From Blastocatellia bacterium (GTDB taxonomy: Bacteria; Acidobacteriota; Blastocatellia; UBA7656), in contig CAVSKO010000002.1 of the NCBI GenBank assembly GCA_963728545.1, positions 4,045,146 to 4,109,145 of the forward strand: a stretch of DNA of 64,000 nucleotides, given 5' to 3'. Under the pieces are notes generated by a model that was not told where the DNA came from, ran no database searches, and was given only the letters and a program-made list of their open reading frames with translations. Position numbers and translations under genes: made by a program. Shown here one piece after another: positions 1 to 64,000 of the stretch; positions within the stretch are counted from its first letter, which is position 1, and each line of letters starts with the position of its first letter.

Positions 1-110
1 GAGGTAAGGCAGTAAGCTGTGCCGATTGAAAAATTACGGGCGAGGTAAGGAAGGGAAAAATTTGGCTGACGTGCGAGATGAGTCTATAATTTGCGCTGGA
101 TCGAAAACCG

Positions 111-1997
111 ATGCAACATAGAGACGGGGAAGAATCCGTAATCCGATTCGGAGAGTTCGAGCTGTCGCTCAAAAGCAGCGAACTGCGCAGGGACGGGCAG
201 GTTGTCCACCTTCAGCCGCAGCCGCTCAAAGCTCTGGCCTTTCTGGCATCCCACGCCGGCCAGACCGTTACGCGAGAAGAGCTGCGGCAGGCGGTCTGGG
301 AGGGCGAGACGTTCGTCGATTTCGAGCACGGTCTGAATTTCTGCATAAACCAGATTCGCGGCGCCCTTGGCGATAAAGCACAGTCGCCCCGCTTCATCGA
401 GACGCTTCCACGACGCGGCTATCGCTTCATAGCTCAGATCGAAACCCTGAACGGTTCGCCCGTCCTTAAAGAAGACCGGGCGTCGGTCGCCGTCAATATC
501 CAACCTGCGCGGCCTACCCTCGCACACAGCAGGTCATACCGCTTTCGCGCTCTGCTCGGCGCCCTGTTGATTGCGGCCGCCGCCGTCGGCTATTTCGTAT
601 GGCGGAGCCTCAATAATCCGTCGCCCCCGAAGGCGAAAATGATGATAGCCGTGCTGCCATTTACGAACCTGAGCACGGAGCAGGGGCAAGATTTTTTTTC
701 GGACGGGATGACCGAAGAGATGATAGCGCGCCTCGGTCGCCTCAATCCGCAGCGCCTCGGAGTCATAGCGCGCACTTCGGTGATGACATACAAAAATGTA
801 AACAAAGACATCTCCAGCATAGCCCGCGAGCTTGGCGTCAATTACCTACTTGAGGGCAGCGTACGTCGTGACGGCGACAGAGTACGCATCACCGCGCAAC
901 TCGTTCACGCGGGCGATCAGACTCATTTATGGTCTGAGTCTTTTGATCGCCCTCTCGGCGGCGCGCTGGGCGTGCAAAGCGAGGTGGCCGAAAAGATCGC
1001 AAGCGCCCTCGCCATCGAGTTGCTGGGAGATAGGCGCACAGACCTGTTCGACTCGATAAGCACGGAGGCGGTCAATGCTTACCTGAGAGGCCGCTACCTT
1101 TTGAACAAGGGCGATGCGAAAAGCATCGGCAAGAGCGTCGAGTATTTCAGCCAGGCGATTGAGAAGGATCCGGGCTACGCCGCCGGTTTCGCCGGGTTAG
1201 CCGATTCTTATCGCTTGCTCGGGATGTATTACGCAATGCTTCCCGCCGAAGCCTATCCGAAGGCGAAGCAAGCGGCGTTGCGCGCGTTGGAGCTTGATCC
1301 GAACAACGCCGAAGCGTCGGTCGCCCTCGGCACTATACGTTTCCGATACGAATGGGAGTGGGAAGAGGCCGAGCGCGATTTTCTTCGCGCGCTTGAGATA
1401 AATCCGAGCCTCGGGGTGGCTCACCACGATTACGCGTGGTTCCTGGTAGCGATGGGGCGAGTCAACGAAGGGATCGAGCATATAAAGACGGCACAGCGAC
1501 TCGATCCGCTCTCGCCGCTCGCCAACTCGGACGTCGGATGGGTTTACCTGATGGCGCGACGTTATGACGAAGCCATCGAACAGATCAAGCGCACGCTTGA
1601 ACTCGAACCGCAATTCGGCTCGGCCTTCGCCTGCCTTGAGCGCGCATACATTCTCAAGGGTCAGCACAAAGAAGCGCTCGAAACACTGTTGAAAGGCACC
1701 GGCCAATCAAACGCGTCTGTTCGAGACGGTGATCCGGAGCAGTCGCGTCGAACCCTCTATCGTATGATGCTTAACAGAAAGCTCGAAGAGATGAAGAAGT
1801 TCCGTTCGTCTTCCTACGGCGTGGCGACACTTTGCGCCGACGCGGCGGAGCCAGACCGGGCATTGGAATGGCTCGAAGAAGCTTTCAAAGAGCGCGATCC
1901 GATGCTAGTGGCCGTAAGGACCGACCCGGCCTTTGACCGCTTGCGCGGTGATGCGCGGTTTGAGCGGCTGCTAAAACGTATAGGCTTCTCAAGGTAG
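111..1997 (+). CDS. OmpR/CadC-type winged-helix regulator with TM segment, TolB-like domain and TPRs
   Basis: N-terminal wHTH (LQPQPLKAL...LRQAVW...LNFCINQIRGALGD...FIETLPRRGYRF), TM helix, IAVLPFTNLS/DGMTEE/LEGSVRR domain, C-terminal TPRs; TATAAT at 85-90. Confidence 0.9.
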   Translation: MQHRDGEESVIRFGEFELSLKSSELRRDGQVVHLQPQPLKALAFLASHAGQTVTREELRQAVWEGETFVDFEHGLNFCINQIRGALGDKAQSPRFIETLPRRGYRFIAQIETLNGSPVLKEDRASVAVNIQPARPTLAHSRSYRFRALLGALLIAAAAVGYFVWRSLNNPSPPKAKMMIAVLPFTNLSTEQGQDFFSDGMTEEMIARLGRLNPQRLGVIARTSVMTYKNVNKDISSIARELGVNYLLEGSVRRDGDRVRITAQLVHAGDQTHLWSESFDRPLGGALGVQSEVAEKIASALAIELLGDRRTDLFDSISTEAVNAYLRGRYLLNKGDAKSIGKSVEYFSQAIEKDPGYAAGFAGLADSYRLLGMYYAMLPAEAYPKAKQAALRALELDPNNAEASVALGTIRFRYEWEWEEAERDFLRALEINPSLGVAHHDYAWFLVAMGRVNEGIEHIKTAQRLDPLSPLANSDVGWVYLMARRYDEAIEQIKRTLELEPQFGSAFACLERAYILKGQHKEALETLLKGTGQSNASVRDGDPEQSRRTLYRMMLNRKLEEMKKFRSSSYGVATLCADAAEPDRALEWLEEAFKERDPMLVAVRTDPAFDRLRGDARFERLLKRIGFSR

Positions 1998-2024
1998 AAA
2001 CAGGGGCTGAATCCAAGATGCTTA

Positions 2025-2249
2025 GAGGGATTTTGAAAAGCCTCGAAGAGGCGAAATTCAATAGCCTGGGGCGCTAGCCCCAGGTCGTGATTGTTGGTTT
2101 ATAAAAGCCCTGAAAGGGCGAAATAATCAGAACGATTTATTTCGCCCTTTCAGGGCTTGCTGTCTTAGGCGTGCGTTACCCGGCGCGATGCGCCGGGCTA
2201 TTGAATTTCGCCTCTTCGAGGCTTTTGAACTATCTTTTCATACATCCTC
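2025..2249. mobile_element. MITE-like element carrying a REP/REPIN-type long hairpin, copy 1
   Basis: Perfect 31-bp inverted repeat 2036-2066 / 2196-2226; inner AGCCCTGAAAGGGCG palindromes; outer imperfect 16-bp TIR; second copy of the same length at 58345-58569. Confidence 0.8.
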
Positions 2250-2266
2250 CAGGGTCTGGCCTTCCT

Positions 2267-5200
2267 TCAGTCCGCTTCGGGCTGACGCGGCTGCGATGAC
2301 CGTTTTGGCTTGACCGCTCGGCCCGTGCTAATCGGTCGCGGCGCATCCTCTTCAATCTCTGCCGTCGGCTCCGCGCTCTTGCCGCCGTCGGCGGCTGCGG
2401 GGGCCTGGCGGAGAGCAGTCTCAAGCTCTTCGGCGACTATCTCGCTGCGGCGAATCTGCTCCGCTTCGGTCGCCGCGGCTTCAATAGCGGTAGTGGCGCT
2501 GGAGTCTACTTTACGATTGCTGCGCTGCCGTACGGCTATCGAATACTCTTCGTTCGCCGCCGCAAGCTCGCCTATCGAATAAAGCACACGCCCCAGGTCT
2601 TGATGAGCTTCGGGGTAGTACCCCGCGCGCTGCTCAATCGCCGTGCGATAGGCTCTGACAGCCGATTCCGTGTCGCGGCTGCGCACATACGCCTGCCCCA
2701 TCTGGTAATGAGCTTCCGGATAAATTCCGTTCGACTGTTTGACCGCCGTCTGGTAGGAATCGATTGCGGAGCTGATGTCGCCCTTCCGCGCAAGCAACAT
2801 TCCCACGTGATAATGCGCTTCGGGAAAGAGATCTCCTTGCTGCTCGATTGCTTTCTTCAGCTCTCCCATTGCCTGCGTGTGTTGTCCGGCCCGTATCAGC
2901 GCACGGCCCAGTTCATAATAAGCGCGCGGGAATGAGCCGTCGCGCTGTTTTACCGCCGTGCGAAATTCGGCTATCGCCTGCTCGCTTTGACCCAGATCGT
3001 AAAGCACGCGACCCAGATCATAGTGGGCTTCCGGGAAATGGGGATTGGCCGATCTGTTTTCCTGAACTTTACCTGCTTCAATCTCCAATCCCTTACTTCC
3101 GGTCCCTGTCTCTCGTTGAGTAATAGCTGTCTCGAACTCGAGGCGGGCCTCTTCGAGCGCGCCGCTGTCATAAAGGGCGCGGCCAAGATTGCGGTGCGTC
3201 TCGGCGTCGTTGCCGTTGCGCAAGGCGAGCGCGGAGCGAAACTCGCTTATGGCCTCTTCGAGCTGACCCCGCCCGTAGATTATCAAGCCCAGATCGTGAT
3301 GAGCGTCGGCTGCCGTATCGCCCTGCGAGATGGCTTGCTTGATCGAATCGGCCGCGCGGTCCAGATTTCCAAGCCGCGCGAGCGCGTTACCTAGATTGCG
3401 ATGCGCGTCCGGGAAGTTGCCGCGCTGTTGTGAGATTGCCGTCTCGTAAGCGCGCACGGATTCTTCGATCTCGCCGCGCGCATAAAGAGCGTTGCCGAGG
3501 TTGTAATGGGCCTCGGCATAACGCCCGCCGCGCTGCTCTATCGCCGTGCGGTAAGAGTTGATCGCCTCGTCGATCTCCCCAAGATCGTAGAGGGCTACAC
3601 CCAGGTTGTGCCAGGCGAGCGGGAAGCTCTCGCCCAGTTCATTGGCGGCCCGGCGCAAGCTCACCACAGACTCTTCAAGCTGGCCCGCTTCGTAAAGCGC
3701 TAGGCCCAGGTCGTGCTGGGCCAACGAGAAGTCGGGCCGCTGCTGGATGGCCCCGCGATAAGAGCTTATAGCTCCGTCCAGATCGCCCATGTCGTAAAGC
3801 GCGCGGCCCAGGTCGCGGTGCGCTTCGGCGATTGCCGGATCGATTTTTATAGCATCTGTAAGCGCGATGACCGCGCCGTCAAGGTCGCCAAGCTCTCCGA
3901 GCGCGCGGCCAAGCATGTGATGCGCCTCAGGGAACTCTTCGCCGCGCTGCTTGATGACGGCTTCGCAAGTCTCGACAACCTGAGTCAACTCGCCGTGATC
4001 GTACAGCGAGCGCGCAAGGTCGAGATAAGCGATGGGGAAATCCGCCTGCTGCTGGATCGCGCGCCGAAGCTCCGCGATCAACTCTTCAAGCTCGCCCGCC
4101 TGGTAAAGCGCGACGCCGAGCTTGTGGTGCGCCCAGGGCAATTCATCGTTGAGCTTAATCGCGCCGCGCAGCTCCGTGATCGCCTCGGTAAGCGCTCCGG
4201 TTTCAAGAAGCGCCGCCCCGAGGCTGTAACGGGCGGCCGGAAAATCTTCTTTTTCCGCCAGCGCCGAGCGATAAGAACCGATAGCGCTATCGAGATCGCC
4301 TTTGCGCTGGTAGGCGAGGCCGAGACTGTAATGAGCTTCGGGGTAGGGCGCTTTGCGAGTCTCTATAGCGCCCGAGTAAGCCTCGATTGCGCTGTTGACT
4401 TCGCCCTTGGCGTTGTAAGCGGTCCCGAGCCAGAAATGCGCTTCCGAAAATTCGCGAGATTGCTCTATGGCTTTGCGCTGCGCGCCTATGGCTTCGTCCA
4501 ACTGTCCCTTGCTGAAGTAAGCCAGCCCCAGGTCGTGATAGCCTTCCGCGTATTCGCCTTCGCGCTGGTCTATGGCGGTCCTGAGCGCGGCTATAGAGCC
4601 GTCGAGGTCGCCGACTCGATAAAGCGCGCGGCCAAGATTACGGTGCGCGCGCGGGAACGTGGGTTGTTGCTTTATCGCTTCTCGCAGCTCCGCAACCGAT
4701 TCGTTCAACCGGCTGAGGTCGAACAACGAAAGCCCCAGGTCGTGATGGGCTTCGGCGAAATCGCCGCCGCGCTGCTGGATTGCTGTGCGGAAAGCCCCGA
4801 CAGACTCTTCCGCGTTGCCGCTTCCGTAAAGCGTAGCCCCGAGGTTGTGATAAGCAGCCGGAAAATGCTCGTTTTGCGAGATCGCCGTCTTGAATGCGTT
4901 GATCGCAAGCTCCGGTTTCGCTTCGGCGGCATAGATGCGCCCAAGCTCGTAATGAGCGTCGGCAAAGCTTCCGCCGCGAAGCTCGATTGCCGCGCTCAGT
5001 TCTTCGGTCGCCGCTTCCGAGTCGCCGAGATTGTAAAGCGCAAGCCCCAGGTTGTAGTGTGCGCGCGGGAATCGCGGGTTCTGTTCCAGGGCTTTTCGAT
5101 AAGCCAGCACGGCTTCCGAGAGATTACCCTGGCGCGCGAGCGCGACGCCCAGGTTGTGATAAGCCCAGGGGAAATCGCTGCGCTGTTCGACCGCGCGGCG

Positions 5201-6022
5201 ATATGATTCGATGGCCTCTTTGAGATTGCCTATCCGATAAAGCGCGCGGCCAAGGTGATGATGCGCTTCCGGGTAATGCGCTTGTTCTGAGAGCGCGGAT
5301 CGAAACTCTTTCGTCGCCTCATCCAACCGGCCCAGCCGGTAGAGCGCCTGGCCAAGCTCGAAGTGCGCCTGCGGAAAGCCCGCGCGCCGCTGAGCGATCG
5401 CCGCGCCAAACGCTTCGACCGCGCCCGCGAGATCGCCTTTCTCTAAAAGCACGTGGCCGAGTTCGAACTGAGTTTCGGGATAGCTGCCGTGGCGCTGGTC
5501 TATCGCCTTGCGAAGGGCCGCTGCGGCCTGTTCCAGGTCGCCGCGCCGCGCCAGCGCAACGCCCAGGTTATGCCATGCCTTTGGGAACTCGCCGTTGCGC
5601 TGCTCGATTGCGCTGTTGAAGGCCGAGGCGGCCTCATCGAAATCGCCGCGACGCAGAAGCGCTATGCCGAGGTTCTGGTAAGCCCAGGGATGATTCCCAC
5701 TGCGCTGCTCGATGGCCTTGCGGTATGCATCTATGGCTTCGGCGTACTCGCCCCGGCGCGCGAGCGTAAGCCCGAGGTTGTAATAAGCATCGGGGTTTTC
5801 GGGCTGCTGATTTATAGAGGTGCGAAACCCTTCGATGGCTCCGTCAATGTCGCCCGCGTCCAGAAGCGCACGGGCAAGCTGGTAATAAGCGCGCGGGAAA
5901 TTACCGCCGCGCATTTCAATAGCCACGCGATAGCTGTTGATCGCTTCGTCGAGCCAGCCTTTGTTGTAAAAGACAAGCCCTTTCTCTAGATACTGCTGCG
6001 CCGTGTTGAGAGAACCGCTCAT
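2267..6022 (-). CDS. Large all-TPR protein (33 repeats) with acidic disordered tail
   Basis: 33 consecutive 34/35-aa units of the type PxAHxxLGxALYxxGxLxEAIxxYRxAIxQ; no catalytic domain or signal peptide recognised. Confidence 0.9.
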   Translation of the reverse strand: MSGSLNTAQQYLEKGLVFYNKGWLDEAINSYRVAIEMRGGNFPRAYYQLARALLDAGDIDGAIEGFRTSINQQPENPDAYYNLGLTLARRGEYAEAIDAYRKAIEQRSGNHPWAYQNLGIALLRRGDFDEAASAFNSAIEQRNGEFPKAWHNLGVALARRGDLEQAAAALRKAIDQRHGSYPETQFELGHVLLEKGDLAGAVEAFGAAIAQRRAGFPQAHFELGQALYRLGRLDEATKEFRSALSEQAHYPEAHHHLGRALYRIGNLKEAIESYRRAVEQRSDFPWAYHNLGVALARQGNLSEAVLAYRKALEQNPRFPRAHYNLGLALYNLGDSEAATEELSAAIELRGGSFADAHYELGRIYAAEAKPELAINAFKTAISQNEHFPAAYHNLGATLYGSGNAEESVGAFRTAIQQRGGDFAEAHHDLGLSLFDLSRLNESVAELREAIKQQPTFPRAHRNLGRALYRVGDLDGSIAALRTAIDQREGEYAEGYHDLGLAYFSKGQLDEAIGAQRKAIEQSREFSEAHFWLGTAYNAKGEVNSAIEAYSGAIETRKAPYPEAHYSLGLAYQRKGDLDSAIGSYRSALAEKEDFPAARYSLGAALLETGALTEAITELRGAIKLNDELPWAHHKLGVALYQAGELEELIAELRRAIQQQADFPIAYLDLARSLYDHGELTQVVETCEAVIKQRGEEFPEAHHMLGRALGELGDLDGAVIALTDAIKIDPAIAEAHRDLGRALYDMGDLDGAISSYRGAIQQRPDFSLAQHDLGLALYEAGQLEESVVSLRRAANELGESFPLAWHNLGVALYDLGEIDEAINSYRTAIEQRGGRYAEAHYNLGNALYARGEIEESVRAYETAISQQRGNFPDAHRNLGNALARLGNLDRAADSIKQAISQGDTAADAHHDLGLIIYGRGQLEEAISEFRSALALRNGNDAETHRNLGRALYDSGALEEARLEFETAITQRETGTGSKGLEIEAGKVQENRSANPHFPEAHYDLGRVLYDLGQSEQAIAEFRTAVKQRDGSFPRAYYELGRALIRAGQHTQAMGELKKAIEQQGDLFPEAHYHVGMLLARKGDISSAIDSYQTAVKQSNGIYPEAHYQMGQAYVRSRDTESAVRAYRTAIEQRAGYYPEAHQDLGRVLYSIGELAAANEEYSIAVRQRSNRKVDSSATTAIEAAATEAEQIRRSEIVAEELETALRQAPAAADGGKSAEPTAEIEEDAPRPISTGRAVKPKRSSQPRQPEAD

Positions 6023-6096
6023 GTTGTGTCTCCTGGAAATATTATGACTATCGGGCGCGTTATGACGCGCGTATTAGCCTAAGCCAGGTGAGGAGA

Positions 6097-6171
6097 GGCT
6101 AAGGGCTAGAGTCTAGAGGCCAGGAAAAGATGCTAGTCTCCAGTCTCTAGCCCTTAGCCCCTAGTCCCTAA
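6097..6171. repeat. Inverted pair of 7-nt tandem repeats (CTAGCCC-like)
   Basis: GGCTAAGGGCTAGAG 6097-6111 pairs with CTCTAGCCCTTAGCC 6145-6159. Confidence 0.7.
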
Positions 6172-6257
6172 TACTCGTCACTTGTCGCGATTTTTATCTT
6201 GGGCGACAAAAGCATTACGCCATCGATGGTAGAAAGTCAAGAGCTACAGCCCGCCCC

Positions 6258-7151
<894 letters not shown>

Positions 7152-7262
7152 AACGCTACCTTATTCTCAGTGGTTAGAAATTCATGATTACTTATAGCAT
7201 AAAACGGCGCTCATCGCTTAGCGGCCACTGACCGCTGAGCACTGCTTTGTTACAATCGTAAG

Positions 7263-8619
7263 ATGAGCGATGGAGCGCAGAGTCGAACCGTAGGATATTT
7301 CGAGCTTCTACGCGACAACAAAAACTTTAGGCGGCTCTGGACGGGGCAATTCATCTCGCAGATGGGCGACTGGTTTAACAGCGTCGCCCTTTTCACTTTG
7401 ATGCTCAGTCTGACGGGGTCGGGCGAAGCTGTCGGGTTCATACTGATACTCAAGCTGCTTCCGGCTTTCTTCATCGGCCCTCTTGCGGGCGTTGCAGCCG
7501 ACCGCTTCAACCGCAAGACCGTAATGATCGTGTCGGACGTGGCGCGCGGTCTTTCTGTGATCGGCTTTCTGTTTGTGAAAACGCCCGACCAGGTCTGGAT
7601 AGTCTATGCGCTCACTATTATTCAAGTAGTGTTGTCAACCTTCTTTGATCCTGCGCGTTCCGCCGCTATGCCGAGTATAGTTTCGCGCGACGAGCTTATC
7701 CCGGCAAACGCCCTGTCGGGCGCTTCGTGGTCGGCGACGCTGGCTTTAGGCGCGGCGTTCGGCGGCGTTGTGACCGATGCTTTCGGGCGAGACACGGCTT
7801 TTATAATCGATGCGGCGTCGTATTTCATATCAGCCCTGTTCATCTTGTTGGTGCGCTTCCCTACTTCGGCCAACGGGCGCGCGCAGAAAGCGCAGGATAA
7901 ATCATCAAGGTTATCTATAGCCGATGCGGTGGGCCTTCGAGAACCTGATAGAAGGCTGGCGATACCTCAGACGAAATCCGCGCGTGATGGCGGTCCTGCT
8001 GGTCAAAAGCGGTTGGGGGCTGGGCGGCGGAGTGCTGTTGCTGCTCACGGTTTTCGGCAAGCAGATATTTCCGATCGGGCGCGACGGCAGCACCTCGATA
8101 GGGCTGCTTTATGCGGCGCGCGGCATAGGGGCGCTCATCGGGCCGGTGATCGCAAGCTTTCTCACGGGCCACTCGCCACGTGTGATGCGGCGAGTGATAG
8201 CAATCGCCTTTTTCATCACGGCAGCTTTTTACCTGGCATTTGCTCACGCGCCTACGCTCGCGTTTGCGGCGCTGTTTGCGGTAGGCGCGCACGCGGGCGG
8301 CAGCATCCAGTGGGTCTATTCGACCGCGCTTTTGCAGATGAGCGTGCCGGATCGTTTCTTAGGCCGCGTATTCGCGCTTGAGATGGCGATATTGACGCTC
8401 TCGATGTCGCTATCAACTTATTTCACGGGCTGGGGAATAGATCATGCGGGTTTAAGCCCGCGTCAGATGGCTACGATATTGGGCCTCGCGTTTCTCGTGC
8501 CGGGCGTGGTGTGGCTGCTCTTACAACCCTGGCTCGACCTCGGAGACAGGGACGAAACGCGGGCCGCGCGGGTAGCGGAAGCCGACCCTGTGGCTGAGAC
8601 ATCTTTTCCGCCCGCGTGA
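7263..8619 (+). CDS. MFS transporter, split by a +1 frameshift near 7942 (probable sequence error)
   Basis: GQFISQMGDW and GVAADRFNRK motif A in ORF 7263-8381; C-terminal half in ORF 7924-8619; deleting one A in CGAGAACCTG restores AVGLRDLIEGWRYLRRNP. Confidence 0.85.
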
Positions 8620-8691
8620 TTGATTCTCTTGGTGTGCCGCGCGCCAATGCTTTTGCGCGCGGGCTGTGGTTGCGGGTAAAATTGTGAGCTT

Positions 8692-9966
8692 ATGAAAATC
8701 CTTGTAATCGGCTCTGGTGGCCGAGAACACGCCATCTGCTGGAAGCTTTCAGAAAGCCCTTTGACGAGCGCGCTCTACTGCGCGCCGGGCAACGCGGGCA
8801 TAGCCGAGCGCGCGACCTGCTTTCCTGCTGACGTAAACGATCCGGGCAGCCTTGCTAACCTTGCCCAGTCTGTCGGGGCCGACCTTACGGTGATAGGGCC
8901 GGAAGCGCCGCTCGTAGCAGGCGTAGCCGACGTGTTTCAAATGCGCGGCCTCAGACTTGTCGGCCCTTCGGCGACGGCGGCGAAGTTGGAAGGGAGCAAG
9001 ATTTTCGCCAAGCAGTTCATGGCTCGCCACTCTATCCCGACCGCGCAGTTTACCGCCTGTCACTCACCCGAATCCGCGCGCGCCGCGATGGGGCTTGAGT
9101 ACGAGTTGCCGGTCGTCGTCAAAGCCGACGGCCTGGCCGCAGGTAAAGGCGTTCGCATCGCCCACAATCAAGAAGAGTTTGACGCGGCTATAAACGATTT
9201 GATGGTCGAGCGCGTATTCGGCGATGCGGGCGCGCGCATAGTGCTTGAGCAATGTCTGGTCGGGCGCGAAGCGTCGGTGATGATTTTCACGGACGGGAAG
9301 GATTACCGAGTCATACCGGCGGCTCAAGATTACAAACGAGTCAAGGACTACGACAAGGGGCCGAATACCGGAGGCATGGGTTCGTTTTCAACCCCCGGCT
9401 TGATCGACGCCGCGATGCTGGAACGCATCACGCGAGAGATCATCGACCCTACGCTTGCGGGGATGAATGCGGAAGATAATCCTTTTCGCGGAATTCTCTA
9501 CACCGGCTTGATGCTCACCGAAAGCGGCCCGAAGGTGATCGAATACAACGCGCGGCTCGGCGACCCTGAAACTCAAGCGGTGCTTGTACGACTTGAGAGC
9601 GATCTGGTGGAAATCTTTAACGCCATCGCAGACGGCTCGATAAGCTCTAGGGATGTGAGATGGAGCGCGGACTCTTCCGTGTGCGTGGTCGCGGCATCAA
9701 ACGGCTACCCCGGCCAGTTCGAGAAGGGCAAGCCAATCGCGGGGCTTGACGAAGCCAAAGCGACGGAAGGCGTCGTCGTGTTTCACGCGGGGACTATGCG
9801 CGACGAGCAAGGAAGCTTTCTCACGTCAGGGGGCCGCGTGCTGAATGTTACGGCTCGCGCCAAAACATTAGATGAAGCGCGCGCGCGCGCTTATGAAGCG
9901 ATAGGAAAGATCAACTTCGAAGGCATACACTATCGCACGGACATCGCAGGTCACGCGAAGAGATAA
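8692..9966 (+). CDS. purD: Phosphoribosylamine-glycine ligase
   Basis: MKILVIGSGGREHA, LEGSKIFAK, KADGLAAGKGV, GPNTGGMG, EYNARLGDPE, GGRVL. Confidence 0.98.
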   Translation: MKILVIGSGGREHAICWKLSESPLTSALYCAPGNAGIAERATCFPADVNDPGSLANLAQSVGADLTVIGPEAPLVAGVADVFQMRGLRLVGPSATAAKLEGSKIFAKQFMARHSIPTAQFTACHSPESARAAMGLEYELPVVVKADGLAAGKGVRIAHNQEEFDAAINDLMVERVFGDAGARIVLEQCLVGREASVMIFTDGKDYRVIPAAQDYKRVKDYDKGPNTGGMGSFSTPGLIDAAMLERITREIIDPTLAGMNAEDNPFRGILYTGLMLTESGPKVIEYNARLGDPETQAVLVRLESDLVEIFNAIADGSISSRDVRWSADSSVCVVAASNGYPGQFEKGKPIAGLDEAKATEGVVVFHAGTMRDEQGSFLTSGGRVLNVTARAKTLDEARARAYEAIGKINFEGIHYRTDIAGHAKR

Positions 9967-9976
9967 GACGATTTGT

Positions 9977-10170
9977 TTTGGTTTTCACATCAACCTGCGA
10001 AGATGCCAAGAAGATTCACCGCCGCAGACACAGAGGACGCATATGGCCGATGATGTGCTTCGCACGCGGCGGTTGCGCGGAGAACACGCTTTTCTCTGCG
10101 CCCGCTCTGTGTCCTCTGTGTCTCTGCGGTGAGATGTTTTTCTAGACCCGTATACTCGACTAAACCACTA
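9977..10170. mobile_element. Degenerate copy of the MITE at 21990-22160, with CACCGCAGAGACACAGAG-type inverted repeat
   Basis: AAGAAGATTCACCGC...CTCTGTGTCTCTGCGGTGAGATGT...CCCGTA shared with 22021-22140; ends decayed. Confidence 0.65.
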
Positions 10171-10309
10171 TGCACTAAAAGTGCATAGGTTGCGTATCCG
10201 CAGGCAAGCTGCGGACTGAAAGTGAATGCGAATGAAATTCGTGAGTTTTAACTCCATCCGCACATTCGTGCGGACTGAAAGTAGACTCGAAGAATAAAAT
10301 TCAATCCGG

Positions 10310-10756
10310 TCAATCGCTTTTTGTGTATATGTCAGGGCAGGTCTTTTCCATAATCGAGGCAGGTCTTTTCAAATCCTCAAATCCCGATTTGCGGTAAAGC
10401 CCGTGGGCGTCCCTTGTGACGAGCATCCATCTTCTCAACCCTTGCAATTCGGGATGCGACATCACTGCTTCGATCAGCCATTCGCCCAGCCCTCGACCGC
10501 GAAAATCTTCCAGGATGAAAACGTCTGCCAGGTAGGCGAACGTGGCGTAATCGGTTATGACTCGCGCAAAGCCTATCTGGCGCTCGCCGTGATAAAGCCC
10601 GAAGGCTAGCGAATGCTCGATTGATCGCTCGACAATTTTAAGCGGTATCCCTGCGGCCCAGTAAGAGTTGGTGAGAAAGCCGTGAATGACCGACACGTCC
10701 AATAGCGCCTGGTCTGTACTAATCAGATAGCTGTCGCGCCGCCACTCGTTACTCAT
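10310..10756 (-). CDS. GNAT N-acetyltransferase
   Basis: QIGFARVITDYATFAYLADVF, RGRGLG acetyl-CoA motif, HGLYRKSGF; overlaps the kinase stop (translational coupling). Confidence 0.93.
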   Translation of the reverse strand: MSNEWRRDSYLISTDQALLDVSVIHGFLTNSYWAAGIPLKIVERSIEHSLAFGLYHGERQIGFARVITDYATFAYLADVFILEDFRGRGLGEWLIEAVMSHPELQGLRRWMLVTRDAHGLYRKSGFEDLKRPASIMEKTCPDIYTKSD

Positions 10757-13560
10757 TTGATATTGCTGATGACGACCACGTCGCTCGTAGCAATGCCGCG
10801 CGAGCAGGCAAGCTGGCGGTCGCGCGACCAGTCGAAGCTGAAGATCAGGTCGGATTTGAAATTGGTGAGTTGTCTCGGCGCGCCGCCTGCAAACGGTTGC
10901 AGCCAGACGTTTGAAACCCCGCCCTGGTTGTCGAGAAACATCAAACCGCTGCCGTCAGCCGTCCACCGTAACTGCCCTTGAGGTATGTTGAAACTCTTTA
11001 TGGGCTGGCCCCCCTCGAACGGGATGATGGCGACCGCGAACTGCGAGTTTAGCTGTTCGTCCCAGTAACCGCACGCTATGTAGCGGCCATCGGGCGAGAC
11101 CGCCGGCGGCAATGAAGTCACGTTGGTTAGCTGCAACGGCTGGCCGCCATCAATAGGAATCTTCCACAGGTGAGGGCGGCCCGACACGTGTGTCAGATAG
11201 ACCACCCATTTGCCGTCGGGCGAAAACGCGGGCGACACATCGCTGCCGCCCTGCGTCAATTGTTTGGAATTGCTCCCGTCCGCGTCCATGCGCCAGATAT
11301 TGTAATCGTTAGGGCCGACCCCGCGCGTAGAAGCATAGACTATGTAGCGGCCATCGGGCGAGGCCGTCGCATGGAAGTTCATCCCCGAGTCCGCGGTGAG
11401 CTGCTTTTGATTGCTCCCGTCCGCATCCATGCGCCAGATATTGAGGTCCGCGCCTTCGCGCGCGTTGTATAGCACTTTACCGTCGGGGGTCCAGGACACG
11501 CGCCCGTATTTGCCCACGCCGGATGTGATCTGGCGCGCGCGGTTGGCATCGCCCGAGGGGGCCGTCCACAAGTTCGAATGGGTGTCCCGCTCGACGACGG
11601 CCAATGTGTTTGAGTCTTCCGTCAAGCTCGCGCTGACATACATATTAAGATCGTTTGTGATCCTGCGCGTCTCACCACCCGGGTACGCAACGCGCCAGAC
11701 CTGGCTCACCTTCGAAGCCGGGTCGGTTGCTGTCATTATCAGCGCGCTCCCGTCCTTGACCCACGATACGCGCCCTACGTCAAGCCACGTCTCGGAGGTG
11801 ATAGGTTTTTCCGTCCCATCCGCCACGTTGATGGCTATCACATTCATGTACCCGCCGCCCGAGCCCACGCCCGCCGAGCAGGCAATGACCCGGCCATCGG
11901 GCGACCAGACCGGGTAATAGTAGAACTCCGGCGTCGTCCTCACGGCGAGCGTCCGCTCGTTGCTGCCGTCCATGCCGGCTATCACAAGCTCGTGGCGGCG
12001 CTGGCTTGGGATGCCCCGCATGAAGACGAACTGGGTGTTATCAGGCGAGATGCTGATCGGGCTGTCAACGTCTTCGACAAGCCGCTTAGGCGTGCCGCCG
12101 AGCGCGCCGATCTGATAGAGGATCGCTAAAGGGCGGTTCTTCTCGATCACAGTGTAGTAGATATAATTGCTATCGCGCGAGAAGCTGATCCCTTGATACT
12201 TGCCTTCCACGGGCGGGACTATCTCGACGTTTCTCGACGTAGCCACGTGGCGGACCCAGAGGCTTTGCTTGCCGCCGTCGCTAACGGCATGAGCGACGTA
12301 TTTGCCGTCGGGGGATATGGCCGCCTGTTCCGACTTCCCCGTGCTCGTTAGCTTTGCGATTCGGACCTGATCAAAAGGCGCGTTTGAATCTGTCCCGCGT
12401 CCATTGCCTGAGATCAGTTGAATGGCGAGTATTATGACCGCGCCCATCACGAGCGCGCCCGCCGCGCCCATCGCAACCCACAGCCACGGCTTTCGGTCAG
12501 CCTTCTTCGGCGTCGCGGGCGCGGAGCCGCTCACCATCGTGAGTTCGGGGATTGACGCCGTTCTCGGATAGTTCGAGGTCATCGTAGAGTAAAACGCAGA
12601 AACCGACGGCTGCGAGTCATACTCTCGAACAAGCTCGCGCAGATCGATGTTGGCGTCCTTGATCGACTGGTATCGCTCGTCAGGGTCTTTCGATAAGCAC
12701 TTTCGAATGATTCGCTGAAGCTCGGCGGGCGTTTCAGGATTGAACTCGCGTATGGGCGGCGCTTGCGAATAGACGATCTTGTGCAGCGAATCGATCACGG
12801 ACTCGCCGTGAAACGGCTTGTGGCCGGTCGTCGCCTCGTAGAGAATGCAGCCGAAAGAGAAGATGTCCGACCGCTGGTCTATGACCTTGCCCTGCACCTG
12901 TTCGGGCGACATATAGCCAATCGTCCCCATCACGATACCGGGCTGCGTGCGCCCCATCATCATGGTTTCGGCTTCCAGCATGTCGCCTGCGGAGGCGGGC
13001 TTTTTAGGCTCAAGCAGCTTAGCCAGCCCGAAGTCCAATATCTTGGCGTAGCCGTCGTGCGTTATCATCACGTTTTCGGGCTTGAGGTCGCGATGCACTA
13101 TTCCCGAAGTGTGAGCCTTCGCCAGCCCGTCGGCCATCTGCGCAAAATACTCGAGCAGTTTTTTCAGGTCCGTACGGTCGCGATGAATCTTGTCGCGCAA
13201 CGTGTCGCCGTCGATATACTCCATTGCTATGTAATGAAATAGCCCCCGGCGGCCTGCGCCGTTCGAGCCGTTCCCGGCGGCCATGTCGGGTTGCGAATCA
13301 TCCTCGCGCTCAAGCTCTATTTTGCCGATCTCGTAGATGGTGACGATGTGCGGATGGTTCAAAGCCGAAGCCGATTTCGCTTCTTGAACAAATCGCCTCA
13401 CGCGGTCTTCATTGTCAACCAGGTCAGCCGGCAGGATCTTTAAGGCTACGGGTCGGCCGAGCATCGTGTCGTCGGCTTTATAGACTTCGCCCATCCCACC
13501 GACACCGATGCAAGACATTATTCGATAATGAGAAATCTGTGTTCCAGCAGTGAGGGCCAT
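10753..13560 (-). CDS. Membrane Ser/Thr protein kinase with extracellular TolB/PD40 beta-propellers
   Basis: GVGGMGEVY, VALK, HRDLKPEN, DFG, GTIGYMSPEQ; TM helix; repeated SPDG motifs. Confidence 0.95.
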   Translation of the reverse strand: MALTAGTQISHYRIMSCIGVGGMGEVYKADDTMLGRPVALKILPADLVDNEDRVRRFVQEAKSASALNHPHIVTIYEIGKIELEREDDSQPDMAAGNGSNGAGRRGLFHYIAMEYIDGDTLRDKIHRDRTDLKKLLEYFAQMADGLAKAHTSGIVHRDLKPENVMITHDGYAKILDFGLAKLLEPKKPASAGDMLEAETMMMGRTQPGIVMGTIGYMSPEQVQGKVIDQRSDIFSFGCILYEATTGHKPFHGESVIDSLHKIVYSQAPPIREFNPETPAELQRIIRKCLSKDPDERYQSIKDANIDLRELVREYDSQPSVSAFYSTMTSNYPRTASIPELTMVSGSAPATPKKADRKPWLWVAMGAAGALVMGAVIILAIQLISGNGRGTDSNAPFDQVRIAKLTSTGKSEQAAISPDGKYVAHAVSDGGKQSLWVRHVATSRNVEIVPPVEGKYQGISFSRDSNYIYYTVIEKNRPLAILYQIGALGGTPKRLVEDVDSPISISPDNTQFVFMRGIPSQRRHELVIAGMDGSNERTLAVRTTPEFYYYPVWSPDGRVIACSAGVGSGGGYMNVIAINVADGTEKPITSETWLDVGRVSWVKDGSALIMTATDPASKVSQVWRVAYPGGETRRITNDLNMYVSASLTEDSNTLAVVERDTHSNLWTAPSGDANRARQITSGVGKYGRVSWTPDGKVLYNAREGADLNIWRMDADGSNQKQLTADSGMNFHATASPDGRYIVYASTRGVGPNDYNIWRMDADGSNSKQLTQGGSDVSPAFSPDGKWVVYLTHVSGRPHLWKIPIDGGQPLQLTNVTSLPPAVSPDGRYIACGYWDEQLNSQFAVAIIPFEGGQPIKSFNIPQGQLRWTADGSGLMFLDNQGGVSNVWLQPFAGGAPRQLTNFKSDLIFSFDWSRDRQLACSRGIATSDVVVISNIK

Positions 13561-13801
13561 AACAACATAAACCCCGGAAGTAACTTTCTATTAAAAGGGC
13601 CAGGCGGGCACAGCTTAACCCCTATCTAAAAACGATACCCTTGCCGAGACTCAGTTTCAACCCTTATTTGCGGATTAAGAAAAGTAATCCGCGAGCAAAA
13701 TCCCTGCCTGGAAGTCCCTGTGTTAATGGCTTAAACTATAGCCGCCCGCGATTGGGAGTAATCGCTGCCGCATGCGGCACTAAGCTTCGGAGAGGTAAAT
13801 T

Positions 13802-15796
13802 ATGAGCAGAAGAATCGCGCTGTCGTTTGTCATAGCATGTATCTTTATAATCACCGCTGAGGCGAAGCAGCCCATAAAGCCTGACGATATTTTCGCGATC
13901 AAAGACGTGGGTGAAGCGAGGCTCTCGCCTGATGGATTGATGCTCGCCTACACCGTTACTTCTATCAATCGCGAGAAGAATAATTATATTTCCAGAATCT
14001 ACATTCTGAACATGAGCGGCGGATTGCCTGCGCCCCTCGATGAGACGGAATCGAACGACTCGATGCCGCGATGGTCTCCCGACGGCAAGAGGATAGCTTT
14101 CGCATCCACCCGCAGCGGCTCTCTTGCAATCTGGGTTTACGACGTCGAGAGGCGCAAGGCTCAAAAGGTAGCCGCGTGGGAGCGGAGCAACCATTTTCTG
14201 TCGAAGGCGGGCGAATCGCTCGCCTGGTCGCCCGACAGCATGAAGATCGCTTTCGTCGCGGCAGAACGACCGAAAGAGGAAGCCCCGACAGACCCGCGCG
14301 TCATATCGCGCATTCAATATAAATCGCGCACAGGATTTTCCGATAACCTGCGCTCGCACATCTTCATTGCTTTTCCTGACATCGGCGGCTCCCAGCAGCT
14401 TACGCGAGGCAATTACGACGAGCACTCTATCTCGTGGTCGCCGCGCGGCGACGAGATAGCCTTTCTCTCTAATCGAGAGCGCGACCCCGATGCCAATTTT
14501 AATTACGACATATTCGCGGTCAATACGGCGAGCGGGCGCGAACGGCGGTTGACCTCGACTCCGGGCGTCGAGTTCGCGCCCGTCTGGTCGCCGGACGGCA
14601 ATCAGATTGCTTACACGGCTACGAAAAGAGCTATGACTACGATTGACAGCGTGGCCGAAGATACGCACGTCCGGGTGATCAGCCGCGAGGGAGGCGCGGG
14701 GCGCGAGGTGAGCGCGTCTTTTGACCGGCGCGCAAGCTCGCCGCAGTGGTCTGGCGATGGAAAGCAACTCTTTTTCCTTGCGGGCGACCGGGGCCGCACG
14801 CTGATTTACAGCGTCGCCCGCGACGGTGGCAGTGTCCGCCCGATGTTTGAACGCCGGTGCCAGGTCGGTTCGTTTTCAATAGCCGGGACCGCGCAGATTG
14901 CATTCACGATGAGCTACGAGACTACTCCGGCAGAAATCTACACGCTTGGGCGACCGGGCGAATTCAAGCGTCTTACTTCGATCAACACTGAGACGGTTGA
15001 AAACTGGGGCCTCGTACAACCGGAGGGCGTCAGTTTCAAAAGCTTCGACGGCGCAGAGATCGAAGGCTGGCTGATGCGGCCGTTGAATTTTCAAGCGAAC
15101 AAAAAATATCCGATGGTGCTATTCATTCACGGCGGCCCGCACGGGATGTACGGCTACGGCTTCAGCCACTCGAATCAAGTCTATGCCGCGCGCGGATACG
15201 CCGTGCTTTATCTGAACCCGCGAGGCTCAAGCGGGTACGGGCAGAAGTTTTCAGACGGCTGTGTTGCGAACTGGGGCGGCGGCGATTACCAGGACTTGAT
15301 GAAGGGCGTTGATCACGTTCTGGCGAAATACGATTGGGTTGACGCGAATCGTCTAGGCGTGACGGGCGGCAGCTACGGCGGCTTTATGACCAACTGGGTC
15401 GTGACGCAGACGCCGCGATTCAAAGCGGCAATCGCCGTAGCTTCTTTGAGCAACCTGATCAGCTTCTATTCCACGTCGCTTTATCAAGACCTGGTTCACG
15501 TCGAGTTCAAAGGCTTTCCTTGGGACAACTACGATCTGCTTTGGAAATACTCGCCGTTGCGCTACATAAAAAATGTCCAGACGCCTACATTGCTGATACA
15601 CGGCGAACAGGACATGGACGTGCACATAACGCAGGCCGAAGAGATGTATACGGCGCTCAAGCAGCGCGGCATCGAGTCGGTGCTTGTGCGATACCCGCGA
15701 GAAGGCCACGGATTGCGCGAGCCTGCGCACAGGCTCGATTATATGAGTCGCTCGCTTGCGTGGTTCGACCGCTTTCTTAAACCTAACGGCGAATAG
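13802..15796 (+). CDS. Secreted S9 family (acylaminoacyl/dipeptidyl) peptidase
   Basis: Signal peptide, WSPDG propeller repeats, HGGP, GGSYGG nucleophile, HGEQD, EGH. Confidence 0.95.
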   Translation: MSRRIALSFVIACIFIITAEAKQPIKPDDIFAIKDVGEARLSPDGLMLAYTVTSINREKNNYISRIYILNMSGGLPAPLDETESNDSMPRWSPDGKRIAFASTRSGSLAIWVYDVERRKAQKVAAWERSNHFLSKAGESLAWSPDSMKIAFVAAERPKEEAPTDPRVISRIQYKSRTGFSDNLRSHIFIAFPDIGGSQQLTRGNYDEHSISWSPRGDEIAFLSNRERDPDANFNYDIFAVNTASGRERRLTSTPGVEFAPVWSPDGNQIAYTATKRAMTTIDSVAEDTHVRVISREGGAGREVSASFDRRASSPQWSGDGKQLFFLAGDRGRTLIYSVARDGGSVRPMFERRCQVGSFSIAGTAQIAFTMSYETTPAEIYTLGRPGEFKRLTSINTETVENWGLVQPEGVSFKSFDGAEIEGWLMRPLNFQANKKYPMVLFIHGGPHGMYGYGFSHSNQVYAARGYAVLYLNPRGSSGYGQKFSDGCVANWGGGDYQDLMKGVDHVLAKYDWVDANRLGVTGGSYGGFMTNWVVTQTPRFKAAIAVASLSNLISFYSTSLYQDLVHVEFKGFPWDNYDLLWKYSPLRYIKNVQTPTLLIHGEQDMDVHITQAEEMYTALKQRGIESVLVRYPREGHGLREPAHRLDYMSRSLAWFDRFLKPNGE

Positions 15797-15914
15797 AAAA
15801 GTAATTTGCGATATAATCCAGAGCCTGGCTTTTTTATAAGAATCAGGTAAAATTGGTCAACGCATTCCATCATCGCAGGGTTTAGCTCAATAATCATTAC
15901 CAGGGGACCAGGTT

Positions 15915-17246
15915 ATGAAAAGGCAAAAGGCGCTATTACTATCGTTATTCTTTTTCGGTTCTCTCTCTTTCCTTGCATCATTCAACCAAATTTCAGCGGC
16001 TGGGGATTTGCCCGGCGATTCGCCCGACCTGACTTTCGGCCCTATCTTCAAATCAACCGATTCCGGCGCAACCTGGAGGGCTATAGACAACGGTCTGCTC
16101 AGTCAAGGGATTAACACTCTGGCAGCAGCCCCCGGCTCTCCGGGTACGGTTTACGCAGGCACGGAGAAAGGAGTCTTTAAGACTATTGACGGCGGCTCGC
16201 GCTGGGTTCAATCCAAAGGCGTGATCTCGCTGTTTATTATAGTCACTCTGGCTGTCGACCCTGTCACCCCTTCCATCGTTTATGCCGGAGGCGTTGCTAA
16301 CAGCGGCGGCGGCGCGTTCAAAAGCGAGGATGCGGGCCTCAACTGGAAACCCATAAACTCCGGCCTGTCGAACGTTCTAATAAACCGTTTAGCAATCGAT
16401 CCTAACAACCACACCACCCTGTATGCCCAGGATGATTTTAATCTCTTTAAGAGCACCAATGGCGGTAATAATTGGGTATCCGTCCTGGCCTACCCGCCCA
16501 AGGGAGGTAATGTATTCGAGGCGCAATTCGAGCTTGATCCGTTTAACTCTTCCACTCTGTACGTCACAGGCAACGGGCGCGCGTTTAAAACCACAGACGC
16601 CGGCGGCAGTTGGACCGACCTGACGGACAGAGTAGTGCAGGCTTCCGTGGCAAAGTCGGTGATCGGACTGGCAGTCGATCCCATCACTCCCTCGACCGTT
16701 TACATCAACGGGTCTCCGACGGGAGAGTTGATCAAGACTACAGATGGCGGAAATACCTGGGAAGTGGCAAGAGACGAGTCTTCGCGTCTCAGGTCTCGAG
16801 TGGTAATCGCTACGGCAGCGCCGTCAGTCTTGTATGCAAGGACTTCAAGACCTCTTTTGAAGAGCACGGATCAGGGGATGAGTTGGGTCGAAACAGGTCT
16901 TCCTCCTCCGGGCGCTGTTGTTTTTGCGCTTGATCCGTCAAGCACTTCTACAATATACGCCGCCGGACAAAGCTTTAACCCGCCCAGCGACGCGCCGTTG
17001 ATACGCGGGTTTTCCCTGGATGGTAAAAAATTGTTCGTTATAGGTCAGGGATTCGATGCGGGAGCGGTGATACTGCTAAACGGGCAAGAGCAACATACAA
17101 GGAATAGTGAAACATCGCCTGACTCCATTCTGATAGGCAAGAAGGCCGGGAAGAAGATAAAGAAGAATCCCCTTCTCAAAATACAGGTAAAGAACTCTGA
17201 CGGGAAGGTGTCGCAAGAGGTGACGATCTGGCCGCCTATCGATTGA
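15915..17246 (+). CDS. Secreted BNR/Asp-box beta-propeller protein with Lys-rich Ig-like C-terminal domain
   Basis: Signal peptide; repeated KSTDxGxTW motifs; C-terminus GKKLFVIGQGFDAGAVILLNG...VKNSDGKVS. Confidence 0.85.
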   Translation: MKRQKALLLSLFFFGSLSFLASFNQISAAGDLPGDSPDLTFGPIFKSTDSGATWRAIDNGLLSQGINTLAAAPGSPGTVYAGTEKGVFKTIDGGSRWVQSKGVISLFIIVTLAVDPVTPSIVYAGGVANSGGGAFKSEDAGLNWKPINSGLSNVLINRLAIDPNNHTTLYAQDDFNLFKSTNGGNNWVSVLAYPPKGGNVFEAQFELDPFNSSTLYVTGNGRAFKTTDAGGSWTDLTDRVVQASVAKSVIGLAVDPITPSTVYINGSPTGELIKTTDGGNTWEVARDESSRLRSRVVIATAAPSVLYARTSRPLLKSTDQGMSWVETGLPPPGAVVFALDPSSTSTIYAAGQSFNPPSDAPLIRGFSLDGKKLFVIGQGFDAGAVILLNGQEQHTRNSETSPDSILIGKKAGKKIKKNPLLKIQVKNSDGKVSQEVTIWPPID

Positions 17247-17338
17247 TCGTATAAAGCAGGTGGGTAGCTGATCTCTAAAAGCGATAGCCTCGGCGCGCGC
17301 TGATGTTTATAACCTTCGCTCCTCAGAAAATATTGGCA

Positions 17339-17374
17339 AACGACGCCGGGGTTGGTTATGATCCCGGCGTCGTT
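17339..17374. promoter_or_regulatory. Perfect 12-bp inverted repeat upstream of the DUF4242 gene (hairpin or operator)
   Basis: AACGACGCCGGG-N12-CCCGGCGTCGTT. Confidence 0.45.
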
Positions 17375-17401
17375 ATTTATCACTTTGAAAGGAGCCTGTT
17401 G

Positions 17402-17677
17402 ATGCCGAAGTACATAATCGAAAGAGAGATTCCCGGCGCGGGCGGATTATCCGCCCAGGAATTGCAGGCAGTATCGCAGAAGTCCTGCGGAGTGCTTAAA
17501 GAGATGGGGCCGCAGATTCAATGGGTCGAAAGCTACGTCACCGCCGACAAGGTCTATTGCGTCTACATCGCGCCCAATGAAGAGATGATAAAAGAGCACG
17601 CCGCGCAAGGAGGGTTTCCCGCAAATCGCATCTCCGAGATCAAAACCATGATCGATCCGACAACTGCCGAATCATAA
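17402..17677 (+). CDS. DUF4242 (SCO4226-like) small protein
   Basis: MPKYIIEREIPGAG...WVESYVTADKVYCVYIAPNEE..HA..GGFPANRI; AAGGAG RBS before ATG 17402. Confidence 0.88.
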   Translation: MPKYIIEREIPGAGGLSAQELQAVSQKSCGVLKEMGPQIQWVESYVTADKVYCVYIAPNEEMIKEHAAQGGFPANRISEIKTMIDPTTAES

Positions 17678-17877
17678 CCGGCAGGCGAAACCCGATATTC
17701 AGAACTTGAAAAGAATTGCTGCCGGGACTATGCTGTGGCAGATATTTCTAGTCCTGGTGATAGAATCGGGCAGCATTGACGCTCGTATTCGCATAGTTCA
17801 GCTTCCGTTCGCCTCTGTAGTAGGCGGTCAGGAGATAAACGAAGCAAGCTCTTTGCTTCATCGCGACGGTGATAAAC

Positions 17878-18717
17878 ATGAAAACCCAATCAATTTTCAC
17901 ACGCTTAATACTGCCGGCGGCTTGCGCTCTTGCTATGATCGCGCTCGCCACACCTTCGGCGCTCACACAATCCGAAAAGGGCGGCGATCAGGCGCCAAAG
18001 CCAAAAGAGTCGCCTGCCGTACAAGGCCCTACGCTCAAGCAGTCGGTCGTCGCGGGAGGCGGCGGAACGAGCAGCGCAGGCAATTATCGCCTGGAGGGCA
18101 CAGCAGGCCAGCCCGTAGTCCTTGGCCAGCCCGGAACCGACATCTCTTCCAACCCTCCTTTTGTGCTCCGCTCCGGATTCTGGCCCGGAGCCGTGCCCTG
18201 CCCCTTCGTGTTGACAGAGACCGCGAGGCTCTACAATTCGGGCGGAGGACATTCGGCGCTTAAAGTCGTCGCAACGGGCGATTGCAACTGGACCCCCATC
18301 GTGAGCGACCCGTGGGTAGTCCTGACGTCTGCCAGCACAGGCTCCGGGACGGACGTGATAGCCTACGAAGTGAGAGATAACTTCACGGCGGTAGCCCGAC
18401 AAGCGACCATCACCGTAGGCGAATACGCAATCACGATATTGCAGGAGGGAAGAGGAACGGCCTGTAGCTACGCGATCTCGCCCGCGTTCGGAAACTTCCC
18501 GATTACCGGAGGATCTTCGTCAATAAACGTGACGGCTGCGGCGGGCTGCGCGTGGGAAGCCGTAAGCGATTCGGATTGGATAATCCTCACATCAGGCAAG
18601 CTCGGCATCGCCAACGGCGTGGTGACGTTTGTGGTCGCGCCCGGCACGGCTGGCGTCCCGCGCAACGGCACGATAAGGGTGGCCGGTAAGAATTATGCCG
18701 TGAAACAACAGAAATAG
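17878..18717 (+). CDS. Secreted protein with GGGG...GTxGQ...GFW module and two BACON domains
   Basis: Signal peptide; CNWTPIVSDPWV and CAWEAVSDSDWI, RxATITV / RNGTIRV BACON signatures. Confidence 0.85.
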   Translation: MKTQSIFTRLILPAACALAMIALATPSALTQSEKGGDQAPKPKESPAVQGPTLKQSVVAGGGGTSSAGNYRLEGTAGQPVVLGQPGTDISSNPPFVLRSGFWPGAVPCPFVLTETARLYNSGGGHSALKVVATGDCNWTPIVSDPWVVLTSASTGSGTDVIAYEVRDNFTAVARQATITVGEYAITILQEGRGTACSYAISPAFGNFPITGGSSSINVTAAAGCAWEAVSDSDWIILTSGKLGIANGVVTFVVAPGTAGVPRNGTIRVAGKNYAVKQQK

Positions 18718-18822
18718 CCGAAAATTAGACGGGGGTGGAGAATCACTGCTCCATCCCCATTCAAAACCGGCAGCTCAAGACAGAGTCTCACGTCAACATT
18801 TAATAACCCGCCTTCGATAGGA

Positions 18823-18867
18823 CGAGAGCATCTAAATTTCAATGATACTGAAGTTTTAGAAGTCACA
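18823..18867 (+). repeat. 45-bp direct repeat, copy A (copy B at 21978-21989 plus 22163-22195, split by a MITE)
   Basis: CGAGAGCATCTAAATTTCAATGATACTGAAGTTTTAGAAGTCACA vs CGAGAGCATCTA/ACTTTCAATGATACCGAAGATTTGGAAGTCGCA. Confidence 0.8.
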
Positions 18868-19111
18868 AGTATGAATCTCGTTTCGTCCGCGTGACCCGTC
18901 CGCCAGCGAGCCATCTCCATCAATCGCGGAGCTATTCATAAAAAGAGGCTGAAAGTTGCCGGGGGTGGCCAGTGTTGGAATGTCGAGGGAGCCGACCTTG
19001 ATGCATATGTTAATCGCAGTTCGCGGCTTGTTAAAAATAATGATCCTGCTATATTTTACGTCTCTACCTATTAAGAGGTATTAATTACATATAAGGAGGC
19101 GTAAGCCCAAT

Positions 19112-21814
19112 ATGAAACTTACAATCAGACCGCTCGGTGTATCAGCATTCAATCTCCGCTTAAAAAGGCGGGGTAGAATGCCGGTCAGTTTTCTTATAAT
19201 GGTAGTTCTACTATTGGTCGGTATTCTTCCAGGCGCGCGAGGATTAGCAGGCTCGCACACCGCTGGCGCTTTAGAGAATGCCTTCGCATCAGCACTAACA
19301 TTACAGCCTGATACAGAGATCAATGGCAAACCCCTATCTCAAAATCAGTATAAAACTGATGCCGCTACCAAAGCTAAAGTCGAGGCAGCGCTTGGGAGAA
19401 TGCCGCTGTACTTCGTTGAGAATCGTGGACAGTTAGACCGCCGCGTTGCCTACTACGTTCAAGGCAGCGACACGAGCATTTACTTCACCAGCCAGGGAAT
19501 GACACTGGCTCTGACCGGCCCCGCTCCTTCATCAAGAAACAAGGATGCGAGCCTACAGAAAGGCTCATCGCAAGCGGAATCCCTCAGAAGGATAGCCAAG
19601 GAAGAAGGTAACAGGCAGCGATGGGTAGTCAAGGTTGATTTCGTAGGGGCCAACCCTAATGTCAAGCCAGCAGGCCGGGACCGAACTTCTGCCATCATCA
19701 GCCAGTTTAAGGGGCCAAAACAGCAGTGGAAAACAGGACTTAATACGTACAGCAGCGTAGTCTACACCAATCTGTGGCCTGGGATAGACATGGTGTACTC
19801 TGGCACAGCCAATCAACTGAAGTACAGCTTTATAGTCAAACCAGGCGCGGATGCAAATCAAATCAAGCTGGCTTACAGGGGAGCGAAAGAGGTGAAGCTA
19901 AACACCAGGGGACAGCTTGAAGTGGCAACGCCTATAGGCAGCATTATTGACGAGAAGCCATATTCATACCAGGAGAAAGAAGGCCGACAGGTGGAGGTAG
20001 CTACAGATTATAGGCTGGAGCATAACAGTAAGGCTGGCGTGCAGGTGTGCGGATTCAGGGTCGGAACCTACGACAAGAGTAAGGAACTTGTAGTGGACCC
20101 TGTAGTACTGGTCTATGCAGGCTACATCGGCGGAGCGGACTTTGACCGAGGCTTAGGCATCGCAGTAGATAGCGCAGGCAATGCGTATGTAACCGGTTCC
20201 GCTTCTTCCACAGAAGCAAGTTTCCCTGTGACGGTTGGCCCTGACCTCACCTTCAATGGAAATGGGGACACATTTGTAGCGAAGGTGAACGCTGCGGGCA
20301 CAGCGCTCGTCTATGCAGGCTACATCGGTGGAACGGGCCTTGACCAAGGCTCTGGCATCGCAGTAGATAGCGCAGGCAATGCGTATGTAACCGGCCGCAC
20401 CGCTTCCACAGAAGCAAGCTTTCCCGTAACAGTTGGGCCTGACCTCACCTTCAATGGAAATGGGGTCATATTTGTTGGGGACACATTTGTAGCGAAGGTG
20501 AACGCTGCGGGCACGGCCCTGCTCTATGCGGGCTACATCGGCGGATCGGAGTTTGACCAAGGCGCTGGCATTGAGATAGACAGCGCAGGCAATGCGTATG
20601 TAACCGGCTTGACCCAATCCACAGAAGCAACCTTTCCTGTGACGGTCGGGCCTGACCTGACATACAACGGGTCCACGGACGTATTCGTAGCGAAGGTGAA
20701 TGCTGCGGGCACGGCCCTGCTCTATGCAGGTTACATCGGCGGAGCGGACTTTGACCAAGGCTTAGGCATCGCAGTAGATAGCGCAGGCAATGCGTATGTA
20801 ACTGGCTTCACCAACGCCACAGAAGCAAGTTTTCCTGTGACGGTTGGCCCTGACCTCACCTTCAATGGAAATGGGGACACATTTGTAGCGAAGGTGAACG
20901 CTGCGGGCACGGCCCTGCTCTATGCAGGTTACATCGGCGGAGCGGACCTTGACCAGGGCTTAGGCATAGCGGTAGATGGCGCGGGCAATGCGTATGTAAC
21001 CGGCGACACCGGCTCCACAGGAGCAACCTTTCCTGTTACGGTTGGGCCTAGTGTCACCTATAATGGAGGGGTTGCCGATGCATTTGTAGCGAAGGTGAAT
21101 GCTGCGGGCACGGCCCTGCTCTATGCAGGTTACATCGGCGGAGCGGGCTTTGACCAAGGCGCTGGCATAGCGGTAGACAGCGCAGGCAATGCGTATGTAA
21201 CCGGCACCACCAATTCCTCAGAAGTAACCTTTCCCATAAGAGTCGGGCCTGACCTGACATTCAACGGGGTCAATGACGCATTCGTAGCGAAGGTGAACGC
21301 TGCGGGCACAGAGCTGCTCTATTCGGGTTACATCGGCGGAGCGGACGGTGACCAAGGCCAAGGTATCGCAGTAGATAGCGCGGGCAATGCGTATGTAACT
21401 GGCTTAACCACGTCCACAGAAGCGAGCTTTCCCGTAACAGTTGGGCCTGACCTGACATTCAATGGGGTACAGGACGCATTTGTAGCGAAGATCGTCAATA
21501 CATCGGCACCGCCACCACCAATTTTTGACATCTGCCTACAGGATGATAGCAGTGGCGACTTCCTCCAAATCAACTCAACGACTGGTGATTACCAATTCAC
21601 CAAATGTGGTCCTGGTGGATTCACTATCAGTAGAACAGGCACGGTAAGGATCAGAGGCTCTGTAGTAACGCTACAGCAAAATGGGCCTGACGTTAGAGTA
21701 TTGGCAACTATAACGGGTCGCAGAGGCGTGGCATCAATTCGGGTTTTTTCTAGAGGGACTACCTTCACCATCACAGACAGAGATACAACTAATAACACCT
21801 GCGCGTGTCCGTGA
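19112..21814 (+). CDS. Secreted SBBP-repeat seven-bladed beta-propeller surface protein
   Basis: N-terminal PLYFVENRGQ...YTNLWPGID...FIVKPGAD...LVVDP domain; 7 repeats of YxGYIGG..D.G.GIAVDSAGNAYVTG; Cys-bounded C-terminal domain; start may be 19178. Confidence 0.92.
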   Translation: MKLTIRPLGVSAFNLRLKRRGRMPVSFLIMVVLLLVGILPGARGLAGSHTAGALENAFASALTLQPDTEINGKPLSQNQYKTDAATKAKVEAALGRMPLYFVENRGQLDRRVAYYVQGSDTSIYFTSQGMTLALTGPAPSSRNKDASLQKGSSQAESLRRIAKEEGNRQRWVVKVDFVGANPNVKPAGRDRTSAIISQFKGPKQQWKTGLNTYSSVVYTNLWPGIDMVYSGTANQLKYSFIVKPGADANQIKLAYRGAKEVKLNTRGQLEVATPIGSIIDEKPYSYQEKEGRQVEVATDYRLEHNSKAGVQVCGFRVGTYDKSKELVVDPVVLVYAGYIGGADFDRGLGIAVDSAGNAYVTGSASSTEASFPVTVGPDLTFNGNGDTFVAKVNAAGTALVYAGYIGGTGLDQGSGIAVDSAGNAYVTGRTASTEASFPVTVGPDLTFNGNGVIFVGDTFVAKVNAAGTALLYAGYIGGSEFDQGAGIEIDSAGNAYVTGLTQSTEATFPVTVGPDLTYNGSTDVFVAKVNAAGTALLYAGYIGGADFDQGLGIAVDSAGNAYVTGFTNATEASFPVTVGPDLTFNGNGDTFVAKVNAAGTALLYAGYIGGADLDQGLGIAVDGAGNAYVTGDTGSTGATFPVTVGPSVTYNGGVADAFVAKVNAAGTALLYAGYIGGAGFDQGAGIAVDSAGNAYVTGTTNSSEVTFPIRVGPDLTFNGVNDAFVAKVNAAGTELLYSGYIGGADGDQGQGIAVDSAGNAYVTGLTTSTEASFPVTVGPDLTFNGVQDAFVAKIVNTSAPPPPIFDICLQDDSSGDFLQINSTTGDYQFTKCGPGGFTISRTGTVRIRGSVVTLQQNGPDVRVLATITGRRGVASIRVFSRGTTFTITDRDTTNNTCACP
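20114..21495 (+). repeat. Seven near-identical ~198-bp intragenic tandem repeats
   Basis: GGCAATGCGTATGTAAC recurs in all 7 units; GTAGCGAAGGTGAA in 6, with GTAGCGAAG in the last. Confidence 0.95.
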
Positions 21815-21989
21815 GAGGTTGTAGTGACCGGTTTGCGCCAACAGGGGCGTGGTGTGCTTTGGCCGCAGGTCTCCAGCGGCATAATTCTCGATTTCTCGTA
21901 AGGACTACCTGAGCGCTTCCCGACCGTGGTAACCGTTCACCTATTTTGGAAATCCAGGCTCCCATCGCAAGCCAGGGCGAGAGCATCTA

Positions 21990-22160
21990 GAGCGAAATTC
22001 ATATGAGTGTAAGGAAATGAAAGAAGATTCACCGCAGAGACACAGAGAGCACAGAGCGGGCGCAGAGAAAACAGTATTCTGCTCTGCGCCCCCTTTGCGT
22101 CCTCTGTGTCTCTGCGGTGAGATGTCTCTCTAATCCCGTACATTCAATTGAAAACCGCTC
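21990..22160. mobile_element. MITE with TA target-site duplication (IS630/Tc1-like ends)
   Basis: TA|GAGCGAAATTCATATGAGTGTA ... TACATTCAATTGAAAACCGCTC|TA; internal TCACCGCAGAGACACAGAG inverted repeat; uninterrupted paralogous site at 18823-18867. Confidence 0.85.
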
Positions 22161-22369
22161 TAACTTTCAATGATACCGAAGATTTGGAAGTCGCAGCGAA
22201 GCTTCGGCCTTCTACAGAGCGAAACATCAGTATTCTATGATCGAATCAGGGCACACTTGAAATGTTTCGTTTCATAAATCTGCGATTATGTGGGTTTTTA
22301 GATGCTCTCGCCCTGCCGCCTTCGACGAGAAATCACAAGTTGCGCATCAGAAGCGTTATGCTTGACAGA

Positions 22370-22606
22370 GAGTCGTTGCTAAAAGCAGACCGAGGCGGGG
22401 CGGTGGCGGTGTGGGCTTCATCAGGCATGAGCGTACCAAACGGGCAGGCGGCGATAAATCAAGAGCTTTACAGATTGATCTTCGCGCCCGCCGGGCAATC
22501 TCTGAGATTGGGAGAAGCAACCCGGAGAGCAAAGGCGGCAGTCGGCGACACAGACATTAGCCGTAGCTGGATTTTATTTGGCGACCCGACGATGAGGCTG
22601 AAGTAA
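22370..22606 (+). pseudogene. C-terminal fragment of a C25 (gingipain-like) cysteine peptidase
   Basis: ESLLKADRGGAVAVWASSG...RLGEA...WILFGDPTMRLK matches the C25 C-terminus; no catalytic His/Cys region upstream. Confidence 0.75.
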
Positions 22607-22853
22607 TTATTCTGATAAACGCTATGACTCCAAGTTCATGATCGCAGCTCGATTGCCACAACCTTAAACACATATTTACCGGAACTTCTTGTGAAGATGA
22701 GCAGTTTATGTTTATATGATCGGGTGTGATCCGCATTCCAATTCTCAAGAGACGGTGAATTAGCTCCGTTATTTTGGGACCGCTCATCACAACTCATTTC
22801 TTCCCTCTCACCGGTCCCACTAATTAACACAAGGCTCAAATGGAGGTGCACTC

Positions 22854-25800
22854 ATGAGTCGGCTAACCGGGTGGCGTTCAATTTCATGCGACCTGCTCCA
22901 TAAGATTACTACTTACTGTGGCTTTTTACTCTTGGGCGTCTTGCTGCTGTCAGGCGCGAAAGCAGCGCGGGCGGAAAATCAGAATGATATTCGCACGCTC
23001 GATACAGTCGCCCCTCTTAAGCGGGAACTTGCCGGAGGGCAGGCTCATCGGTATCAAGTTGTGCTCCCTGCGAATCATTTCCTGCAAGTTGTTGTTAACC
23101 AGAGAGGCATCAATGCGGTAGTCGCCGTGTTCGGTCCCGACGATAAAAAAATCCTTGAAGCAGATAGCCTGCTCGACAAAGAAGGACCGGAACAATTCTC
23201 GATTGTAGCCGGTGTGGCCGGGACCTACCGCATTGAAATAAGCTCGCTGGAAAATAAGGCTCCGGCCGGTTATTACTCGATAAAGATAGAAGCGCTTCGC
23301 CCCGTGACTCCTCAGGACTGGACCCGTGTTGATGCCGAAAAGCAATTTCTTGAAGCCACATCCCTGATTGGAGAGGCATCAGCGGAGTTATTACAAAAAG
23401 CCATACCGAAATTTGAGAAGGCCCTTGTGCTATTTCAATCCTTGAATGACCAAACAGGCCAGGCGAGGACGCTCTATTCGCTCGGAGTAGTATATCGTTT
23501 ACTGGGCGAGCAACTAAAAGAGCTTGATTGTTATCAACGAGCGCTGCCCAACTGGGAAGCCACAGGCTACCCTTATAGGGTTGGGGCCACGCTCGAAAGA
23601 ATTGGCTTGATCTTTTCATACATTGGTGAGATGCAGAAGTCGCTAGACAGCTTTGCCGGGGAGCGGTCTCGATGGAGAGCACTGGCCGAGCCTATGAAGG
23701 AAGCCAACGCCTTAAATAATATGGCGATAATCTACTGGGCGATTGGCGAGAGTCAAAAGGCTCTGGTCTATTATGCCGAAGTATTGCGGATTGTCGAATC
23801 CGCTGCTGACGTCCAGGGGCAGGCGGCCACGCTAAATAACATAGGCAAGGTCTATGACGATTTAGGCGAAAAACAGAAGGCGCTTGAAGCTTACAATAAA
23901 TCGCTCGTATTCAGTAAGCTCGCAAATGATCGCCTGACACAAGGCATAACACTGAGACATATCGGCAGTCTCTACATTTCACTGGGCGAGCCTCAAAAAG
24001 CGCTCGATAAATTTACGGAGGCGCTTCCCCTGCACGAGGCAGCTAAAGATAAGCTTGGGAAAGCATTGTCGCTCAACAGAATCGGCACGGTTTGGAGCCT
24101 CTACGGAGATACTCAAAAGGCGTTTGGGTATCACGAGCAAGCGCTTGCGCTGATACGGTCAGTAAAGAATATTAATGTCAGAGGAGAGGGATATATACTT
24201 AACAACATCGGCAAAATTTATTTTGCACGACGCGAATATCATAAAGCGCTCGATCACTACAACCAGGCGGTCCAGCTCTTCCAAAAATCGGTTGACCCGC
24301 TGGGAGAAGCCCAGACGCTCAATAATATCGGCCAGGTCTACATACATCTGCGTGATGAGCAAAAAGCTCTAGACTATTTAAGCAAAGCGCTTTCGATTAA
24401 CCGTGCCATCGGCCATAAAAGCGGAGAGGCGAATAGCTATTACCTCATTGCTCAAGCGGAGCGTAACCGTGGAAATCTCAAAGACTCCCTCGCCGTCATA
24501 GACAAGGCGCTTGAAACCACAGAGAATCTGCGCGACAGAATAGATGTCAACGGCTTGCGCGAATCTTATTTCGGATCGGTGCAGGATTACTATAATTTTA
24601 AAATAGATCTACTGATGCAGCTCGACAAGCTTGCCGCTTCAAAACAATATGCAGCCATCGCGTTTCAAACAAGTGAGCGCGCTCGCGCTCGCACTCTCCT
24701 GGAAAAACTTGTTGAGGCCGGAGTTGATATTAGCCAGGGTGTTGATCCGGCGTTGCTGCAACGTCAACAATCATTGCAGCAATCGATCAATGCGCTTGCC
24801 TCCAGGCGTCAACTAAGTTTGCTCAAAGGAAAGCAGGGGGCCGAACAATCGGCATCGGCGGCCAGGGAAATCGAAAAGCTGACAAGTGCCTATCAAGAAC
24901 TCAAGGCGCAGATAAGAGCAAGCAGTCCGCGCTATGCGGCGCTCACGCAGCCCCAGCCGCTAACGCTTCCTGAAATTCAACGACAGGTGCTCGACCCGGA
25001 CACAATGCTTCTGGAGTACTCGCTGGGTGATGAGCGCAGCTATTTATGGGCGGTCACTCAATCCTCGATTGCGAGCTTCACTCTGCCCAAACGCGCGGAA
25101 GTCGAGGCGGCAGCGCGGCGCGTATATGAACTCCTGACCGCGCGCAATCGGCGCGAGCAGGGTGAAACAATAGAACAGAGGCGCGCGATCCTGACACAGG
25201 CAGAGGCCCAATACGCGGAAGCGGCGGCAGCCTTGAGCCGGATGGTGCTTTTTCCGGTGGCCTCAATGTTGATGAAGAAAAGACTCCTGATAGTTTGTGA
25301 AGGCGCGCTTCAATATGTGCCTTTTGCAGCCCTGCCTGTGCCTGACGGCGCGCGCGAGGCTGCTGATCCGCAAAACCGAGAACCGGCCACCGGCTACCTG
25401 CCGCTCATCGTCGATCACGAAATCGTAAACCTGCCTTCGGCGTCTGTGCTGGCCGTATTGCGGCGCGAGACGGCCGGGCGCAGACCTGCTGACGGGGTGG
25501 TCGCGGTGCTGGCCGATCCGGTCTTCGACAAAGAGGATGACCGGATCACAGGAAGAACAAAGAAGCGTGCTGTCGGAGACGTTCGGCTTGCAGGCGACGG
25601 AGGGCGCATCAATCGGCTGCCGTTTTCACGGCGAGAAGCTAAGGCGATACTTTCTGTCGTCCCTCCCGGAAAAGGTATTATGGCGCTCGACTTCAAAGCC
25701 AGCCGAGCAACCGCTACCAGCGATGGGCTCCGTCAGTACCGCATAGTCCATTTCGCTACGCACGGCGTGCTTGACAGCGAGCGTCCCGAGCTATCTGGGG

Positions 25801-26180
25801 TAGTCTTCTCACTCGTCGACGAGCAAGGCGCGGCGCAGGACGGATTTTTGAGATTGCACGATATATACAATCTGAATTTACCTGCCGAGCTGGTTGTGCT
25901 GAGCGCGTGTCAGACGGGGCTTGGTAAAGAGATAAGGGGCGAAGGATTGGTCGGATTGACGCGGGGTTTCATGTACGCGGGAGCGGCGCGTGTAGTGGCC
26001 AGCCTCTGGCAAGTCAACGATGCGGCTACCGCTGAGTTGATGGGCCATTTCTACAGAGGGATGATGCGAGAGGGGTTGCGCCCGACGGCGGCTCTGCAAG
26101 CAGCCCAGGTAGAGATGTGGGAAAAGGGGCGCACGCCCTATTATTGGGCAGCCTTCGTGTTGCAAGGCGAATGGAAGTAG
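22854..26180 (+). CDS. Secreted TPR-CHAT (caspase-like) protease
   Basis: Signal peptide (LLLGVLLLSGAKAARA), PPC-like beta domain, about 9-10 long TPRs, SERARAR, HFATHG and LSACQTG dyad, SLWQVND, PYYWAAFVLQGEW. Confidence 0.95.
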   Translation: MSRLTGWRSISCDLLHKITTYCGFLLLGVLLLSGAKAARAENQNDIRTLDTVAPLKRELAGGQAHRYQVVLPANHFLQVVVNQRGINAVVAVFGPDDKKILEADSLLDKEGPEQFSIVAGVAGTYRIEISSLENKAPAGYYSIKIEALRPVTPQDWTRVDAEKQFLEATSLIGEASAELLQKAIPKFEKALVLFQSLNDQTGQARTLYSLGVVYRLLGEQLKELDCYQRALPNWEATGYPYRVGATLERIGLIFSYIGEMQKSLDSFAGERSRWRALAEPMKEANALNNMAIIYWAIGESQKALVYYAEVLRIVESAADVQGQAATLNNIGKVYDDLGEKQKALEAYNKSLVFSKLANDRLTQGITLRHIGSLYISLGEPQKALDKFTEALPLHEAAKDKLGKALSLNRIGTVWSLYGDTQKAFGYHEQALALIRSVKNINVRGEGYILNNIGKIYFARREYHKALDHYNQAVQLFQKSVDPLGEAQTLNNIGQVYIHLRDEQKALDYLSKALSINRAIGHKSGEANSYYLIAQAERNRGNLKDSLAVIDKALETTENLRDRIDVNGLRESYFGSVQDYYNFKIDLLMQLDKLAASKQYAAIAFQTSERARARTLLEKLVEAGVDISQGVDPALLQRQQSLQQSINALASRRQLSLLKGKQGAEQSASAAREIEKLTSAYQELKAQIRASSPRYAALTQPQPLTLPEIQRQVLDPDTMLLEYSLGDERSYLWAVTQSSIASFTLPKRAEVEAAARRVYELLTARNRREQGETIEQRRAILTQAEAQYAEAAAALSRMVLFPVASMLMKKRLLIVCEGALQYVPFAALPVPDGAREAADPQNREPATGYLPLIVDHEIVNLPSASVLAVLRRETAGRRPADGVVAVLADPVFDKEDDRITGRTKKRAVGDVRLAGDGGRINRLPFSRREAKAILSVVPPGKGIMALDFKASRATATSDGLRQYRIVHFATHGVLDSERPELSGVVFSLVDEQGAAQDGFLRLHDIYNLNLPAELVVLSACQTGLGKEIRGEGLVGLTRGFMYAGAARVVASLWQVNDAATAELMGHFYRGMMREGLRPTAALQAAQVEMWEKGRTPYYWAAFVLQGEWK

Positions 26181-26278
26181 TGCAAGCAGTGCTGTCGGCT
26201 ATGTGTTGTTTACCGCTGACCGGTCTGTTCTCAGTCCTGACAGCTCAACCCGCGACATTCGAGCGCCGGGGCGTCTGA

Positions 26279-26872
26279 ATGGTGAATTTATCTTCTCAAA
26301 GGAAAGCCTGGGGTTTAAACCAGGTGGCTTTCGACAAGCTGCTTGTGCAACTTGACGCTGACCGTGAGCGCGCAGGCGAGAAGTATGAGATTATTCGCCT
26401 CAAGCTGGTAAGGTTCTTTGAATGGCGCGGGTCTGTTTTTCCCGAAGACCACGCCGACGAAATTATCAATCGGGTCGCAAGGAGAATTGATGAAGGCGAG
26501 GAGATTCGCGACCTAAAGAACTATTTTTACGGGGTGGCGCGCTTGCTTTTTCTGGAGACGCTGAAGGAACAGGAGAAAGAAGCGGCGGCGCTCGAACAGA
26601 TGCCGCCGCTTCAGATTATTTCGGAAGAAAGCGACGAGCAGGAGCCACGCCTTGAATGTATCGAGATGTGCCTGCGAAATCTCATGGCTGAAAACCGCGA
26701 ATTGATTATTCAGTACTACCGTATGGAAAAGGGCGCTAAGATAGAAAACCGAAAGGCGCTTGCTGAAAGATTGGGCATACCGCTCAACGCGTTGAGGATC
26801 AGAGCGCATCGGATCAAAGCGAAGGTAGAAGAATGCGCCAGGGAATGCTTGAAGCCGTTTGCCGGGAGGTGA
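26279..26872 (+). CDS. ECF-type sigma-70 factor
   Basis: Region 2-like EDHADEIINRV...YFYGVARL; region 4 HTH RKALAERLGIPLNALRIRAHRIK; 197 aa. Confidence 0.85.
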   Translation: MVNLSSQRKAWGLNQVAFDKLLVQLDADRERAGEKYEIIRLKLVRFFEWRGSVFPEDHADEIINRVARRIDEGEEIRDLKNYFYGVARLLFLETLKEQEKEAAALEQMPPLQIISEESDEQEPRLECIEMCLRNLMAENRELIIQYYRMEKGAKIENRKALAERLGIPLNALRIRAHRIKAKVEECARECLKPFAGR

Positions 26873-26896
26873 AATGAATCCCGACATTTTGCCACT
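26870..26896 (+). promoter_or_regulatory. Putative ECF promoter TGAAATG-N14-GCCACT
   Basis: Same motif and spacing at 27989-28015; overlaps the sigma stop codon. Confidence 0.6.
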
Positions 26897-26920
26897 AAAG
26901 ATTAAGGGAAGCACTAAACA

Positions 26921-27889
26921 GTGAAAAAAGAGCGCCACGAGCATGAATTGTTTGTGCAATACCTGCTTGGAGAGTTGTCCGAGGCGGAGAGGACACGTCT
27001 CGAACAGGAGTACTTCGGCGACGATGAGTTTTTCGAGCAACTTCTGGTCGCAGAAGACGAGTTGATCGATGCTTACGTACGAGGCGAGCTTGGCGGGCGC
27101 AAACGCGAGCGATTTGAATCGTATTTTCTGTCATCCCCCCGGCAGCGCGAGAAAGTAAAGATTGCCAGAGCATTGGTCGATTGCGCCACTCAGTCATCGG
27201 TGGCTGTGTCACAGGATGCAGAGAGCAGAAAGCCTAACAACCGGCGGCAGTCTTTCCTCGACACGATTGGCATCAACAATTGGACGCTCAGGCTGGCGCT
27301 GGCTGCGGCTGCGCTGGTGATAGTTGTGGGCGGCTCATTGTTCATCATTGAAACTGTGCGGCTCAAAAATCAGGTTGAGCAAATTCAAGCCGAGCGGGCG
27401 GAGGCGCAAAGACGCGAGCAAGAGTTGCAGCAGCAAATAGCCGAGCAAGGCGCACATAACGAACGGCTGGCCGCCGAGCTTCAACGCGAGCGCAGCGAGC
27501 GCGAGTTGCTGGAACAGGAGATGGCCCGAGCGCAGCGGTCATCGCTCAACACGATCACATTTATTCTCATGCCCGGACTGGTCAGGGGCACTGACGAGCC
27601 GAAGAGATTGGTTATCCCGCGAGGCGCAGAGCTTGTGCGGATCAATCTCGATTTTGAACAGGGCAACTATAAAAGCTTTCGCGCAACGCTTGAAACCGTT
27701 GACGGCAAACGAATATGGAGCAGCGGCCCGCTCGCGGCGCGATCAAACAAAGCAGGCAAGATCGTCACATTGGAGTTGCCTGCCCCTCTCTTCACCAAAG
27801 GGGACTACATAGTGACGCTCAGCAGAGTCGGCGCCGGCGGCAGTCTTGAGCCGGTCGGCGAATACTATTTCACTGTCGTGAAAAAGTAA
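26921..27889 (+). CDS. Putative transmembrane anti-sigma factor (duplicated ASD-like repeat, TM, coiled coil, beta domain)
   Basis: YLLGELSEAERTRLE and YVRGELGGRKRERFE resemble zf-HC2 N-termini without Zn ligands; TM LALAAAALVIVVGGSLFII; directly follows the ECF gene; GTG start. Confidence 0.75.
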   Translation: MKKERHEHELFVQYLLGELSEAERTRLEQEYFGDDEFFEQLLVAEDELIDAYVRGELGGRKRERFESYFLSSPRQREKVKIARALVDCATQSSVAVSQDAESRKPNNRRQSFLDTIGINNWTLRLALAAAALVIVVGGSLFIIETVRLKNQVEQIQAERAEAQRREQELQQQIAEQGAHNERLAAELQRERSERELLEQEMARAQRSSLNTITFILMPGLVRGTDEPKRLVIPRGAELVRINLDFEQGNYKSFRATLETVDGKRIWSSGPLAARSNKAGKIVTLELPAPLFTKGDYIVTLSRVGAGGSLEPVGEYYFTVVKK

Positions 27890-27988
27890 TCTTCACAAAA
27901 CTACGCCATCCTCTGATTAAAACCTGTCCGTTCTACAAACAGCCTATCGCATCCATCCTGTATAGATTGAAAAGCTGAACGCCCTCCA

Positions 27989-28015
27989 TGAAATGTTTTT
28001 TAGCTGATCGTCACT
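27989..28015 (+). promoter_or_regulatory. Putative ECF promoter TGAAATG-N14-GTCACT
   Basis: Matches 26870-26896; about 90 nt upstream of ATG 28105, which has an AAGGAGG RBS. Confidence 0.6.
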
Positions 28016-28104
28016 CGTAGGCGGAAAGCAAGCGACCGGGATAAACCGTATCGCTGCTCCTGTTAAAACACGGGTCGCCTTTAATAACCAAAGGAGGAAG
28101 AGCT

Positions 28105-31100
28105 ATGTATTGCTCATCAACTACTCAATCAACAGGAAGGTCTACTTGTCTAAGGATCGTTTTTCTCACACTGGGAGTTATCAGCTTTATCGGATTGATT
28201 GCCTTGCCTAAGGCGCAACCTGCGGCTTACAGCACGGCTACCGTCGCACCTCCGGGTGGTTTGGTATTAATCGATTTCGAAGATTTGACGCCCGACGGGC
28301 CGGGAACGCCTGCCACTGTTTCTGTGACCAACCAATATGAGGATAAGGGAATCATTTTCAACAGCCCGGTCGCCCTTGATTATTCAAGAGGGCTTCCCAT
28401 CCCTGGATTCGCGCATTCCGGCACAAAGGCCGTCGAACAATGCTACGGCACAGAGTTCTGCACGACTCCGATTGAGATGAGATTCACTACGGCGCAGGCT
28501 CGCGTTAAGGTCTGGGCAGGTTACCGTCAATCGCTCGGCAAAGGGCGCACTGTGATCTTACGCGCTTTCGACGCGAACGGTATTGATGTAGGCTCCGCGA
28601 CTGTCAGCCTTAACCCAAATACCAGCCCGCAACCGATTAGTAAGCCGTTGCAGGTCATTTCGACCAGCGCAAACATCTCCCGCGCAACAGTAGCTTTTTC
28701 GCCTGGAGAGGTTTTGACGAATGGCCTGGCCATTGACGATATAGAATTCGACACTATCGGGCTGTCGCCCTGTTCAAGCGCTCAGCCCCCGGTCGTGACG
28801 CTTAACCCGCGTTTGAATTCGCAACTTGTGCAGACCAACAATCTTATCCCGGAAGGCATTATAGCTACGCAAACGCCACTTGAATCGGCTACCTTGAATG
28901 TTACGGGGACCAACGGAAGCAACTCGCTTGACCTTTTGAGCAGCGGCTTAATCTCGCGGAGCGGCGGTGGTATTGATCTGGTCAGGGTTCAAGGGATGTT
29001 GTTCCCGGGCCGCAACACAGTCACTGTCAATGCCAGGAATTGCAATGGTGTGGGCCAAAGCAGCGCGATAATGATTTATGGCCCTGTAGCCGAAGGCACG
29101 CGGTTTATATTCATGGGGCTTGAAATCACGCAGGCGATCCAGGACATGAGTAATTCAGTACCGCTGATCGCAAACAAGCGAGCTTTTGTTCGCGTCTATC
29201 TGCGCGCGGAAGGCCCGACCGGCGAAATACTCAACGTCAGCGGCACTCTAACAGCCTCCCGGCCCGGCGATTTCAATCCGCCTCTCACTCCTGCCGGACT
29301 TGAATCATTAAACAAGATCACCGTCAATTCGGCGGCAGACATTATAGATAAGCGGCTGGACATCAACGCGAGCTTGAATTTTGAGCTGCCTCCCGAATGG
29401 ATAGCGGCAGGGCAATTGCAGCTTCGCCTCTCGCGCCTGGACATTGAGGGGACCTCGTCGGGTCTCTCCTGCGCAGGCTGCCAAAACGTAGGGAGGTCGG
29501 GTGCGCCCATCGTTTACGAGTTTAAGAACGCCCCGCCCGTAAGCATTTTCATCGCCAGCGTTCCCTATAGCATGCTCGACGAGATGGGCGAAACCCAAAT
29601 CTATGAGCCGAGGCAAAAAGATTTCGATCTGCTCGCGTCCTGGCTAAAGCGGGCCTATCCGACAGGCACAGTTCTCAGCACTCAGATAACGGCTGACGCT
29701 TTTGACGGCCTTCCAGAATGCGGCGCTGTGAATAAGAAACTCTATTATTACAAAGTGATGGGCCGGCTAAGGCTGGGAATAGATGAGCGCACGCGCTACT
29801 ACGGCATGGTATCGGACGAAGGCAACTTCATGCGTGGCTGTTCACAGGGCGCTCCCAGCTTTGTCGCCTCCGGGCCGACCGGCGTGCCCGGCAACCCGCA
29901 CAGTGCGTCTGCCTCTGGTGGGGGATGGGATACGGATGGCTCCTACGGTGACTGGTACGGCGGGCACGAGATCGGCCATATGTTTGGTCGTTTACACGCA
30001 CAATTCTGTGGCGTGACAGCCAACTACGTGCCTTATCCGTATGACAATGGTTTCATCAGCGGGCCTGACTTCCGCTACGTTGGCTTCGATCTAGGTGACC
30101 CGAACAACATGATTCAGCAACAGGTCTATGCCCCCGACGTCTGGACGGATGTTATGACTTACTGCCGCAATGAGTGGATGTCGAACTTTACTTACGAAGG
30201 CATCCTCGATGGAATGATTCACGATGTGATCGATCTCGACCCTATCTCTCCGCCCGGCGCTTCGGTAAAAACTTCGAGCGATGCTTTATTCGTACTGGGC
30301 AGTCTCAACCTGACGAACGAGAGTGTTCAACTGGATGATTTCTTGCGCTTACCGGGGCTCAGGCTCTCGCCACGACCGGAGAGCAGCAGCTTTAGTATCG
30401 ACCTGCTCGACGGCGCAGGCAACCTTCTGGCGAGATACCCGTTCGAGCCAAAGGAAGACACTGACACCGAATCCGATGGAGATAGGATTGCCCTGGTTAC
30501 AGAAGTAGTCCCATACCTTCCAGGCACAAAGCGAATCGTAATCTCTAAGGACGGCGTTGGGTGGGCCTCTCGCAACGTCAGCGACAACGCGCCGCAAGTC
30601 AAGGTTAGCTTTCCTAACGGTGGCGAGACGCTCCAGGGGCAGACGCGAACCGTAACCTGGAAGGCCAGCGACGCCGATGGCGATCAACTCACCTATTCGT
30701 TGCTTTACAGTACTGACGCCGGACAGAGCTGGCAGCCTATTGACACGAACATCAACCGGTCCAGCTATACGTTGAAACTAGAAGAACTCTCCGGCAGCAA
30801 CAGGGCGCTCGTGCGGGTCATTGCTACAGACGGAGTGAACACAAGCACGGACGATTCAAACGCCCCATTCCTCGTGCCGATCAAAGCGCCGCAAGCCAGA
30901 ATCACTTCTCCGGCTAATCAGTCTGTCTTCTCGACAACTCAGACGGTAGTATTGATCGGTGAGGCTAATGATCTTGAGGACGGCTTTCTAGACGGGCAGG
31001 CGCTGCGGTGGAGTTCCGACAGGCAAGGCGCGCTCGGCTCCGGACGCGCACTGAGCGTCACAGGGCTTACTCCAGGCACGCATAAGATCACCCTTACCGC

Positions 31101-31419
31101 CAAAGACAAGAACAATGCCGAAGGGAATGCCTTCATCCTGATACGGGTTACACCGGCTATTCCCACAATCGTTTTCAGCGGCAACTCAGGTATAACCTGT
31201 CCGGCTGACATCACAGTAACGGCGGCGCAGAGTCAAAGCTCCGTCGTTGTGAATTATCCTTTGCCGGATTTCAGCAACCTGGGAGGCGCAGTTGTTTTAG
31301 CCTCGCCTCCGCCCGGCTCTGCGTTCCCAATCGGCTCGACAACCGTAACCATAACCGCAGCCACTGCCTCGGGAACCTTCTCCTGCACGTTTAGAGTGAG
31401 AGTAAATCCGGCAACTTAG
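28105..31419 (+). CDS. Large secreted metzincin metalloprotease with Ig-like and HYR domains
   Basis: N-terminal hydrophobic signal; HEIGHMFGRLH (HExxHxxGxxH); DVMTY Met-turn; ITCPADITV...FPIGSTTVT HYR domain. Confidence 0.85.
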   Translation: MYCSSTTQSTGRSTCLRIVFLTLGVISFIGLIALPKAQPAAYSTATVAPPGGLVLIDFEDLTPDGPGTPATVSVTNQYEDKGIIFNSPVALDYSRGLPIPGFAHSGTKAVEQCYGTEFCTTPIEMRFTTAQARVKVWAGYRQSLGKGRTVILRAFDANGIDVGSATVSLNPNTSPQPISKPLQVISTSANISRATVAFSPGEVLTNGLAIDDIEFDTIGLSPCSSAQPPVVTLNPRLNSQLVQTNNLIPEGIIATQTPLESATLNVTGTNGSNSLDLLSSGLISRSGGGIDLVRVQGMLFPGRNTVTVNARNCNGVGQSSAIMIYGPVAEGTRFIFMGLEITQAIQDMSNSVPLIANKRAFVRVYLRAEGPTGEILNVSGTLTASRPGDFNPPLTPAGLESLNKITVNSAADIIDKRLDINASLNFELPPEWIAAGQLQLRLSRLDIEGTSSGLSCAGCQNVGRSGAPIVYEFKNAPPVSIFIASVPYSMLDEMGETQIYEPRQKDFDLLASWLKRAYPTGTVLSTQITADAFDGLPECGAVNKKLYYYKVMGRLRLGIDERTRYYGMVSDEGNFMRGCSQGAPSFVASGPTGVPGNPHSASASGGGWDTDGSYGDWYGGHEIGHMFGRLHAQFCGVTANYVPYPYDNGFISGPDFRYVGFDLGDPNNMIQQQVYAPDVWTDVMTYCRNEWMSNFTYEGILDGMIHDVIDLDPISPPGASVKTSSDALFVLGSLNLTNESVQLDDFLRLPGLRLSPRPESSSFSIDLLDGAGNLLARYPFEPKEDTDTESDGDRIALVTEVVPYLPGTKRIVISKDGVGWASRNVSDNAPQVKVSFPNGGETLQGQTRTVTWKASDADGDQLTYSLLYSTDAGQSWQPIDTNINRSSYTLKLEELSGSNRALVRVIATDGVNTSTDDSNAPFLVPIKAPQARITSPANQSVFSTTQTVVLIGEANDLEDGFLDGQALRWSSDRQGALGSGRALSVTGLTPGTHKITLTAKDKNNAEGNAFILIRVTPAIPTIVFSGNSGITCPADITVTAAQSQSSVVVNYPLPDFSNLGGAVVLASPPPGSAFPIGSTTVTITAATASGTFSCTFRVRVNPAT

Positions 31420-31455
31420 AACGGTTTTCATTTGAGCGTAGTTAACTGCGGAACG

Positions 31456-31498
31456 AAAAAAAAGAGAGATGAAGAAATTCTCTTCATCTCTCTTTTTT
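31456..31498. terminator. Bidirectional intrinsic terminator (rpoC / metalloprotease)
   Basis: A8-GAGAGATGAAGA-AATTC-TCTTCATCTCTC-T6 between convergent genes. Confidence 0.9.
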
Positions 31499-31536
31499 AG
31501 TTTGATGCAAAGCAACCTCACGGCTTGCCTTGTCAA

Positions 31537-35772
<4,236 letters not shown>

Positions 35773-35795
35773 TTTTCCTCCGTCCCTTGTTAGAA

Positions 35796-35871
35796 GTCCT
35801 GAGCCCTGTGCCCTGAGTGCTGAGTAAAAACAGATACTCAGGACTCAGGACTCAGCGCTCAGCACTCAGGA
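35796..35871. repeat. Inverted 7-nt tandem repeats (ACTCAGG / CCTGAGT)
   Basis: GTCCTGAGCCCTGTGCCCTGAGTGCTGAGT ... ACTCAGGACTCAGGACTCAGCGCTCAGCACTCAGGAC in the rpoB-rpoC spacer. Confidence 0.85.
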
Positions 35872-35873
35872 CA

Positions 35874-38800
35874 TTATTCCATCACTTCCTCGCTGCGGCG
35901 CATCAGCTCAACGTCGAGACACAGCGATTGAAGCTCGCGTATCAGAACGTTGAACGATTCGGGCACGCCGGGATCGAAGTCGGCTTCGCCTTTTACGATT
36001 GCCTCGTAAATCTTCGACCGGCCCGCAACGTCGTCGGACTTCGCAGTCAACAGCTCTTGAAGTATGTGCGCCGCGCCGTAGGCTTCCAACGCCCACACTT
36101 CCATTTCGCCAAAGCGCTGGCCGCCGAATTGCGCCTTGCCGCCAAGCGGCTGCTGCGTGATGAGCGAGTACGGCCCAATCGAGCGCGCGTGTATTTTGTC
36201 GTCTACCAGGTGCGACAGCTTCATCATATAGATGTAGCCTACGGTCACCTTTTGCTCGAACGGGTCGCCGGTCAGACCGTCGAAAAGCATGGTCTTGCCC
36301 GACGTAGGCAGCTCGGCAAATTCAAGCAGGTGTTTGATCTCCTGCTCGCGCGCGCCGTCAAATACAGGCGACGCGAACTGTATGCCTTCGACCAGCGACC
36401 AGGCGTGAGCGGTCAACGCCTCATCCGACATCGCGGTGAACCGCTCCTGAGATTCAGTCGAAGTGAAGACCTCGTGATAAATCTTGCGAAGCTCGTTTAT
36501 CTTTCCGCCTTCTGCGAGCAGCTCGCCCACGTGGTTGCCTATCGCTTTTGAAGCCCATCCGAGATGCGTCTCAAGAATCTGGCCGACGTTCATACGTGAA
36601 GGCACGCCCAAAGGATTCAGCACGATCTCGACCGGCGTCCCGTCGGGCAGATACGGCATCTCCTCTTCAGGGAGTATGCGCGCGATGACGCCCTTGTTGC
36701 CGTGACGGCCCGCCATCTTGTCGCCGACGGAAAGCTTGCGCTTCATGGCGATAAAGACTTTGACCATCTTGATGACGCCCGGCGGTAGCTCGTCGCCCTT
36801 CTTGAGCTTCTCAACGTTCTCGTTGTGAAGCTGTCGCTGGACGTTGATCTGCCGCTCGGTGCGCCGCTCGATGTCGGAGATTTCCGCCCCCACGTCGAGC
36901 CGCGAGCTTGTGATCTCGACCTTGCGCAGCGCGCCGATCTCAAGCTCTTGAAGCATCTCGCGCGTGAGCTTGGTCCCCTTTGCGAGCAGCTTCTTGTTCT
37001 TGTAGGTCAGGTCGTCGGCAAGGCGCTGGCCTTCCAACAGCTCGTAGATACGCTTGTTGCGCTCATCTTCGAGAATGCGTATCTCGTCGTTGAGGTTCTT
37101 TAAGAGCTTCTCTTCTTCGGCGTGCTCGATGTTCAAAGACCGCTCGTCTTTTTCCGCGCCCTTGCGCGTAAAGACCTTGACGTTGACCACCGTGCCGTCG
37201 ATGCCGGGCGGGCAGGTGAGCGAGGCGTCGCGCACGTCGCCCGCTTTTTCGCCGAAGATCGCGCGGAGGAGTTTCTCTTCCGCCGTCAATTGAGTCTCGC
37301 CCTTCGGCGTGACTTTGCCGACGAGTATCGAGCCGGGCTTCACGCTAGCGCCGATGCGGATGATCCCCGAGTCGTCCAGGTCGCGCAGGGCCGATTCCGA
37401 GACGTTCGGGATGTCGCGCGTTATCTCTTCGGGGCCGAGCTTCGTGTCGCGCGCTTCGACTTCAAGCTCTTCGATGTGAATCGAGGTGAACGAGTCTTCT
37501 TTCACAAGTTTCTCGGAAACCAGAATCGCGTCCTCGAAGTTGTAGCCGCGCCAGGGCATGAAAGCCACCAGCACGTTGCGGCCCAGGGCAAGCTCGCCCC
37601 CCTGTGTGCAAGGGCCGTCGGCGATGACATCGCCTTTCTTGATGACCTGGCCTTCGCGCACTATGGGCTTCTGGCTGATGCAGGTGTTCTGATTCGACCG
37701 CTTGAATTTCGTCAGCGCGTAAATGTCGGCGTTGATCTCGCGCGAGGTTGTGCCTCCCGCTATGCCGTGCTCGGCTCGGATGATGACGCGCTCCGAGTCC
37801 ACGGAATCGACCACGCCGTCGCGGCGAGCCACGACGACCGCGCCCGAATCCTGCGCCGTCACGCGCTCCATCCCCGTGCCCACGAGCGGCGCTTCGGCGC
37901 GAAGGAGCGGGACCGACTGGCGTTGCATGTTCGACCCCATGAGCGCGCGGTTCGCGTCGTCGTTTTCGAGGAACGGGATCAGCGACGCGGCGACCGACAC
38001 GAGCTGTTTCGGGCTGACGTTGATGAATTCAAGCTCCTCGCGCATGACAAACTTTGTCTCGCCCGCCTTGCGCGCGGCCGGGCGCTCCTGCTGGATGCGG
38101 CCCTGGCGGTCGACTTCGACCGTGGCCTGCCCGATGGTGTAATGGTCTTCCTCCCAGGCCGACAGGTAAAACGGGTACGGCTCGTATTCGGCCGACTGCT
38201 GGTTCGATTCAAGCTTCTTATTCGCGCGGTTGACCTGCTCTTTAGGCAGGTGGTCGCCGATATTGAACTCGGTGTCTCCGGCCGAGAGCACGCGCACATA
38301 ATCGATCACGCGCCCGTTTTCAACCTTGCGATAAGGCGATTCGATAAAGCCGAACTCGTTGATCCGCGCAAAGCAAGAGAGGCTTGAGATCAATCCGATG
38401 TTCGGACCCTCAGGCGTCTCAATCGGACAGATGCGGCCGTAGTGAGTCGGGTGAACGTCACGGACTTCGAATCCCGCGCGCTCGCGCGAAAGGCCGCCCG
38501 GCCCGAGGGCCGACAATCTGCGCTTGTGCGTGATCTCCGACAGCGGGTTCGTCTGATCCATAAACTGCGACAACTGCGAAGAGCCGAAAAACTCGCGCAC
38601 CGCAGCCGTCACGGGCTTGGCATTGATGAGGTCGCGCGGCATCGCGGTCTGCATCTCTTGATGGATCGACATCTTTTCTTTGATGGCGCGCTCCATGCGA
38701 ACGAGGCCGATGCGGAATTGGTTTTCAAGCAACTCGCCGACGGCGCGCACCCTTCGGTTGCCCAGGTGATCGATGTCGTCCGGCTCGCCTATGCCTTTGC

Positions 38801-40385
38801 GCATCTTGAGCAGGTAGCCGATCACGTCTACGAAATCCGTAGTCGAAAGCGTCTGCTGGTTGATGCGGTCGCGCTCGGGTTTGCCGAGCTTTATGTTGAA
38901 TTTTAAACGGCCAACGCGCGAGAAATCGAATTTGCGCTCGTCGAAAAACATCCCGCGAAACAGGTTCCAGGCCGTCAGAATGGTCGGCGGATCGCCGGGG
39001 CGCATCTTGCGATAGATCTCAAGTATGGCGTCGCGCGGCGTCTTGACCGAATCTTTCTTGAGCGTCTGGCTTACGACCGTGCCGACATCGTCGCGTTCGG
39101 GGAAGAATATCTCGACCTCCGAGACGCCCGACTCTATGATCTGCTGCCACTCGCGCGCGGTAAGCTCCGCGTTGGTCTCGGCTATGACTTCGCCCGTTTC
39201 GGTGTTGACCACGTCGTCGGTCAAAAACGCGCCTTCGATCTCTTGAGGGTCGACGGCCACGGATTTGATCTTGGCCTTTTGAAGCGTGTCGATGTCTCGC
39301 CGCGAAAGCTTCTTGGCGCTTGAGCCGCCACGGACGATCACTTCGCCCGAACGGTCTTCGATAGATTCGGCCAGCCGCAACCCGACGAGCCCCTCATTAG
39401 GCTCGAAGTGCAAAAGCCCGCCTTTGATCGTCGCCTTTTGTGAAGTGTAGAACATGCGGAGCACTTCGGCGTCGGTAAAGCTCGCGCGCTTTATCTCGTC
39501 CTCAAGCTGAGAGTCCGAGCCTATGCGGTCGAGATCGATCTTTTCCATAAGCCCGAGGGCGCGCAGAAAGACCGTGCCGAGGAATTTGCGCTTGCGGTCT
39601 ATGCGGACATAGAGCAGGTTCTTTGTGTCGTACTCGAACTCCACCCACGAGCCGCGATAGGGAATGACCTTGGCCAGAAAGTAAGTATTGTTGTTGGCCT
39701 TCTCAAAGAAGATGCCGGGCGAGCGGTGGAGTTGGCTGACGATAACGCGCTCGGTCCCGTTGATGATGAACGTGCCGTTATCGGTCATCAGCGGTATCTC
39801 GCCGAAAAAGACCTCTTCTTCTTTTATGTCGCGGATAGATTTCTGGCCCGTGTCTTCATCCGTGTCCCACACGGTCAGGCGAATCTTGACCTTGAGCGGC
39901 ACGGCATAAGTCATGGATTTTTCCTGGCACTCTTTTTCCGAGTGCTTGTGCTGCAAGGTGACCGGCTCGCCGCAGTTGTCGCACAGCACGGGCGAAACCG
40001 TGTTGACGGTGCCGCACTGCGGGCAGGCCACGTCTTCCGCCGCGTAAGGGTTGACGCGCAGAATAGCCCCGCAAGAGCGGCAATTGGCCCTCAGGTGGTA
40101 AAGCCCTTCAAGCTGACCGCACTTGCACTGCCAGTTACCAATCGAATACTCGACAAAGTCGAGCTGCGAGGTTTCGCGAAAATCGGTTATCGGAAAGACG
40201 GATCGGAAGACGGCTTGCAGGCCCGTATTCTCACGTTCTGCCGGCAGCAGGTCCATCTGCAAAAAGCGATTATAGGATTGTCTCTGAACCTCTATGAGGT
40301 TCGGAATTCTTATCGCCGTCTTGATCCGAGAAAAATCGAACCGCTCGCGGCTTGCGCCGTTACCGTAGTTAACTTGTGCTGACAT
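35874..40385 (-). CDS. rpoB: RNA polymerase beta subunit with an 8-Cys lineage insert
   Basis: [42 protein letters not shown]; ATG 40385 has a GAGGAG RBS (ORF track starts at 40397). Confidence 0.99.
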
Positions 40386-40475
40386 ATCGCTCCTCAATCA
40401 GTAGGCAAGAAAAAGCTTGCAGCCGGCCACACGACTGTCAACTTCGCGCGAGAAGCTTATCCACGCAAAACGGGG

Positions 40476-40503
40476 AAAAAAGAGGCGTATCGTAAGACGC
40501 CTC
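40476..40503 (-). terminator. Terminator/attenuator-like hairpin in the rpoB leader
   Basis: Minus strand GAGGCGT-CTTACGAT-ACGCCTC-TTTTTT. Confidence 0.65.
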
Positions 40504-40679
40504 AAAGCGAGGAAAGATCTCAAAGTTGCGCTCGTGACCCGCTGCAAGCTTAATTAATTTTGAAGACACAAAGGCGAAGCACGGCTGGAGACACCTACTC
40601 CAACCGCGAGCTTCGCGTGTGTTTGAGAACCAAATAAACTTTATTATCGTCGCCGCCTCTATGTCGTCCCTAAATATTG

Positions 40680-40709
40680 ATATTACCCGTGGACAGGCCA
40701 TTCGGTCAA
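40680..40709 (-). promoter_or_regulatory. Putative sigma-70 promoter for rpoBC
   Basis: Minus strand TTGACC-N18-TAATAT. Confidence 0.55.
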
Positions 40710-40717
40710 GCGAGGTT

Positions 40718-40793
40718 TGTCAGTTGACCGTTGTCAGTCGTCAGTTGTTCGGAGCAACCCGCTGCAACTGACGACAGACGACGGGCGACGGAC
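40718..40793. repeat. Inverted 7-nt tandem repeats (GTCAGTT / AACTGAC)
   Basis: TGTCAGTTGACCGTTGTCAGTCGTCAGTTG ... CAACTGACGACAGACGACGG just after the rplL stop. Confidence 0.75.
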
Positions 40794-40798
40794 AGAAT

Positions 40799-41188
40799 TT
40801 ACTTGAGATCAACAGTAGCTCCGGCATCCGTGAGCTTCTTCTTTATCGACTCGGCCTCATCCTTGGGCACGCCTTCCTTGACTGGCTTGGGCGCTCCATC
40901 GACGAGGTCTTTGGCCTCTTTCAAGCCCAGGGCAGTGATCTCGCGTACGACCTTGATGATGCCGATCTTTTTGCCCGGATCGGCCATGCCCGTGAGTATG
41001 ACGTCGAACTCGTCCTTCTCTTCGACGGCAGGGGCCGCTGCTGCCCCGGCAGCCGGAGCAGCAGCCACAGCCGCTGCGGCTGCCGACACGCCAAATGTCT
41101 CTTCCATGGCCTTGACCAACTGCGAGGCTTCAAGCAGCGTCAGGTCTTTTATCTGATCTACTATTGTTTGAATCTTGTCCTGTGACAT
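40799..41188 (-). CDS. rplL: 50S ribosomal protein L7/L12
   Basis: [46 protein letters not shown]; start MSQDK has an AGGAGG RBS. Confidence 0.98.
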
Positions 41189-41333
41189 AACTATCCGTGT
41201 CCTCCTAAACCTTATCGAAAATCTAACAGTGACCGCGCTGCGTTGCCGGTGCATCTCCGAGCGTCGCGCGCTAGAGGGAGCCGCTCAACTGACACTAAGC
41301 AAAGCGGCCAGTAAATGATTGCAACAAACCACT

Positions 41334-41396
41334 CGATTTCGGATTGTGGATTTCGGATTGAGAGAACAAGCTCCTCTTAAATCCGCAATCCGCAAT
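41334..41396. repeat. Inverted 7-nt tandem repeats (AATCCGC)
   Basis: CGATTTCGGATTGTGGATTTCGGATT ... AATCCGCAATCCGCAAT after the rplJ stop. Confidence 0.8.
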
Positions 41397-41400
41397 TCCT

Positions 41401-41931
41401 TTAAGCGCCCTGTTCTTCTTTCTGAGCGCGGACCTGATCGATCACTACGGCCAGGTTGCGCGCGACCCCGGCAGTTGCGACCGCCAGGCGCTGCGCGCCG
41501 CTGTTGACCAGGAACATGACTTTCGAGATCAACTCCTCTTTCGAAGGCATGTTCGCGAGCGCCTCTATATCTTTAACATCAATGACGCGGCCTTCGACTA
41601 TGCCGGCTTTGAAGGAAAAGACCGGGCTTTCCTTCGCCCATTTTGAAAGAACCTTTGCGAGCGTGACCGGATCATCCGGCGAAAGCGCGACGGCGGTCGC
41701 ACCCACGAAGTTGTCTTTGACCTGCGACATCGGCGTGCCTTCAGCGGCCCGTATCGCCAGGGTGTTTTTCACAACGCGGTAAGAGAGTTTCGCCTCGCGC
41801 AGCTCGCGGCGCAATCTTTCATCATCCGGTACTTTAATGCCTTGAAACCCCACGAGCAGCGCGTTGGGAGACTGCTGAAACTCGCGTTGCAGTTGTTCGA
41901 CTTCGCTATCCTTTTGTTGCCTTGTCTTCAC
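41401..41931 (-). CDS. rplJ: 50S ribosomal protein L10
   Basis: VVKNTLAIRA, LANMPSKEELISK; position in the rif cluster; GTG start. Confidence 0.97.
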   Translation of the reverse strand: MKTRQQKDSEVEQLQREFQQSPNALLVGFQGIKVPDDERLRRELREAKLSYRVVKNTLAIRAAEGTPMSQVKDNFVGATAVALSPDDPVTLAKVLSKWAKESPVFSFKAGIVEGRVIDVKDIEALANMPSKEELISKVMFLVNSGAQRLAVATAGVARNLAVVIDQVRAQKEEQGA

Positions 41932-41942
41932 AGTTCTACTCC

Positions 41943-42626
41943 TTAAAACTCAGCGGTGTTCAGCTTGATGCCAGGCCCCATCGTTGATGAGATGGTAGCG
42001 TTCCTAACGTACTTGCCCTTGGCTGCTGACGGTTTCGCGCGCACGATGGCGTCTATTAAAGTCTTCGCATTTTCGACAAGCAGATCTTTCTCGAAGCTGA
42101 CTTTGCCTACGGGCGCGTGTATGACGCCTGTCTTATCAACGCGGAACTCGACCTTGCCCGCCTTCGTCTCGCGCACGGCGCGGCCCACATCGGGCGTGAC
42201 GGTGCCGGTCTTAGGGTTAGGCATCAATCCGCGCGGGCCTAAAATCTTTCCGAGCTGGCCGACAAGCCTCATCATATCGGGCGTGGCAATCAGCGCGTCG
42301 AAGTCCAGCCAGCCGCCTTTGATGCGGGTGACTATCTCTTCGCCGCCGACCTCGTCGGCTCCGGCCTCCTGCGCCTCCTGCACTTTCTCGGCAGAAGTGA
42401 TCACCACGACGCGCTTGGTTTTGCCAAGCCCGTGCGGAAGCACAACGGTGCCGCGCACCATCTGGTCGGCTTTGCGCGGATCGACGCCCAGAGTCATATC
42501 CAGCTCGACCGTCTCATCGAACTTTGCGTAAGCGACTTTTTTCGCAAGCTCGACAGCCTCTTCAACTGTGTACACACGGTTGCGGTCAACCTGCTCGGCC
42601 GCCGCTCTATATTTTTTTCCAGCCAT
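41943..42626 (-). CDS. rplA: 50S ribosomal protein L1
   Basis: [38 protein letters not shown]; start MAGKKY has a GGGAG RBS. Confidence 0.98.
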
Positions 42627-42650
42627 TTTGCTATCTCCCAGGTAATTAAC

Positions 42651-42678
42651 GTGGCGGCTTTTCGCGCCTGCCACTCCC
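42651..42678 (-). promoter_or_regulatory. Putative L1 autoregulatory leader hairpin
   Basis: Minus strand GGGAGTGGCAGGCGCGAAAAGCCGCCAC (GTGG...CCAC stem with asymmetric loop) just upstream of rplA. Confidence 0.45.
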
Positions 42679-42793
42679 TTATCAGTAAGCCCGGTCTTGC
42701 GTTCGAACCGATGAGACGCTTGACCTGAAACAGGCTGCCAGAGCCTGTTTCAGAAGTTTTGCGTCGCCGGCGTCGAACGAGCGAAGGGGACTT

Positions 42794-43219
42794 TTAGTCC
42801 GTGACCTCAAGCCCCATATTGCGGGCAGTGCCCTCGATAGTTCGCATCGCCGACTCGACTGAGGTTGTATTCAGGTCGGGCAGCTTCGTGCGCGCGATCT
42901 CTTCGATCTGTTGGCGAGAGACGCGGCCAACCCGATCACGATTGGGTCGGGCCGAGCCTTTATCGATTCCGGCAGCCTTCTTAAGAAGATCGGCGGCTGG
43001 CGGCGTCTTCGTTATGAAAGTAAAAGAGCGATCGGCATAGACCGTTATAACGACCGGGATATTCAAATCGCCGATGTTAGCGGTCTTGGCGTTGAACGCT
43101 TTGCAGAACTCCATGACGTTGACGCCATGCTGACCGAGCGCGGGACCGATAGGAGGTGCGGGATTTGCCTTCCCCGCCGGGACTTGAAGCTTTATGTACG
43201 CGGTTATTTTCTTTGCCAT
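42794..43219 (-). CDS. rplK: 50S ribosomal protein L11
   Basis: [35 protein letters not shown]. Confidence 0.98.
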
Positions 43220-43303
43220 AATTGGGTCTCTATCGAGCCGGCCCCGGTATAACCGAAGCTCTCAGCTCTCCCCTTTCTATAATCTCAAATTTGAGATTCG
43301 AAA

Positions 43304-43864
<561 letters not shown>

Positions 43865-43878
43865 AAGCGCCGCGCCAA

Positions 43879-44187
43879 TCAACCTAAGGCCTTCTGTAGA
43901 TACTCGAATCCGCGCGTAACAAGCCAATCGACGCCCCACAGGTAGAAGCCGAAAAAGACAACGGCGATGAGGACTACAACTGTCGTGCTCCACACTTCAT
44001 TGCGCGTAGGCCAGGTGGTCTTGCGCATTTCGAGCTTAATATCATGATAGAAACGGCCTAAGCGGCCGCCGAAGCGCGGCATACTGATAGACCGGCCTTC
44101 GCCGCCACTACCTTCACCGTCATCTCCGCCGCGCTCTTCCCGTGAAGGTCGAGGTTCGTCTTCCGGGAAATCTGTTACTCTGCTCAT
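43879..44187 (-). CDS. secE: Preprotein translocase SecE with Gly/acidic N-terminal extension
   Basis: [13 protein letters not shown] plus one TM helix; lies between tRNA-Trp and nusG. Confidence 0.95.
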
Positions 44188-44208
44188 TGCTTCACCTGAC
44201 TTTCTAAG

Positions 44209-44281
44209 CAGGGGTACCAGGATTCGAACCCGGCCTTACGGTTTTGGAGACCGCCGTGCTAGCCGCTAACACTATACCCCT
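44209..44281 (-). tRNA. tRNA-Trp (CCA); 3-prime CCA not encoded
   Basis: AGGGGTA...CTCCAAA...GGTTCGAATCC...TACCCCTG cloverleaf. Confidence 0.95.
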
Positions 44282-44336
44282 ACACCAATTTTAGATTTCA
44301 GATTAAGAGACAGTGCGAGCCGTTTTTAATCCAAAA

Positions 44337-44489
44337 TCACTTCGTCTCTCTGTGCGGCTTGTGGTTCCTACACGTATTGCAGAATTTCTTAAATTCAAGC
44401 CGATCCGGTTTCTTCTTTTTATTCTTAGTCGTAACATAGTTACGATTCTTGCATTCGGTGCATTGAAGCACAATGTTATCTCTCGGCAT
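44337..44489 (-). CDS. rpmG: 50S ribosomal protein L33, Zn-binding form (not in the ORF track)
   Basis: Translated by hand: [50 protein letters not shown]. Confidence 0.96.
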
Positions 44490-44603
44490 AATCCCTCTAC
44501 TAAGAACCTTAAATTATATCAGCAACCTCGATGCCGCACCATCACAAACGCGCTGATCGGCAGAAGTGTTCTATATAACGCCTTTGCGGTAAGCCCGCGA
44601 TAC

Positions 44604-45791
<1,188 letters not shown>

Positions 45792-45871
45792 ATCTCTCCT
45801 ATATTCAGCCTGTGATTAATCCAGCAAGATTTCGGTAATCCGTGCAGCTTAACTGGCCGGTAATCCTGCAA

Positions 45872-45946
<75 letters not shown>

Positions 45947-45977
45947 ACTCATCCCTCGCGCCGAAGTGAAGTAACAA

Positions 45978-46052
<75 letters not shown>

Positions 46053-46059
46053 CCGCGAA

Positions 46060-46177
46060 AGGATAAAGGATGAGGGATAAGGGATGAAAAGAGCGTTTCT
46101 CTTAAACTCCTTTTCATCCGCCGCGTGCGAAGCACATCATCGGCCAAATTCATCCCTCCGCCTTCATCCTTCGATCC
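46060..46177. repeat. Inverted 7-nt tandem repeats (GGATGAA / TTCATCC)
   Basis: AGGATAAAGGATGAGGGATAAGGGATGAA ... TTCATCCCTCCGCCTTCATCCTT between tRNA-Tyr and tRNA-Gly; same family at 51278-51456. Confidence 0.8.
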
Positions 46178-46265
46178 TGGTGCTGGGGGTAGGATTCGAA
46201 CCTACGTAGAGCCTAAGCCCGCCGGGTTTACAGCCCGGTGCCATTAACCACTCGACCACCCCAGC
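46178..46265 (-). tRNA. tRNA-Tyr (GUA)
   Basis: GCTGGGG...CTGTAAA...long variable arm...GGTTCGAATCC...CCCCAGCACCA. Confidence 0.97.
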
Positions 46266-46362
46266 ACTTTCAACCCAGTGACGAGTGATATTTGATTATC
46301 ACTCTCGGAAAACCTGTGAGGGGATAGCCCTCTGTCCCGCTGAGCACAAATCGAAAACGATC

Positions 46363-46391
46363 ATTTTAGCCAACTCACCCCCGCTACGCAA
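46363..46391 (-). promoter_or_regulatory. Putative sigma-70 promoter for the tRNA-Tyr/Gly/Thr-tuf operon
   Basis: Minus strand TTGCGT-N17-TAAAAT. Confidence 0.6.
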
Positions 46392-46408
46392 GCTTTTTGA
46401 AACGTCTC

Positions 46409-49084
46409 TCATTCGTTAAGGGCTCTGCCCGTAAGGCTCGCGATCACGATCGCAAGCTCGGCAGGCTCAACCGGCTTGGGCACGTGCATCTGGTAGCCTG
46501 ATGAAAGAGCGCGCATACGATCTTCGACCCTCGCGTGCGCCGTTAAAGCCACGGCTGGCAGTCGCCCCCCTTGCTCGGCTTCCTTCGCTCGCAACTTGCG
46601 TATCAGCGTATATCCGTCCTCGCCGGGCATCTCTATATCCGACACAATCACGTCCGGTTCCCACTCCTCTACCTCGGCAAGAGCTTCGGAAACCGAAGCG
46701 CATGTCCTCACGCTGGCTTTGCACTGTTCGAGCACGGCTATAAGCAGACGGCGCGCATCCTCTTCGTCGTCAACGACCAGCACCCGCACCCCCTCAAGCC
46801 CGGGAGGACAACTGAACGACACATCCGCCATCCCGCTGTATTCCACCCGCTCCGGCTGGGCGGTTTCCGGCTCATGGTGAATCACCCTCAAAGGCAGCTT
46901 CACCGTAAAGGTCGCGCCAAAATTCTCTCCCGCGCTATCTGCGCGAACCGTGCCGCCATGCATTTCCACGATATGGCGCACTATGGAAAGCCCTAGCCCA
47001 AGCCCTCCGTGCGAGCGCGTGAGCGTGGAGTCGGCCTGGCGAAAACGGTCAAAGACGAAAGGCAAGAATTCCGGCCCGATTCCCTTCCCCGTATCGCTCA
47101 CAATTATTTCTATGTGAGAGTTCACACGCTCAAGACGGACCTGCACGCTTCCATCCTTCGGCGTGAATTTTAAGGCGTTTGAAAGAAGATTCCACAAGAC
47201 TTGCTGCAAGCGATCAGGGTCGCCCGAGATTATGCCCGCCCACGGGTCGAGCACTGTTTGCAGCCGGACGTTTTTGGCTTCGGCAGCCGGGCGCACGGCA
47301 TCTATTGCCGCGTTGATGACCGCGACAGGCTCGACCGGGCGTATGTCGAGCCGGAGCTTTCCGGTGATGATGCGCGAAACGTCGAGCAGGTCTTCTATGA
47401 GCTGCGCCTGCGACTTGGCGTTACGCTCTATGGTTTCAAGCGCCTGTGACGCGGTCTCCGCATCGAACCTGTTGGTTCTCAACATTCGCGACCAGCCGAG
47501 AATGGCATTCAAAGGCGTCCGCAACTCGTGCGAGACGGTGGCCAGGAAATCATCCTTTAGCCGGCTTGCTTCCTGCGATTCCTTATAGAGCCGCGCATTG
47601 TCGATGGCCTGCGCCGCGCGGCGAGCCAGGTCTTCGGCCAGGGCCAGATCGTCCTCATCATAACGATGGCCCGATTCTGCCGACACAAACGTGATAGCGC
47701 CGAGCGTTCGCCCCCGCGCCACCAGCGGCACCAACATGAAAGAGCGCGGCTTCAGCTCTCGCGCGATTCTGAGATGCTCTTCATCGCGCGCCATCGCTAC
47801 CAGAAGCGAATCGGTCAGTTCGGATACCAGCACGGAGTGTCCCGATTGCAGCACTTCCTTAAGCGGACCGGGCCGGGATGCATCAACCGGGTAGCGGCGG
47901 CTTAGCTCCCGCATAAGCTCGACCTTCTTCGGATCGATATGAGCAAGGGCCAGGCGCTCTATCTGTCCCTGCTCATCTATGATATCAACGACGCAATAAT
48001 CGGCGATGCGAGGCACAGATAGCTGGGCCATGACCTTCAATGTCGTCTCGTAGCTGAGCGAGCTTGCAAGCGCCGCGCTCGCTTCGGCCAGAAAGCGCAG
48101 CGATTCTTCGGATCGTTTTTGATCCTCTATATCGGTGCTGGTCCCGAACCATTTGATTATCGCTCCATCCTCATCGCGGAGCGGCACAGCCTTGCCCAGA
48201 TGCCAGCGATAATCGCCGTCCGAAGCCCTGCGAAAACGGTATTCGACTTGATAGTATTCACCCGTCTCTATCGAGTGGGTCCATCGCTCAAGGCAAATTT
48301 GTAAATCATCCGGGTGCAAGACGGCCTGCCAGCCCCAGCCCTTAGTCTCTTCAAAGGTCAACCCGGTGTACTCGCACCACCGCCGGTTGAAGTAATCCGT
48401 ATAACCGTCCGGCTCTGCCGTCCATACGATTTGCGGGACCTGTTCGGCCAGAAAGCGATAACGCTGTTCGCTGGCTTTAGCCTGGGCGCGCTCGCGTTGC
48501 GCTATTTCAAACAGCCGCGCATTATCGATAGCTATTGCGGCCTGCGCTGCAAGCCCTACGGCAAGGCTTTCGTGGCGTTCGTCAAAGACGCCTGCTTCCG
48601 GGTGGCCGAAGAAAAGCCCGCCCAGCACTTCGCCCGAACGCGAGATGACCGGGACCGCGAGATAGCTGACGACGGGCAGGTGGCCGGGCGGGATGCCGTA
48701 ATAAGGTGAGTTCTTGCCGTAGCGCGGGTCTTGTTTGACATCCCTTATGCGTATCACGCCTTCGCCGCGAAAAGTCGGGCCGAACATGTCGGTAGCCCTC
48801 GGCATGGGGAAGTGCGCGAAGTGTTCTATCGGAACTCCCGAAAGCGTGTAGAGCATGTAAGACTCGCCGCGCGTGTCTATTACATTATAAAAGAACGAGC
48901 CGAAGCACGCGCCGGTCAATTCAGTCGCGGCGTCGGTCAAGACCTGCACGAGCTTTTTCAAGTCCAATTCAGCCGACAGCGTTTGCCCGACGCGATTTAT
49001 AGTCTCAATAATCTCGTTCTGCTCGCGCAGGCTATCTTGCGACCGGCGACCCGACTCCTGTCCACTCATATTCGTAACCTTCAT
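46409..49084 (-). CDS. Cytoplasmic hybrid sensor histidine kinase (GAF-PAS-GAF-HisKA-HATPase-REC)
   Basis: [31 protein letters not shown], receiver VLVVDD...SDIEMP...KP. Confidence 0.96.
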
Positions 49085-49309
49085 TCATTATTCTCTCAAC
49101 GGGGCTCTAGAAAGCATTAACTGTACTGTTATTACTTGCGTATAGGCCAAAGGCGCACCAATCCTTTACATAAACGGCATACAAAGTATGATTAGGGCAA
49201 CGCTTATGCCAATAAACATATTTCGCTGATTATGAATCGAGGTTGAATGTTTTTATAGGCGCGGACTTGCGAACAGATCAAGTGATGGAATTTCACCTTT
49301 GAGATGAGG

Positions 49310-49383
49310 AGCCGGTGGAGGGATTCGAACCCACGACATCCTGATTACAAATCAGGCGCTCTGGCCAACTGAGCTACACCGGC
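49310..49383 (-). tRNA. tRNA-Thr (UGU); followed by CCT rather than CCA
   Basis: GCCGGTG...TTTGTAA...GGTTCGAATCC...CACCGGCT. Confidence 0.95.
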
Positions 49384-49420
49384 TTACGGCTGAGAACTTC
49401 ACTCGCTCCACAGAGCATCG

Positions 49421-49449
49421 ATATTAAGCAACCGATTAATCATTTGCAA
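49421..49449 (-). promoter_or_regulatory. Putative sigma-70 promoter of tRNA-Thr(UGU)
   Basis: Minus strand TTGCAA-N17-TAATAT. Confidence 0.6.
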
Positions 49450-49519
49450 GCTAGAAGAAAGTCGATGCGGCCGGTCGCGCATTGTCGCTTTTCATATGGC
49501 TTTGTTATCATTGACCTAC

Positions 49520-50449
49520 ATGCGAGAGATCGCCTTCGCCATCCTGCGGCGCTTGTTTATACTCGTGCCGGTCCTCTGGGCCGTCGTCACTTTAGTATTC
49601 CTGCTCATACACCTGGTCCCGGGCGACCCGGCGGAATTGCTCTTAGGCCCTAATGCAACGCCCGAGCAAATCCAGACCGTACGCGAGCAACTGGGGTTAA
49701 ACAAGCCGCTTATCACACAATACAAAGACTACTGGGTCGGACTCGTGAGCGGCGACTGGGGCGAAAACCCCGTGACAAAAAAACCCGTGCTTGAGCGCAT
49801 AATGTTGCGTTACCCGGCAACGATCACGCTGGCAGTGGCGGCGATGTTTATCGCGACCCTTATCTCGATTCCGCTCGGAGTGACGGCGGCGACTCATCGC
49901 GGCAGCGTCATCGATAGCGCGTCAACGCTTGTTGCGCTGCTCGGGATTTCGCTCCCGAGCTTTGCGCTAGGCCCTTTGCTGATACTGCTGTTCTCAGTCG
50001 AGCTGGGCGTCACGCCCGTATCAGGCCGGGGCAGTATTGCGCACATCATCCTTCCCGCGGTGACCCTGGGCGCGGCGCTTTCGGCCATACTCACGCGAAT
50101 AGTTCGGTCGAGCGTGCTCGAAGAACTCGGAGAAGATTACGTGCGCACTGCGCGGGCGAAGGGGTTGCCCGAGCGAAAAGTTATATACAAGCACGTTTTA
50201 AAGAACGGCCTGATACCCGTCGTCACGGTGCTCGGGCTTCAATTCGGCGTTTTGCTCGCCGGGGCGATCATCACCGAGCGAGTATTCTCGTGGCCGGGGG
50301 TGGGCAGCCTGCTCGTCGACAGCATCAGCGAGCGCGATTATAAACTGACTCAAGGATGCATACTGGTCATCGCGACTACGTATGTGCTGGTCAATACACT
50401 AACCGATCTTCTTTATCGATTTCTCGACCCTCGAATAAAAGTGGATTAG
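49520..50449 (+). CDS. Dipeptide/oligopeptide/nickel ABC permease (DppB/OppB type)
   Basis: VPGDPA, EDYVRTARAKGL EAA loop, ITERVFSWPGVG; start 49520 or 49496. Confidence 0.93.
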   Translation: MREIAFAILRRLFILVPVLWAVVTLVFLLIHLVPGDPAELLLGPNATPEQIQTVREQLGLNKPLITQYKDYWVGLVSGDWGENPVTKKPVLERIMLRYPATITLAVAAMFIATLISIPLGVTAATHRGSVIDSASTLVALLGISLPSFALGPLLILLFSVELGVTPVSGRGSIAHIILPAVTLGAALSAILTRIVRSSVLEELGEDYVRTARAKGLPERKVIYKHVLKNGLIPVVTVLGLQFGVLLAGAIITERVFSWPGVGSLLVDSISERDYKLTQGCILVIATTYVLVNTLTDLLYRFLDPRIKVD

Positions 50450-50462
50450 CGGCATTGGACTT

Positions 50463-51275
50463 ATGAACCGGGTGGCGAAATTCGGAATGATCGTGGCGGC
50501 GATGCTGATACTCATGGCCGCGTTGTCGCCGCTGCTCGCTTCGTGGGAAAAGGTGCAGAGCCAGGAGCTGGTGGCGCGGCTCGACCCGCCCGACCGAACA
50601 CATCTGATGGGGCGCGATCAGCTCGGACGAGATATGATGGCCCGCATAATTTATGGCGCGCGAATCTCTATGCTCGTAGGCATTTCGGTCGTCACTATAT
50701 CGGCCTTCTTCGGAGTCCTGATCGGATCGTTCGCAGGGTACAAAGGCGGGTGGACCGACCGGATAATCTCCGGGTTTCTCTTCAACGTCTTTTTATCATT
50801 CCCGGGCATTCTGCTGGCGATAGCAATGGTCGCCTTTCTGGGGCCGAGCATTCAGAACTTAATCATCGCGCTATCGGTGATCGGGTGGGTAGGCTATGCG
50901 CGGCTGATGCGCGCGCAAGTGCTCAAGGTCCGCGAATACGATTTTGTAACCGCCGCGCGCGCGCTGGGAGCGAGCGACTATCGCATCCTTCTCAAGCACG
51001 TATTGCCGAACTCGATTCAACCTCTCATAGTTCAGGCTTCGCTCGGCATGGCGGGCGCGATACTGGCCGAAGCGGGTTTGAGTTTTTTAGGACTCGGAGT
51101 GCCGGAGCCGATACCTTCCTGGGGCAAGATGATCGATGATTCGCGCGAGTTCTGGTTCACGGCCCCGCACCTGTTTATCTTTCCCGGATTAATGATCGCG
51201 CTCTCGGTCCTGGCATTCAACTTTATCGGAGACGGCCTGCGCGAGCGACTCGACCCCAAACAGCGACCACGATGA
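50463..51275 (+). CDS. Peptide ABC permease (DppC/OppC type)
   Basis: HLMGRDQLGRD, FVTAARALGAS, LSFLGLG, FNFIGDGLRERLDP. Confidence 0.94.
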   Translation: MNRVAKFGMIVAAMLILMAALSPLLASWEKVQSQELVARLDPPDRTHLMGRDQLGRDMMARIIYGARISMLVGISVVTISAFFGVLIGSFAGYKGGWTDRIISGFLFNVFLSFPGILLAIAMVAFLGPSIQNLIIALSVIGWVGYARLMRAQVLKVREYDFVTAARALGASDYRILLKHVLPNSIQPLIVQASLGMAGAILAEAGLSFLGLGVPEPIPSWGKMIDDSREFWFTAPHLFIFPGLMIALSVLAFNFIGDGLRERLDPKQRPR

Positions 51276-51277
51276 GT

Positions 51278-51456
51278 AAGGATGAAGGATGAGGGATGAA
51301 AAGGACTTAACCTCAGCATCTGAAATTTGCATGGCGCGACCCGTCGGAACGGGTTCCCCGGCGCTTACGCATAAGCCAGCGACTACGCTGGCGCCGCGAT
51401 TTGAAATATCAAATCTTTTTCATCCCTCACATCCTTTATTTTCATCCTTCATCCTT
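51278..51456. repeat. Inverted 7-nt tandem repeats (GGATGAA / TTCATCC) enclosing a TCTGAAATTT / ATTTGAAATATCAAAT segment
   Basis: AAGGATGAAGGATGAGGGATGAA ... TTCATCCCTCACATCC...TTCATCCTTCATCC between convergent genes. Confidence 0.8.
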
Positions 51457-52567
51457 TCGAAAACGCTTCCTTGTTAACAACGTAAGGCATTCGCGAGGGG
51501 TCGCCCCCGTAGTTGTTCTCTATTACATCGATCACGGCTTGAACTGTTCGACCGGCCATCCCTTTGTCGGGGTCGGCTGAAAGACGCGTCTCGCGTGTGC
51601 CAGAAGCGAAGTGGTGAAATAGCCGCAGCCGGTCCTTGAGCTTCGCATCGCGCAGGATGCTGCCTGAAGGCAGCGGCTCTTTTTCAAAAACGTCGAGCGC
51701 CGCGCCCGCAATCTTGTTTTCGATCAAAGCTTCATATAGCGCCTGCTCGTCTAAGACAGGCCCGCGCGACGTGTTTATCAAATAAGCCGAGGGCTTCATA
51801 AGCTTGAACGCCGAGCGATTCATTAAATGAAAGGTGGGCTTATCGGATCGATCCGGCATCACCAGCGGCACGTGCAGGCTCACGTAATCTGCGCGAGAGA
51901 GAGCTTCGTCAAAAGAGGTATAACCGACCGAGCGGCGCGCGGGCGAAAACCCTGCTTCGTATCTGAGTTGCATTTCACGGTCGATGTGCCCGACAAAAGT
52001 TTCGTCCCGCGACGAGGCGCTGTGCAGAAGCAGATCGACATCCAGGCCCACACATTTTTTGGCGAACGCCTTGCCGATTCGTCCGACCCCGATGACGGCG
52101 ACGGTTTTGCCCGTCACTTCATCGCCCAGAAACGGATGATAAGGGTGCCACGATCCCCACCGATTTTCCTCGACAAGACGTTCCGACCGGTAGAGCTTGC
52201 GCGAGAGCGCTCCAAGAATGAAAAGCGCGAATTCTGCCGTGGCCTCCGTCAGCACATCGGGCGTGTTCGTAAACGGAATGCGATAGCGGTTGGCGGCGGC
52301 CCGGTCTATGTTGTCTACGCCTACGGCCATTTGCGCGACAACGCGCAGCGACGGTGCGCCGGCAGAAAAGACTTCCTCGTCTATCGAGTCGCGCAACGTT
52401 GTGATGAGCACGTCGATACCGCTTTTGACCTTTTCGACGATGAGCGATTTCGGCGGCTGATCGACATCCGCGTAGACTTCTACCTCGTAGCCCCGCTCGC
52501 GCAATTGATCCAGCGCAGGGCTGCCAATGTCTGCCGTCGCAAAGATTCTGACTCTCTTATCGGTCAT
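51449..52567 (-). CDS. D-2-hydroxyacid dehydrogenase (glyoxylate reductase / D-glycerate dehydrogenase type)
   Basis: AVGVDNID, NTPDVLTEATAE, GVGRIG, INTSRG, ALDVFEKEP; probable start MTDKRV. Confidence 0.92.
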   Translation of the reverse strand: MTDKRVRIFATADIGSPALDQLRERGYEVEVYADVDQPPKSLIVEKVKSGIDVLITTLRDSIDEEVFSAGAPSLRVVAQMAVGVDNIDRAAANRYRIPFTNTPDVLTEATAEFALFILGALSRKLYRSERLVEENRWGSWHPYHPFLGDEVTGKTVAVIGVGRIGKAFAKKCVGLDVDLLLHSASSRDETFVGHIDREMQLRYEAGFSPARRSVGYTSFDEALSRADYVSLHVPLVMPDRSDKPTFHLMNRSAFKLMKPSAYLINTSRGPVLDEQALYEALIENKIAGAALDVFEKEPLPSGSILRDAKLKDRLRLFHHFASGTRETRLSADPDKGMAGRTVQAVIDVIENNYGGDPSRMPYVVNKEAFSKG

Positions 52568-52673
52568 AACAGCAGGCGGGCGGCGGTGAATGGCTTTCGA
52601 GCCGCCGAGTTTTAGTTTATAGTGGCGTTCACCTGTTGTAGCAAGTAAAACCAAAAAAAGACGGAGCATCTCG

Positions 52674-53681
52674 ATGACGACAAAAACAAATCGGCAATGG
52701 CGATTGATTGCGCGCCCCGTAGGCAGGCTCAAAGAGTCGGATTTTCAGTTCACAGAAGAGCCCGTGCCCGCGCTCGGCGAAGGTCAGGTCCTGGTTCGCA
52801 ACCTCTATCTATCTCTCGACCCGACAAACCGTGGATGGGCTAACGAGACGGCGACCTACATGCCTGCTATTCAGCTCGGCGACGTGATGCGAGGAGGCGC
52901 TACCGGCGTTGTAGAGCAGTCTCGCAATCCCAATTTCAGCGAAGGGACTTATGTGCAAGGTCTGCTCGGATGGCAGGACTATGCCGTCACAGACGGAACC
53001 GGTCTGACCGCGCTGCCGAACAACCCGGCCATTCCGTTGACGGCTTACCAGGGCCTGTTCGGTCCCATAGGTTTCACGGCTTATTACGGATTGCTCGACA
53101 TAGGCAAGCCTCAAGCCGGTGAAACGCTCGTAGTGTCGGCGGCGGCGGGCGCAGTCGGTTCGCTCGTCGGGCAGATAGGCAAGATCAAAGGCTGTCGCGT
53201 CGTCGGCATCGCGGGCAGCGATGAAAAATGCAAGTGGATAACCGAAGACCTTGGATTCGACGCAGCGATCAACTACAAAGCCGAGCCGGTGCTTGAAAGC
53301 TTGAAGAGACATTGCCCCGACGGAATCGACATTGATTTTGAAAACGTCGGCGGCGAGATAATGGACGCCGTCCTGGCCCTGATCAACTTCAAAGCGCGAA
53401 TAGCGCTTTGCGGATTGATCTCGCAATACAACGCCACAGAGCCCGTCCCCGGCCCGTACAACTTCGTAAACATCTTGATAAAGCGCGCGCGCGTCGAGGG
53501 CTTCATCGTGCTGGATTATATGAATAACCCACAGGAAGCCATAGCCGACCTGGGCAAGTGGCTGGTCGAAGGCAAAATCAAGTATCGCATAGACGAGGTC
53601 GAAGGGCTTGAGCATGCTCCCGCGGCGCTCAACCGGCTGTTTGACGGGGCGAACATCGGAAAGCTACTGGTCAAGCTGTGA
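52674..53681 (+). CDS. NADP-dependent oxidoreductase (CurA/PTGR1-like MDR family)
   Basis: YLSLDP, VSAAAGAVGS, GIAGSDEK, FENVGG, LCGLISQYN, GANIGK. Confidence 0.94.
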   Translation: MTTKTNRQWRLIARPVGRLKESDFQFTEEPVPALGEGQVLVRNLYLSLDPTNRGWANETATYMPAIQLGDVMRGGATGVVEQSRNPNFSEGTYVQGLLGWQDYAVTDGTGLTALPNNPAIPLTAYQGLFGPIGFTAYYGLLDIGKPQAGETLVVSAAAGAVGSLVGQIGKIKGCRVVGIAGSDEKCKWITEDLGFDAAINYKAEPVLESLKRHCPDGIDIDFENVGGEIMDAVLALINFKARIALCGLISQYNATEPVPGPYNFVNILIKRARVEGFIVLDYMNNPQEAIADLGKWLVEGKIKYRIDEVEGLEHAPAALNRLFDGANIGKLLVKL

Positions 53682-53758
53682 GGCGCTACATATGGGCCGG
53701 AGCGGTCGGCTAATTACTATTAGTTGTGTAATTTCTGCCTGCATAGCTCACTTTTTTC

Positions 53759-53787
53759 TTGACATAAAAAACCGATGTGCTTACTAT
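53759..53787 (+). promoter_or_regulatory. Near-consensus sigma-70 promoter
   Basis: TTGACA-N17-TACTAT. Confidence 0.75.
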
Positions 53788-53793
53788 CCGTTG

Positions 53794-54051
53794 TAACACC
53801 GGAAAGGAGGTGGTCCAAAGCAATGATAAGTTTCAGACCAGGTGAGGTGGCTGCGGCCTGAGCGTGGCTTAGCCGCACATATGCGGCTGACGGTAGACGG
53901 CGAAAGGTCTCCAAGAGAGATTTTGCTCGATGCAGGATCAGCGCGCTCACACTTAGCATTTGTGGATAGGCCACAGGTCAATCCCAACAGTCCACCGCAA
54001 GCCCCGACGCAGGGCGTCGTTAATTCGATTTGCCGCGTCGGGGCTTGTTTG
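53794..54051 (+). ncRNA. Candidate small RNA / sORF transcript with an extended anti-16S sequence and a 12-aa ORF (53823-53861)
   Basis: Own promoter; AAAGGAGGTGGTCC at 53803-53816; ORF MISFRPGEVAAA; internal hairpins; 13-bp terminal stem 53998-54047 followed by TTT. Confidence 0.55.
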
Positions 54052-54198
54052 CTTCCTGAGCAATTCCAACCCCACATAAAACCTTCCTCGATCACCGTAT
54101 CGCGCATCTATTAGCGGCTTTTTGTTTGACACGGCTGAGCGCGCGCGTCCACAATAAGCTTCATAAGCTCCAGATCTTGAATAAGCCGGAGGTCACCT

Positions 54199-56743
54199 AT
54201 GTCGACTGAAACCGTTGATTCTGCCAAGCCCGGAGTCATAAATGAGTATCCAGACATCGTAGGGGCAAAGCCTGAAAATCCGTATCTCGCTTCATTCCGC
54301 CCTTACATTCCTCCACACGTAAAATTACGCGAGCTTACGCCGATGCCTTTAATCGTCGGCACGCTGCTCGGCCTGGTCTTTGGCGCGTCGTCGCTGTACC
54401 TGGTATTGAAAACCGGGTTGACCGTCAGCGCCTCGATTCCTGTCGCCGTCATCTTCGATCACGCTCTTTCGATTGCTGTCGAAAGTGGGGCTGAGGAACG
54501 CCACGATTTTAGAGAACAACATAGTTCAGACCGCAGGCTCGGCAGGGGAATCTATCGCCTTCGGCGTGGGCGTGACTATGCCTGCCATCTTGATTTTAGG
54601 GTTCGACCTGGAGATTACGCGCGTGATGCTGGTCGCGTTGCTGGGCGGGCTGCTCGGGATTTTGATGATGATCCCTCTCAGGCGCGCGCTCATCGTTCAG
54701 CAACACGGCTTTTTGAAATACCCCGAAGGGACCGCCTGCGCCGAAGTGCTCAAGGCAGGGGCCGACGAAGAATCGCGCGCGGCTGCATCGCAGGGGGCAA
54801 AAGATAAAACGGCAACAGAGGTTCGCGCCCTGCCCATCTTCGTGGGGCTCGGACTCGGCTTTTTCTATAAAGTCGCGATGGATCTAAAGAGTTGGAAAGA
54901 AGCGCCGGAAAGAGTCTTTGACAAGCCTTTCAGCGCCGGCTCTATCTCTGCCGAGATCAACCCTGCGCTGCTCGGCGTCGGCTACATCATCGGCCCGCGC
55001 ATCGCTGCCATTATGTGCGCGGGCGGCGTGCTGGCCTACCTGGTTCTAATCCCGCTCATAAAATTCTTTGGCGAAGGCATGACTGGGGTGCTTGCGCCGG
55101 GCGAAATGCCCATCAGCCAGATGAGTCCGGGTGACATACGCAGCGCCTACATCCTTTACATAGGCGCGGGAGCCGTAGCGGCGGGCGGCATCATCAGTCT
55201 CTTCCGCTCGCTCCCGACGATCTGGAGCGGGTTAAAGGGAGGGCTTAAAGATTTGAAAGGCGGCCAGGCCGCAAGCGCAGCCGCGCCCCGCACCGACCAG
55301 GACCTTTCGATGAAGATTGTTGTCGGCGGAATCATCCTGCTGCTCCTTTTGATAATGGTCGTTCCTTATTTGAATCTTCAATGGAACATCCTGGGCGCGA
55401 TACTCATCGTAGCGTTCGGCTTTCTGTTCGTCACCGTCTCGTCACGACTGACCGGAGAGATCGGCTCGTCGTCAAACCCGATCTCGGGCATGACCGTGGC
55501 GACGTTGCTGCTGACCTGCCTGATCTTTTTAGTGGTCGGATGGGTAGGCCCGCCGTATTTCGTAACGGCGCTTTCAATCGGCGGCATCGTCTGCATCGCG
55601 GCATCAAACGGCGGAACAACGTCGCAGGATTTGAAGACAGGCTTTCTCGTAGGCGCGACTCCGAAGTACCAGCAGGTAGCCATTCTCATCGGCGCTCTTT
55701 CTTCGGCCCTCATACTGGGGCCGATACTGCTTGCACTAAACGATGCCGGAACAGTCTATGTGCCGCCGACGACCCTTGAGCAAATGAAGGGGGATACTGT
55801 GCAGATAAATCCGGCGGCCGTCCGAGCGCTTCCGGCTTACACCGATGAAGAGAAACCTCCCACGCCCGGCAATTACCGCGTCTTCAACAACGAGCCGGGA
55901 AACCCGGCTGCGGTCGAAGGGCTTGACGCCGGAGAATACCTCGTAGACGAATCGGGCACTGTCGTGTTTAAACGTCAAATCCTGCGCGCAGACGTTTCGC
56001 AGTTGACTGAAAAAGAGACGTTGCACGGGTCTCAGGGTGCGGCCGACCCCAACTCTTATTATGTCTGGCACCGCTTCAACAGCGAGACGGGGACTTCGCG
56101 CAAATATCTCGTAAACGATCAAGGCGTGCCCGTATACCTGGCCGACCCGGCGATAAACGGCGTGCACAAAGTAAGGCCTGACGGGACGACCGCGACGAAA
56201 TATGACGCGCCAAAGGCGGTCCTGATGTCTTATATCATCAACGGCATTCTAAGCCATCGGTTGCCCTGGGCACTCGTGCTTCTGGGCGTGATGATAGCGA
56301 TAGTACTTGAGATGGCCGGAATTCCGTCGCTGGCATTCGCAGTCGGCGTCTACCTGCCGCTTTCGGCCTCGACGCCGATCCTGGTCGGCGGAATGATTCG
56401 CTGGCTTGTCGACAAATATTTGCGCAGGAAGCTCAGGCACCAGAACCTTTCCGAAGAAGAACTGGTTGCCGAAGGCGACCGCAGCCCCGGCGTGTTGATG
56501 GCGTCAGGCTACATCGCGGGCGGCGCGCTGGCAGGTATCATATATGCCATCGTGAATGGTTATCCAAGCCTCGCCACTTTTAATAAGAACGTCGAGGAAT
56601 GGTCAAAAGCAAACAACCCGTTCTTTAACGGTCCGTATGCCGATTTGCTGGCACTGATTCCCTTCCTCATTCTGACGATCTTGCTTTACCTGGCCGGGCG
56701 AGAAATGATTCTCGCCGGACGACGCAACAGGTCAAGCGGTTGA
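54199..56743 (+). CDS. OPT-family oligopeptide transporter, +1 frameshift near 54454 (probable sequence error)
   Basis: LKTGLTVSASIPVAV, ILENNIVQTAGSAGES, YPEGTACAEVL, SSSNPISGM, QDLKTG; deleting one T gives VISITLFRLLSKVG. Confidence 0.9.
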
Positions 56744-56781
56744 TAAAGAATCCGCACGTTCACAGGCACTTAGGCGGCGTT

Positions 56782-56821
56782 AAAAAAATGGGGTTGCTTC
56801 TAGCGAAGCAACCCCCGTTTT
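56782..56821. terminator. Bidirectional intrinsic terminator
   Basis: A7-T-GGGGTTGCTTC-TAGC-GAAGCAACCCC-CG-TTTT between convergent genes. Confidence 0.8.
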
Positions 56822-56838
56822 GTCGCTGCGGGTTCTGC

Positions 56839-57312
56839 TTACCAGAACCTGACTCTTCTGATCTGTTTGAAGGCTTTCTTCAAAGGTTTGCCTTTAATGA
56901 CGGCCATCGGCACCGATTCTCTACTTTGAACCGTTGCGTACGTGCGGCGCGAGCCTGCGCGGCGGCGTACGGTTCTTTTAGCTTCTTCATTATCGCCCTG
57001 TACTTCGGTATTTTGCGGTTGAGCCGCCGCCTGTTCGAGATCAGGCGAGGTGGGCTGGCTCGTTTCCATTTTTGCCTGAGCGTCTTCGACGACAGGAGTC
57101 GGATTAAAAGAATTTGATAAGACGCTCCCGGTCAGCCACCCTGCGCCAAGCCCCAAAAGTATCGTAATGAGAAATAATATTAGTGTGCCAATATTTTTAT
57201 GCTGCGGCTCGGATATCAAAGTTTGTGGCCTACTGCGAGCGCCGCGTGGTATCTTCTGCGCCTTTGATCTCGGTACTACTCTTCTCAACCCGCTATCAAC
57301 CCTTAAAGACAT
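56839..57312 (-). CDS. Hypothetical single-pass membrane protein
   Basis: GAGGA RBS; one TM helix, low-complexity linker, basic C-terminus KPLKKAFKQIRRVRFW; ends at the terminator. Confidence 0.65.
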   Translation of the reverse strand: MSLRVDSGLRRVVPRSKAQKIPRGARSRPQTLISEPQHKNIGTLILFLITILLGLGAGWLTGSVLSNSFNPTPVVEDAQAKMETSQPTSPDLEQAAAQPQNTEVQGDNEEAKRTVRRRAGSRRTYATVQSRESVPMAVIKGKPLKKAFKQIRRVRFW

Positions 57313-57536
57313 TTTATTAGTCCTCAGATTTTATTAGACAGTCCTCAATCTACAGAGTGGCAATCTGCGTACCGCTAACGCGTCGCGCAATTACGCAATT
57401 TAGCCTTTCGCTCGTTGACAGGTTTTCGTACAGCCGAGCATACAATCAGGCAAAAGAATCGCAACAAACGGGGCCGCAAACCCATTGGCCGCCTTATTCA
57501 TCACACTGACCAAACCTAAATTCTGGGAGGAAAATT

Positions 57537-58274
57537 ATGAGAAAGCAGGCCATATCGAGGCTCATAGTTTTAGTGCTCGCCCTGACGCTTGCGGCCCCCG
57601 CGCTGGCTACGGCCCAGACGAGGCTCAAGCCCGGAATGAACTTTTTTTCGCTCCGCGACGACGTTGAGATAGGCCGCCGCTCTGCTTATGAGATAGATCG
57701 CAAATACCGGACTCATAGCGATCCGCGCGTAGAGCGCATAGGGCGGCGGCTGGCGGCGCGTTCTTCGATGCCGAACCTGCCCTGGCGTTTTCGAGTGATC
57801 GAACGGCGCGATGTAAACGCCTTCGCCCTGCCCGGAGGTTACGTTTATGTGACGAGCGGGCTATTGCGCTCGGCGCGCAGCGAAGACGAGCTTGCCGGTG
57901 TCCTTGCGCACGAGATAACGCACGTCACCTTGCGTCACGGGACCAACCAGGCATCAAAGGCTGTGCTTGCGCAGATGCCGCTACAGATGTTAGGCGGCCT
58001 TATGGGGCGCGGCGTAGGTTCTACGCTCACGCAACTGGGGCTAGGTTTCGGACTCAACACGCTGTTTTTGCGCTACGGTCGAAGCGCCGAAACACAAGCC
58101 GACGTAGGCGCAGTGCAATTGATGACGCGTGCGGGATACAACCCTCACGGGCTGTCGAGTTTTTTAGGCTCGCTCAAAGAGCGGGGAGGCGGCGAATTTT
58201 TCTCAGACCACCCGAACCCCTCGAACCGCGTTGGCCGCGTCGAGCAAGAGATAAGAATGCTCAGAAGCCGATAA
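57537..58274 (+). CDS. Secreted M48 family metallopeptidase
   Basis: Signal peptide, NAFALPGG, ELAGVLAHEITH, ETQAD, FSDHP. Confidence 0.94.
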   Translation: MRKQAISRLIVLVLALTLAAPALATAQTRLKPGMNFFSLRDDVEIGRRSAYEIDRKYRTHSDPRVERIGRRLAARSSMPNLPWRFRVIERRDVNAFALPGGYVYVTSGLLRSARSEDELAGVLAHEITHVTLRHGTNQASKAVLAQMPLQMLGGLMGRGVGSTLTQLGLGFGLNTLFLRYGRSAETQADVGAVQLMTRAGYNPHGLSSFLGSLKERGGGEFFSDHPNPSNRVGRVEQEIRMLRSR

Positions 58275-58344
58275 AAGTGATGAGTGATGAGTGATGAGTG
58301 TTTATATGCGCTCTTATGTTTTCCATGCTCAACCTCTTCACTAA

Positions 58345-58569
58345 GGGGTTTTTTGAAAAGCCTCGAAGAGGCGAAATTCAATAGCCTGGGGCGCTAGCCC
58401 CAGGTCAGCGCCAAGCATAACGACAAGCCCTGTAAGGGCGAAATATATCTTCGGGTTATTTCGCCCTTACAGGGCTTGTCGTTATTCGCCATCTGTTACC
58501 CGGCGCGATGCGCCGGGCTATCGAATTTCGCCTCTTCGAGGCTTTTGAACTATCTTTTCAGGCATCCTC
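58345..58569. mobile_element. MITE-like element carrying a REP/REPIN-type hairpin, copy 2, flanked by TAA...TAA
   Basis: Colinear with 2025-2249; lies within GTGATGA / TCATCAC heptamer arms (58277-58300, 58576-58592). Confidence 0.8.
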
Positions 58570-58666
58570 TAAATACTCATCACTCATCACTCTAAAAATT
58601 GACAAAACCGCCGGCCACAAGCGACAATTCTTCACAGTCAGCCCGTTCAAGATGAAAGGTCTACTG

Positions 58667-59989
58667 ATGCAGAAAAGATTTACGGCCCTTGTCGCGCTCA
58701 TACTCGTTTTAGGATTGCTCGCGGGCGTGACCGGGAGCGCGGCCCTGCAAGGCCCCGCTTCTATCACCCGACCCGACACCGCTTCGCTCAGCGCAACCGA
58801 TTCCGTTCTTCAGAACGTGAGCCGTTTGCGCGGGCTTGAAATCAAGCGGCCCGTAAAAAGCGGGTTAAAGACCAAAGACGAAATCGAGCAGTCGGTCATT
58901 CGCGACCTGGATGAAGAGACTTCGCCCGAAGAGTTCGCCGCCACGACAAAGACGTTGACCAAGTTCGGATTGCTGCCGAAAGACTTTCAACTGCGCGATT
59001 ACATAGTAAAGCTTATGCGCGAACAGGTGGCGGGCTTTTACGAGCCTAAATCGCAGGAGTTCTTTTTAGCCGCGTGGCTTCCGATCTCAGAGCAGAAGAC
59101 TGTGATGGCGCACGAATTGATGCACGCGCTTCAAGACCAGCATTTCAACCTGCGCCGGTTTGAGCGCTGGCCGAAGGGAGACTCGGACGCCGAGCTGGCC
59201 GCTCACGCCCTGGTCGAGGGCGAAGCGACCATAGTGATGTACCAGTACACGGCGGAAAAAGACCACCTGGAGTTTGATGTCACCAGGATGGAATCGCTCA
59301 CTGCGCGTATGCTTGAGCAGAGCGATGACATGGACCCGGTCAGGTATCCTGTGCTGTCGAACGCCCCGACGGTACTGCGCGAAGGGCTTCAATTCCCCTA
59401 CATCTACGGCATAGGGTTCGTTCAAGAGATTTTGAAACGCCGCTCCTGGAAAGGCGTCAACCAGAGTTACGCGATGCTGCCTACTTCGACCGAGCAGATC
59501 ATACACCCGGAGCGATTTCTCTTTCGCGACGACCCGGTGAAGATAAAAATAGCCGACCTTCGACAGGCGCTCGGACCTAAATGGAGAAAAATCGACACTG
59601 ATGTCAACGGCGAATTTGGTTATCAAATATTGCTCGGCGAATTTATAGACAAACGAGAGGCGCGGTTGGCAGCCGAAGGATGGGGCGGCGATTGCTATGA
59701 GCTTTATGAAGACGCGAGCACGGGCGTGCTCCTTCTGACGCAATACACGACGTGGGATCGTGCCGCCGACGCTAAAGAATTTTTCGACCTCTACTCAAAG
59801 CGCATAGAAAAAAGGTACAACGTGCCGCCGCCCGGCGACCTCTATGCGCGGCCTCGCGTTTATGAAACCGATGAAGGGCTGGTCGCAATCGAGTTGCGCG
59901 ACAAAGACGTTGTCATAATCGAAGGCGCCGGGTCGCGCGCCGATCTTGCGCGCCTCTCAAACAAACTCTGGGAAAGCAAAAAGAGATAA
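58667..59989 (+). CDS. Secreted HExxH zinc-metallopeptidase-like protein
   Basis: Signal peptide from MQKRF; AGFYEP, AHELMHALQDQHF, EGEA, FPY..G, STEQIIHP, GWGGD. Confidence 0.8.
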   Translation: MQKRFTALVALILVLGLLAGVTGSAALQGPASITRPDTASLSATDSVLQNVSRLRGLEIKRPVKSGLKTKDEIEQSVIRDLDEETSPEEFAATTKTLTKFGLLPKDFQLRDYIVKLMREQVAGFYEPKSQEFFLAAWLPISEQKTVMAHELMHALQDQHFNLRRFERWPKGDSDAELAAHALVEGEATIVMYQYTAEKDHLEFDVTRMESLTARMLEQSDDMDPVRYPVLSNAPTVLREGLQFPYIYGIGFVQEILKRRSWKGVNQSYAMLPTSTEQIIHPERFLFRDDPVKIKIADLRQALGPKWRKIDTDVNGEFGYQILLGEFIDKREARLAAEGWGGDCYELYEDASTGVLLLTQYTTWDRAADAKEFFDLYSKRIEKRYNVPPPGDLYARPRVYETDEGLVAIELRDKDVVIIEGAGSRADLARLSNKLWESKKR

Positions 59990-60068
59990 GTGTTTTGAGA
60001 CTTCAGTTTTCAGGCCCGAACGTCGTGTGTGTACCTGCTGAAAACTGAAGACTCAAAACTGAAAACTG
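59990..60068. repeat. Inverted 7-nt tandem repeats (GAAAACT)
   Basis: GTTTTGAGACTTCAGTTTTCAG ... CTGAAAACTGAAGACTCAAAACTGAAAACT. Confidence 0.8.
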
Positions 60069-60083
60069 TCTTCGAGGTCAATT

Positions 60084-62667
60084 ATGATCCGCTCAGGATT
60101 ATTCTGCTTTCGCGCCGCGCTGCTTTTTTCAGCAATCGCTTTACTCACCTTTGCGCAAGCAAAAGCGTTCGGGCAGACCGGCTCGAACCGTCCCTCGGAG
60201 TTTACCGGCTCGGAGCGGCTTGAGAAACTCTCTCGCGATGCGGTGGCTGAGGCGGTCGAGCAGTTTGGCAAAGGCGGTCTCACGCCGGATAAGATTGCCG
60301 TGACTATCATCGACCTGAGCGACCGCGCCCGCCCACAGTGGGCCAGCCATCGCGGGCAGGAATTGATCTACCCCGCTAGCGTAGTAAAGCTCTTTTATCT
60401 TGTCGCCGCTCATCATCAGCTTGGAGACCGGCGCGCTCAAACAGACCGCAGAGCTTGATCGCGCGCTCCGCGATATGATCGTCGATTCGTCGAACGACGC
60501 GACTCATTACGTTGTTGACGCCGTGACGGGCACGACCGGCGGGCCTGAGCTTGACGAGGCGGCGCTCGCCGAGTGGAAGCAGAAGCGCAACCGGGTCAAT
60601 CGTTATTTCGCCGGTCTCGGATACGAAAAGATCAACACCAATCAGAAGACATGGTGCGAAGCTCCTTACGGTCGCGAGCGGCAAGGGCTGGGGCCAAACT
60701 TTGAGTACCGCAACAAGCTCACGACCCAATCGGTGGCGCGTCTGTTGTACGAGATAACGACGGGGCGCGCGATATCAAACGCGCGAAGCAGCGCTATGAT
60801 GGGCCTCTTGCGCCGCGACCCGCAATCGAAGCCCGATGACCCGGACGATCAAGACACGGCCTACGCGGGCAAGTCGCTCCCGCCAGGCTCGCAGTATTAC
60901 GCAAAGGCCGGCTGGACTTCTTCGACGCGCCACGACGCGGCTTACGTCAGGCTTCCGAACGGCGCGGAATACATTTTAGTAGTCTTCACGGTTGACAACA
61001 GCACGCAGGCCGATATTATCCCTTTCGTGTCTCGAATAGTGGCAGAAGATTTTTCACGCACACAACCCGCCGCCGATCTCGTCCTGGTCAATGGCCGCGT
61101 TTGGACCGGGAACAAGTCACAGCCCTGGGCCGAAGCCGTAGCCGCGCGCGGCGAGCGCATCATCGCCGCAGGCTCAAACGATGACGCGCGAAAACTCGCA
61201 GGCCCGCAGACTCGCGTAATCAACCTTCAAGGCAAGCTCGCGTTGCCGGGCTTTATAGACGATCACACGCATTTCATCGAGGGCGGTTTTCATCTGCTCT
61301 CGGTCCAGCTTCGCGATGCCAAAACGCCCGCAGAGTTCGCGCGCCGCATCAAAGAACACGCAGCGCGTCTGCCCGCAGGGCGCTGGATTACGGGCGGCGA
61401 TTGGGATCACGAACTCTGGCCCGGCGCGCCGCTCCCGACCAGAGAATTGATAGACCCGTACACGCAGAATAATCCCGTCTTCGTCTCGCGGCTGGACGGG
61501 CACATGGGGCTTGCAAACAGCGCCGCGCTCAAAATTGCGAAGATCACAAAAGAGACTAAAGACCCGCCGGGTGGGACTATCGTTCGCGATCCGAAAACGG
61601 GCGAGCCTACGGGCGTGCTGAAAGACGACGCGATGGGATTGATCTATGCGCACGTCCCTGAAGCCAGCAGTGCCGAGTTGGATGAAGGGCTTGAAGCGGC
61701 GCTCAAAGAGGCGGCCCGCGTCGGCGTGACTTCGATTCAAGACATAACCCCCTGGCGCGACTATGAAGTTTATAAAAAGTTTCGCGACTCAAATCGCTTG
61801 ACCGTTCGCGTCTACGCGCGAACACCTATGAGCCAGTGGAAGCGACAGGCCGAGGCGGTCGCGCGCCAGGGGCGCGGCGATGACTGGCTCAGACTTGGCG
61901 GGCTTAAGGCTTTTATGGACGGCTCGCTCGGCTCGACGACGGCTCTGTTTTTCGAGCCGTTCAATGATGCGCCGAAGACTTCGGGATTGATGCTTGAAGA
62001 GAACATACCCGAGGGCAAGCTCAAACAGACGATCAAAGACGCGGACCGCGCAGGGCTTCAATGCTCGGTTCACGCCATCGGAGACAGGGCGAATGATCTG
62101 CTCTTAAATTACTTTGAAGAAGTCGAGAGAGAGAACGGCCCGCGCGACCGCCGCTTTCGCATAGAGCACGCGCAGCACTTGAAGCCGGATGATATTCCTC
62201 GCTTTGCGAAGCTCGGCGTCATTCCTTCGATGCAGCCTTATCACGCGATTGACGATGGTCGCTGGGCAGAAAAGCGCATCGGCCCCGTTCGCATAAAAAC
62301 GACTTACGCATTCCGCTCGCTGTTAGACACGGGAGCGACGCTTGTGTTCGGCTCGGACTGGTACGTAGCTCCGCTTTCACCGATTCTCGGAATACACGCG
62401 GCGGTCACTCGTCAGACTATCGACGGAAAAAACCCCGGCGGGTGGATTCCCGAACAGAAGATCACGGTCGAAGAAGCCGTGCGAGCGTACACGCAGTCCT
62501 GCGCCTACGCCGAGTTTGCCGAGCGCGATAAAGGGACGCTCGAAACGGGCAAGCTTGCCGACATAGTCGTTTTGTCGGAAGACATATTTCGCATCAGCCC
62601 GAATGATATTCAGAAGACTGCTGTCGTTTACACGATAGTCGGCGGGCGCGTCGTGAATGGACATTGA
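60084..62667 (+). CDS. Secreted fusion of a class A beta-lactamase-like serine hydrolase and a YtcJ-like amidohydrolase; +1 frameshift near 60423
   Basis: PASVVK (SxxK), DSSND, KAGW, HDAA; then [41 protein letters not shown]. Confidence 0.85.
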
Positions 62668-62915
62668 AGAGATAATCGCGTGCCGAAATGAGATCAACCG
62701 TTATCGTGGAAGCCGACACGATATGGGGTAGCGCACGCCGCGCGCCGCGTTTGAAAAACATACGACCTCAGTCCGCCCCACCGCTGTAAGCTTTTATATA
62801 CCTTCATTAATAAAGACTCTCAAGAATGCTCAAATAATGGCCCGTTTGGGCATGATTCTTGCACTAAGAATTGTTCTGCCTGTAATCAGGTATGGATGAG
62901 CAAGGGGGTTAATCA

Positions 62916-64000
62916 ATGTCGAAAGGCTTAAAGAATTATCTATCAAGCATTCCACCACAGGTTGCAATAATAAGCGCCTTGATCGCGGTAGTTGCCGTAG
63001 CGGGCGTCTCATTCTTGTTATCGCGTTCGGAACCGACGGCTGATGCCAGCTTCGTGCCGCGCGCCGCGCGCATTGAGCGAGTCAACGGCGACGTCAATAT
63101 AGCGCGCACCTTGACCGAACAAGCTAATGAAGAGCCTGCGTGGGAAGACGCTGTTCACAATTCGCCGCTCGCGGTGGGTGACCGCGTCTATGCGCGTGAA
63201 GGGTCACGCGCCACAGTCGCGCTGACCGGGCGCAATTACGCAAGGCTGGATTCAGGCTCGGCTCTTGACGTGCTCTCGCTTGCAGATAGGAGGACTCAGC
63301 TTGCGCTTCGCGATGGCTCCGCCCTGTTCGACGTGGGCGAGATCGCAGACGGTGAGTTGTTTGAAGTGGCTACCCCGAGCGGCGCGGTCGATTTCTACGA
63401 GCCGGGGCTTTATCAGGTCGGCATAGGCGATGACGGCAACTCCTGGGTTTCAGTGTTGAGCGGGCTGGCCCAGGTAGTAGGACTGGCAGGCTCCGGGCAG
63501 GTAAGCAAAGGCGAGATTCTTACGCTCGCCGGGCAGACCGCCGCGCAGGCTCTGCTTTCGCGGATTTCGCCCGATTACGCGGGCGGCGTCGTAGACGATT
63601 ACTACGGCTATCGCTATCCCAATAGCTACGACGGACGCTATCGCAATTACGACGTCTATCTGGATGATCCGGACTACTACGATCCTTATAGCCGCTCGGT
63701 GAGCTATCGCTACGTGGCCGACGATATACCGGGCGTCTACGACCTGGATCATTATGGCGATTGGTCAGACATAGACGGTTACGGCCATTGCTGGACGCCG
63801 CGCGTCAATTCGAGCTGGGCTCCGTATCGTAACGGTTACTGGGACACAGACAATGTGTACGGGCCTACGTGGATTTCTCAAGAACCCTGGGGCTGGGCTC
63901 CTTATCACTACGGGCGCTGGGCCTATATAAACAACCGCCAGTGGGCGTGGGTCCCCGACAGGGCGCGCAGACATTCCAGCTACGCCCCTGCGCTGGTCGC
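62916..64000 (+). CDS. FecR-like plus DUF6600 (WGWAPYHYGRW) membrane-anchored protein, runs off the window end (not in the ORF track)
   Basis: Translated by hand: MSKGLKNY..TM..RAARIERVNG..NSPLAVGDRV..DLDHYGDW..WAPYRNGYW..EPWGWAPYHYGRW. Confidence 0.88.
   Translation, partial: MSKGLKNYLSSIPPQVAIISALIAVVAVAGVSFLLSRSEPTADASFVPRAARIERVNGDVNIARTLTEQANEEPAWEDAVHNSPLAVGDRVYAREGSRATVALTGRNYARLDSGSALDVLSLADRRTQLALRDGSALFDVGEIADGELFEVATPSGAVDFYEPGLYQVGIGDDGNSWVSVLSGLAQVVGLAGSGQVSKGEILTLAGQTAAQALLSRISPDYAGGVVDDYYGYRYPNSYDGRYRNYDVYLDDPDYYDPYSRSVSYRYVADDIPGVYDLDHYGDWSDIDGYGHCWTPRVNSSWAPYRNGYWDTDNVYGPTWISQEPWGWAPYHYGRWAYINNRQWAWVPDRARRHSSYAPALV

Follow-up and report, generated by a model that had tools for sequence, protein, structure and literature searches.

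Conserved boxes before the anti-sigma gene and a neighbouring gene as predicted target promoters of a CHAT-associated ECF-like sigma factor in Acidobacteriota

Introduction

The autoregulatory promoter of ECF sigma factors, situated upstream of their own gene, is a usual feature of these regulators, although not a universal one.

In Corynebacterium glutamicum, the promoters of sigH are independent of SigH, while a separate SigH-dependent promoter located at the end of sigH transcribes rshA alone (Busche et al. 2012, PMC3489674). The authors of that study read this circuit as a means for the quick shut-down of the response. In the rpoE-rseABC operon of Escherichia coli, a second σE promoter is found directly upstream of rseA, which leads to negative feedback (Rhodius et al. 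2006, PMC1312014). The σE promoter is described in that work as GGAACTTTT, followed by a 16-nt spacer to the TCAAA contained in YGGTCAAAA and by a discriminator of 5/6 nt.

The ECF sigma factor DdvS from Myxococcus xanthus is held by DdvA, a single-pass membrane anti-sigma factor with an extracytoplasmic TPR-CHAT portion (PMC11506125). [quoted passage not shown] In the classification of ECF sigma factors, group ECF54 is described as restricted to Actinobacteria, with CHAT and TPR proteins in the neighbourhood, without an anti-sigma factor and with the predicted box GTATCAG/CTCC, and subgroup ECF278s2, from Chloracidobacterium, as having a one-helix anti-sigma factor at position +1 and no conserved upstream motif (Casas-Pastor et al. 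2021, PMC7826278).

The locus and its sigma factor

The locus lies in a 64-kb stretch of DNA, referred to here as the window. Its features are the following:

22258-22267, plus strand: −35-like 10-mer TGAAATGTTT, the same as the −35 side of site 2, without a −10 block
22854-26180, plus strand: exported TPR-CHAT protease-like protein, 1108 aa (Pfam CHAT at 8e-67, and TPR repeats)
26279-26872, plus strand: divergent ECF-like sigma factor, 197 aa, presumed reader of both boxes (fold and sequence models)
26870-26896, plus strand: site 1, predicted ECF-type promoter before the anti-sigma gene, TGAAATGAATCCCGACATTTTGCCACT
26921-27889, plus strand: single-pass membrane anti-sigma factor, 322 aa, presumably served by site 1 (Pfam zf-HC2)
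27989-28015, plus strand: site 2, predicted ECF-type promoter before the gene of the 1104-aa exported protein, TGAAATGTTTTTTAGCTGATCGTCACT
28105-31419, plus strand: presumed target gene of site 2, exported protein of 1104 aa with an HExxHxxGxxH signature and C-terminal Big_7 and HYR domains (Pfam)

The sigma factor falls below every curated family cut-off, and is therefore considered a divergent, ECF-like member. It matches TIGR02989 at 3e-10 (40.1 bits, cut-off 124.6) and TIGR02937 at 5e-7 (29.5 bits, cut-off 42.9), and no Pfam family at E ≤0.01, Sigma70_r4_2 appearing only at E 3.3. Its AlphaFold2 model (mean pLDDT 82) consists of eight helices in two bundles. The 20 best Foldseek matches of the protein in the PDB are ECF sigma factors, with a probability of 0.91-1.0, E values of 2e-3 or weaker and low global TM-scores, and SigL, SigH, EcfG-type RpoE, AlgU, SigW, BldN and σE are among the top ones, which reach a probability of 0.99-1.0. 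The predicted fold is that of an ECF sigma factor holding σ2 and σ4 only. A total of 2571 homologues were identified, no second copy of the sigma factor was found in the window, and a literature search returned no paper describing this sigma family or its box.

The anti-sigma factor matches zf-HC2 with 27.8 bits (cut-off 22.2) at residues 9-29, and holds a hydrophobic segment at about residues 121-143 followed by a coiled coil. A homologue is encoded directly downstream of the sigma gene in 74 of 80 related loci. It is the co-encoded cognate partner of the sigma factor, to which it putatively binds. The TPR-CHAT protein shows a signal-peptide-like N-terminus, and its homologues, present in 68 of the 80 loci, are mostly encoded directly upstream of the sigma gene.

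Comparison with described systems

As in C. glutamicum sigH-rshA, the gene of an ECF sigma factor adjoins that of the anti-sigma factor, and a box at the end of the sigma gene, predicted here from sequence alone, would serve the anti-sigma gene. The match to this kind of circuit, in which the feedback acts through the anti-sigma factor only, holds at the sequence level for the predicted promoter of the anti-sigma gene. In contrast, RshA is described as a small cytoplasmic zinc/redox anti-sigma factor, whereas that of the window is membrane-bound and lacks cysteines at its N-terminus. The boxes also differ (GGAA-N16-19-GTT for SigH and TGAAAT-N15-GCCACT in the window), and the cassette studied here includes, in addition, an exported TPR-CHAT protein (PMC3489674).

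The boxes share with the σE promoters of E. coli a −35 element followed by a T-run, GTCA in the −10 element and a short discriminator, site 2 reading TGAAATGTTTT..CGTCACT. However, σE also promotes the transcription of rpoE (positive autoregulation), while neither the sigma gene nor the CHAT gene of the window was found to have a box ahead of it (PMC1312014).

The likeness to DdvS-DdvA resides in the membrane anti-sigma factor, the association with TPR-CHAT and a sigma factor that drives the promoters of neighbouring genes, which is a prediction in the case of the window. In DdvA, the TPR-CHAT portion is fused to the anti-sigma factor and its active site is incomplete, the genes under control forming a CBASS/CRISPR island (PMC11506125). 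In the window, on the contrary, the CHAT protein is separate and exported, and the sigma gene lies between those of CHAT and anti-sigma. The predicted cargo varies between the related loci, with mostly signal-peptide-like N-termini. A DdvA-type anti-sigma factor is ruled out, as CHAT (22854-26180) and anti-sigma (26921-27889) are separate genes.

Type III-E loci also bring together a TPR-CHAT protease, a sigma inhibitor and an ECF-like sigma factor, with boxes in their own locus, although their CHAT protein is cytoplasmic and that of the window is exported (PMC10028731). An assignment to CASP-sigma was rejected, the window sigma factor matching NF041236 only at 7e-6 (26.2 bits, cut-off 100), and no CRISPR context or cas gene was found among the genes between 18 and 40 kb of the window. 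With group ECF54 of the ECF classification 2.0, the locus shares the CHAT and TPR neighbours, but membership was discarded, since the TGAAAT/GCCACT box and the anti-sigma factor disagree with the description of that group (PMC7826278). The description of ECF278s2 in the same source, with a one-helix anti-sigma factor at +1 and no conserved upstream motif, matches the window, the comparison being one of descriptions only.

Two boxes in the window

Site 1 starts in the stop codon of the sigma gene, its first three bases being the TGA of ORF 26279-26872. The −35 block TGAAATG occupies positions 26870-26876 and the −10 block GCCACT positions 26891-26896. Transcription would start about 5-9 nt beyond the −10 block, around 26901-26905, which would yield a leader of about 17-20 nt with AAGGGA ahead of the GTG at 26921. 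Site 2 is located 100 nt past the anti-sigma stop codon and 90 nt ahead of the ATG at 28105. It presents the −35 block TGAAATG, followed by TTTTTT, and the −10 block GTCACT (28010-28015), with a predicted transcription start around 28020-28024, where a G conserved in the family is found at 28023.

Re-reading of the sequence confirmed both motif strings at 26870 and 27989 and, as claimed in an earlier note on this DNA, 12 of their 13 specified positions are identical and their spacing is equal. The exact pattern TGAAATG-N14-GYCACT occurs twice in the 64-kb window (both strands) versus 0.01 times expected, and none of 100 shuffled sequences contained it twice or more. When two mismatches are allowed, 3 matches are obtained versus 1.94 expected, so only the exact pair is exceptional. 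This statistic is post hoc, the pattern having been chosen after both sites had been seen, and the main support comes from other loci. With a matrix trained without the window, only 26870 (score of 22.2) and 27989 (19.0) reach at least 14 anywhere in the window, and site 2 scores 18.4 with a matrix built from junction sites only, the window left out. The minus-strand matches at 49689, 21550 and 8192, which score 12.3-13.1 and show an odd spacing or the wrong variant, were rejected as noise.

The lone TGAAATG that the same note had indicated at 22258 is indeed present, but this 7-mer occurs in the window at chance level (8 copies versus 8.3 expected). The extended 10-mer TGAAATGTTT has 2 matches in the window versus 0.06 expected. 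The copy at 22258 overlaps the start of a Peptidase_C25 remnant ORF (Pfam C25 fragment), and the matrix did not pick it as a site. It may represent what is left of a promoter after decay.

The same box in related loci

The comparison set consisted of 80 related Acidobacteriota loci, with 79 sources in which the stop codon of the sigma gene was readable. A first motif from a pattern-free Gibbs search reflected the conserved codons for YLLGELSEEE, at the N-terminus of the anti-sigma factor, and was discarded as not being a DNA signal. The search was then confined to the intergenic part, from 40 nt before to about 85 nt after the sigma stop codon in the 79 sources. It returned TGAAATGAAA..(C)GCCACT at the sigma/anti-sigma junction, with the information concentrated at positions 1-10 and 22-27, and the spacer between these two blocks is constant in length but not conserved in sequence.

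The family consensus reads TG(AA/TG)A(T/C)G, 14 unconserved bases, GCCAC/GT and a conserved G about 8 nt further downstream. The pattern originally proposed agrees with it in form and spacing, and differs a little in the consensus letters. The G is conserved in both site classes (the junction class and that described below), and provides only an indirect hint of the transcription start. The common −10 element of ECF sigma factors is of the CGTC type, from which the GCCACT consensus differs. The −35 element of the Bacillus σW type is TGAAAC and, when it is aligned with TGAAAT, the box described here has a spacer shorter by about 2 nt.

Matrices for the two half-sites, built from 38 junction sites with the window excluded, were used to scan about 1.8 Mb on both strands. 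At a score of at least 18, 61 matches were obtained versus 1 in shuffled sequence, and at a score of at least 14, 101 versus 19. Nearly all the matches of at least 18 exhibit the modal spacing, and the boxes are mostly oriented toward a gene start. The earlier note had held that an absence of the motif from homologous loci would speak against its reading; a box of the same form (score of at least 14) is found at the junction in 52 of the 79 sources with the junction-trained matrix, or in 43 of the 79 with a retrained one. These counts involve some circularity, since junction sites also served to train the matrix, and 27 of the 79 sources show no junction site at the threshold used. In 48 loci, the −10 block ends at a median of 24 nt from the start of the anti-sigma gene.

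A second class of sites and its cargo genes

A second class of sites was found just past the anti-sigma gene, by the matrix trained on junction sites only and with the window excluded. In the zone extending from −60 to +400 nt of the anti-sigma stop codon, 20 of the 69 eligible sources hold such a site (site 2 of the window included), and the other 49 hold none at the threshold used. A zone just past the anti-sigma stop codon, amounting to 1.9% of the scanned sequence, contains, on the plus strand, 19 of the 37 non-junction matches of at least 15. The sites mostly lie 8-176 nt ahead of an ORF of at least 60 aa (2 of the 20 have no such ORF within 300 nt), and most of the proteins encoded downstream show signal-peptide-like N-termini. 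The genes themselves are unrelated: when 23 downstream ORFs were scanned, 20 matched no Pfam family, and the remaining three proved to encode an S8 subtilase, a multihaem/TPR protein and a DUF3466 protein. In the same way, an alignment of the window with loci L001 and L002 at site 2 reveals an island of conservation confined to the box, followed by unrelated genes.

The 1104-aa protein encoded behind site 2 has a hydrophobic N-terminus and one zinc-protease signature, HEIGHMFGRLH, at residue 621. It can be regarded as a putative metzincin-like metalloprotease, a label that rests on this one HExxHxxGxxH motif. The Atlas search pointed to M66 and reprolysin-like families at only 0.76-0.81, values that make them leads only. 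No sequence match was found in the PDB, Pfam recognizes only Big_7 and HYR, and a homologue is encoded in none of the 80 loci.

Regions upstream of the sigma and CHAT genes

No box with a score of at least 14 was found upstream of the sigma gene in 78 sources, nor upstream of the TPR-CHAT gene in 31 loci. The same holds for the window, in agreement with the earlier note, which had found the motif missing before both genes; over the 250 nt that precede sigma, the matrix scores reach 3.6 at most. A scan for σ70-type promoters and terminators in 22000-31600 yielded counts at the level of shuffled sequence, with no promoter in 22607-22853 or 26181-26278, nothing at site 1 or site 2, and no plus-strand terminator between the genes of CHAT, sigma, anti-sigma and the next protein.

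A clade of six loci (L007, L009, L010, L018, L015 and L027) holds a related box between CHAT and sigma, in the classical autoregulatory place, which remains below the threshold and reads TGAAATGTTTT-N-(C/A)CAGAT or ACAGCT. Four of these loci (L007, L009, L010 and L018) have no junction site. Moreover, a sequence box upstream of sigma is conserved between the window and L002. Since the absence of the box upstream of sigma holds at the threshold only, and given this conserved sequence, a weak self-activation of the sigma factor is possible.

The boxes as probable promoters of the adjacent sigma factor

The boxes are conserved in the family in place, form, spacing and orientation, and none reaches the threshold upstream of sigma or CHAT. 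Boxes of this kind reappear in equivalent positions in many related loci, so it is very probable that they are target promoters of the neighbouring sigma factor. The earlier proposal that they constitute −35/−10 elements of this ECF gains support from the boxes found at the junction (52/79) and after the anti-sigma gene (20/69). It can be inferred that they are promoters, that this sigma factor reads them, that transcription starts at the positions indicated above, and that a feedback effect results. On the whole, it is likely that both boxes are read by the adjacent sigma factor, which would drive the expression of its inhibitor and of a neighbouring gene, but not its own.

It has also been considered that the promoters could be read by another sigma factor, either a paralogous ECF from another cassette of the genome or the housekeeping one. 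Cross-talk is conceivable, as genomes of this group carry several CHAT-sigma-anti-sigma cassettes. Nevertheless, the variant of the box goes with the clade to which the adjacent sigma factor belongs. In the 27 loci compared, the two sites of a locus share the −35 variant (AA/AA in 12, TG/TG in 14 and discordant in 1) and the −10 variant (C/C in 19, G/G in 6 and discordant in 2). Among the cassette pairs found in the same MAG (L002/L012, L004/L027, L018/L035 and L009/L060), the two cassettes hold different variants in all three informative pairs, as expected if each sigma factor reads its own sites. Furthermore, the box is unlike TTGACA-N17-TATAAT, the σ70 scan gave no candidate at either site, and the window contains no second copy of the sigma factor, all of which makes the participation of a different sigma factor unlikely.

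The −35 variant tracks residues 171, 174, 177 and 184 of the sigma factor, situated on the predicted recognition helix of σ4, but residues outside σ4 (37 and 42) track it equally well. In the sigma tree, a single change of the −35 type is seen, against at least four of the −10 type. The independent contrasts are only 1 and 2, respectively, so a sign test has no power. Shared ancestry inflates the Fisher p values (7e-7 and 9e-5), and the concordance of the variants, which is largely phylogenetic, was discarded as independent proof.

A reading in which the boxes are not promoters, but sites for another DNA-binding protein, either a repressor or an activator, or an RNA processing site or hairpin that sets the sigma:anti-sigma ratio, is hardly probable. 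The junction is a natural spot for a translational or processing signal, and its spacers are often A-rich on the left and T-rich on the right (GAAT..ATTC, AAATG..CATTT), resembling inverted repeats by eye. These apparent stems, however, when inspected by eye, lie in different registers between loci and are missing from the second site class, and RNAalifold, applied to an alignment of 35 junction sites, detected no consensus RNA structure (0 pairs). The two conserved blocks do not resemble one another, and thus form neither a dyad nor a direct repeat. In addition, the element is located before unrelated genes, on either strand, and mostly ahead of an ORF start on the same strand.

Finally, a chance resemblance without function is extremely improbable for the pair in the window: even though the pattern was picked after seeing the sites and its two-mismatch count is at chance level, the exact pair was expected 0.01 times, real matches outnumber shuffled ones by 61 to 1 at a score of 18, and the box was recovered independently from other loci, by means of which a matrix blind to the window then found the window sites.

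Proposed wiring

If the adjacent sigma factor reads both boxes, site 1 would start a transcript with a short leader containing the anti-sigma gene alone, and site 2 would start a transcript of the next gene, which encodes the exported metzincin-like protein. The sigma gene would presumably be transcribed from another promoter, either alone or together with the upstream TPR-CHAT gene. Once released from its membrane anti-sigma factor, the sigma factor would switch on the local cargo and increase the synthesis of its inhibitor, while its own synthesis would not be raised. The outcome would be negative feedback and a quick shut-off, without the usual positive loop.

This wiring fits the window, given that the box is conserved at the junction and after the anti-sigma gene and none is found upstream of sigma or CHAT. 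The part of the earlier claim that has to be tempered is the contrast with usual practice, as the arrangement is not unusual in kind, because SigH-RshA exhibits it and E. coli σE has a second promoter before rseA.

Meaning for the family

A broader interpretation, which is tentative and, taken as a whole, rather doubtful, sees in the window a single member of a large and as yet unstudied family of portable signalling cassettes from soil Acidobacteriota. Each cassette would consist of an exported TPR-CHAT protease, a four-cysteine ECF-like sigma factor and a membrane anti-sigma factor. The CHAT protein might serve the anti-sigma factor as a stand-alone site-1 protease or sensor, in a split version of DdvA. 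The promoter between sigma and anti-sigma, in the absence of self-activation, would generate self-limiting pulses, and the second promoter at the end of the cassette would allow almost any secreted cargo gene to be plugged in. Paralogous cassettes would be insulated by recoded −35 (AA/TG) and −10 (C/G) elements, matched by changes in σ4 and σ2.

Both SigH-RshA of C. glutamicum and the rseA promoter of E. coli are earlier examples of this circuit, and what is new here is its probable occurrence in an uncharacterised, CHAT-associated ECF-like family. As it has been documented in other bacteria, the finding adds to the picture without changing it. For a large family of ECF-like sigma factors, with 2571 homologues and scores under the cut-offs of the curated sigma models, it offers a concrete promoter model, with a −35 element, a −10 element, their spacing, a likely start zone and two natural variants. 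It also defines a local regulon, which would comprise the anti-sigma gene and neighbouring genes whose products mostly show signal-peptide-like N-termini. The usual search for promoters upstream of the sigma gene may miss a promoter placed in this manner, and matched sigma/promoter variants could serve as orthogonal switches. Within this one family, the position that the predicted promoter takes with respect to the sigma gene differs between clades and, with it, the sign that the feedback would take.

The cassette and its two boxes

The anti-sigma gene of the window lies between two copies of a bipartite box, predicted to be a promoter with -35 and -10 blocks. The observation of both copies is confirmed, as the two strings agree exactly with the window sequence at the positions claimed in an earlier note.

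Features of the cassette and its surroundings (window positions)
22854-26180, + strand: TPR-CHAT protein (CHAT), 1108 aa, with a signal-peptide-like N-terminus, upstream of sigma
26279-26872, + strand: divergent ECF-like sigma factor, 197 aa
26870-26896, + strand: site 1, TGAAATG-N14-GCCACT; the initial TGA also ends ORF 26279-26872
26921-27889, + strand: anti-sigma factor, zf-HC2 N-terminus over the Pfam cut-off
27989-28015, + strand: site 2, TGAAATG-N14-GTCACT
ATG at 28105, + strand: start of a 1104-aa protein with Big_7 and HYR domains and a hydrophobic N-terminus
31537-35772, - strand: rpoC, directly past the 1104-aa gene and convergent with it
35874-40397, - strand: rpoB, directly downstream beside rpoC, also convergent with the 1104-aa gene

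Site 2 is found 100 nt past the anti-sigma stop and 90 nt ahead of the ATG at 28105. The exact two-box pattern has two matches on both strands of the 64-kb window (0.01 expected), and none of 100 shuffles held two, a statistic that by itself proves little because the pattern was derived from these same two sites. When two mismatches are tolerated, the window holds three matches versus 1.94 expected, which is chance level. Separately, TGAAATGTTT at 22258-22267 (+ strand) is the same as the -35 side of site 2 (2 matches versus 0.06 expected), lacks a -10 block beside it and overlaps the start of a 114-aa Peptidase_C25 fragment ORF; it may be a decayed promoter ahead of a decayed gene.

ORF 26279-26872 is called a divergent ECF-like sigma factor. 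It has no Pfam family, and its NCBIfam matches, both to ECF models, fall under the cut-off (TIGR02989, 3e-10; TIGR02937, 5e-7). When its AlphaFold2 model (30-sequence alignment, mean pLDDT 82) is compared with the PDB, every one of the best matches is an ECF sigma factor (probability 0.99-1.0; E-values of 2e-3 or higher; global TM-scores low). Four cysteines forming CxxxC twice (C127, C131, C186 and C190) are invariant in the 30 aligned members and are located in the model on helix 118-133 and the C-terminal helix 169-195; the anti-sigma N-terminus holds no cysteine. These residues may constitute a metal or disulfide site within sigma4 itself. The anti-sigma factor also shows one hydrophobic helix and a coiled coil. 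As for the 1104-aa protein, its previous designation as a metalloprotease is plausible, the support consisting of a single HEIGHMFGRLH motif and weak Atlas leads; a PDB sequence search with it gave no match. A DUF7948/SBBP beta-propeller protein is encoded upstream of the window cassette (19112-21814, + strand), and a related locus (L001, 9282-11522) has its homologue downstream of the cassette. This protein may form part of the same secreted-protein neighbourhood.

Conservation of the box at the sigma stop codon

At an E-value cut-off of 1e-3 the sigma factor has 2571 homologues, and the sources named among the matches listed are Blastocatellia, Pyrinomonadaceae or other Acidobacteriota. A comparison set of 80 loci, taken from one scan of genome contigs, contains an anti-sigma homologue in 74 cases and a TPR-CHAT homologue in 68, mostly immediately 5' of sigma; none contains a gene homologous to that for the 1104-aa protein. 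What is conserved is therefore the trio of CHAT, sigma and anti-sigma, followed by a variable gene. In six loci (L014, L031, L034, L041, L043 and L062) the CHAT gene is placed after the anti-sigma gene.

Around the sigma stop codon, the sequence TGA(A)ATGAAT...GCCACT recurs across loci. The first pass of a Gibbs sampler given no pattern settled on conserved sequence coding for the anti-sigma N-terminus. Limited to the intergenic part, the sampler returned TGAAATGAAATCGCGTTTTTCGCCACT, with information at positions 1-10 and 22-27 and a spacer without conservation; the bipartite box is thus recovered downstream of homologous sigma genes by a pattern-free search. With the window left out, 38 junction sites (those at the boundary between the sigma stop and the anti-sigma gene) served to train half-site matrices, which gave 61 matches scoring at least 18 across the 80 loci and the window versus 1 in shuffled sequence, and 101 versus 19 at a score of at least 14. 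Of the 79 sources whose sigma stop is readable (78 loci and the window), 52 have a junction match, or 43 when the matrix is retrained on sites of both classes; these counts are partly circular. In the window, only 26870 (22.2) and 27989 (19.0) score at least 14 with the retrained matrix. In 48 loci the median distance between the end of the -10 block and the earliest plausible start codon of the anti-sigma gene is 24 nt; distances of 6 nt correspond to an in-frame TTG or GTG within a Shine-Dalgarno-like stretch.

A second class of sites after the anti-sigma gene

The 49 non-junction matches are chiefly TG(TG/AA)ATGTTTT...GCCAC/GT, on the + strand just past the anti-sigma stop, and they form a second class found independently of the junction. 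Sites scoring at least 15 between -60 and +400 nt of that stop occur in 20 of 69 eligible sources, 27989 included; this zone makes up 1.9% of the scanned sequence, yet holds 19 of the 37 non-junction matches of at least 15 in the loci. Of the 20 sites, 18 are followed after 8-176 nt by the start of an ORF of 60 aa or more, and the other two have none within 300 nt. Many of these ORFs have signal-peptide-like N-termini, and Pfam assigned no family to 20 of 23 ORFs downstream of such sites, the remainder being an S8 subtilase, a multihaem/TPR protein and a DUF3466 protein. Between the window and its two closest relatives, intergenic conservation is confined to the box and ~12 nt after it, and the three genes downstream are unrelated to one another. 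A conserved G lies ~8 nt past the -10 block in both site classes. In some loci, additional sites lie 2.5-4 kb downstream or, on the opposite strand, before divergent genes.

Among other readings of the boxes, an RNA hairpin is unlikely, since RNAalifold, applied to an alignment of 35 junction sites, predicted no pairs and the inverted repeats seen by eye change register from locus to locus. The boxes might instead be sigma-70 promoters, but they differ from the sigma-70 consensus and a sigma-70 scan found nothing at either site. Nor are they a dyad or direct repeat for a dimeric regulator, as the two blocks are dissimilar. The comparative evidence supports the -35/-10 reading of the earlier note, and it is quite likely that both boxes are promoters read by the adjacent sigma factor. 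We infer that transcription would start near 26901-26905 (site 1) and 28020-28024 (site 2).

Box variants and possible recognition by sigma

The -35 block appears as TGAAAT/C (AA) or TGTGAT (TG), and the -10 block as CCACT (CAC) or CCAGT (CAG). When the junction is compared with the best other site in 27 loci, the -35 types agree in 26 (12 AA/AA, 14 TG/TG, 1 discordant) and the -10 types in 25 (19 C/C, 6 G/G, 2 discordant). Within sigma, I174M coincides perfectly with the -35 type and A171T, H177L and E184Q nearly so, all on the last long model helix (169-195), the expected sigma4 recognition helix; residues 37 and 42 match equally well. Mapped on the sigma tree, the -35 type has switched once and the -10 type four times or more, with only one and two independent contrasts, respectively, so that the agreement, although consistent with recognition by sigma, is not independent statistical proof. 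Cassette pairs from the same MAG (L002/L012, L004/L027 and L018/L035) differ in all three informative cases, either in the -35 (AA versus TG) or in the -10 (CAC versus CAG), which suggests, from these three pairs, that such paralogues are insulated from each other.

Position of the box and proposed sign of the feedback

In agreement with the earlier note, no box precedes the sigma or CHAT genes of the window, where no score upstream of sigma exceeds 3.6. With the retrained matrix, the 250 nt upstream of sigma reach 14 in none of 78 sources (12 in two), the region upstream of CHAT reaches 14 in none of 31 loci, and a control inside the sigma gene reaches 12 in none of 79 sources. A short box common to the CHAT-sigma gap of the window (26199-26222) and of L002 (~75-95 nt upstream of sigma), gctatg..gtttaccgct, does not match the ECF box (score 3.6).

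The exception comprises six loci (L007, L009, L010, L015, L018 and L027) with an exact -35 side, TGAAATGTTTT, between CHAT and sigma, followed by CCAGAT, ACAGAT or ACAGCT as -10 (spaced TGAAATGTTTT-N). This box is under the matrix threshold, yet at the classical autoregulatory position, within 150 nt of sigma. In L007, L009, L010 and L018 the junction site is absent and the sigma and anti-sigma genes nearly abut. One clade thus has the same element before the operon and the others inside it, as is expected of the sigma factor's own promoter.

The proposal of negative feedback without positive autoregulation is favoured by the lack of a box before sigma and CHAT, and the sigma factor of the window would probably not activate its own gene, a conclusion less secure than the promoter reading. 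The design is already known from C. glutamicum and E. coli. In the former, sigH-rshA has four housekeeping promoters and a SigH-dependent promoter for rshA alone, which its authors relate to fast shut-off (PMC3489674); in the latter, a second sigmaE promoter precedes rseA (PMC1312014). In the sigmaE promoters of E. coli, GGAACTTTT is followed by a spacer, preferably of 16 nt, that leads to TCAAA within YGGTCAAAA, and the discriminator measures 5/6 nt (PMC1312014). Site 2 reads TGAAATGTTTT..CGTCACT, with GTCA one base nearer the -35.

The TPR-CHAT association recalls DdvA of M. xanthus, an anti-sigma factor fused to a periplasmic TPR-CHAT and, according to its authors, the sole one characterised (PMC11506125), as well as type III-E Csx29/Csx30/CASP-sigma (PMC10028731). 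By analogy, the cassette looks like the DdvA design split into an exported CHAT protein and a membrane anti-sigma factor. In the consulted portions of ECF classification 2.0 and its supplement (PMC7826278), CHAT appears only in the context of ECF54, a group restricted to Actinobacteria, without anti-sigma factor and with the box GTATCAG/CTCC, and ECF278s2 from Chloracidobacterium has a one-helix anti-sigma factor and no conserved upstream motif. The box prediction of that classification assumes that an ECF usually autoregulates its own gene, and a box placed past the sigma gene may escape it.

The type of circuit is therefore already known, while the literature searched contained no account of this sigma family or of its box. 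Within this family, the placement of the promoter, and hence the sign of the feedback, would differ between clades.

Follow-up and report, generated by a model that had tools for sequence, protein, structure and literature searches.

A predicted, single-copy Ms_IGR-5 small RNA in an acidobacterium joins an extended 16S-tail complement to a mini-ORF of conserved frame and stop position

The window analysed here is a 64,000-nt stretch of the genome of a Blastocatellia bacterium. Between a gene for a zinc-type oxidoreductase (52674-53681) and a gene for an OPT transporter it carries a promoter, a complement of the 16S rRNA 3' tail, a 12-codon ORF and a terminal stem-loop, which are one unit of about 260 nt (Table 1). 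A preliminary description had taken this region for a stand-alone transcription unit with a 16S-tail complement and a tiny ORF, and both the sequence and the conservation of the promoter support this. The TTGACA-N17-TACTAT promoter of that description is in place and matched the consensus at 10 of 12 positions in a promoter scan. By itself the match is weak, as two promoter-like sites were observed in 2 kb compared to 1.1 +/- 1.2 in shuffles; a -35/-10 pair with identical spacing was found upstream of the RNA in all 11 relatives of the host's taxonomic family that were read. The transcript would start at A53795 or A53796, within the string AACACC, and probably ends in the U-rich tail.

The RNA from 53794 to 54055 was predicted to fold with a minimum free energy (MFE) of -111.9 kcal/mol and a z-score of -5.0, a stability reached by 0 of 200 shuffled sequences. 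The terminal stem, described earlier as 13 bp long, is present and measures 12 bp in the fold (53999-54010 with 54035-54046); it is followed by UUGUUUGCUU, and the U-rich stretch 3' of the branched stem 53999-54046 reads TTGTTTGCTT. This stem was not among the calls of a simple terminator scan, and the putative intrinsic terminator is deduced from the fold. The two other hairpins of the preliminary description, AGCCGCA/TGCGGCT and TGTGG/CCACA (53961-53975), are present in the sequence, and the central domain in which they lie differs greatly in length among homologues. The AAUCCC motif was predicted as a hairpin strand among close relatives and is an unpaired stretch in Rfam's model; a pairing of AAUYCC with the ORF loop was dropped, since inspection by eye only gave no convincing partner in the window. 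Two antisense ORFs, 53784-54107 (107 aa) and 53720-53974 (84 aa), matched no Pfam family. A +1 frameshift at the stop of the mini-ORF into the 90-codon frame 53842-54114 was rejected, because there is no conserved slippery codon, the frame has no Pfam match and the lengths differ among homologues.

Table 1. Predicted features of the locus, in window positions.
Feature	Position	Strand	Basis
Promoter: -35 TTGACA (53759-53764), 17-nt spacer, -10 TACTAT (53782-53787)	53759..53787	+	sigma-70-like
Predicted small RNA, about 260 nt, Ms_IGR-5 family	53795..54054	+	Rfam RF02471 match, fold
Helix P0, 5' strand CACC	53797..53800	+	pairs with GGUG 53841-53844 in MFE
Box 1 GGAAAGGAGGUGGUCC, extended Shine-Dalgarno, complements the whole free 16S 3' tail	53801..53816	+	own 16S end
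Hairpin P1: UGGUC/GACCA outer and AAGC/GUUU inner stem, start codon in loop	53811..53840	+	fold
Mini-ORF: ATG, 11 sense codons, TGA; MISFRPGEVAAA*	53823..53861	+	conserved frame
Box 2 GUGAGGUGG; GUG in P0, GGUGG opens P2 5' strand	53842..53850	+	alignments
Helix P2, 5' strand GGUGGCUG	53846-53853	+	begins with GGUGG of box 2
Variable central domain, including hairpin AGCCGCA/UGCGGCU (53871-53888)	53862..53979	+	fold, alignment
Stop-codon helix P3: strand UGAGCGUG with CGCGCUCA	53942-53949 (CGCGCUCA)	+	RNAalifold, six close relatives
AAUCCC motif (AAUYCC in most homologues)	53980..53985	+	conserved in alignments
Helix P2, 3' strand CAG-U-CCACC	53988..53996	+	fold, covariation
Terminal branched stem-loop (AAGCCCCGACGC / GCGUCGGGGCUU) and U-rich tail, putative intrinsic terminator	53999..54054	+	fold

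A search of the window against Rfam 15 matched 53796-54053 to the family RF02471 (Ms_IGR-5) with 50.2 bits against a gathering score of 45 (E = 2.7e-8). The match covers the full model (positions 1-184) and is a single copy in the genome, and sequence comparison thus strongly supports that the locus is this genome's only member of the Ms_IGR-5 small-RNA family. Given this E-value, the z-score of the fold and the hundreds of homologues among the matches listed, the feature is beyond chance. The novelty that had been proposed for the transcript is lost with the Rfam match; what is new is the acidobacterial member, while the family itself is already catalogued and uncharacterised.

Ms_IGR-5, which Rfam labels 'Actinobacteria sRNA', is IGR-5 of Mycobacterium smegmatis, located between MSMEG_5794 and MSMEG_5795 and known also as ncMSMEG15794c. 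The locus and the Ms_IGR-5 consensus share the 5' ACAC, the GGAAGGAGGUGGUCC box and GUGAGGUGGCUGC as identical blocks, which are found in our alignments A1-A3 as well, and they also have in common box 2, the AAUYCC...CAG.CACC 3' element and the terminal hairpin. In the frame of the mini-ORF the Rfam consensus reads UUG AUU GAU UUA UGG ACA UGU GAG GUG GCU GCC..., and a stop five codons past GAG GUG, a feature derived here that lies outside Rfam's family description, is found at the locus. There are also differences. The host is an acidobacterium, with its nearest matches among Blastocatellia MAGs, whereas the family label is actinobacterial; the central domain is 106 nt long compared to 32 in the Ms_IGR-5 model; P2 has a one-base bulge at the locus; the stop is UGA and not UAG as in most members; and Rfam's structure line is without P0 and P2 as found here.

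Published data on the family come from actinobacteria. Ms_IGR-5 is listed in RNA-seq transcriptomes of Streptomyces (PMC8079986, PMC8780764), the M. smegmatis RNA overlaps ncMSMEG15794c (PMC10454040), and homologues in M. abscessus and M. smegmatis were reported to have significant ribosomal reads (PMC4974804). The M. smegmatis IGR-5 is NAD-capped, with +1A, and is called 'validated but yet uncharacterized' in a preprint that also mentions Ms1 (bioRxiv 10.1101/2021.12.14.472595). In the portions of these sources that deal with the family, support from Northern blot or RNA-seq is limited to actinobacterial members (PMC8079986, PMC8780764, PMC10454040, bioRxiv 10.1101/2021.12.14.472595), and the passages retrieved from the literature, which leave the founding paper (Li et al. 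2013) outside the search, held no description of a function or a mini-ORF for Ms_IGR-5.

To see the family beyond the window we used three kinds of search. With the Rfam model, 5 of 151 sampled genomes of the phylum gave a match at E <= 0.001, and only the window's genome was above the cut-off. With our own model of the 5' domain (R1, sequence only, 48 seed sequences), matches were found in 20 of the 151 genomes across the phylum and in 20 of 31 close relatives (same genus 2/2, same family 14/18, sister family 0/5), and never more than one per genome. Finally, two pattern scans over 185,579 species genomes, for a GGUC form and a GAUC form, gave at least 120 matches each, with taxon names taken from the records' own titles, many of them MAGs. 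The GGUC-form matches listed were mostly from Actinomycetota, and also from Terriglobia, Blastocatellia, Bryobacterales, Rokubacteria, Nitrospirota, a planctomycete, Zixibacteria and Leptospirales; the GAUC-form matches listed were from Streptomyces, Kitasatospora, Nocardioides and Pyrinomonadaceae, and also from Thermodesulfobacteriota, Myxococcota, Methylomirabilota, Dehalococcoidia and Spirochaetia. A homologue search in Acidobacteriota had been suggested with the preliminary description, and relatives do occur there and in other phyla: scans and R1 together place them in Actinomycetota, Acidobacteriota, Methylomirabilota, Nitrospirota, Zixibacteria, Myxococcota, Chloroflexota, spirochaetes and others, that is, in at least ten phyla by record titles, many from MAGs. 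When 17 diverse loci were scored in Rfam, the Mycolicibacterium, Streptomyces, Methylomirabilis and Zixibacteria examples were above the cut-off, the Dehalococcoidia, Leptospirales, Thermodesulfobacteriota and Spirochaetia examples were below it, and eight had no score at E <= 0.01.

Complementarity to the 16S rRNA over 14 nt with one G-U had been claimed from a typical 16S end. It holds against the genome's own 16S gene, which ends ...CUGGAUCACCUCCUUUCU (longer read ...CTGGATCACCTCCTTTCT), for the sub-stretch AAAGGAGGTGGTCC at 53803-53816, and contiguous pairing extends to 16 nt with two G-U over 53801-53816, which reads GGAAAGGAGGTGGTCC, with a duplex energy of -31.7 kcal/mol. No other site for the 16S end in the 64-kb window, on either strand, is as strong, the next best being -26.0 against a window background with a mean of -9.9 and an sd of 3.1 (42,652 positions; 22-nt probe, six bases of which are paired in ribosomal helix 45). 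In some acidobacteria the complement extends further and takes in GAUCCAGCC, which forms the 3' strand of helix 45. A search of the 9.27-Mb genome for the 12-mer AAGGAGGTGRTC gave two occurrences, one in box 1 and one antisense to the 16S gene, and one for the reversed-pattern control. Alignments A2 and A3 show no variation in AAGGAGGTGGTC, though most of their rows were fetched by means of this string; both pattern scans prescribed box 1 and box 2, whose invariance there is by construction. In the MFE structure box 1 is unpaired except for its last bases, and the modelled fold strongly supports that it is displayed as an exposed bulge between P0 and the hairpin P1. The start codon lies 12 nt past GGAGG here and 5 to 14 nt past it in the GGUC-scan homologues among the matches listed, so the full 16-bp duplex and placement of the start may not coexist in every member.

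The 12-aa ORF of the preliminary description is also present, and conservation of its frame and stop position, proposed there as a check, was found in 215 of 222 distinct sequences among the matches listed, which have a start and a stop in the ORF frame compared to 33 and 0 in the other two frames. Among the GGUC-scan matches listed, 122 of 123 have an in-frame start and a stop exactly five codons past GAG, the single failure being a chance match in a Rhodobacteraceae genome; starts were TTG (55), ATG (50) or GTG (17), stops were TAG (102), TGA (13) or TAA (7), and the length varied from 11 to 18 codons, with 12 codons in 98. The GAUC-scan matches listed keep the stop at the fixed place in 112 of 120 cases; in three, two of them family-like, it comes one codon later, and five that resemble ordinary genes or chance matches have no nearby stop. 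Among model-based hits, for which box 2 was not required, the stop was kept in 17 of 18 credible hits as judged by eye, the exception having TAT at the stop place and adjoining a DDE transposase gene. The distance between box 1 and box 2, taken modulo 3, is spread over all three classes (90, 85 and 47 of the 222 distinct sequences), which means that the start codon shifts so as to keep frame with box 2. In both scans the start is ATG, GTG or TTG and the stop, at its fixed site, TAG, TGA or TAA.

The encoded peptide behaves differently. Codons 2-4 show no third-position excess of variation, the last residue varies among homologues, and from the aligned sequences the peptide appears not to be conserved beyond what the RNA helices dictate. 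Ser at codon 3, found in 63 of 126 12-codon ORFs and encoded by both UCN and AGY codons, is a small hint of peptide relevance. It had been suggested that the C-terminal VAAA, or its last AA, resembles a degron of the SsrA/ClpX type. This idea fails, since the last three residues are free among homologues (AAR, AAS, AVS, AET, TAG, VAS, VAP, ALF and others); no conserved C-terminal (L)AA was found, and AAA is particular to a few Blastocatellia-type sequences. Taken together, the comparisons strongly support that the start, frame and stop position of the mini-ORF are conserved across phyla and that its peptide is not.

The GAGGTGG inside the ORF, box 2, had been described as a second SD-like element. 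The sequence is indeed there, and GAGGUG was kept in all 18 credible model-based hits examined by eye; a role as SD sequence is not upheld, as box 2 seems to be mostly structural and is largely explained by helices P0 and P2. For P0, pairs were counted in the 123 of 136 sequences with a locatable CAC. The variable pair N:N' was G:C in 74, A:U in 16, C:G in 10, U:A in 9 and G:U in 1, with 13 mismatches, so that all four Watson-Crick pairs occur between the base that follows CAC and the base that precedes GUG. For P2, GGUGG and the next three to five bases pair in the family with a 3' CAG-N-CACC, and at the variable positions each sequence forms 3.87 of 5 pairs with its own partner compared to 3.39 with the partners of others, a value as high being reached in 0 of 2000 permutations. 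Duplex energies between box 2 and the downstream sequence were no better than in shuffles (median z = -0.6; 13 of 136 below -2), and P2 is therefore argued from covariation, not from energy. In a mixed 39-sequence alignment scored over P1, P2 and the stop-codon helix P3, with P0 assessed separately by the pair counts above, 73.4% of the cells were paired compared to 68.8 +/- 0.7% when shuffled (0 of 500 as high), the covariation score was 0.233 against 0.175 in the control, and slid partners gave 21-47% of cells paired, all of these pairing and covariation statistics being inflated by kinship among the sequences. P2 alone was 86.5% paired in A2, and P1 and P3 reached 63-64%, which is partly due to a one-base difference in the register of P1 between actinobacterial and acidobacterial sequences; the 5' strand of P1 is the end of box 1 (GGUCC). 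The strand that holds the stop codon is tentatively predicted to be paired, with one compensatory pair. We conclude, with strong support from the compared sequences, that the 5' CACC and the 3' CAG-U-CCACC clamp the invariant GUGAGGUGG in a closed fold of P0 and P2. An internal SD-like element at a fixed short distance from a stop is also known from the prfB (RF2) frameshift site. In contrast to prfB, the last sense codon in the Ms_IGR-5 family is GCC, CGC, AGC, ACU and others, so that a slippery codon is not conserved, every member's ORF ends at the stop, and box 2 is accounted for by P0 and P2.

The surroundings of the RNA were compared in the same way. In the taxonomic family of the host an OPT gene adjoins it in 9 of the 11 loci read, one in a different arrangement; these loci are from 11 of the 14 family genomes with a match. 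The OPT gene downstream of the locus has, as described earlier, its own promoter-like site, 70 nt past the terminator. At 17 acidobacterial loci elsewhere in the phylum the neighbours were of unrelated kinds (flavoprotein, aminotransferase, Usp, amidohydrolase, ThiG, ZIP and others) and often lay on the opposite strand. As the neighbours are not conserved beyond that taxonomic family, the RNA would be a free-standing gene and not a leader, and the earlier proposal of a leader or switch for the downstream gene is not borne out. The promoter in 11 of 11 relatives, the single copy per genome and the differing neighbours at 17 loci support a stand-alone gene running from promoter to putative terminator.

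A weak hint of expression comes from environmental RNA libraries. Contigs of 170-196 nt from three soil and sediment studies all fall within 53794-54010; they are from relatives 90-99% alike, reveal neither the ends of a transcript nor its strand, and may include DNA. Across 53600-54300 there was no other cover by RNA-library contigs, where zero flank cover in libraries X15, X16 and X20 does not equal absence. One X15 contig extends 153 nt upstream of 53794 in a relative, possibly through DNA or read-through, and library X17 gave no contigs at the locus.

Taken together, our results make it somewhat probable that the Ms_IGR-5 locus is a folded ribosome-docking mini-mRNA of about 260 nt whose translation unzips its own fold. 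A 30S subunit would dock as the whole 16S 3' tail pairs with box 1, the exposed part first. Extension of the duplex into GGUCC would open P1 and free the start codon from the P1 loop, a displacement that we propose because the duplex with the 16S end, at -31.7 kcal/mol, exceeds the -16.9 kcal/mol of the local P0 and P1 fold. The ribosome would then read 12 codons, unzipping P1, P0, P2 and the stop-codon helix in turn, and terminate at a fixed point 8 nt past GGUGG. A matching distance, 7-9 nt in most members listed, usually separates the start codon from the GGUGG in box 1. The RNA would thereby switch between a closed and a ribosome-opened state. Our guess is that the useful output lies with the RNA or the ribosome rather than with the peptide, for instance by sensing, reporting or retaining free ribosomes.

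We favour such an effect over four other explanations. A base-pairing sRNA, with CCACC or AAUCCC as a seed for other mRNAs and translation gating exposure of the seed, would make use of the conserved single-stranded or bulged motifs, and a ribosome that opens P2 would be expected to free the 3' CCACC strand. We consider this unlikely, as conservation is highest in the elements that face the ribosome and as members occur both in phyla that have Hfq-type systems and in phyla that lack them.

It is quite unlikely, in our view, that the peptide is the product and the RNA the mRNA of a conserved micropeptide M-x-x-x-R/W-T/P-R/C/G-E-V-A-x-x. Conservation of the start, frame and stop, an E-V-A core common to homologues and a codon-3 Ser drawn from two codon families (63 of 126) are what such an mRNA would show, and ribosome footprints have been published for homologues (PMC4974804, in the portion retrieved). 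However, the conserved codons coincide with the covarying helices, R/T/R being the GGAC-N-CGUG of P1/P0 and E-V-A the GAGGUGGCU of P0/P2. The length varies between 11 and 18 codons, the N-terminal part and the last residue are free, the variation is without codon-position periodicity, and about 190 nt of conserved structured RNA past the ORF would be left unexplained.

No better a chance is given to a non-coding decoy or sponge, in which box 1 binds the 30S subunit without productive translation, the ORF being incidental. As would be expected of a decoy, the RNA has a maximal SD complement and keeps its start codon within a hairpin, at a spacing from GGAGG (12 nt) that exceeds the one usual for start sites. 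Against this, an incidental ORF would not keep its start, frame and stop in 215 of 222 sequences while the distance between box 1 and box 2 changes modulo 3, nor would it swap among three stop codons at one position.

In leader-peptide attenuators such as trpL and ermCL, translation of a tiny ORF remodels downstream helices, and a terminator follows. Compared to these, the family has no conserved downstream regulated gene or antiterminator, and its peptides have no common sensing codons. That the RNA is a cis-acting attenuator of the OPT gene is very improbable, although such a gene adjoins it in 9 of 11 loci of the host's taxonomic family, one of them in another arrangement, and the order of short ORF and terminator resembles the classical one: the neighbours outside that family are unrelated and often lie on the opposite strand, the OPT gene has its own promoter-like site, the folds of the locus and its close relatives gave no conserved antiterminator alternative, and the actinobacterial homologue is a free sRNA in the retrieved portions of PMC8079986, PMC8780764 and bioRxiv 10.1101/2021.12.14.472595.

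The only other Rfam family to score at the locus was CC2171 (RF01867), with 16.6 bits against a cut-off of 75 (E = 0.34) and thus below its gathering score; just the 5' box GAAAGGAGGUGAUCC and a hairpin align. Like the locus, CC2171 of Caulobacter is a stand-alone sRNA that starts with a full 16S-tail complement, GAAAGGAGGUGAUCCAG, and ends in a terminator, and in a CC2171-like RNA of a Rhodobacteraceae genome a 17-codon ORF comes after GAAAGGAGGUGGUCCAGUG. In that alphaproteobacterial example, unlike at the locus, GAGGUG is out of the ORF frame and no CAC/GUG clamp is evident. CC2171 has been confirmed by Northern blot in Methylorubrum, with no known function according to the retrieved portion of the report (bioRxiv 10.1101/2022.01.24.477521). 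A kinship of Ms_IGR-5 and CC2171 is possible. In tmRNA, by comparison, a tRNA-like domain is combined with a tag ORF that has neither SD sequence nor start codon. A tRNA or tmRNA likeness of GGUCAAUCC was discarded, as ARAGORN found nothing there; its output was empty across 53600-54200, the mini-ORF has both an SD sequence and a start codon, and the genome's true tmRNA (RF00023) sits elsewhere with 174 bits.

Seen alone, the locus just adds a copy to an sRNA family already catalogued; it is the family that merits attention. Ms_IGR-5 is labelled actinobacterial in Rfam, yet it is found in several phyla, and it joins the strongest possible ribosome-binding site with a mini-ORF of which the geometry is conserved and the peptide is not. 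A still wider reading, that Ms_IGR-5 is a multi-phylum RNA acting on the ribosome itself, gripping the 16S tail and forcing one translation round of fixed length, seems doubtful to us at present. If it were true, the RNA might serve to gauge or park free 30S or 70S ribosomes, or to protect or proof-test the 16S 3' end, and it would be a counterpart of 6S RNA and Ms1 on the side of translation. The abundant 6S RNA mimics, for RNA polymerase, an open promoter; the likeness is in concept only, here to an ideal mRNA start, with no relation to 6S RNA or Ms1 in sequence or structure. The family can be tested in M. smegmatis or Streptomyces, where expression of the RNA is already known, and if the ribosome is its target, bacteria of many phyla would have in Ms_IGR-5 an unstudied regulator or sensor of translation.

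In five homologues of the Ms_IGR-5 small RNA from acidobacterial family f30 (L139, L140, L141, L143 and L144), box 1, the stretch complementary to the free 3' tail of 16S rRNA, reads GGAGG(A/U)UGAUCCAGCC, with AGUC in one of them. The complement extends far past the free tail: allowing one extra base, it runs on into helix 45 of the 16S rRNA, on that helix's 3' strand. One of these homologues, L143 (G111:C16), carries TAT at the position of the conserved mini-ORF stop codon and is adjoined by a DDE-type transposase gene; it may be a decaying copy.

In six homologues (L053, L058, L072, L097, L149 and L216), assigned by record titles to Planctomycetota, Rokubacteria/Methylomirabilota and Thermodesulfobacteriota, the mini-ORF ends in ...GAGGUGGUG(A/C/G)CC(U/C)CC-stop. 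Since most of these variants have CCUCC (CCCCC in one), an anti-SD-like string lies immediately 5' of the stop codon in most.

The gene downstream of the window RNA encodes an OPT transporter, with Pfam positions 1-41 matched by the first ORF and 64-512 by the second. A single frame holds both parts in the relative L280. The split into two reading frames here points to a frameshift near 54454-54475; the gene would then be a pseudogene, or else the assembly is wrong at this point. Elsewhere in the window, three of the five tRNA genes fall in 45875-46265, and of the three Acido-Lenti-1 RNA motif matches two, 56 kb apart, have the same score (46.4 bits each).

Location of the features discussed (window positions unless a locus is named)
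Feature	Position	Strand	Basis
CC2171-like RNA, Rhodobacteraceae genome	L269 1501-1676	-	37 bits, below cut-off
tRNA genes (n=5)	44209-49383	-	window scan
Acido-Lenti-1 (RF01687)	2039-2084	-	RNA family match
Acido-Lenti-1 (RF01687)	2179-2223	+	RNA family match
Acido-Lenti-1 (RF01687)	58359-58404	-	RNA family match
OPT transporter gene, two ORFs in different reading frames	54199-54807 and 54473-56743	+	Pfam

The CC2171-like RNA of locus L269 starts at its 5' end with GAAAGGAGGUGGUCCAGUG and contains a 17-codon ORF. This RNA may be a link that joins CC2171 and Ms_IGR-5 as one wider class.
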